Shown here piece after piece: positions 1-39,955 of a stretch of DNA of 39,955 nucleotides. Origin of the DNA: Chlorokybus atmophyticus (Eukaryota; Plantae; Mesostigma and Chlorokybus algae). Below the pieces are notes generated by a model. It had not been told where the DNA came from and ran no database searches. It saw nothing but the letters and a program-made list of their open reading frames with translations. The position numbers and the translations under genes were made by a program. The stretch's first letter is position 1. Each line of letters opens with the position of its first letter. Location: the NCBI GenBank assembly GCA_009103225.1, contig RHPI01001715.1:722750-762704 (forward strand), written 5' to 3'.

Positions 1-727
1 AGGGGGTGGGTGGGTGGGGACATGCATACATGCAGTGTCAGTTCACAGGCAACAAGAGTTCACAAAAAAAGAAACGAAACGTCTCTGCATGCTGCCTTAG
101 GGCACAAAGGGGTACCCTCGACCTCACCCCACGCCCCTGCTTGAGGCTGTTTGCCATTGGGCCCTTACCTCAGTCGAGTGACAGCACACCAGGTGGTGGC
201 TATGCTAACGGCGACTGCGACGACGGCGGCGGCGGCGGCGGCGGCGAGGCGTTTAGCCGTTGGGTGCGCGCCTGTACACGTGGCGGGTTTTTTGTGGTGT
301 GCCTGCGCCGCTTTTTCGGCCTACCCTAGTCCAAATCATGCAAGTGGGATAACCTCCTAACTAAGAGAGAATGGCATTATATAGACTTGTGATTAGGTTA
401 GTGGACTGCTTTAAAGACTGAGGCTTAGCTCTTCATTACATCATTACGACATGTACATAGTATTTTGTGAAATCAAGCCTGAAAATTTCCCATATAAATG
501 TTACCCCCTTTTGCATAATGCGATATCTTCACAAATGAAAATGTAGTGCCAATTTGAGTATAAGGTTTCGAAATGGAAACAGCTTCACTTTTTACGTTCT
601 GAAATGTATTGCCAGCATTGGCATAAATTTAATGCTAACAGCAAGCATTATACTATACCGTTGCACTGTTGCAATAAATGAATCGCATTTTTATAATAAT
701 GCAATCATACGGTGCTTATGTTTATGT

Positions 728-955
728 TATCGTGCAGGTAAGCCTCGACTGCGAGGTATGTCTCGCATAGGGAGCACACGCGGTATGGTACACAAATGTG
801 CAAAGCAAGTAGTGCGTTAGTACAGCTTCACAAGGCGATAAGTGAGGGCTGCGGTACTAGTGGTGGTGGGGTAATAGCAGAAGGGAGAGAGAGTGGTAAG
901 GGAAAACAAACTGTGTAGTCCCTTAAGCTTGGAATGAGGCTGTAATTACACAACA
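728..955 (-). repeat. LTR copy A (228 bp, diverged)
   Basis: TATCGTGCAGGTAAGCCTC...GAGGCTGTAATTACACAACA aligns end to end with 1610-1855. The first TG has become TA. Confidence 0.8.
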
Positions 956-1609
956 ATCTCCTTGACAAAGGATGAATGTGGACAAGCACATAGCAGTCAT
1001 GCAAGAGTGTTTGTGTGCGATCTGAGTTTGCTAAATAAAGCGAGTTTACGGGCTGTTAGCGCTCACCTAATAGCAAGCTAGTGGATGCCTACAACCGGAA
1101 TTGTGGTTGTGCAAGGCATGCAAAGAACCGTGTTAGGCAGGGGAGGATGCAATTCGCAGGGGCGGTGCCCACATCAGGAGGTCAACACAATAATGCAAGA
1201 CAAAGACAGCACCAAGGGCGGGGCAACGGCAGGGAGAAAGGTATACAACAAAGGAATTCGGACAACATCTCTTACGAGTTCAACATTCACACAAGGTAGC
1301 GTGCGTGCCTGCGGTTCACCTAGTCTGATGGTGACTTTTCGAGACTTAAAAGGAACGCCGCCGATTTCGTGCCAGTCTGCTTACTTGCAACTTACTACCG
1401 AATAATTCCCTAGGGTTTGCTTAAGGCAGCTGTCGATGTCGGCCGCCGCCACAACTCTTGCTTCTCATTGGCTGACCCCGCAAGAGGTGTCGACGGGTCT
1501 TGTCACGCGGTCTAACACATGTGCACCAGTTTGACCAATCCTAATGCTGATGAGAGCGCGCAAGGGGTGTGAAGCAGAAGTGCGTGCCGAGGGTCATTAC
1601 CGTGATAGC

Positions 1610-1855
1610 TGTCGTGCAGGTAAGCCTCAACCGCTGGGTATGTCTCGCAAAGATAGCACACGCGGTGTGGTACACAAGTGTGTAGAGCAAGTAGTGCGTC
1701 AATACAGCTTTGAGAGGCGAGTGAGGGCGCTTCAGGGCTGTAGTACTGGTGGTGGTGGTGGTGGCGGTAGTAGGTGCACGGAGGGACAGTGGTAAGGGAG
1801 AATTCTGTGTATGTGTAGTCGCCCAAGCTTAATATGAGGCTGTAATTACACAACA
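1610..1855 (-). repeat. LTR copy B (246 bp)
   Basis: Begins TGTCGTGCAGGTAAGCC and ends TAATTACACAACA. Diverged direct repeat of 728-955. Poly-C (PPT on minus) lies immediately to its right. Confidence 0.85.
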
Positions 1856-1924
1856 AGCTCCCCCCCTGTGTGGTCATTGGCGTCCTCGCGTTAAGCTTGG
1901 GACGTGTGACAGCGCTATGATTGG

Positions 1925-2065
1925 CTGGCATAGGAAAATGCCACATTGGGGTCGGTGACAACCGATGCTACACCGAGACTGCACGCCTCATGCCAATATT
2001 CCCAGCAATTGTCACACTCCATCAACGGTCGACGATCCGTTGCGCAACCGGTGCATTGCAATTTC
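1925..2065 (-). pseudogene. PHD finger at the C-terminus of the retrotransposon Pol
   Basis: LQCTGCATDRRPLMECDNCWEYWHEACSLGVASV..P matches the first six ligands of C4HC3; the final CxxC has decayed. It follows the integrase C-terminal region. Confidence 0.75.
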
Positions 2066-2756
2066 CGAGGGTGAGGTTTGCCAAGGCCTTTAACGTATAA
2101 GAGATGACAGAAGGGCCAGTTTTGCACGTGGTCCACCTCGGTGTTACAAGGGGGGTCTTGCAGAGACAGAGTACCTGCAGCGCGCACATGTACCACCTTG
2201 TATTCTGTACCATAGTTGGCCGGATCATGGGTGTTCGTGGTGTGCTTTTTGTGGTATACATAGTCTCAAACGTAAAACTTGCGAATTTAAGTAATGTAGC
2301 CCCCGCTACGTACGTGTGTGTAGCGGCGCTTGTCCCGTTGTTGCGCAATCTTCAGGTTGGCAAAAGCCATGGGCAAAGAGGCTTTACGTACGGAAGCCGG
2401 GGCTGCCAGCACCTGCATCAAGTGAGTGGGTTTGTTGATGAGGTCCTCCACTGCTTGTGTTGCGTGACGGATGCACAAGGGTAGTAGAGGTTCCCTCTCG
2501 AACATGAGGAAATAGGGGTCGAAGGATTGCAAGGCTGTTTGCCTTGTGCAGCGGTACCCGAGTGCTGTTGAGATGGACAATAACAAGCATACACATGCAC
2601 AAGTGCACGCCACAGCCCTAGCATCAGGAGACCATACAAGACCATCTATTGCTATTATATCCACGGGTTTTATACCCGCCAGCTACATATGTTTCTACTC
2701 TGGAAGCTACAGCATCCAGCACACTCAACCATAACCTGCGCTCTAACTTGCGCCAC

Positions 2757-3282
2757 TGTCACAGCCCACTCGACCACAAAAAACTTCGTGCTTTTATGGT
2801 CGATTTGTGGTGATTTAATGTGCCTTCCCGTTACATTCCCCCCCACTTAAGAACGCTGACGTCCTCGGCAGCTGCCCGGTCAGCTGGGGAATTACCCAAG
2901 GGGTTTGTTAGGGTCGGTCACCGGCCCCACAGCCAAGGACCGGCTAATTTAGGCCCATACCGGTCAGCGCGCGCATAGCGAAACGCTGCCGGCCCCACAG
3001 GTCGCGTCGCCGCGATAGGCAGGTCGCGCCCTTCCGCGCCGACTGAACTGGTCAGTTCGGCGCGACTGCCATTAGGCAAGTCGCGACCTATCGATGATGG
3101 CACTTATAAAGTGACCATTTACGATGTTATTGGATCGAGAAACAACAACCGCGGAATTCGTGTGCAAGGCAGGAATCGAACCCGGGTCTCAAGCTCCGAT
3201 GACCAATGTCACAGCCCACTCGACCACAAAAAACTTCGTGCTTTTATGGTCGATTTGTGGTGATTTGTGCCTTCCCGTTACA
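2757..3282 (-). mobile_element. TRIM (terminal-repeat retrotransposon in miniature), 526 bp
   Basis: LTRs at 2757-2835 (79 bp) and 3207-3282 (76 bp) are identical except for a 3-bp indel, with TG...CA ends. TSD GCCAC at 2752-2756 and 3283-3287. PBS-like TGGTCATCGGAGC (minus, 3205-3193); PPT GGGGGGGAA (minus, 2844-2836). Non-coding interior. Confidence 0.93.
3172..3226 (-). promoter_or_regulatory. Putative type-2 RNA polymerase III promoter (A box + B box) in the TRIM
   Basis: A-box-like TGGTCGAGTGG (3226-3216, inside the LTR) and B box GGTTCGATTCC (3182-3172, after the PBS) are separated by 33 nt, as in tRNA genes. Confidence 0.55.
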
Positions 3283-4013
3283 GCCACGGAGCTTCAAGAG
3301 CTTTCTAACAAGCCGCCATACGTGCCATATGGTAGAGTAGCCATCAGGCTATCATCATTCTGCTAGCCGTGCATGACCCTTCCAGATCCAAGTTCGCGCC
3401 TGGGCCTTCTCGAATCTTTGCTTAGAACCTTCTGGCGGCTATTTATACGTGGAGGGCAAGATGACCAATTGACCTACTAACCTGGATGTAAAAATATCCT
3501 CAACAAGTGCGAGCCAAGGCGGAAAATCATTCCACTCCTCCTGCTGGTGGGTCACACAGTAGCGACGGAGCGCTTTCTTGACTGTCTGCACCATCCTCTC
3601 TGCCAGGCCATTAACCTAAGGAACACGGCTCTTGCGGCAGTGATCAACGAGTGAGCGGTGAAGCAGAGTGTCGAATTCCCTTTGAAACTGGGTATCATTG
3701 TCGGTGAGCAGCTGTGCGCAAGCGCTAATTTGCTGAGAAGTGCTCTAGGTAGGCCTGGGTTACCGTGTGCGTGGTTTGTCTGGCAGCGGTATCAAATCGA
3801 CCCACTTGTTGAAGTGCTCGATGGCGACAAGTATGTATACATTGCCGCGACGTGTAACGGGCAGCTCCCCTGCAAGGTCCATACTCCCGCAGTAACCAAG
3901 CCCCATTATGGGCAAGGGATGCAGCTAAGGGTGGTGATGTGTTAAGCTTGCCTTGATGCGATCGCAAGATTCACATTGTCTCAGCATTTTCGCAACGTTG
4001 CGTGTAAGTTTCC

Positions 4014-4091
<78 letters not shown>

Positions 4092-4429
4092 NGGCAATGA
4101 TGGACGCCTGGCGGTTGGGTGGGGGAACCTCCTTGCGCTAGTCATTGGTCGTGATGCGCTAGAGGGCGTTGTAGTTCTAGGTTTTATTCTTTGAGCGATT
4201 CTGCGTGCGGTCACTGATCTTGTGATCCAGCCAAGCGGGCAAGGCTCTTGTTGTGATAGACTGCAAGGTGGGCTTATATCTGTCCACTTGTCTCCTTCAC
4301 TTTCAGAAGGTATAGTAGCCTTGAGCGCTGGATTGCATGCCTTGGCGCGTATACCGGTTGCTACAACCAACATGGCGTGTTTGCGGGGCGTGTCGCCGTC
4401 GTATCGTGCACATGTGGCATCCACCATGT

Positions 4430-4790
4430 CGGAGTGATGGTTATGATTCAAGCCATCACCATCGGTGTTAACAATGCTTGGCTTGTGAGTGATGGTAAAA
4501 TTGCTGTCTTGCAGTAGCAAGGCCCAACGCGCGTACTTGCTAGTGAGTTTGTTACTGGTGAGCAACCACTGCAAGGGCTGGTGGTCAGTGACCAACTTAA
4601 ATTGGCAACCGAAAAGGAACGGCCGAGAAAACTTGATGGACCCAACAGCTGCGAGGCGCTCCGCTTCATAGCTGCTGTAGTTGGCTTCTGCAGCGTTATT
4701 GCTTCGACTGGCATAAGCAATGACTTGTTTCTTACCCTCGTTATTCTTTTGGCAAAGCACCGCACCAAGCCCAAGCCGACTCTAGTCTGT
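4430..4790 (-). pseudogene. Ty3/gypsy RNase H domain
   Basis: VIAYASRS.NAAEANYSSYEAE.LAAV...RPFLFG.QFKLVTDHQPLQWLL...ARWALLLQD. Confidence 0.93.
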
Positions 4791-4799
4791 GTAGAGTAA

Positions 4800-5800
4800 A
4801 AAGGGCTTGTTGTAATCACAGCGCTAGGATGGGGGCCAACTGTAGGTGGCTCTTTAATGCCTTAAAGGCTTGCTGCTCGGCTTCTCCCTGATGCCAAGTA
4901 ATTGCTTTCTTCAACAGGTCATTAAGAAGTTTGACCACCTAGAAGAATTAAGCACAAACCGGCGGTAACAGTTGGCAAGACCATGGAAGGCACGCAGACG
5001 CGAGATGTCCATTGATGGTGGCACCGTCAGAAACGCATCCATTTTTGTCTGCTACATCAACATTATGTTGGGGACGATATGTGGGCCAAGTTATGGAATT
5101 TTGTCAGCGAAGAAGGTACACATCTGAAACTGTGTCGAAAGCCCGTGCTCCTTTAATCGGTGCATCACCTCCATGATGTGCTACAGGTGAGCTTCAGTGG
5201 TGTGGCTAAAGATGTAGATGTCATCAATGTAGCAGCTAGAGTGGTCTAGCCCATGAAAGATTCCGTCCATCATGCATCGCAAGACATCAGGTGCATTCTT
5301 CGATAAAAAAAGCATAACCTTCCATTGATACAATGTCCGGTTGCCCCAAAAAACTATCTTGCACTTGTCCTCCGTCTTGATGCCGATCTGGTGAAGTTCG
5401 GAGCACATGTCCAACACTGTATAGTACTTGCAGGTGCCGATGCTGTTGAAGATCTCGTTAGGGTACATGCGATAGCGATCAAGCACATTGTGGTTGTGAA
5501 GGTTGCGATAGTCGCCGCACATGCGCCGCTGCGGCCACTGTCCTTGCTCCTCCTTCTTCAAGGGCATGACGGTGGCGGCTGCATACCGGGTGCTGGGTGC
5601 TGCTTCCTCAATGAGTCCTACGTCCAGCAACTTCCTGCAGGTGGTTTTAATAAGCTCCATCTCAACCTTTGCCAACGCGTGCTGCTTGTGGAAGATGGGA
5701 CCTGGAGTGTCTAAGTCGATTGTACACTCGCGGAAGTTGCACTTGCCAAAGTCTTGGCGAGAGTGGGCAAACTGTGTTTTGTGTTCTTCGAAGAGTGACT
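4800..5800 (-). pseudogene. Ty3/gypsy reverse transcriptase
   Basis: RMCGDYRNL, VLDMCSELHQI, YQWKVMLF..KNAP, CYIDDIYIFS, then RLRAFHGLANCYRRFV. Contains internal stops. Confidence 0.95.
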
Positions 5801-6029
5801 TCAACGTATACTCAACATCGCTGGCGGCCATACAGCCGCTGCGCCAACCTTCTTGCTTAGGTTTGTCGCTATGGGGGATGTCAAGTGCTTCAGTAAGTGC
5901 TTTAAGCTCAACGCCGTGCACAGCCATGGAGACGAATGATGGGTCCCTGATCTCTGTAGCCTCTCACCCCCCCAGCGTATGGCCTGCGCTGTTGAGGCGG
6001 CCGGTAGCTGTGGTGAAGGGCCAAGAATG

Positions 6030-6980
6030 TTGCCAGTACCAAATCATGCTGTTCAGGTCCACGGCACGATCAAGCAGCTCTCGACAATCGCATTCCACCA
6101 GCTTGGGCGCATGTGTGATAGCACCACTGGCAGACCAGAAACCTATTGCTAATTCGCGCTCATTAGCCAGTGGTTTTGAAAGATAGCTGAGATTGCTATC
6201 CCAATCCATACCACTGTTGTCGTTACGAAAAGAATGTGAGCCTGAGGCCACTAATGTTGGCAAAGCAACCATGGGGTGTCCCACCTTGATATTATAATGG
6301 AAGTGCTTGTAGTCCGGCTGAGTGACTGATTGAGGAGTATCTGTAATAGCCAGGATATCTTGTACGAGTAGGCCAGGAGGCTTAGTTAATAGAAGATGTG
6401 ATGCTGTTAAGTCTTGCATATTAGCAAAGATTGTTCACTTCCTGCGCAACTGTTGGGCACGAGAGCCGTGAGCAGCAGTAATAATTACAACAGGTGCACC
6501 AAGCACAGTGCAAACTCATTCGTAGTCTGTGCGTACGTTGTTGCGCTGGTCATCTTAAGCACATACACTCAGGAAGGTATGCGGGAGGTCTGTCGGGTTG
6601 CTGATTTTTAAATGTATTCATGATACGAACCAACTCCCAAAATAGCTTGACCCTCGGGTCTTGAAGGCCAAGTCCTTTACCAACGCGCGAGTGCCCCCAA
6701 CATTCCAATCTGCTATAATAAGGTCAACCCCTCCTCGTGCCAAAAGGTGTTTCCCTGTGATGAAGCAGATGTCCTGAGGCAAGGCACGGAGGCTGTTTTA
6801 GGTTGCGGACGGAGCTAGCAATGGGAACCTTTCGCGCATCTGAAGCATGTGGTGCGACATTGTCTGTGCTTGCGGGCTGGGGTCATAGTAGAAGCACTTT
6901 ATGACTAGAATGCCTATGCTCAGCACGGATGCTAAGCCACTTTCGACTCCTCCAAACAACTCCAAGACATTTATACCGTT
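6030..6980 (-). pseudogene. C5-cytosine DNA methyltransferase domain embedded in Pol (frameshifted)
   Basis: Motif I INVLELFGG (~6974). ALPQDI. Motif IV VDLIIADW-[1-nt deletion]-CWGHSRVGKGLGLQDPR.KLFWELVR (Cys codon at 6700-6702). Motif VI AYLPEC (ENV decayed). Motif VIII GSRAQQLRRK*TIF. Motif IX NERELAIGF. Motif X LLDRAVDLN. All are in canonical order. Confidence 0.88.
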
Positions 6981-8299
6981 GCGACGCCGATGTGGTGCCA
7001 AGCACACGGTAGAAAGGTCCAGCTGACGAAGGGGGTCATCAGGCACGGGAGGTGAAGTGACCGGGGTAGTTGCCACGCGGGCCGCAATGGCCCAAGCGAG
7101 CCAACGGCGCTGAGCGGGGTCTTGCTTGGCTACTTCACAAGAAGCCTAAGAGTGTAGAGTTGATGTTTTACCACACACTCTAAAACGTGGGTTACTTTGT
7201 GTAGTAGCGGCGGTATTGAACTCCGCCGGTGCTGTTTGTGCAAGTCCTTTCGCGAACAAGTGCAAGGATGTCATGCTAACGATGTATGACTTAATATTCT
7301 GTCCCCNNNNNNNNNNNNNNNNNNNNNNNNNNNNNNNNNNNNNNNNNNNNNNNNNNNNNNNNNNNNNNNNNNNNNNNNNNNNNNNNNNNNNNNNNNNNNN
7401 NNNNNNNNNNNNNNNNNNNNNNNNNNNNNNNNNNNNNNNNNNNNNNNNNNNNNNNNNNNNNNNNNNNNNNNNNNNNNNNNNNNNNNNNNNNNNNNNNNNN
7501 NNNNNNNNNNNNNNNNNNNNNNNNNNNNNNNNNNNNNNNNNNNNNNNNNNNNNNNNNNNNNNNNNNNNNNNNNNNNNNNNNNNNNNNNNNNNNNNNNNNN
7601 NNNNNNNNNNNNNNNNNNNNNNNNNNNNNNNNNNNNNNNNNNNNNNNNNNNNNNNNNNNNNNNNNNNNNNNNNNNNNNNNNNNNNNNNNNNNNNNNNNNN
7701 NNNNNNNNNNNNNNNNNNNNNNNNNNNNNNNNNNNNNNNNNNNNNNNNNNNNNNNNNNNNNNNNNNNNNNNNNNNNNNNNNNNNNNNNNNNNNNNNNNNN
7801 NNNNNNNNNNNNNNNNNNNNNNNNNNNNNNNNNNNNNNNNNNNNNNNNNNNNNNNNNNNNNNNNNNNNNNNNNNNNNNNNNNNNNNNNNNNNNNNNNNNN
7901 NNNNNNNNNNNNNNNNNNNNNNNNNNNNNNNNNNNNNNNNNNNNNNNNNNNNNNNNNNNNNNNNNNNNCCCCCCCCCCCCCCCCCCCCCTTTAGCTCAGC
8001 TTTAACCGAACACTCATGGATAACAATGCGTAACGCCTAAGATTCGACTCGATCCCCCTCGGGCAGGTTCAAGCTGTAACGGAAAGTGGCATTGGCGCGT
8101 CGGGTGGCTGTAAGAGGGTACTACGAAAAGGTGCTTAGGTGTAGAGGAAAGCCTACAAGTGTTCCATCGCCTGAATGCTAGCTTGGCCGGAGGTGTGTGT
8201 GCTTTGTCTGTATGTCGAGTGCCGCGTTAATTAGAAACAAGGCCTCTATGCTAGTGAGAATGTCGAACATCTCCGAATCAGAAACAAGGCTGAACACAT

Positions 8300-8520
8300 T
8301 TTGGACGGAAGTCTCCTCTCATGTGTAGCCGGTGAAGCGCAGTGGTATGCGCTGGCGCATCTCTCCTCTTATTGTTTCCAAACCGCCTTGAGCAGTGTGT
8401 GAATCTCATGCGAACTCTCATCCAAATCATCGAGGTTGATGCGGATGCATTCCGCAGCTCGTCCGCTTAGGATAACACGTTGGGCGCCGGTATCACACAA
8501 TACGTGGCGAGGGGAACAAC
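8300..8520 (-). pseudogene. Retropepsin aspartic protease
   Basis: Reads HVLCDTGAQRVIL, with the DTG at 8494-8486. Confidence 0.8.
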
Positions 8521-8599
8521 CGATGGTGTGCAAAAGTGACATGGCCCAAAAGGTTGTTAACCATACTAATGTTTGAGCGAAAGCAGAGCCGGTTCATGG

Positions 8600-11200
8600 T
8601 GTGAGGTGGCCCGCAAAGATTTGATAATGACGGGACAATGACGCCGTGTTTGGATTGTGCTATCGGCCAGTGGTGTAGTAAGTACGTCGAGAGCAGCTCG
8701 TAGTACACCTTCTTGCATTGGTGGAGCTGGGTCCTCCATCTTGGCTTCGGATGCATCCTTCGCCGAGGATGCCTGTGGAAGGGGCCTGCTCTTTTTAGGG
8801 AGGTGATTCAACTTGTGGGGAAGGCAGGTCGGCTGGAGGGCCGGGTGGATTAGCCGGTAGAGCAGGTGTTTAAGAACCGCCATCGTAGCTAGGTTGGTAA
8901 CGAGAGGCTACTAGTAGTACCTTTAATGCTTGATGAAGAGCCTCACCGGTGAGGGCACGCTCCCAATGCTGATGGCGACGATCCCCGTAAGCTGTCACGG
9001 GCACAATGGGGAGGAGAGCCACGTAGGCTGCTATTATGTCCCGCTCCACGTCGCTAAGTGCTCGGTTGCTTTGTCCCTTTGTCCTCGGGGACTCCCTCTA
9101 TACCTCGCACACGGCTCTCCATCACTTGCTGAAGGTCACGAGTCTCATGGTCATCTCCATAATGAAACTTGCATTATATGCAAAATGCATTTCAGGAATT
9201 TGCTTTTGCATATTTTGCAAGGGAAGTCAGGTCGCGACCAAGTTCCCAAGCAAGGAGGCTGCTGTTATCTTTGAACCCTTGTAGCGTCTGCTCCCCATGT
9301 TCGCGGTCGGTCATCCATGGAGGCTGGACCATCTTGTTGTCGATTATACGAGTAAGCATGAGAGGGAGCCGAACAAGCAAGAAGTCCTCGAACAAAGTGG
9401 CGGCGCTGACAAAGTGATCTTTGTCGAGGGAGTGGACTGAGTGTAACAACCAGCGGACAAGCTCTTGGTCAGAAATACCGCGGCCCAGCTGCACCAGATC
9501 ATGCCATGGCCCCTCTTTACTAATATAAGTTGTCCACTGCCAACTTACACGCGTGACGCGTGAGCGATCTACGTGGCTGTAGATCATCACGGCCTATTGG
9601 CGGATGGTGTGCTGCGTCCATGTACGGTTGCGGATGAGAGTTGCTTGAACAAGCCGTCATGCGAGCCTAGCGCTGAGCAACATCCCCATTCCCCCCCTCA
9701 ATGCCGGGTAAGGGCGTGCTGCGCAGCCAGTGGGCGTGTGTGAGCTCAGGGAGCGTGCGCGGTGGAGCGTCTTGAAGTAAGAGCCTGGTACGTAGTGACC
9801 ACAGCTTTCTGTTAACCTTCTTTGCTTGTTACAAACGCTACCGCCGGTGAGCAAGTCGGAAGTCATCGTATGTCGCGGCCTTGCAAGAAACTTCTATGTA
9901 TGTTGTTGTCTTATTGAAAAGCACCAACAAGCACTGTGTGGAGTCCTCCTCCGAGGCAGTGGCAGGGGCGAAACCTTCGTGGGGGAGGTAGTCTATGCGG
10001 AACTCCCCCTCCCACGCTGCACGGGCAAGATGCAGTGGCATGTAGGCTCCTTGCGGCCGATGCCCTAGGTAGGGTTGTGGCGGAGAGCGCGAGGTGTCCA
10101 TTACCTGACTCTGGTGTAGCCACCACTGGCATTCATTAGCGAAGCATTCAGGTGCGTCAGCCTGCAGCTGGCCTAATCAATGTAGCCTTAAGGCTGCACG
10201 TACACGCATGCGCTCGCGCACATAGTGCATGTCCCGTGAATGTTATTGCGTACGCCGTTTAAAGCTGCGTCAAGTTGAATTGCCGATTATTCATAGAACG
10301 CTAACACGGCTTTGGCGGCGTCTGTGGGTGCAAGCTTAAACAATTGCTGGTGCAAGGTGTTGTCTGCGGGCGCCGGCGTCATGATGAAGTGGTACCGGTG
10401 GCGTGAGAGGCAGCCAACTGAGTGAGTGATGGTGGAGTGTACCCTGTACCAGCGTGCGTGGATGTGCGCGAGATGTTCTCCATCCATTTCGGGTACTGTG
10501 AAATCAAACAGTGGTGCGGGGTAGAACTCTTGGCATGTGGTAATCTACCAACTCACGGTTTGCCAACGCTGGTAGTCAGCGTTTCGCAAGGCAGGAAAGT
10601 AAGTCGTTGAGCTCATACCATTGAGTGTGGCGGTGGCGCATGGCTTCAAGCACATCCCTGAGGACCATGTCTTCGTATGCCTCCAGGCTACTTAGCCGCG
10701 CCAAATGTTGTGGAAACAACTGTATGTTTTCGGACACCAAGTGGACCCGGTGAGAGAGTGATGTGACGTGCGGTGATGGCAATATTCTAATGCGCACAAT
10801 CATCATGTGGCAAGTTAGCGTCCAGCGGATAACCGATCGTGGGGTTTGCTGAATAGCCTCAAGTGTCTATTGTGCCCAGGTTTTCACAGTGATTGGCGAT
10901 GGCATATACAAATATGCCCATGTAGCGTCCTACAGGCGACGACGAAGACATCCAAGACACTGTTGGAGGAGGGCCTGGTGTGTCGTAGGCGTCCCTCCTG
11001 CTACCACGTCGGCTTGCTCCGTGCGTAAGGTCGTTAATTATATGTTGTACCTGTTGACGGAGTCTTAAAACTGTTGCCGCATGGCAACCTCCTCTGGTGT
11101 GGGTGGCAGATGCATAAGGCTGGGCGGTCTCAAGGGGAGAAGGAAGGCATGGTTGCTGCCTCGCTCAGCAACGAGTTGAGTTAGTGCCGCTTGAGGTTCA
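8600..11200 (-). pseudogene. Degenerate gag-like / 5' coding region of the retrotransposon
   Basis: Fragmented minus-strand ORFs between the leader and the protease. No motif recognised; assigned by position only. Confidence 0.4.
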
Positions 11201-12582
11201 CCCAAAATCACACCCTATTCACGGGCCTCGCGAGCTGGAGCGTTGACTGCGCGTTGCTGAGCCAGGTTGAGCACCCAGCAAGAGGTGTCAATGGGTCTTG
11301 TCACGCGGTTTAACACATGTGCACCAGTTTGATCGATCCTGCTGCTGATAAGAGCGCACAGGGGTGGCGAGGAGAAGTGCGTGCCAAGGGTCATTACCGT
11401 GATATTAATGCCTCCTTCAGGACTCGGTTATACGTCACATCAATTAACATATATATGTAAGAGAGCCTAATGGTATGCTTCATATCGATCGTGCTTCCCC
11501 CCCCCCCCCCCCCCCCCTANCGTGCCCCTCAGATATGCAATTACACATGCGAAATAAAGAATAGACTTGTGTGCTACATCTTTAAGAAAACAAGATATAC
11601 CTTAATCACAGATTGCATTTGTTATTCATGACATTGCGTTAAAAGGGGGCATTAGGCTTGGATAATTACATTTTGAGTACCTTAACAGAAGTAATATGAG
11701 ATAAAGAGCTGAATTCGCTCTTCATCTCATATAAATCACGCGTGTTTAATGTATCAAAGTGTTCAAGTTACAAACTTAACATCTTGATAAAACATCTGTA
11801 CTCATTCAAACAATCCGTACACCCATACGCTGACACAGTGCACCAATTATTGCACATCCATTGTGCGCATTCATAACAATTGCATTCGCATTGACACTCT
11901 GATCATTCTCGATAAGCTATACAATGAATAAATGCTGAGCACTGATGTAGTGCAGCATGTGACTTGAAGCGCATACGGTGCGGTGTGTGTGTGTGCATGA
12001 ATGTGATCGGCATGCATGCAGCGCACCCAACTTTAGACAAACGTATGCTTATTGCAGTATGCATAGCTACTTAGCAACATTGATCGGATTGATTCACTAA
12101 AGTTTGATTTGTTAACCCGTGTTGTAGCAATATATGCTTACGTGCGCACTCACCTTCAACCACCTATTCATGCACGTCCTCACAGATGTGCGGAACAGGC
12201 CTACATAAAGTTCAAATCGGTTGCACTCACACTATGACATTCGTTGCAAGTCGGGCAATCTTGAGCCCAAGGTCATTGATGATTGTATAACTTACCTTAG
12301 GGGGGGGGGGGGGGGGGGGNAACAAGTATCACGCCGATGGCGTTGTTGGGTTGACCTAACAGTTTCATGTTGCATGTGCATATGGATGTAAGTGCATGCA
12401 ATGCATGTTTAACTCACACACGCCATCTTGTACGCACTGGTACAAGCGCTCTAAGTGAGTCACATTGAAGTCAACGGTGGTAGTCCCGACGCAAGCGCAC
12501 CAAACTCTATGTATACACAAACAATACATGGACTTGTATGAAAACAACTACTAGTCGTACTCTACAACAACAAGTCGTCCTG

Positions 12583-15500
12583 TCAAGTGCTGCTCCAAGG
12601 CATGGAATAGCAGCCCATGGCTTGTACGGGGAGGCTGCGGGTCCTCGTGACATCCAACTTAGCAGCGTTCTTATTGACATTGCCGGCGAGGTCCGCCACA
12701 GCCCCGGCTTTGACTTCTACAACAACACCTCCATAAAACCCTTCATCAAAGGCAACAACAAGCATACGCACATTGGGCCCACTGTCAGGAACCAAACTCG
12801 GGCCCGATATCAGCCTCCCACCAGGGGATATGGCCACTCCCGCAGCGGTCAGCACGGATATCGCCTCGGATGAGTGCAGGATGAATGTGATTGCGGAGTT
12901 TATCGTTGCGGCGCCGATGCCGGACACGGATATCAGGTCCGTCCCGTACAGATCGACCTGAGGTGGGGTGACATCGGCGCAGGGCTTCTTCTCCATGCAG
13001 GTGAAGCCGAGGGCTGGACACTGGAAGGAGTGTGTACAGCACTGAACAACCTGCAGGGAGAGGCGTACGTAAGTGGGCATGCGTGCGTGTGCATGTGTGG
13101 GTGCAAGTGTGTGTTGCTGCGCTTGCACATGCACGGCGTGTGCGCATCTGTGTGCTTATGTGTGTGTGGGAGCGTGTGCATGCGCATGTTTGTGTGTGTG
13201 CCCTTGCGCGCGTGCGTGCATGTGAACAGACACCATCACATGGTCATGTGTCAACCAGGTACATATATAAAGCTATTCAAGTTGTGAGTTGGTTCATGCC
13301 TGTGAGTGTCATGAACTCATGTGTCAACCGATTGCATATATACAGCTGTTCAAGCTATGAGTGGGTTCATGCCTGTGAGTGGGCATAGACGGCGTCAACA
13401 GATAGAGCCAGGCAGTCCCCGCAGTCGTTATGAAGGGCGTCACAGGCTAGGTTGAACCCAGCGCCTGACTCGCAGCTGCCGCTTCCCAACTTCGACTCAA
13501 ACACTGAGGCCTGTGCAACAACAACAACATGTTGTATCACTTCCCACATACCCACAAACGCTACACGCTCACTTACCAGTATGCACACGCCGTCGCAGTC
13601 GAAGCGGCCGAATACGGACGAGCCAATCACGCAGTCTCCACCTGGCTCAGCGAATGTGATGGTGACCTTGTTGGACTCGCCGTTGGGGTGTCCGCTCTCG
13701 TTGGCGCGGGTGGCGTTCTCCCGCAACGAGATGGTCACCACGCACGGCTGGCAGACGGATATGGAGTAGGACTGACTGTCCTTGAGGTCCTGGTGGATCT
13801 GCATTGCAGGAATTGCAGTCAGTAGACAATGTGTGTGTGTGTGTGTGTGTGTGCGTATGTGCATGTGTGCACATGCGTGTGTACGCGCCCACACATGTGC
13901 ATGCGAGTGTGCCCATGTTTGTGGGCAGCATGACTGCAGCGTTGTTGTTTCGCACCTGTATGCAATCCGGGGAAAAACGGCTGCACTCAGAGATGTCTGA
14001 TATATCCATGACGGTGCGTGTGGCAGCAGGTTCGAAGCCAGAAGACACGCCTGTAAGAGTTGGGGCCGAGGCCGATATCGGTGGTGAGGGAAGTGTTACC
14101 CAAGCCACCGTGACGGTGCCGTCGGCGAATGCGATAGATGCCTCAAAGGCGTGCATCGCCTTTGTTTCAATGATGAACCCAACACGTATGTTGGTTTCAG
14201 TCTCTCTCACCACCGCCGACGTGGCTATGTGATCGTTGTTGGTAGCCAACACGCTCACGCGCGGGATCGCAAAGTGGGCTTGAAGTGGTGTTGCTTTGCT
14301 CGGTAAAGTGTGAGGCTCGGTGAAGGATACGAACCCGCCCTCGGATACGTATATGGCGTCATAGCTCTCGCCGAAGAACAACACGCCGTTGGGATGCTTG
14401 AGTGGGTACCGGAAGTACCCCGCTGGTCCGAAAGTGAACGTGTGCCCGAACAATGCCCACGACGGGTCTGAGGGGGAATGTGACCCAATGCATGCTCGAT
14501 ACACGCCTCCCCACGGTGTGTACACAACACTTCTCCCCACAAGTTGAGATAGAGCAGTCGCACCCTCATGCATGAAGACCACGTTGCCCGCACGCGTGAC
14601 GGGGAGGGCGGAGGAGGTGATTGTGAAGGATGATGTGGGGTCTTGAGGTGGAGGAATGTGCTCACGCGTGTCGAAGCGAAGTTGCATTGTTGTTGTGTCG
14701 GATGCGGTTGTGGTAACCGAGCTCAGCTCCGAACCGACGGTTAACTTAGTGTGTACCCGAGAGCCGGCTAACCGCAAAGTGGCTGACTGGATAGTCGGTT
14801 TGCCGTCGCAGTCAGTTGCAGCGTTCTCCTTCACGGTTATCTCCATAGGCTCTCCTGGCACATCCGCAGTCACGCTAATCGCAAACGCTCTTGGGAAGCT
14901 CTGGCAGCTGCCTGTGGGCGCTTCAGCTTGACCAGGGTCAAGTTGGGTAACTGCGGTTAGATCCTTGACCCTTCCACCACTAACCGTTATCCCCTCAGGG
15001 CCGAAGCCGGTTACTGGCTGCTCAAACTCAACCAGGATGAGGCCGTCCTTGACCACGGTTAGTTTGACTGCGGTAGGTTGACTGACAACGAAGGTTGTGT
15101 GAGGTGGGTCCTCCTCCATCACGCCCTCGAGGGAGGTCCCCCTCACGCTGAATGTGTACACACCGTTTGGTAGGGATGTGTACACGCGTGGTGAACGACA
15201 CGGCCTCCATCCAGGCAACTCTGCAGCCACCACAACGATACACGTCAACACCACATGCACACACACAGGCCCTGGCAGCCGTACACACATAAAAGCACAT
15301 GCACTGGCATAGGTATGGACACACATACCGTCACACGCATACAGAAGAGCACACCGCGCAGACACGCATGCATGCCTTGTAATCCTCATGCATCACGTAC
15401 CGTAAGGTGGTTGTGCCGTGGTGATGCTCTCAGCTGGCAGTAGCACATCATCAATAGCCCAAAAACATGACACTCCATCTTCACTCTCCTCCTCTTCAAC

Positions 15501-18500
15501 CCATCTGAGTGATGTGGCAGCCGTGCGCGCAGCAACCGGCATCTCCACTCTCACCGCTGATATGCCTGATATCGCCACGCTCGAGTTCCAGAGCGTCTGA
15601 TACCCTGCCGATATCGCCGTGGCGTACTGAAACAGGACTGGAGGACAAGCCTTCGATATTAACCCGCTGCCGATATACGTGAAGGACACGGTGCGGAACT
15701 GCTGGGTATCTCTTGCTTCTGTTGTTGCGGAGCGTATTTCGCCTGTATCGATATCAGAGTCGAAGCAAAGGGCTCTAGAAGGGAGGCTTTCTCCTCCGCA
15801 CTCGTCACTCATGCGCGCACGTGCGGACACATTCGCCCACAACCCTCCGGCGATATCATACCCGGCCTCAAAATCCGCCACCTTCACAGGTCCAGGCGCA
15901 GCAGGTTCCAACCTACACTCCCAGGTGATATCGGCCTCATCTCCAGCGAATCCAAACGCTAAGGTCCTAGACCCGGACCCTTGCTGTAGGTCCGAACCCG
16001 AAGTTAGGACTGTCACTGGGGGGCCATCGATGGTAAAGGACCTGGATGAGGGTACTATCTGGACCCCACCTGGCAGTTGGGTCCCTAACCCACCCGCTTC
16101 GGGTCGCTTGGCTCGGACCCGCAGCGTGTAGGACCCGTCGGGTAAGGGACCCAATGTGAGGGGAGATGCGCACTCTCTCCAACCCATTGGCTGAGGACCT
16201 GAATAGGGGACAATATAACAAGTCGAGTGTTATGTGGACTTGTGGTTGAGTTGGTGCGTGAAAGTTGCAACACCCACCTACGAGGGAGCAGAGGAATGAG
16301 ACTGGTGTTGAGGAGGAGTTGAAAGTTGTTGTTACTGAGCGTGTGCGCACGAGCTTCCGGGGATACGTTGTGAAGAGGGCCTGGGGCGGGTCCGGCCAGC
16401 TGGCGGCTGTGTGTGTCCATGAAAATAGGTTAGTGGCGTGTGGGTGTGTGCTGCAGGCTTGTGAAAAGCTTATTGCTTGTTCTTGCCTTCTGATATGGGC
16501 AGGGGCTCGGGTGCAGCAAAGGAGGCAGCGGCCTGGAGGGCCTTGAAGACGTTGAGCCTGCGTGTACGTGTGCGTGCATGTGGGTGTGTGCGTGGGTTGG
16601 GGGCTCAGGAGACTATTGCGTGTAGTAACTCAACAACAACTGCTGTGTCACACTCACCTGCCGCCGGACACGCACAGGTCCTGCAGCTGCGGCAGCCTAT
16701 CTGCGGTGGCCACCAGCAGCGCTCGTGTCTCAGCTGGCGCCAAACCCGGCTGCACACCCAACATCAACGCCGCCGCGCCTACGGTACCGAGGGACCGTCA
16801 ATCCAAGACATACACACGCACGTTCTGCGATTGACGCATGCAAGTACTCACACGCGCACGCGCGCACACTGTAACCAACCAACTTCGGTATTAGCTTCTC
16901 ACCTGCCACGAACGGCGCCGCAAACGACGTCCCGCTCTGCCTTGCATACTTCCCCTCCTTCCCACACTTATTCACCACACTCTCCCCACTCCCAAACCCC
17001 CCCTCCTTCTCTCCCTTCTCCTCCCTCGAGCACGGCATCGCTCCAATCACCTCCTCCCCCGGCGCGAACACCCCCACCGTCTCCCTCCCGGACCCGCTCT
17101 GCCAGTAGCGCTGGTCCTGTTTGTCGGACGCCGACACCGCGATGACGTTGGGGTCGGAGAGGGAGAAAGAAGCGGGGAAGCGGGGGAGAGCGTCGAGGTT
17201 GGAGGCGAGGTTGCCGGAGGCGGCAACGACCAACACGCCCTGAGAGGGGAGAGGGTGTGCGTGGGGGCGCGCGCGCGCGTGTGTGTGTGTGTGTTTGTGT
17301 GTGTGCATGTGAGCATGCATGTGCGCACGCCCACGCTCACACACACGCAAAGGTGATCACATTGGGTGGGTGGATGTGTGCGCACGCGCACATCCACCCA
17401 CCAGTGGATGTGTCATTGCGCACCTATGTGCACGCATGTTCGCGGATTCCTGTGCAACTATTGCCTCTGCATTCCGAATATATACTTCCTCCCCCTCCCC
17501 TCACCTGCGCATGCGCCTGATCAATGACATCCTGCATCGCCCTGCTCCTCGCGTTCGTGCTCCACGAGTTGCAGATCACCTTCGCCCCGTTGTCGAGCGC
17601 GTACGCGATGGCGCGGACCGCGTCCGACACCGCCCCGCTGCCGCGACTGCCGGACAGGAACTTGAGGGACATCAGACGGACGCGCTGAGAGACGCCGGAG
17701 AGACCGAGGTGGTTGTTGCCGACTGGGGGGAAGAGAAGGGTGAGGTGTGGTGGGGGTCAACGTGTGTGTGTGTGAGTGGGTGGGTGTGCGTGCGGAGTTG
17801 CATGCCCACTCTCACGTGCACGCGTGCGGCTGCGCATGCACACATGCGCACACTGACGCGTGCGTTTGTAAGCACATGTGCGGTTGTGAGTGGTCCTCAA
17901 CGCATCCACACACCTGCTCTCCATATGCATGCATGCACACACGCATGATTGCAGCTAGTCGTGAACACTCCCCACGCACGCACACCCACATCGCCACAAG
18001 TCCCCCCCCCCCCCCCCNNNNNNNNNNNNNNNNNNNNNNNNNNNNNNNNNNNNNNNNNNNNNNNNNNNNNNNNNNNNNNNNNNNNNNNNNNNNNNNNNNN
18101 NNNNNNNNNNNNNNNNNNNNNNNNNNNNNNNNNNNNNNNNNNNNNNNNNNNNNNNNNNNNNNNNNNNCCACCTGCTCCGATGACCGACGCCACATGCGTC
18201 CCATGATAATACGTATCCATCGCATCCGCTCGATCCCCCGCGAAGTCGTACCCGTGGATGTCGTCGACGTAACCGTTGCCGTCGTCGTCGAGGCCGTTAC
18301 CGGCGATCTCCCCACCGTTCACCCACATGTTCTCCGAAAGGTCCGGGTGGCCGTAGTCGATGCCGGAGTCGACCACGGCGACGATCACGCTGCCGTCGCC
18401 TGGGGAGCGGGGGTATTGTTGCTGTGGGTGTGGGTGTGGGTACTGTCGCTAATGAGGTAACGTGGTGGTGGTAAACACCAAACTCAACGACAGTGACAAC

Positions 18501-18607
18501 ATTGTCGCAACAACAACAACAACAACAACAGCAACAGCAACTTTTGTGTTCCTTCAATGTTGTTGTTGCCTATGTTGTATTCCTTCATTGCTGTTGCTAC
18601 CGAAACA

Positions 18608-18638
<31 letters not shown>

Positions 18639-19536
18639 CAACAACAACAACAAGAACAACAACAGCGTTGTGGTCAACTTGTTGCTGCCATTTACTTATT
18701 GTTGTCCTTGATGTTGTTGTTTTTGTTTTATTTTATTGTTGTTGTTGTTGCTGTTTTTGCTGCTGCTGCTGCTGTCGTTGTCGTTGCTGTTGTTGTTGTC
18801 GTCAACCCTTGTTGTCCTACACCCTCACCTGAGAAGATGCTGAACGCTTGCGCAAGTCCAACTTGCTGCGCTCCCCACTGCGCTTCCCACATGGGATCGT
18901 TGGGTACGCTGGCAGGGACGTCATCACCGATAGCATTGGCAGCGTCAATGGCAGCAGCCACGTCCGCACTGGCATCAGAGGAGGCGTCCAGATGCACCTC
19001 GCCGTCGCACTCACAGTAGCTGATGCTCTCGTGCTGCCTGCATGTGTGCGTGGGTGGGTGCGTGGGTGTGGGTGTGGGTGTAGATGTCACAACATATGTG
19101 TGTGCGTGTGTCTCCTAACATACTCGCATTCTCGTTGGAGGTCTGCGCAGGTTCGGCTGTCCCCCTCCGCGAGCTCCAGCACCTCCAGGCCACGCCCACG
19201 CCAGACGGGCCACGTGTCCGCAAGCACCCTCGCCGCAGGCCTTCCATCTGTATACATCTCTCAGAAACAAAGGTACATTGTCACAGCAGACCAGGCCAGG
19301 CCAGGCTAGGCCAGGCAGTTACCAGTGTGGGCGGTGGATGTGCCGCCGCTGCCAGTGGCGTGGCTGACGATCAGACGCCTGTTGCGCTCCGCAACCGCCG
19401 ACACCGGCGCGACGAAGACGGTCACGGACAGGAGAAGAAGCAGGAGAGGCAGCGTCGCCGCTCTTCTGGTGCAGCCCATTGCTGCCATTGTTGCCGCCGC
19501 CGCCGCTGCCGGCAACGACGACAACGGCAAGGACAA
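12583..19536 (-). CDS. Secreted subtilisin-like S8 serine peptidase with Ig-like, reelin-like, NIDO-like and Cys-rich C-terminal modules. Exons approx. 19323-19536 (or ATG at 19488), 19124-19247, 18829-19037, 18172-18399, 17505-17722, 16903-17239, 16658-16778, 16487-16557, 16278-16406, 15401-16198, 13956-15220, 13577-13798, ~13373-13510, 12583-13050.
   Basis: Signal peptide (LPLLLLLLSVTVFVAPVSA). Catalytic motifs VAVVDSG, HGTHVA, AASGN and SGTSFAAP are intact. Exon phases join into one open frame with AG acceptors and GT/GC donors. The exon 13 donor and the 3' end are less certain. Confidence 0.88.
13244..13381. repeat. Two-copy tandem duplication (65-bp copies, 73-bp period)
   Basis: TCATGTGTCAACC...GGTTCATGCCTGTGAGTG occurs at 13244-13308 and 13317-13381. 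Confidence 0.85.
18505..18805. repeat. Compound CAA/CAG and TTG/CTG trinucleotide microsatellites in S8 intron 3
   Basis: Visible (CAA)n, (CAG)n and (TTG)n tracts between exons 18399 and 18829. Confidence 0.9.
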
Positions 19537-19727
19537 GACACATCACGTGACGGTTAAGGCTAACCGCAGTCATGACACAATATACGCTTACCGATGGTCA
19601 GCCTGGTAATCAAGATATCATCCTTATTGAGTACATCTCTTACACTACCGCTTGCGTGTATGCATATCGTTTGTGGCAGAAAAGCGCAATACGCTGCATG
19701 CATTTCGTTACAATTTCTATCTGCAAA

Positions 19728-19736
19728 TTAGGGTTT
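19728..19736 (+). promoter_or_regulatory. Telo-box (TTAGGGTTT = AAACCCTAA) upstream of RPL9
   Basis: Exact motif 46 bp upstream of the RPL9 ATG. Telo-boxes are typical of plant translation-machinery genes. Confidence 0.6.
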
Positions 19737-19781
19737 GTGGCGGCGGCGGCGGTGTTGGCCTGGGTGGAGGCGGTGGGAACC

Positions 19782-21599
19782 ATGGCGGCTGCGGCGGCTG
19801 CGGCGGGTGTGAGGACGTACGAGGGGTTGAGGGCCGCCCCGCATTCTCAGGTTTGATTGCGTGGATGGACTGATTATGCACGGGAGTGATAAATCATTAG
19901 CCACGTGTGGCCGTGCACTCAGCTTGCAATGTACTCATCCCAGAAGTCCCGCTTTCACCATGCAATCTTCACGTACATTTCCAAGCTGCTTGCTGTGGTG
20001 GTTGCAAGAGAGAACAAATCTGCTGCCAGCATTGGTTGTGCGTACAGTCTGCAATGCAGGGCCTGACTCATTACCTGTCGCGTTTCTACAGAATCATCTA
20101 CGTAGTAGTAGTAGTCCAAACCCAACAATTACTCCCTCTTCTCTACTTTTTACAATTGACACAATTGTCAACGCTCTTATCCTTTAACCGACTGCTTCAC
20201 CTTCCGCGTGTTGTAAGATTCCTGCACGTATTATGCAGGAAGAATGTGCAGCAAGAATATGCAGGAAGAATGTAATATGCAGGAATCTTGCTAGTCGCCA
20301 AGGTTTTACATGCATTTCCCTTCTGAAAACACCTGTATAATGATATGATGTAATCGTTGCATTGTGTTTTTCACAATGCAAAGTCGGGTTACTGACTCGT
20401 GAGTGGCAATGCTTGCAGGAACGAGTCCTGCACAGAGCTAGCTCCGCACGCACAGCGCCCACCCCAGCAGCACCATTCCAGGTTGTCGCGCAGAGAAAGG
20501 CCCTTAAGAAAACGAAGGTGGGACTGAATTCCGGACATTATGAAAAAAGGATCTAATCCCTTTCTTGTATTTGCAAATGCACATGCATGGCAGTTTGTTC
20601 GTAAGACGCCAAAACGGGATTACTGACATGTGCATTTGGTTCATGACCTCATGCTGTTGATGCCAGCCTTGCATATGATGTGATGTAACTGTTCAATCTC
20701 GTGAGATGCTTTGGTGTTCTTATCCAATTCCAAGTCGCAGTTGTTGATGTGTTTTATGTTGTTAGGTCATTCTTCTTGAGAAGGTGCCGTATGTTGGGGA
20801 CAAGGGTGACATTGTCAGTGTCAAGGATGGCTTCTTCCGCAACTTCTTGTTTCCGCGCAGCATGGCCAGCCCTGCCACACAAACCATTTTCAGGTTGGTT
20901 ATTGTGTCATACAGCATGTGCGCCTGCTCAGTAATAAAAAGTGTACATGGGACAATGAGTCAACACAAACATGAATTCAACAATTGATGTGTCGCTCAAG
21001 GTGTATTGCTTGCAATGCTATTTTAGGCAAATTCAGAGGAAAGAAGAGGCCGACGTTGCTGCAAAGCAGAAGGTAGGCTAAGAGTGGTAATTAAGCTACA
21101 CTTTTCATTCGTGTTCATCATTGTACATGCGTGATCTGTGAGTACTGGTGTGTTGCTGCTGTCGCAGGTCAAGAATGAAGCCTTGTCGATGGCCACAGCG
21201 CTGAAGGTCATCGGCAAGTTCATCATCAAGAAGAAGGCCGGCCAGGACAAGACGATCTTTGGAAGGTACATGCATCGCATCCGCAACTCCCATGTTGTTG
21301 GCAATTGTACGTACGACACCACTGTAGGGTCTAACTCCACCTCTGCTGCAGTGTCACTTCGCAGGACGTGGTGGATGTTATTAAGCTTCAAACAGGCCAG
21401 TAAGTACTACTTCTGCATTATTACCGGGCTGTTGAAAGCGAGTCATTGATGGCTTATGCGTGACCTTCTGTACAGGGATATCGACAAGAAGGATGTCATC
21501 ATGCCGGAAATTAGGGGCACAGGCAACTATAAGGTTGAGGTCAGGTTGCACCCTGAGGTGGTTGCCCCTGTGGAGGTTACTGTAGTGGGCACCAAGTGA
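19782..21599 (+). CDS. RPL9: Plastid 50S ribosomal protein L9 precursor. Exons 19782-19850, 20419-20517, 20766-20893, 21027-21072, 21168-21265, 21352-21399, 21476-21599.
   Basis: Transit peptide, then [51 protein letters not shown] and EVRLHPEV. All introns are GT-AG and in phase. The exon 2 acceptor is a best guess. Confidence 0.93.
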
Positions 21600-22331
21600 T
21601 TGTGTAAGCAGTGGAAAACAGCGGCTAAAGTATTTACTATGATTGATTTTGCCAACCTACTGGCACCCATCTCATGGCGCTTTGCACAGCATGCATGGAG
21701 TAGCTGGACACATTCGTGAATGGCATTGTTTTGGTTGATGTCGCTGTTGCGGTCATCAACAAATGCCAGAAGCAGCTGGTCATTGCAATGACCAGCCGCT
21801 TGCTGTAGTTTGTGTTTTGTATAATGTAGTATGCAAGGATTGTGGCATGCATGAGAATGTAGCAAACATGCGTGCAGACCGCACACTGCATTCTACATTA
21901 TACTACACCATCGCACTCTTGTATTCACCACCTGGATATCCAAGTTCACTAATTATCTACCTTGACAACTGCCCATACCCCGTGCAACACACAAGCATGC
22001 ACGTGTGTTACCTGCACAACACGACCAGTGTTTGCACATACCAAAACTAGACCATTGAGGTGTACCATACCACAGGCTGTGTATCATGCATGCAAAAGAA
22101 AGGCCAGTGCTAGCATGGCATGTTAAACAACAGTCATAAAATACTGCTGTGGTGCCTTGTGAGTGATGCAATGAATCTGTAAATCATCGTGGCCTCAGGT
22201 GTGTCACAAACAACACTCGACATGAATTACTACTGTAGTGCCTTGTGATGCTCATGCAGTTGCTGACTCATCATGGCCTCACAGGCACAGCCACATTGCA
22301 GCCGTATGAAACCAATTGATGAAAGTATTCA

Positions 22332-24545
22332 CTAAGCCGTCTTCTTTATGCTAAAACACCTAATGTGTAGGGCGTCTGTAATCTCCCTAATCACGCCTAT
22401 TGCGAAATGTGCGTACAGAAAGAAGGTGAAAACAAAGTAAGCTACCAACACGTACACCTCTTTCACCATCGGCGTCCCGCCGAGCATCTGCGCGGAGAGC
22501 GCGTTGGCAATGGCCAACGGGAGGAATGTCAACCCCATGGACATGTTGGTCTTCAGACCTTTGGGCTCATCGCATAAGTGTGCGAGGATTACGCGTCCAA
22601 CCAACAGCCCGAAGGAGAACCCCGTCGCGATGATGAAGAGGTGAGGCTGCCTGCCAAATATGTTGGTAGGCGAGAGCTGAATCCACGCGGCTGTCATGGC
22701 CACAAGTGAGATGAACGGACCCAACATAGCCATGGGAAGAAGCATAGACTTCTTCTGGTGGCGCATGGCGCGCGACACGTTGGTGAAGTTCTGTATGAGT
22801 GTGGGGAGAGCCGCGCCGAACGTGTTGAGGAGAAGGACAAAGTCCTTTATCTGGAGGAAGGGCAAGTTGGGAAACACGTGTCTCACGCCTATGAGGGTGA
22901 AGAAGTCCCGCCCCCACGCCTCCGCACCGGTGAACGCTGTGAGCATGTGGATCACGTAGATCATCAGCAGTCCCTCCGTTGGCCCGTTGACCTCCGACAG
23001 CACCAGCGAGTGCGTGTAGTAGTGCTCCCACGTGGCAAAGAAGAAAGGAATTGAGGCAAGAAGCCACATCCACAGCAGCCGCCAACCCGCACCCGCCATC
23101 GCCGTGGATGCCAGCACAAGAGACTCAAACCCGCAGGTCAGCGCGTCGCACCCGTGGTCAAACAGCTCACCCAACGGACTTGAAGAACTTGTCCTACGAG
23201 CCTGCGCGCAGACACGTGTGTGCATGCGCACATGCATGCGCGAGCATGTACATGCGTGCATGCGTGCAGGAGTTTTTGCATACACGCATGTGCATGTGCA
23301 CGTAGGTGCAAGCGCGAGCGCTTGTAGACCGATATACACATGCATTGACACAGCACAACCAGCTATTAGGGACTCCCGTCACCCAAAGAAACAAGCTATA
23401 CGACAAGATTCCTTCACATAGCGTACACATCAACAAGTCAACTACCGACACATGAACTTGATCAAAACAGTAAGAGCGTACCTGCTTGCCATCGACAGCA
23501 TCAAAGGTCTGATACAGGAACAGCAAGATGCCGTGCAAAAAATATATGCTTCGAGGTGACGGGATGTTGAGCTGGGGGCAGTACAGCCACGACAGGAAGC
23601 AGGAGGTCAGAATGAAGAAGAAGCCCATCAATGTGATGGCGTTGGGGGCGAACCATAGAGGAAAAATCTTCACAAACTGCATGCGTGTACACAGTGTCAG
23701 GTCTGCAACACCTTGTTGATACACAAGCTGCATATTGCTCAGAAACTGTTCACACTTGAAATTAACAGAACATCCTGAGGGGCTGCAGTCCAATGTGAAC
23801 ATTGCTGCGATGAATGATAACACGAAAAGTTGCGACCAAGTGCTGGGCGTTTTATTTTTTTGCGACAACACATCCTGTAGCGTGTTGCTTGCACTGTGCA
23901 AATTGCAATTGATCAGCCAGCAATAAACACTGAAACGGTAAACTAGCCATGCAGAATTACAAGAAGAAACAACGGCCTGCACTCACTTACAGCAGGCTGA
24001 CAATGCAGCAACCAATAATACTGCTATAAATTATAAAACACGAAAAGTTGTGACCAAGTGCTGGGCGTTTTATCTTTTTTCGACAACACATCCTGTAGCG
24101 TGTTGCTTGCACTGTGCAAATTGCGATTGGTCAGCCAGCAATAAACACTGAAACGGTAACCTAGCCATGCGTAATTACAAGAAGAAACAACGGCCTGCAC
24201 TCCATTACAGCTGGCTGATATTCAGCAACCAATAATGCTGGAAGGGTAAAAGCTGTAGACAAGGAGTGCATGCTGTGTTTAACAAACTGGGGAGCAAGCG
24301 AGCGAAAAGCTGCAACGCAACAGCTGTAAAATAACAGGGAAAGCATGCAAATGCTTGTATTGGGTAAAACTAGGTGTGCAGACAAACAGGCAACAGAGGA
24401 CAATCAACAAACAGAGCTCAGGCCAAACCCTTGCCTGTGTCCAGAAACGTTGGAAAAACAGCCTTGCTGTGATGGACTTGTCAATGCCGGTGTATTTGTA
24501 CTTCTTGAGCTGTTGAACCCCATGATTGGAGATGTAGAACCCCAT
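22332..24545 (-). CDS. AAPT1: Aminoalcoholphosphotransferase (choline/ethanolamine phosphotransferase), 391 aa. Exons 24435-24545, 23482-23676, 22332-23201.
   Basis: KYKYTGIDKS; CDP-alcohol phosphotransferase motif DAVDGKQARRT...LGELFDHGCD; plant-type C-terminus LAHLCDEPKGLKTNM. Confidence 0.95.
23819..24241. repeat. Two-copy tandem duplication (218-bp period) in AAPT intron 1
   Basis: AACACGAAAAGTTG.GACCAAGTGCTGGGCG... starts at 23819 and again at 24037, with scattered substitutions. Confidence 0.92.
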
Positions 24546-24836
24546 GGCAGCACCCTGATGGCCAGGCCCTGGCCTAGCCTAGCCTGGCCTGGCAGAACCA
24601 CCCTCCAAGGGCGGCGCAAACCACAGGCGTCAGCTACAGAGCATGCTTCCCTGCTGTCTTGCTCGCTCCACACAAGCAGTCACCAAACCCGACACAGCGT
24701 GGCCCTGGTGCAACTCCGCCCCCCAACAACAATAACTCTCCCGCCACCGCCGCCGCCGCTACTAGCTGACTAACCGTGGTTAATAATTTCAGTTTCAGAT
24801 TGACGCCGGCCACGAGAGGATGTCAGTCACAAGTTG

Positions 24837-24883
24837 TGACTCACAATACAACAGACTGACTCAAGTAACGGAGATCTGACTCG
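24837..24883. promoter_or_regulatory. Three TGACTC motifs spaced exactly 20 bp apart in the AAPT/argC divergent promoter
   Basis: TGACTCA at 24837, TGACTCA at 24857 and TGACTCG at 24877. Confidence 0.45.
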
Positions 24884-25113
24884 AGGTTCAACGCGAAGAT
24901 ATTCCTCCGCCGCACTAGTTGTGCCCGCCGCACTCGTTGTGCAAATTTTGATGATACGCTTGTGCGGCGCACCGCACAAGAGTCCGACTCTCCGCTGCGG
25001 AAAAGGTAAGCCAACTAGAAAAATACACCAAAAGGCAAAGGCTTTGCGGTCTGGTAGTGTCGGCGGCGGCGGTGGTGTGGCTAAGTGCCTGATCGTTGGC
25101 AGCGGCGTTCACC

Positions 25114-27694
25114 ATGCAGGTATGGGTTTACGTTGTCTCGACCAGTCATGCAGCATGAAGATCAATAGCAGTCTGACTGGCGCTAGCTGGTCATCTTAGC
25201 AAACTAATCAATCCTGCAGCAATTTTGGCACGTTCATTCTCTGGAGACACTTACGCAATTGTGTTGCTTTGCACGCACATTGCATAATGTCTACTCTGCA
25301 TGAGCTGCGATAAGTGTTCGCTCTTGCGCAGTCGTTGGCTGCTCTCAGTTCCAGCTTCTGCGGAGGTGCTGTGAAGAGCAGTCAAGCTCAGCATCCACGT
25401 GCCCAGCAGCAAGCTGCTCAGCTCAGTCGACACGCCAGACCGTTGCAGCCTGTGCTTGCAGCTGTTGCCTCACCTGCCAGCGAGCAGGCAGCCTCCTCAG
25501 CCTCAGGCTCAAAGCACAATGCAACAGACACGGTTAGAATTGGCGTGCTGGGAGCCAGCGGTTACACTGGAGCGGAGGCAAGTGTTTGTGTCGGTTAAAT
25601 TGAGGGTAAACTTATGCCTATCTTGTCAGTGTTTGAGCGGTGCTTGAGTGCTCGAGTGCTGGTGGTTCAGATTGCAAGACTCGTTGCCCAGCATCCTAGT
25701 ATGGAGATCACGCTGCTGACGGCCAACCGGCAAGCAGGGCAAAAGATGACAGCCTCCTTCCCACACCTGATAGGACAGGTTGATAACAGCATCGCGCAGC
25801 CGTGCTCGTACTGCTTTGGCATGCATGCAGCAATCACCAAGTATATTGCATGGCACTGACAATACAGCTGGGAACAACAGGAGCTGCCTGTCATGGTTAC
25901 AACGGCGGATGCGGATTGGTCAAGTGTCGATGCCGTATTCTGTTGTCTTCCGCATGCCACAACGCAGGTCGGTCACTTGCACTGACTCAGGCTTGCTTCG
26001 CGGTCGGAGCAATTTGCCTCGTCCCGATGATTGCGTCGGATGGCAATGTTGAATAGTATTGCTTACTGCGATGGTTTGTCCCGTAGGAGATTCTCCAGAG
26101 CGTACCAGAACACCTCAAGATCGTTGATCTGTCAGCTGTAAGGATCAGCCTGTTTGTTGGTGACACCAATGAGACATCTGTTAACTGCATGCTACCTGCT
26201 GCGTTGTAAGTAGCGCCTTGCAATACACAAGCCTGTGTATTCAGCACTCACGTTGCAGGACTTCAGACTCCGGGACATTAAGCAGTATGCGGAGTGGTAT
26301 GGCGGGGAGCACAAGGCTCCTGAGTTACAGGTAATCTTTATCTCTTGAATTGGTTGCCCTTCCGCAGATTGTGTCGTGTACCCGAGTGGCAGGCCACCTC
26401 GCTGCTCCAGTCGGAAGCTTTCAGGCAGCTTGACAGGTTGTTGCGTGCTGCAGAAAGAAGCCGTGTATGGACTCACTGAGCTGTACCGCGAGCAAGTGCG
26501 GTCGGCACGACTCGTTGCAAATCCAGGCTGCTATCCCACCAGTGTGCAGTTGCCGCTGTCACCTTTGCTACAAGATGGTCTCATCACCAATGAAGACATC
26601 ATCATTGATGCAAAGTCTGGTGTGAGTGGTGCAGGTGCGGCCAACTGCTACCCGGTTGTAGTGTTGGTGGCATTGCAGGATGCTATCTGGTCTTAATGAC
26701 GGCATGCCTGCAGGAAGAAGTGCAAAGGAAGCCAATCTTTATGTTGAGATTGCCGAGGGCATCAACGCCTATGGCGTATCAAAGCATCGGCATGGTATGG
26801 GCATGTATGCAGTTCTCTAGAGGCCATGCATGTGTGGTGGACAGTCTGCTGCAGTGTTGGTTGTTGATCAAGTTGGAGCCACCACAAAGGCGGGCTTGCG
26901 TGGCTTGCTGCTTCATGAACCTCGATGCACGCAGTGCCCGAAATTGAGCAAGGGCTTGCCGACTTCGCGAAAGGAGATGTAAAAGTCAGCTTTACACCGC
27001 ATTTGATGCCGATGGTGAGGTCTTTTATTCCCTCTCAACTTGGGTCGTCTTCCCTTCAACTGCATGTTGGGTTGCTGATATGCGATTCATTCTGTACGCA
27101 GAGTCGAGGGATGCAGTCAACAATGTACGTAAAGCTTGCAAGTGGCGCAACGGCGGATGACCTCCGAAAGCACCTTCAGCAGAAATATGAGGTGCTGGTT
27201 GAAGTTATGTTATGCTGCATGCAACGTGTTGATGGCTTGTGCCCTGATGAGCCAGCAGCTCGAGTAGTCTCGTAAACATCTGGCATGGACACATTATGGC
27301 CAGGTGTACTCGACTGAGAACTAGTGTTTTGTGTCGGCTCATCGCGCTTGGTACTGACACATGTGCTGTCGTCAGGAGGAACCCTTTGTCAACATCCTTC
27401 CCAAGGGTGTAGTTCCCCATACACGACATGTTCGAGGCTCAAACTACTGCCTGATATCAGTCTTTGAAGACAGGCTGTCAGGAAGAGCAATTCTGATATC
27501 AGTAGTAAGTCCAATAGATGTTACCAATTTGCACCTTTCATGTGTCCTGCTTGTGTACCATATTGATACGTTTTTTTCGCGAGCAGATTGACAACCTGGT
27601 GAAAGGGGCTTCTGGACAAGCCATGCAAAACATGAACATTATGATGGGGTTGCCTGAAACAACTGGGCTGCTGCAGGCGCCCATGTTTCCTTGA
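25114..27694 (+). CDS. argC: N-acetyl-gamma-glutamyl-phosphate reductase, plastid-targeted. Exons 25114-25119, 25332-25577, 25671-25778, 25881-25967, 26087-26137, 26259-26330, 26454-26634, 26714-26794, 26935-27014, 27102-27191, 27376-27504, 27587-27694.
   Basis: [58 protein letters not shown] and [12 protein letters not shown], with in-phase splice junctions. Confidence 0.96.
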
Positions 27695-30171
27695 ACAAGC
27701 CACTATCTACCTACAAAACGACATGCATAATGTCAATTTGTTAGCATTGGTGATGCGCGGTGCAGAAGCAAGCAGTATGTAACGCCAGAATGGTGCGCGT
27801 GTACTTGACTAGTTGGCATGTCACATCAATGTGTGCAAGGCATTCATTGCATCTCTAGAATAGTTTTGGAGATTTATGTACACTAGCACCATGCTGATGC
27901 AGTGCTGTGCCCTATTTTGTAAATACCTGTCACGTAAATGGCTGTGAGCACATTAGGTCAAACCGAGGGGCCCCCAGTGACATCAGCAACATGCTTACAC
28001 TCTTTACACCAGCAGTTCACCACCGGGCTGCCTACTCTACCTAGCACGCTAAGTGCTTGCCCCACAAGTCTGACCAGCCTGCACGGTGTTCAGCAAACAC
28101 CTGCACCGCGGCGATCCAGCATACCATTTATTGTACATTAGCAACCCATCACACCACGCACGCACAGCACATCACATACCTACATGACCGTTGCTAACCT
28201 AATAGGCTATAAGCATTTGTGCAGTGGCAGTCATAGGTCTTCTCGTGTCTCGCAATTGCAAGACTGGACGCTCTACCCCAGCAGCCGCCACAAAGATTGC
28301 AAACAGGCGGGGGATGGCCTGAGGGCGGGGGTATTCGGCACAGCACTGCACTGCACAGTCCTGGCTGCTATCGCTCCACCACCGCCTGCAGGACTGACAC
28401 CACTTCTGCTCTCCTTCGGTGCTCCACAGGTTATACAGCGTGCTTGCTGTCTACAACTGCCATGCACTGCACGCACTGAGTGCACTAGTGTAGTAGTAGC
28501 TTGGGGTCCCGGGGGTGGTAATGATTAGTTTGCTCTTAGCTGCTTGCTGCTGGTAACTTCTTGCTTGTCATTGTTGGCTTGCATTGCGTGTGAATGTGCT
28601 TGATGTGTACATTGACTCAAACTATGCTGAAAGCAAGGTTCGGGAAGCGTGTAATAGTTAATTGTTTGAGTGGCAATGGCGAAAATGTCCATTGTTGTGT
28701 CGAAGTTGACGCTAATGGTTGACCATTAACGTGCATGCCTTATATTGATATTGTGCCCACGGTCTTGATGAGCCTTGCTTGATTCGTTTGCAAATGAAGC
28801 GCTGTCACCGTCATCGTGGTGCATGATGTTACGTAGCACCATGTGGTACTATTGTTGGGCTTTATCTGCGCTCTGCAGGTTGTTGACCATGGCTACGGGG
28901 CATTTGCATACAGTGTCACGTGCAACTATGTTTGTACAATATACAGGATATGTAGCGTGCTGTTATGCACACGCGCGTGTTGTCTATGCACGTTGCGTAT
29001 AAATTTCTAGTATATCATATTACATGCACGCATCAACCGCATGATATCATGTGCGATAAAATGGTCATGTCCGTGTATTGCGTCGTTCACTCGTGCACTA
29101 TTGTTAGAGAGTTGATGTTTGGTAACTGTTGCATGCCTGTTGCTGTTGATGCGGTTTGGTATGTACAGCAGTGTTCGGTATTTATATAACATGAATTATT
29201 GTTTGCAAGCAGATATGTTATGGCAGTTTGTTTAGTGGAAAGCAACAACCACATGTATGTCATTACATGCTCACGCTTTACATTTATTTCAAACATGCAT
29301 GTTGACATATCAATCACTGAGCTTGCAGCGCTTGGTATATAACTATCCACCAACCACAACAGTTATAACTTTACATTGATGGACGTTTCTATACAATAAA
29401 ACAACCATATGCACACGTGTCACCCGACAAGCACATGATTGCATGTTTCATCATTAAATACTAGCATGTATGCTATTGCTCACTATTGAAAAAAGCTGCT
29501 TCCGGAGAGCAGCTGAAACACCCTATTAGCATTGCTTTGTAACTCGGCAGAGCTGGGGCACCCACTTAAGGCACCCACAAAGTTTTGGGAGGAGAACTTA
29601 GTTATGGCCGTAGTCACTGCTTGCAAAAAGAGGACTTGTCAACTTAATAAGTAACATGCATGCGTGGCATTGTGACCATCAAGTCCACTTACGTTTTTTG
29701 ATGTTGCCCGCGTTGTATAAGCCGTGACGGAAGTTTAGCTCGACCGCAAGGGGACACTGCGTCGTAGTACAGCGCTCTATTAATACATGCACAAACAGAT
29801 GAATCTCGAGGAGAGAATGCAAGTAAGAGCTACAAAACCCGACCTGCGCATACCTGTAACGATACCACTCACTTACTTGCTGGGCGGCTTGGCAAACATA
29901 TGCACAAGCACAAGGACTTACTACTGGAAGCCCTACCAGCGTCACTGGTGCAAGACCTTGCAGAGGAAGTCACAGCACCGCACCAAGGAAGGAGAGGATG
30001 ACACCAACCTCTCTACTCAGCTCCCACACACTCACACACTCAAGCACACCTTACACACATGTGCAAAGCTGCCACGGACATCACACCCCACATGGGATGA
30101 GAGGGAGAGCCCCTTGAACAACTAAACTAGGCACCCCACACACAAGAGTCGAGTATGCACATGCTGAGCTG

Positions 30172-30483
30172 CCTCAACACATGTTGAGGCCGTTCATATA
30201 CCCTCTCTTTGCTGCTCTCCGACCTAGAACATCCAAGTCCAAGGCTACATGCCTTGGTATGGCTGCGTTGACCACAACTCATGTCTAGGGCTGCCACATC
30301 AGCCCTTAGACCTCTTTCAACGCCCAAGACTGATCACACATCAGCCTCGGACATTGTAAACGTCCCTAGGCTGGTCACATCAGCCTAGGACATCATGTCC
30401 TAGGCTAATGTGTGTAATGATTACACACATCATCCTTGGACGTTGTGAACGTCCTTGGCTGGTCACATCAGCTTAGGACATCA
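30172..30483. repeat. Cluster of short perfect palindromes plus an ~89-bp-period direct repeat
   Basis: Hairpins at 30171-30190, 30382-30406 and 30408-30430. The CACACATCA...GGTCACATCAGC.TAGGACATCAT unit occurs at 30335 and 30424. Confidence 0.75.
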
Positions 30484-30680
30484 TACTCATGCATACATAT
30501 GCATCCTTATGCATACATATGTGCGCATATGCACACATATGCGCATGCATGCATATACATGCATACATCTAGTACATACCTCTCATGCACGCATATGCAC
30601 TCATATGCGTACATGTGCACACATATGCAAACACATGCATACACATGCGGACATATGCACACATATGTCTCTATACATCA
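30484..30680. repeat. Low-complexity CATATGCA/CACATATG minisatellite
   Basis: Degenerate repeated CATACATATGCAC units. Confidence 0.7.
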
Positions 30681-33600
30681 CATGATGTCTCATCGGCTAT
30701 GATCAGCCCTGTGCTTGCCATCATGTCTTGTGTAGTTCATCATGCTCAAGGCCGCACAGGCTCTGGCAGACCTACATGAGAGCACACCCACAAGCACTAC
30801 ACACGCTTGTGTAGTGTGGGTCCCCAATTGGTCTCATCTTACCACATAAGTAAGGGACAGAGAATGACTTTTGCCTGCCCTGTGGGCGTGACAATACCAC
30901 ACCGTTTCTGCATTGAGCAGAGCTGTAGTGGCCTCCTTTGCAAAGAAATTAACTCAATTCGATTTAATATCAATGCGTAGGACATGCTTGGAAACAGCAC
31001 GCAGGCAGTTCTAAAAAAGCTCTGGTTGGCTGACACACATACGCAGCACGCGCGTACGCACCATGCATGTATGTGTCACACGCATGTGCACACGAATCCA
31101 TGGTAAGACAAACGTATCCGGTGGGGTAATGCTCAGGGCTTGGGCGATGGTACGGTTACCAAAGAGGTGCCGAATGAGCTGCACACACAGCTGCTGCCAC
31201 CGTACCATACCCCTTATATACACAAGCCACGTCTGCATATGTACCGCGTACATGGCGCTGGCAAGAGCTCATGCGACATACACAAAATGGAGCATCATGC
31301 ATCATCCGTACCTGCATCCTCGCTTGCGCGACTAGCGAATGCTTGATAGAGCTTGGTGTCAGGCTTAATGTTGTCAGGATGGTAGCATTGCAAAAGTTGT
31401 AACCATTGAAACGTATAACAGCCACGCTTACCACGCACTCTTTTCTTCAAGAATGCCGCCCTGGCGATCAATCATGTGAGAAGTGGTGTGAGAGCGTGTG
31501 GATGCATGGTTGTGAACACAAACACTTACATTGCATGATGGCGCGATGGTAATGATTGTCACGTTGAGGCTTCTGAACACCTCCACGCCTTCTTCTGACA
31601 GCGTTACCATTATGAGCTTAACACCGCTCGTGTCATGTTGGAAGTAGCATGTCTTGTTGCCCTGTCGCAAGCACCAGAGTGTGATTTCATGAGGGAGACA
31701 GTGCTGTTGTTGCGTGCACACATGCGCGGCGTGCATGCTCGCTCACCACGTGATTCGGACTACAATTGATGTCAACAAGGAGACAAAGGACCTAAAAAGC
31801 GGAGACGCTGACTTCGATTGCCTCTCCAACATTGGCTCTTTTATTGCCGCTTGCTGGCCAAAAGCAAATGGACAAGATTACCGGGGGTAGTATGCTACCG
31901 GCGATTGTGGCGTTGGTAGTGAAAATGACAGGCACCGCATTGGGGCAGAAGGTGGTGTTACTGCTGCTGGCTCGCACGCTGATGGGATACAAACCCGGCC
32001 GCAAACCGAATGTATCAAATCTGGGTTGCTGCCCCGTCGCGTCGTTAAAGGCACCGTCACCATGAAAAATCCCAGGCCAGGTCTTCTTGCACTTTCTTGC
32101 ACTCGTTGACGCCCCGGTGGCATGAACAAGGATGCTTCCGCACAAGGGCACTCTGTACGGCCCGCCGATGCTGCATACCCGAGCAATGAGCATTGAATGA
32201 CGCTGACGACAACGACAACAACAACAACACCACGCATGAATGCGAGATTGACTTACTAATAGGCGGCCACCGTGAGTTTAAGGGAGCGCGAGAGAGAGAC
32301 GCCATACTGCGTCAAAGTTGCGGTAATGGTTTTCTGTCCAAGTGTTTTGTATCGACAGAACAATGGCCTTTGGCTCTGGGCAAAAGCGCGGGCAAAGCCG
32401 GTCAGCAAGGACCATGGATGCCGCACGCGCGTGGCATGCAGCAACAAACATACATACACGCAACTCACCACATTGTCCGGGCCGCAGTCAACATTAACAG
32501 TATATGGCAGGCAGTATATAGCCGTCCACGACACGACAATCGCAATGTCCTCTCTCGTTGTTGGGATTGGGTTGTTGCTCACCGGGCGTTTGGATATGCT
32601 ATTGATGGCAGGCTGCATACCCGTGTTTGTGATGGTCACATTGACTTTGTGCACTTGCGCTGGAGAGGCCGGGCAGGCTGGGCTGCTACTGGATCGCACG
32701 CGTATCGGGTGGACCACACCGGGAGTTGTACTATGCTGTTGAAGAGGTAAGGCGCGCTCCCTGTGGCGTCAGAGGATAAACCGTCGTTGTTGAAGTCCCA
32801 TGCAAGGCGACGAGGGTGCCCACACGCATTGATGGTGACGGGAGCTACAGGCCGCATGCCGGAACACACGTCCACGCTGTACGGCCCTCCCATGCTGCGC
32901 ACACACGCATACACACACACACACACACACGCAAACAAGCGGTTGGGTGCACTGCGCGCACGATTTCGGCAAACCAGGTGTAGTCACAGCTAGCTTACTC
33001 ACTAGAAACTTGCGACCGTGATGTTGCGTGAGCTTGACGCGACGGTGGCGGTGATGGTCTTGATGCCACCACCTGCTGGGCTGCTGTACCGACAGCAACC
33101 CGCCTCATTACCCTGAAACACCACCATCACCACCATGTGACGTGAACTCACACACAGCAAGCGCATACACACACGCGTACACCTCAACACACTCTACTAC
33201 TGCTCACCACACTGTCTGAACCGCGGTCTATGGTCATGTTGAAGGGCGCGCAGCTTGCCCTAACACTCTGCACATTCACCCGAATGCGCTCCTCGACACT
33301 CGCAACCCCGTTGCCGCTGTTTGCATAGGTTGCCAGGCTGTTGATGGCTAGTGGCAGGTTGGTGACGTTGACGGTGGTGCTCATTACTTCAGAGTTGTTA
33401 TTTGGGCAGGAGGAGGTGCTGCTGCTGGTCATGGAGCGGACGCTTATAGGGTGAATCCCAACAGCGAGGCCCTGATCGTAGGCGTTGAAGGTGGGGTTGT
33501 GACCGGTAGCGTCGTTACACACGTTGTCGTTGTCAAGGTCCCAAGCCAGTGAGCGCTCCACGCTGCATGCGTCTGTGCCCGCAAAGACACTCAGCCGAAT

Positions 33601-33766
33601 GGTGGTGCATAGGCCCGCGCTGTAAGGCCCTCCCATGTTTATGAGTAAGAGAGAAAGAACATGATCTCAGCTCAGCTGTCTGCGTGCATACGTGCACGCG
33701 TGCTGACAAGGTGTGTCGTATAGAGCTTTGATGTTGTGGAATGTGTGCTCGCACTTACATGAATCA

Positions 33767-34509
33767 GCTGCTGCTGCTGGCACGCGCGCAAGCCCGGCCA
33801 CAATCACACAACCTTGATTGATAACGACAAGTACTCCACACCAGAATGAATGGCCCGTATCAAGTGGAAGCATGCGGTGTCGTTCGCATGAGAGCGGCTG
33901 CGGGCAGCGACGCTTGCGGCAATCAAAGAGTGTTGGTACGGGACTATAATAATGACGGCGCCTTTGGCGATGACACAGGGACCGATTCTCTTTCTGACAA
34001 CAACCTCCAGGGCCTACCCCTCGGCGGACACACAATCAGTATTCGAGCCAGCAGCAACTCCCCTTGTCCACACTCTCCTCCTGAATTGCGCAGCACCACT
34101 CTCAACGTCACCACCACACCCCCTGTCATCAACAGCTTGCACGTGGTGACACTCAGCGGCGGGCCCAACGCAACCATCGGGGAGAAAATCATCATGACAT
34201 TAACAGCCATGCAGAGCTGCCTCAGGCTGCCCTTCATCCATCCTGTCGACTGCGGCCCGGACAATGTGGTGAGGGTGTGCATGGGTTAGTTGCGGTACAG
34301 CTTTGCTTGCTTATCGACGTCATGACATCCCCACATGCGCGTGCACGTATGGGGATGTCATGACTCCTCGTCGCGTTGCGCTCTTGCAATAAGCACGGTC
34401 CGAGGCGGGGAGACGTCTGTCAGTACAACAGCACCGGAGCGATCACGGTGACGCTGGAGCAGGCTGGCCTCGTGGTGTCCCGAAACATCAGCATCACGGT
34501 TGCAGGCAG
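33767..34509 (+). other. One PKD-like repeat module (exon pair ~33845-34268 and ~34410-34505 with intron) on the strand opposite to its host gene
   Basis: NGPYQV...DYNNDGAF.DDTG...DCGPDNVV|gtgagg, then CQYNSTGAITVTLEQAGLVVSRNISITVA. Homologous to the flanking minus-strand repeats. Confidence 0.85.
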
Positions 34510-37500
34510 CTTACATGATTCAAGAACTCACGATATGGTGTTGACTGTTACGACGAGTTGCGCTGCTGCCACATGCCCATCTCGCTCCAACCTGGCTGTG
34601 ATATGCTGTTCTCTCCGAGGCGTCTGTACTGACATCCTTTAAATAATACTACTCGGGGGCGCCTGCCGTGGTCAGACGGGGCATCTGTTGTAGTGTTTGC
34701 AACATGCATGCTCACGTTACGAGCCACCAGCGCGAGCCCAACATCAGCTACGGCTACTCACCACATTGTCGGGACACAATCAACTGTCAAGGTCAACTTC
34801 GACGCTCGGCAGTAGGCGTAATCGTAGTCCACAGAGACGTAGAACAGCTCTCCTACATGGGCTTCGTTGTTGTTGATCTCCGTGGACGCGTACACGTGCC
34901 GGATGGCAAGCACCGTGCCGGTCACCGTGAGGGTGGCGCTGAGCGTGACAAAATTGTCGGGGGAGGAGCCAACAACAAGGCAGGCGGGGCAGGGGGGGCT
35001 GCTACTACTGGCTTGAGCTCTGATTGTGTACACGCCCGGGCGCAGCAGGTAGGTGTAGCTCTGCTGTCGCCATGGCCTGATGCGCGGTCTGTCCCCGACG
35101 GCATCATCAAGTCGACCGTTGTTGTCCAAGTCCAAACGAGGGTGCGACGCTGCCCGCACGCATCGAACCCGCCGGATGCTTGCAGCTCAATGGCGTCGCG
35201 CTCGTTCACGGAGTACGGCCCTCCTGCACTGCACTCGCTAACAACACAACAAACAGCGATGATGCTCATGTCCTTGTTGCACGTGTTGCGGCCGGCACAC
35301 ACAAAGCACTCTGCCATCACTTACTATGCCATCGTGCCGATTGGTTGGTTTGCCCCCAGTCCGAAGCACCGCTTGCCGGGCTGCAGACGGCAGGAAACAA
35401 GTAAGCGTGACTGCCAAGCCTCTCCTGAGGACACGTGTTTATGCACACGCACCTGTCTGCATGCATGCATGTGCGCGTGCATGAGGGGACGCATGTGCGC
35501 GTGCATGAGTATGCCTGTGCAGCGTGCGTCTGCATGTGGTTGCATGCATGTGCATGTGTGGCTAAACGCATGCGTGCAAGGGCGCATGCATGTATGCAAA
35601 TGCTCGCCTTCATCGCTTCTGATGTGTAAAAATCAACTGGGCGGAGGAAAGCACTTGTGCCTACCCTCCCAATTTTGGAACTCAGTCTGGTTGCATTACC
35701 AATCGCAGCGGTGAGCGCGCCGGGCAGGGTGTAGCCACGGACCCCATCCACAACATTACACCCCGCTCCAGCTGTGCAACAACAACAACCACATGAACCC
35801 CCACCCTTATAGTCAGTTTGTGCACTCTACGTGGGCAAGAGGATGAAGTCGCCACATACCAAATCTGCCAAGAATAGTTTGGGGTCTATCATTGGCGTAT
35901 AGTAAGAAAATTAAGGTCGTGTCGGTGTTGAAAGCAATGACGATCTGAAATGTTTTGGCTTCGGCTGTTGCTGAGCAACATCTGGCAATCTGAGCACACG
36001 GGAAACGGTGTGACTACATCAACACCTCAACAGCGCACGTGCATGCAGACAGAGGCACACACACACACACACACACACGCAGACATTGTTCCAGGTGGCA
36101 ATGACGGCTGATGTTGCACCGAAGCCGTTTGCAACTGGTTCGGTAGGAAAGGCTTCACGGACGTTGGCGCTGATTGCGACAAGGACGGCCGTATCTTGTA
36201 CCGTGCGGTGTGTGGTTTCGCCGCAGTCTGGGCATCCGTTGTAAAGGTCTGGCCAGAAGCCTGCCACCATGCTGTGATAAGGGTCTTGGAAGGGGAAGGG
36301 CAGAGCATAGTTGCCGGTGAACGGCTCGTGGAGTTCATGGCGCCTGAAAGACACACAACGCAAGTGTACCGACATGAGTCGTGAGTATTGTGCAAAGGCT
36401 CACAGCAAGGTCAGCTGTCATGCACTATTTTGGGCTAGGTGTTTCACAGCACCATGCTCTGGAATGCGCATAGGGCAGGTCACATGCTTGCAGCCACTCG
36501 CCCAAACACAGGCACCGCGGATGGCAGGGGGACCAGGTAGGAAGAACATGAGTAGCACCTGCTCGCCACACAGACACAGAGAGTCTCACATGCTCGGACT
36601 CGGACAGTTTGGTGGGTAGGCGCAGTACTATGTCTATCTCTAACCAACGACCAAAGCCAGCCAGCTATGTGACAAAGACGTCAACATCAGCACCAACTTG
36701 AAGACTTCAACCATCAACAAAAGCAACCTTCAAGTGCTTGGCCTGGCTCAAACGCACGCGATCAGGCAACACAATAGCGTACCTTTTCAATGTTTTCGTC
36801 GTCGTTGGCAGCACCAAAGGGGTAGAACTTATCCATGCTGAGGGAGGAGGCGCAGGAAGCCAGAAGCACCCAAGACAGCATCCATGCCGCCGCCATTGCC
36901 ACCGGCGGGGGCGAAGAAGGAGAAAAAGAAGGAGAAGCTCGCCCCATCCTTGCTGCCTGCCAAAGCAATCAGTCAAGCAAGCGCACTAGTTGAAAGGAAG
37001 GCCCCTATGCTTGCTTCTGCGAGGTTGTAAGGAGGAGCAGCCAACCAAGCCATGACGCATGGTGGAAGAGCAAAGACAACAAGCAAACAGAACCGCGTGC
37101 ATGCACACAACTCTTCTTGAGCTGTCGCACGCACACATGCACACATGGCAGACAGGCGAGGCGGCGGCAGCAGCAGTCAGAGAGGGAGAAAGAGAACAGA
37201 GCACTCGCCGGGCCAAAAGGCGTAGCAGCGGCGGCGCCTGCGCCGGTGGTGGCGGTGGCGGTGGCGGCCAGGTGCGTGCAATTCGCTATCCACAAGGGGG
37301 TGTAAAACGGATTGGATGGGCTGCGTACAAACGTAACCCCTCCGACAGGTGCTACGTGTACGTACCATTGCACCGCAGTGGTATGTGTCGCGAATTCCAT
37401 TACAAAGTGTGCTCAGCGTATTGCGCGATGCTTGACGTGCTAGACAAAATGTACTTGGAACTGTACTGTAGGCTACAGTCTGTAGCTTAAGCAGGAACGG

Positions 37501-37660
37501 TACGTTGCGCCAGGCTACGGCGTTGAACATGCGTGATTGTACTTGCAATGGCCTGTTTCTCTGCTTGTTCTACAACGCAGACTGGTAGCCTGTAAGGAAG
37601 TCACGCGTGCAAGTAGGCCCGGGGCTAGGGCCCAAGCGTACCGTATTATCCGGTCATCAG

Positions 37661-37817
<157 letters not shown>

Positions 37818-39329
37818 ATATTCGTATACCCCNGCGCAAACACCATACTGCGGTCGCTTTGCGTCACGCCGCCTTGCGGCAAGTCGAATTGCGTGTCAGG
37901 CGGCCGCTCCAACTTTGAGACAATTCCTCACTTACTTGCTTGTAGGAACCGCACACTTAAAGACAAACATGCACATTATCAATTAGGAGGAAGTTTAGCA
38001 ACATAACTTGCCATGTTAAATACCACTTGGTACAGTGGCGCGGTATCAAGGGAGCAGCCTAGCATCACCATGCCATGCAAAAAAAGGATGTTCACATTTA
38101 GAACACCTTGCCATGCCACCTCAGTACTTATGCGCTCACACCAACCACCCGCAAGGCCATCTGCCATGCGGGATTGTAAAGAGGGAAGGCCTCTTAAATA
38201 GCTTCAAGCTAGGCACCACACACACACAAGTGGCCCTCTAATAGTGCATATCTTGATGCCCACCCATAAGCTCAAGCAAGCTATACATCGTATACATCAA
38301 ATGTATACTCACTGATTGCCCTCTGACACAACAATGTTCAAGCCTAACATTATGCATCATATGATGGCCTTGTCACTGTGTGCTGGCCTGCCACATGACC
38401 CACTATAATGGTTGGGTGTCCATATGTAGTATTCATAGACACCTTGATAATAAGCATTGAAATATAAACATGAACACGAGGCACTTGCTTTTTTGAGGCT
38501 GATCATAACATGCATAGCGGTACAACGGATGGGGCCATGTACATACACAACTAGCTAGGAGTGTAGAAGACGCATAGCAGTGGCTCCTACCATGCACACA
38601 TGCAATAGCCCCGTCGCGCCAACGCTATAGTCAGCTACACAGGGTTGAGCAGGCCACTCTCTACTGTAGTGACCAATCCGTTTATCAGTGGCTCACAGAC
38701 TATCGAGAGAGCAAGGGAGCGAGGGTAGGGTGGGGTGGGGCAAGACAACGACAGCGGCAGAGGATTACCCGCCAGCACCGCTTAAAGAGGTTATTGAAGC
38801 CTGCCGCCAAGCAACATACACGACACGACCGCTATGCGACCCAAGGGTATTGCCCGCCGGCAGCCTGCCCCCCNNNNNNCCCCTTTAGCCTTGATCAAAT
38901 AGCAAGCATGCTGTTAAACATGATCAAATGTTGAACAACGATAGGTTGACGTCGTGTGGTGGGACAAGTCTTGTGTTGAACATACGACTTATACGCATGA
39001 ACCCTGCCTGTTGGTTGTAGTATAGACTAGCCTATGCTGTCTAGCGCTGGTCTGAGGCCCCACCCCACCCATCGTGTTAATGCAACCGCATGCTGCGTGT
39101 GCTTGCGTTTGGCACACTTTGAATCTATTAATCATTTATTTGCTTTATAATGATAGTCAATGCGAGACTGACGTCAACTGCCATAGCAGCTCACAGTTGC
39201 CACTGGATCACCATGAATTGCAATCAATAGCGGTATGTCATGATCATCTCCAAATATCCGGTCCGCAGGCGGCCGGCGGCTCGCCGGACCGCGTGCGGTT
39301 TTTCCGGTCCCCCGCCGGCCTTCTGAGGA

Positions 39330-39565
39330 CAACCTCTCCCAAATTACTAACTACCGGTGCGCACAGGGCGTGGCACGTGGCGCGGCCTCCCGCCGCCGCT
39401 GCGGCCAGCACGGGCATGGGGAACACGTATGGCGAGGAGAACAACGCCCTCGCCTCCGTGCTTGGCTTGCATCAAACCAGGGCTAGCAATGTAGTTGTTT
39501 GCATTGGGTTGGGCGACTAAACCGTGGAGGAGGACGTAGAGGAGGAGGAGGAAGCGGATTGCCAT
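39330..39565 (-). CDS. Possible first exon of another secreted-protein gene
   Basis: ATG GCA ATC... gives MAIRFLLLLYVLLHGLVAQP, a signal-peptide-like start in GC-rich context. Downstream exons were not identified. Confidence 0.3.
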
Positions 39566-39955
39566 GGCGCCCCCTCCCAAAAAGGTAACTTAATCACAAG
39601 AACATTACTCTTGCATGAGGTCGACCACAGTGGTTGTGTGTTGCCAGTTGATCAATATATACGTTGTTAGTAATGGCAAGCGTGGCTGCAATGGACTACG
39701 TACAATTGCGTCTCGACGCCCCAGCAGCAAGGTCAATACTTGTGTCCTGTCCTTCACAAGTGTTGACCACAGAGACGCACATCATTTGTATATGCGTGCA
39801 TAGGAGGATGATCTGTTACATGAAGGTTGATCCACGTCGTTATGCTGTCACATGCAAGGAAGTTCTCGGTAGATCAATGCACTTCGTGACTGTGTTCAGT
39901 AAACAACCATGCGCACACAAACACACATGTACAGCCTTCCCCCTCCCCCCCACCC

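What the first reader, a model, noticed from the sequence alone, without database searches (positions are those of the whole stretch)
6030..6980. Ty3/gypsy retrotransposon carrying its own C5-DNA methyltransferase between protease and RT
Seen: once frameshifts near 6702 and 6555 are corrected, DNMT motifs I, IV (catalytic Cys retained), VI, VIII, IX and X read in order. They lie on the Pol strand after the DTG protease (8490) and just before RT. The ORF track splits this into unrecognisable fragments. Established: retrotransposon-borne DNMTs were reported in Symbiodinium and in Klebsormidium gypsy elements (de Mendoza et al. 2018), so the class has precedent. Inference: this lineage is related or independent, and may methylate its own cDNA or target site to evade or co-opt host silencing. 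This copy is dead.
Basis: partly seen in the sequence, partly recalled or inferred. Interest (0 to 1): 0.88.

Follow-up and report, generated by a model that had tools for sequence, protein, structure and literature searches.

The report
Split-repeat Gypsy element carrying DNMT3 methyltransferase
This is a dead copy of a jumping gene, likely from a green alga, whose family carries its own DNA-methylating enzyme domain and an unusual split-repeat end design, and whose living relatives would likely methylate their own new DNA copies; the kind was already described in one alga, but the family is much wider than reported.

Summary
Observation confirmed. A decayed DNMT3-type domain (6986-6042, minus strand; profile E=2e-42) lies directly before RT in a Ty3/gypsy Pol: protease-[662-N gap]-DNMT-RT-RNase H-integrase-PHD remnant. 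It is a family trait. The intact relative P0168 aligns through DNMT-RT-RNase H in one piece (E=3e-144), 32 of 37 related loci show this order, and so do Closterium and Klebsormidium proteins. So this is most likely a new member of that known kind. This scan noted similar elements on other DNA. New details come from relatives: TG..CA ends with 4-bp target duplications and an internal CA-GC-TG junction shared with the window; a stop in a readthrough context between DNMT and RT in four subfamilies, though not in the window; and a sister clade, including Scenedesmus, with the DNMT behind RNase H. Methylation of the element's own cDNA is inferred, not shown.

The parts
11273..11404 (-). Repeat A1, 5' end of the element; probably truncated by a deletion (inferred)
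   Evidence: 88% identical to A2 over 133 nt, E=8e-42; its first bases match the family start after the junction
8600..11270 (-). Presumed gag region, heavily decayed
   Evidence: Position only; no Pfam hit in three frames and no tblastn hit from ORF1 of L001, L008, L037
8136..8520 (-). Aspartic protease remnant, DTG at 8497-8483, one frameshift
7307..7968 (.). Assembly gap of 662 N with poly-G edges, between protease and DNMT
   Evidence: the flanks alone (about 850 nt) already match the family protease-to-DNMT spacing of 684-765 nt
6042..6986 (-). DNMT3-type C5 cytosine methyltransferase domain, decayed (two frameshifts, stops; catalytic Cys codon 6702-6700 kept)
5964..5966 (-). In-frame TGA between DNMT and RT; more likely a decay stop than the programmed stop seen in some relatives
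   Evidence: 3' context is not CARYY and the nearest intact relative P0168 has no stop here; it is 1 of 13 stops in this frame over 6986-4428
5100..5810 (-). Reverse transcriptase (YIDD at 5231-5220), decayed
   Evidence: PF00078 E=4.1e-7; 45% identity of RT-RNase H to P0168
4455..4814 (-). RNase H
   Evidence: PF17917 E=2.4e-27
3505..4008 (-). Integrase, N-terminal part and core; preceded by a poly-G/N join at about 4018-4092
   Evidence: PF00665 E=0.0016; tblastn E=9e-26 to P0161
2566..3505 (-). Nested insertion in the integrase: solo-LTR-like element with TGTTG..CAACA ends and a 5-bp target duplication
   Evidence: integrase alignment stops at 3505 and resumes at 2565
2757..3282 (-). Second nested insertion inside the first: TRIM-like element with about 80-nt LTRs, PBS-like and PPT-like tracts, 5-bp target duplication
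   Evidence: highest contig depth in run X1
1981..2565 (-). Integrase C-terminal part and PHD-finger remnant
   Evidence: tblastn of P0004 2380-2579 to 2565-1981, E=4.5e-22, reaching into its PHD; a PHD profile alone gives only E=0.38
1608..1861 (-). Repeat B1, preceded by a G-rich PPT-like run and ending in the conserved CACGACA-GC junction
   Evidence: 76% identical to B2 over 250 columns, E=4e-46; junction
1475..1607 (-). Repeat A2, abutting B1
962..1474 (-). 513-nt spacer between A2 and B2; possibly the rest of repeat A, missing from the truncated A1 (inferred from L027, where B2 follows A2 directly)
   Evidence: no second copy in the window; L027 layout
730..961 (-). Repeat B2, 3' end of the element
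   Evidence: no clean target-site duplication in this copy

Best explanation
The window holds a dead Ty3/gypsy retrotransposon whose Pol frame has a DNMT3-type cytosine methyltransferase domain directly before the reverse transcriptase and whose ends are split repeats (A...B-A-B); it likely belongs to the same lineage as KnitGypsy-Dnmt3 of Klebsormidium, and in active relatives the domain would likely methylate the element's own new cDNA inside the particle. Shown: domain identity, order, repeat build, family-wide conservation of the slot and of the catalytic residues, and a DDE-integrase signature of the ends in relatives (TG..CA, 4-bp duplication). Inferred: (1) the element's protease frees the DNMT in the particle; (2) it methylates CG sites on the cDNA before or at integration, so that new copies arrive already marked; (3) the internal B|A junction is a stored copy of the joined ends that templates both termini, including the two extra bases that integrase trims; (4) in four subfamilies a leaky stop behind the DNMT would make gag-protease-DNMT in excess over RT-integrase. 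My odds: identity and family trait about 0.95; one origin with the Klebsormidium family about 0.8; cDNA as main substrate about 0.5.
For: DNMT profile E=2e-42. Profile of 32 relatives ranks DNMT3A first (E=2e-25), DNMT3B 1e-21, DRM 2e-13, M.HhaI 1.5e-7, and no DNMT1 among 57 matches. Model of relative P0062 (pLDDT 93.6) matches DNMT3A/3B/3C best (E=8e-21). P0168 aligns over 968 columns from DNMT motif I through RNase H, 36% identity, E=3e-144; P0161 likewise, E=2e-104. Of the 150 listed homologues (378 in all) 18 have the window's order, 82 have DNMT after RNase H, 50 are unplaced. Of 37 loci analysed (54 returned) 32 have the window's order, 5 are unplaced, none has the other. Named carriers of the window's order: K. 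nitens GAQ93235.1 and Closterium spp.. Catalytic Cys and motif VI Glu are kept in 96 of 96 placed full-length domains. A-B-A-B build in the window, in L027 and in KnitGypsy-Dnmt3 (legend of Fig. 4). Junction motif in L003, L005, L027 and the window; 4-bp duplications in L025 and L027. RT-RNase H tree: window inside a 12-row clade with P0168, Coleochaete and Closterium rows (98/93), sister to the other-order clade (100/100). Isolated SymbioDIRS-Dnmt3 domains methylate CG in yeast. Near-intact loci L008 and L001 are short of CpG (o/e 0.28, 0.55) but not of CHG (1.21, 0.97).
Against: The one KnitGypsy-Dnmt3 domain tested in yeast gave no methylation (called inconclusive by the authors). The window element shows no CpG loss beyond its neighbours (o/e 0.73-0.85 against 0.76-0.88 in three host-gene regions), and intact L037 has 0.89; no host background exists for the loci. 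Three of the four nearest RT relatives (P0169, P0170, P0171) hold no DNMT in the protein; they start at most 112 residues before RT, so an upstream DNMT ORF is possible but was not seen for them. No K. nitens RT was in hand, and the window's place in the DNMT tree is unresolved. The outgroups are whatever a word search returned, not the nearest DNMT-free green-algal gypsy elements. No clean target duplication in the window. Two assembly joins lie inside the element. Host not identified by any search.
Confidence: 0.75

Rival explanations
1. Same family and origin, but the DNMT does not act mainly on the cDNA: it works on host chromatin at the insertion site or on older copies (with the PHD finger as guide), or only binds DNA.
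For: PHD finger behind the integrase in most full-length relatives; no activity of the KnitGypsy domain in yeast; no extra CpG loss in the window element. The authors themselves leave the role open. One related element (P0176) keeps only a degenerate DNMT (25 bits).
Against: Catalytic residues are invariant in 96 of 96 placed domains, which argues against binding only. Being part of the polyprotein puts the domain in the particle with the cDNA (established LTR-element biology).
Confidence: 0.3
2. Independent capture of a DNMT3 by a different gypsy lineage, convergent with the Klebsormidium elements.
For: The window DNMT does not group with the K. nitens protein P0119 in the DNMT tree; captures recur in Symbiodinium, Euglena and Cymbomonas; no K. 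nitens RT tested.
Against: Same slot, same rare repeat build, same gypsy type, and K. nitens GAQ93235.1 is itself among the 150 best hits of the window domain (E=6e-14). All DNMT-bearing RT rows form one clade against 12 DNMT-free rows (100/99).
Confidence: 0.15
3. The window joins pieces of two copies of the same family across its assembly gaps, so the 10.7-kb element is a composite.
For: 662-N gap and a poly-G/N join inside; A copies 88% but B copies 76% alike; no clean target duplication.
Against: Domains are collinear with intact relatives across both joins, and A1 matches A2. It would not change the DNMT-RT link, which is continuous sequence.
Confidence: 0.2
4. One-off capture of a host DNMT fragment by this single copy.
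For: None found; only the weak direct Pfam score.
Against: Intact single-ORF relatives with the same order, 32 of 37 loci, no introns, and 100 of the 150 best hits are placed next to retroelement domains.
Confidence: 0.02

Closest known systems
KnitGypsy-Dnmt3 of Klebsormidium nitens (de Mendoza et al. 2018, PMC5890265; read: abstract to end of Results, Discussion, first half of Methods, passages of the peer-review file; figures and the main supplement not seen)
   Same: Gypsy domains, intronless unrearranged Dnmt3-type DNMT in Pol, DIRS-like split repeats; a K. nitens protein (GAQ93235.1) has protease then DNMT as here.
   Different: Other host (not identified); dead copy. The text I read does not state the domain order, a PHD, TG..CA ends, target duplications, a readthrough stop, or members outside K. 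nitens; Fig. 4c may show order and PHD.
SymbioDIRS-Dnmt3 of Symbiodinium (same paper)
   Same: Dnmt3-type domain in Pol, A-coding-B-A-B repeats, two domain orders; shown to methylate CG in yeast.
   Different: DIRS RT and tyrosine recombinase there; gypsy RT and DDE integrase here.
EpiLTRs of Cymbomonas and Euglena (bioRxiv 10.64898/2026.05.21.726589; parts 1-4 of 5 read, supplements closed)
   Same: Ty3 elements with a C5 DNMT plus a chromatin-reading domain.
   Different: Their DNMT is sister to DNMT4 and comes with DAM and a chromodomain. The window has a DNMT3-type domain, a PHD remnant and no second methyltransferase. Many relatives do end in a second SAM-dependent methyltransferase fold.
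Gypsy-7a_cRei of Chlamydomonas reinhardtii (bioRxiv 10.1101/2022.06.16.496473; passages read)
   Same: Green-algal gypsy element with a PHD finger.
   Different: No methyltransferase is listed among its domains in the passages read; LTRs at both ends.
TMV-type stop readthrough, UAG-CARYYA (PMC2754532 and PMC4132726; passages read)
   Same: Four subfamilies of relatives have stop-CAR-YYA or stop-CAA-CCC in frame between DNMT and RT; CARYYA drives readthrough in plants.
   Different: Not present in the window; placed after protease and DNMT rather than at the end of gag; readthrough untested.

Membership tests
KnitGypsy-Dnmt3-type (streptophyte Gypsy-DNMT3) | Ty3/gypsy Pol: protease, RT, RNase H, DDE integrase in that order | tested here: met
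KnitGypsy-Dnmt3-type (streptophyte Gypsy-DNMT3) | Intronless Dnmt3-type DNMT with motifs in normal (not DRM-permuted) order | tested here: met
   Motif order I-IV-VI-VIII-IX-X in the window; DNMT3A/B best by profile and by fold, both made from relatives
KnitGypsy-Dnmt3-type (streptophyte Gypsy-DNMT3) | DNMT inside the Pol frame with RT and RNase H | tested here: met
   Same frame in the window apart from decay; one ORF in P0168, P0073, P0174. Some subfamilies have an in-frame stop between.
KnitGypsy-Dnmt3-type (streptophyte Gypsy-DNMT3) | DIRS-like split repeats A-coding-B-A-B | tested here: met
   window; a 513-nt spacer precedes B2; L027
KnitGypsy-Dnmt3-type (streptophyte Gypsy-DNMT3) | Same slot of the DNMT as in K. 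nitens | tested here: inconclusive
   One partial K. nitens protein shows protease then DNMT and ends there; Fig. 4c not seen
KnitGypsy-Dnmt3-type (streptophyte Gypsy-DNMT3) | One clade with K. nitens elements in RT and DNMT trees | tested here: inconclusive
   No K. nitens RT in hand; DNMT tree unresolved for the window; RT groups with Closterium and Coleochaete rows
KnitGypsy-Dnmt3-type (streptophyte Gypsy-DNMT3) | DNMT under purifying selection (Ka/Ks below 0.2) | not tested
   No Ka/Ks computed; catalytic residues conserved in relatives; this copy is decayed
KnitGypsy-Dnmt3-type (streptophyte Gypsy-DNMT3) | Methyltransferase activity | not testable with these tools
   Not shown for KnitGypsy-Dnmt3 either
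SymbioDIRS-Dnmt3 / DIRS order | Tyrosine recombinase instead of DDE integrase | tested here: not met
   rve integrase present; no recombinase family hit in the minus-strand frames and ORFs scanned; plus-strand frames were not scanned; relatives have 4-bp duplications
EpiLTR | DAM domain and chromodomain together with the DNMT | tested here: not met
   No tail-methyltransferase remnant in the window (best E=0.11); no chromo hit
EpiLTR | DNMT sister to DNMT4 | tested here: inconclusive
   No DNMT4 or EpiLTR sequence in hand; the profile ranks DNMT3 far above other solved C5 enzymes, which fits Gypsy-DNMT3

The most novel reading that the evidence does not exclude
This copy belongs to one ancient green-lineage Ty3 clade that took up DNMT3 once, before or across the chlorophyte-streptophyte split, and then moved it within Pol (before RT in streptophytes, behind RNase H in chlorophytes, often with a second SAM-methyltransferase at the C-terminus). 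The clade replicates by a hybrid route: DIRS-like split repeats with a stored CA-GC-TG end junction rebuild the termini, a DDE integrase inserts them, and some lineages use UAG-CARYYA readthrough to load the particle with DNMT at Gag level, so that new copies integrate pre-methylated.
Probability: 0.35. Interest if true: 0.8.

Novelty: new member of a known kind. Interest (0 to 1): 0.5.

Why it matters
The function of retrotransposon-borne DNMTs has been open since 2018, partly because only one alga's gypsy version was known and it was inactive in yeast. The window copy is dead and adds little alone. But it leads to many intact natural versions (378 homologous clusters at 50% identity), two domain orders on sister RT clades, a likely readthrough stop that would set enzyme dose in the particle, and conserved ends that point to a replication route between DIRS and LTR elements. 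These make the cDNA-methylation idea and the replication route testable. Searches found only PMC5890265 and the 2026 preprint naming Gypsy-DNMT3, and no paper on the readthrough stop, the end structure or chlorophyte members; the library lacks most subscription papers, theses and Repbase, and I could not see figures or the main supplements of either paper.

Tried and rejected
No whole genome is held, so copy number and intact copies in this host are untested. Direct Pfam scans of the ORF fragments found no DNMT and only a sub-threshold hit after reading through. A word search for 334-1066-residue proteins across the DNMT-RT junction found none; weak evidence, later overtaken. Sequencing runs: one DNA run with share 0.10, no RNA holder listed; its contigs are short, include exact pieces (369-558, 6879-7051) and diverged copies, and bridge neither assembly gap; the 7990-11495 joints are poly-C artefacts. 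The protein atlas placed the host gene at 22335-23195 among CDP-alcohol phosphatidyltransferases but gave no usable taxon. I first suspected the window's order was a private rearrangement because the first four homologues have DNMT behind RNase H; rejected. I considered the window's TGA as the programmed stop; rejected on context. CpG loss as a sign of self-methylation: not seen in the window, mixed in seven loci (0.28-0.89). Target duplication in the window: no clean match. Seventeen of the 54 loci (L038-L054, short matches) were left out of the order and stop tallies. The tail domain could not be assigned to DAM: no PF05869 hit in 25 members, generic class I fold. The first alignment was too diverse for the locus scan. 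Three look-ups of earlier findings by words, one by sequence and one by place: only one search returned notes (empty).

Full report
1. Observation. On the minus strand, 6986-6042 is a decayed C5 cytosine methyltransferase domain. A profile of four intact relatives run over all six frames of the window scores it at E=2e-42, with a second-frame hit at 6705-6562 (E=7.6e-5) that carries motifs IV and VI; the other two hits in the window have E=1.9 and 6. The motifs run I, IV, VI, VIII, IX, X. Pfam PF00145 reaches only E=0.0069 on the motif IV-VI fragment, below its cut-off, and nothing on the main frame. The catalytic Cys and the motif VI Glu survive; five other conserved positions do not, and the frame from 6986 to 4428 holds 13 stops. 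RT follows in the same frame in continuous sequence. The protease (DTG at 8497-8483) is separated from the DNMT by a 662-N gap.

2. Anatomy. The element spans about 11404-730: repeat A1, a decayed presumed gag, protease, gap, DNMT, RT, RNase H, integrase, PHD remnant, then B1, A2, a 513-nt spacer and B2. A1/A2 are 88% alike over 133 nt and B1/B2 76% over 250 columns. The integrase is cut by a solo-LTR-like insert (3505-2566) that holds a TRIM-like insert (3282-2757), each with a 5-bp duplication. These are not ordinary LTRs. The build A-coding-B-A-B is what de Mendoza et al. give for SymbioDIRS-Dnmt3 and, in the legend of Fig. 4, for KnitGypsy-Dnmt3: DIRS-like repeats with gypsy domains.

3. 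Family trait. The domain finds 378 proteins at E up to 0.001 among 1.84 billion representatives. Of the 150 listed, 18 have protease-DNMT or DNMT-RT (order B, as in the window), 82 have the DNMT between RNase H and integrase (order A), and 50 are unplaced. Order B includes K. nitens GAQ93235.1 (zinc knuckle, protease, DNMT; partial) and Closterium proteins. The best RT-RNase H relative among 81 hits, P0168 (45%), is DNMT-RT-RNase H-integrase in one ORF and aligns with the window in one piece of 968 columns (E=3e-144). The next three (P0169, P0170 from Coleochaete scutata, P0171) are RT-RNase H-integrase-PHD proteins without DNMT; they begin close to RT, as the second ORF of a split element would, but their upstream DNA was not seen. 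A metagenome scan gave 54 loci; of the 37 with long matches, 32 are order B, 5 unplaced, none order A. The scan pattern came from order-B proteins, so this count does not measure abundance. No call names the hosts of these loci; earlier AI notes call a similar family moss (unchecked here). The one named order-A member is from Scenedesmus sp. PABB004, so 'order A is chlorophyte' rests on one label.

4. Class of enzyme. A profile of 32 relatives ranks DNMT3A (E=2e-25), DNMT3B (1e-21), DRM (2e-13) and M.HhaI (1.5e-7) in that order, with no DNMT1 among 57 matches. An AlphaFold model of relative P0062 (pLDDT 93.6) matches DNMT3A/B/C best. In the 96 placed full-length domains Cys and Glu are invariant, the motif VI Asn is kept in 93 and the two motif VIII arginines in 95 and 93. 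The domain is therefore likely kept as an enzyme.

5. Trees. In an RT-RNase H tree of 40 rows (14 of 46 order-A rows and 12 of the DNMT-free rows sampled), all rows of the DNMT-bearing lineage form one clade against the DNMT-free rows (100/99). The window sits in a 12-row clade with P0168, Coleochaete and Closterium rows (98/93); order A is a separate clade (100/100); P0176/P0177 branch outside both with weak support (88/74) (a 122-row FastTree agrees). P0176 has a degenerate DNMT before RT, which hints that order B is older. In the DNMT tree of 129 rows all 81 order-A rows lie on one side of a weak branch (0.40) and the window is unresolved among order-B rows. One capture followed by a move within Pol is the simplest reading; it is not proven, since close DNMT-free outgroups, host DNMT3 and a K. 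nitens RT are missing.

6. Ends. L027 has A (1676-2017), coding region, B (10238-10350), A (10350-10691), B (10693-10805). Family ends are TG and CA, with 4-bp duplications in the two loci that hold both ends (L025, L027). The internal B|A junction reads CACGACA-GC-TGTCA in L003 and L005, differs by one base in L027, and the window has the same junction with one change. A G-rich run precedes B1 in L027 and in the window. The junction looks like joined ends with the two bases that retroviral-type integrases trim (established knowledge, recalled). I infer that it templates both termini, in place of the usual copying between two LTRs. The window itself has no clean duplication.

7. Readthrough stop in relatives. 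Of 32 loci with a whole DNMT-RT linker, 27 have a stop followed by CARYYN; 22 of these are in the DNMT frame (5 CARYYA, 17 CAACCC), 5 are off frame in decayed copies, and 5 have none. They fall into only four subfamilies (L001/L002, L003/L036, L008, the L005 group; 57-79% alike in the best translated segment); L017 is one base away. Background: 32 of 13,525 stop triplets are followed by CARYYA, and 7.5% of random 200-nt windows hold stop-CARYY. UAG-CARYYA is the TMV readthrough signal and works in plants. If read through, gag-protease-DNMT would be made in excess over RT-integrase. P0168, P0073, P0174 and L037 have no stop there, and the window's TGA lacks the context, so this is a feature of relatives only.

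8. Mechanism. Shown: identity, order, conservation, ends. Inferred: the DNMT is cut out of the polyprotein in the particle and methylates the new cDNA at CG, so that the copy integrates pre-marked, either to pass as host DNA or to limit its own early expression. Support is indirect: activity of the Symbiodinium Dnmt3 domains in yeast, place in the polyprotein, and CpG-specific shortage in two near-intact loci. Against: no activity of the K. nitens domain in that assay, no extra CpG loss in the window, and CpG o/e 0.89 in intact L037. The authors leave the role open. I give cDNA methylation about 0.5 and action on host chromatin about 0.3.

9. Host. No genome is held. The RT neighbours with names are streptophyte algae, and the phosphatidyltransferase gene at 22.3-24.7 kb resembles land-plant AAPT (recalled; one search gives only the family). 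A streptophyte alga is likely, not shown.

10. Verdict. New member of a known kind, KnitGypsy-Dnmt3-type: four defining features met, two inconclusive, none failed. Papers seen: PMC5890265 (parts 1-3 of 7, Discussion, first half of Methods, supplement passages), the 2026 preprint (parts 1-4 of 5), passages of PMC12344493, of the Chlamydomonas v6 preprint, of PMC2754532 and PMC4132726. Figures, the main supplement of the first and the supplements of the preprints were not visible and may hold the domain order or further hosts. Searches found no account of the readthrough stop, the end structure or the second order. The scan had noted protease-DNMT-RT gypsy elements on other DNA. Interest 0.5: the copy is ordinary for its kind, while the family features are new in the library searched and testable.

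Noticed in passing
L001:5083-5091, L003:4661-4669, L008:4509-4517, L027 and about 20 near copies: Conserved in-frame stop in a TMV-type readthrough context between DNMT and RT in four subfamilies.
   Followed up: partly
P0003-P0006, P0024, P0029 (Scenedesmus) and other order-A proteins: Large sister clade with the same DNMT3-type domain between RNase H and integrase, followed by a PHD finger (82 of 150 listed hits; clade 100/100).
   Followed up: partly
L037:8204-8749; C-termini of P0004, P0176 and about 30 stored proteins: A second, class I SAM-dependent methyltransferase fold after the PHD (model pLDDT 87.5; best matches KsgA and other class I enzymes, TM about 0.5-0.6; PF01555 E=0.003 in one member, no PF05869 hit). 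These would be two-methyltransferase elements other than the described EpiLTRs; substrate unassigned. Absent from the window.
   Followed up: partly
P0176, residues about 172-383: Relative with a degenerate DNMT-like domain (25 bits) before RT, plus PHD and tail methyltransferase; branches outside both orders.
   Followed up: partly
P0131: A protein with the same DNMT type (PF00145) and a Dam domain (PF05869 E=6.5e-12) in what looks like a DIRS-type Pol (DIRS reading by eye).
   Followed up: no
window 2566-3505 and 2757-3282 (-): Solo-LTR-like insert with a TRIM-like insert inside it; the TRIM has the highest depth in run X1.
   Followed up: partly
window about 12400-19500 (-): Multi-exon host gene for a subtilase (PF00082 in two exons) with a reelin-like domain (PF21471) and a long C-terminal part.
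   Followed up: no
window 22332-24700 (-): CDP-alcohol phosphatidyltransferase (AAPT-like) host gene; useful for placing the host.
   Followed up: partly
window 31800-36400: Host gene region with a NIDO domain (PF06119 E=4.7e-10) and several repeated GGPY-containing units without a Pfam match; one such unit (33825-34286) lies on the opposite strand.
   Followed up: no
L025:6404-13951 and L028: Internally deleted family copies; L025 keeps both ends and a 4-bp duplication.
   Followed up: partly
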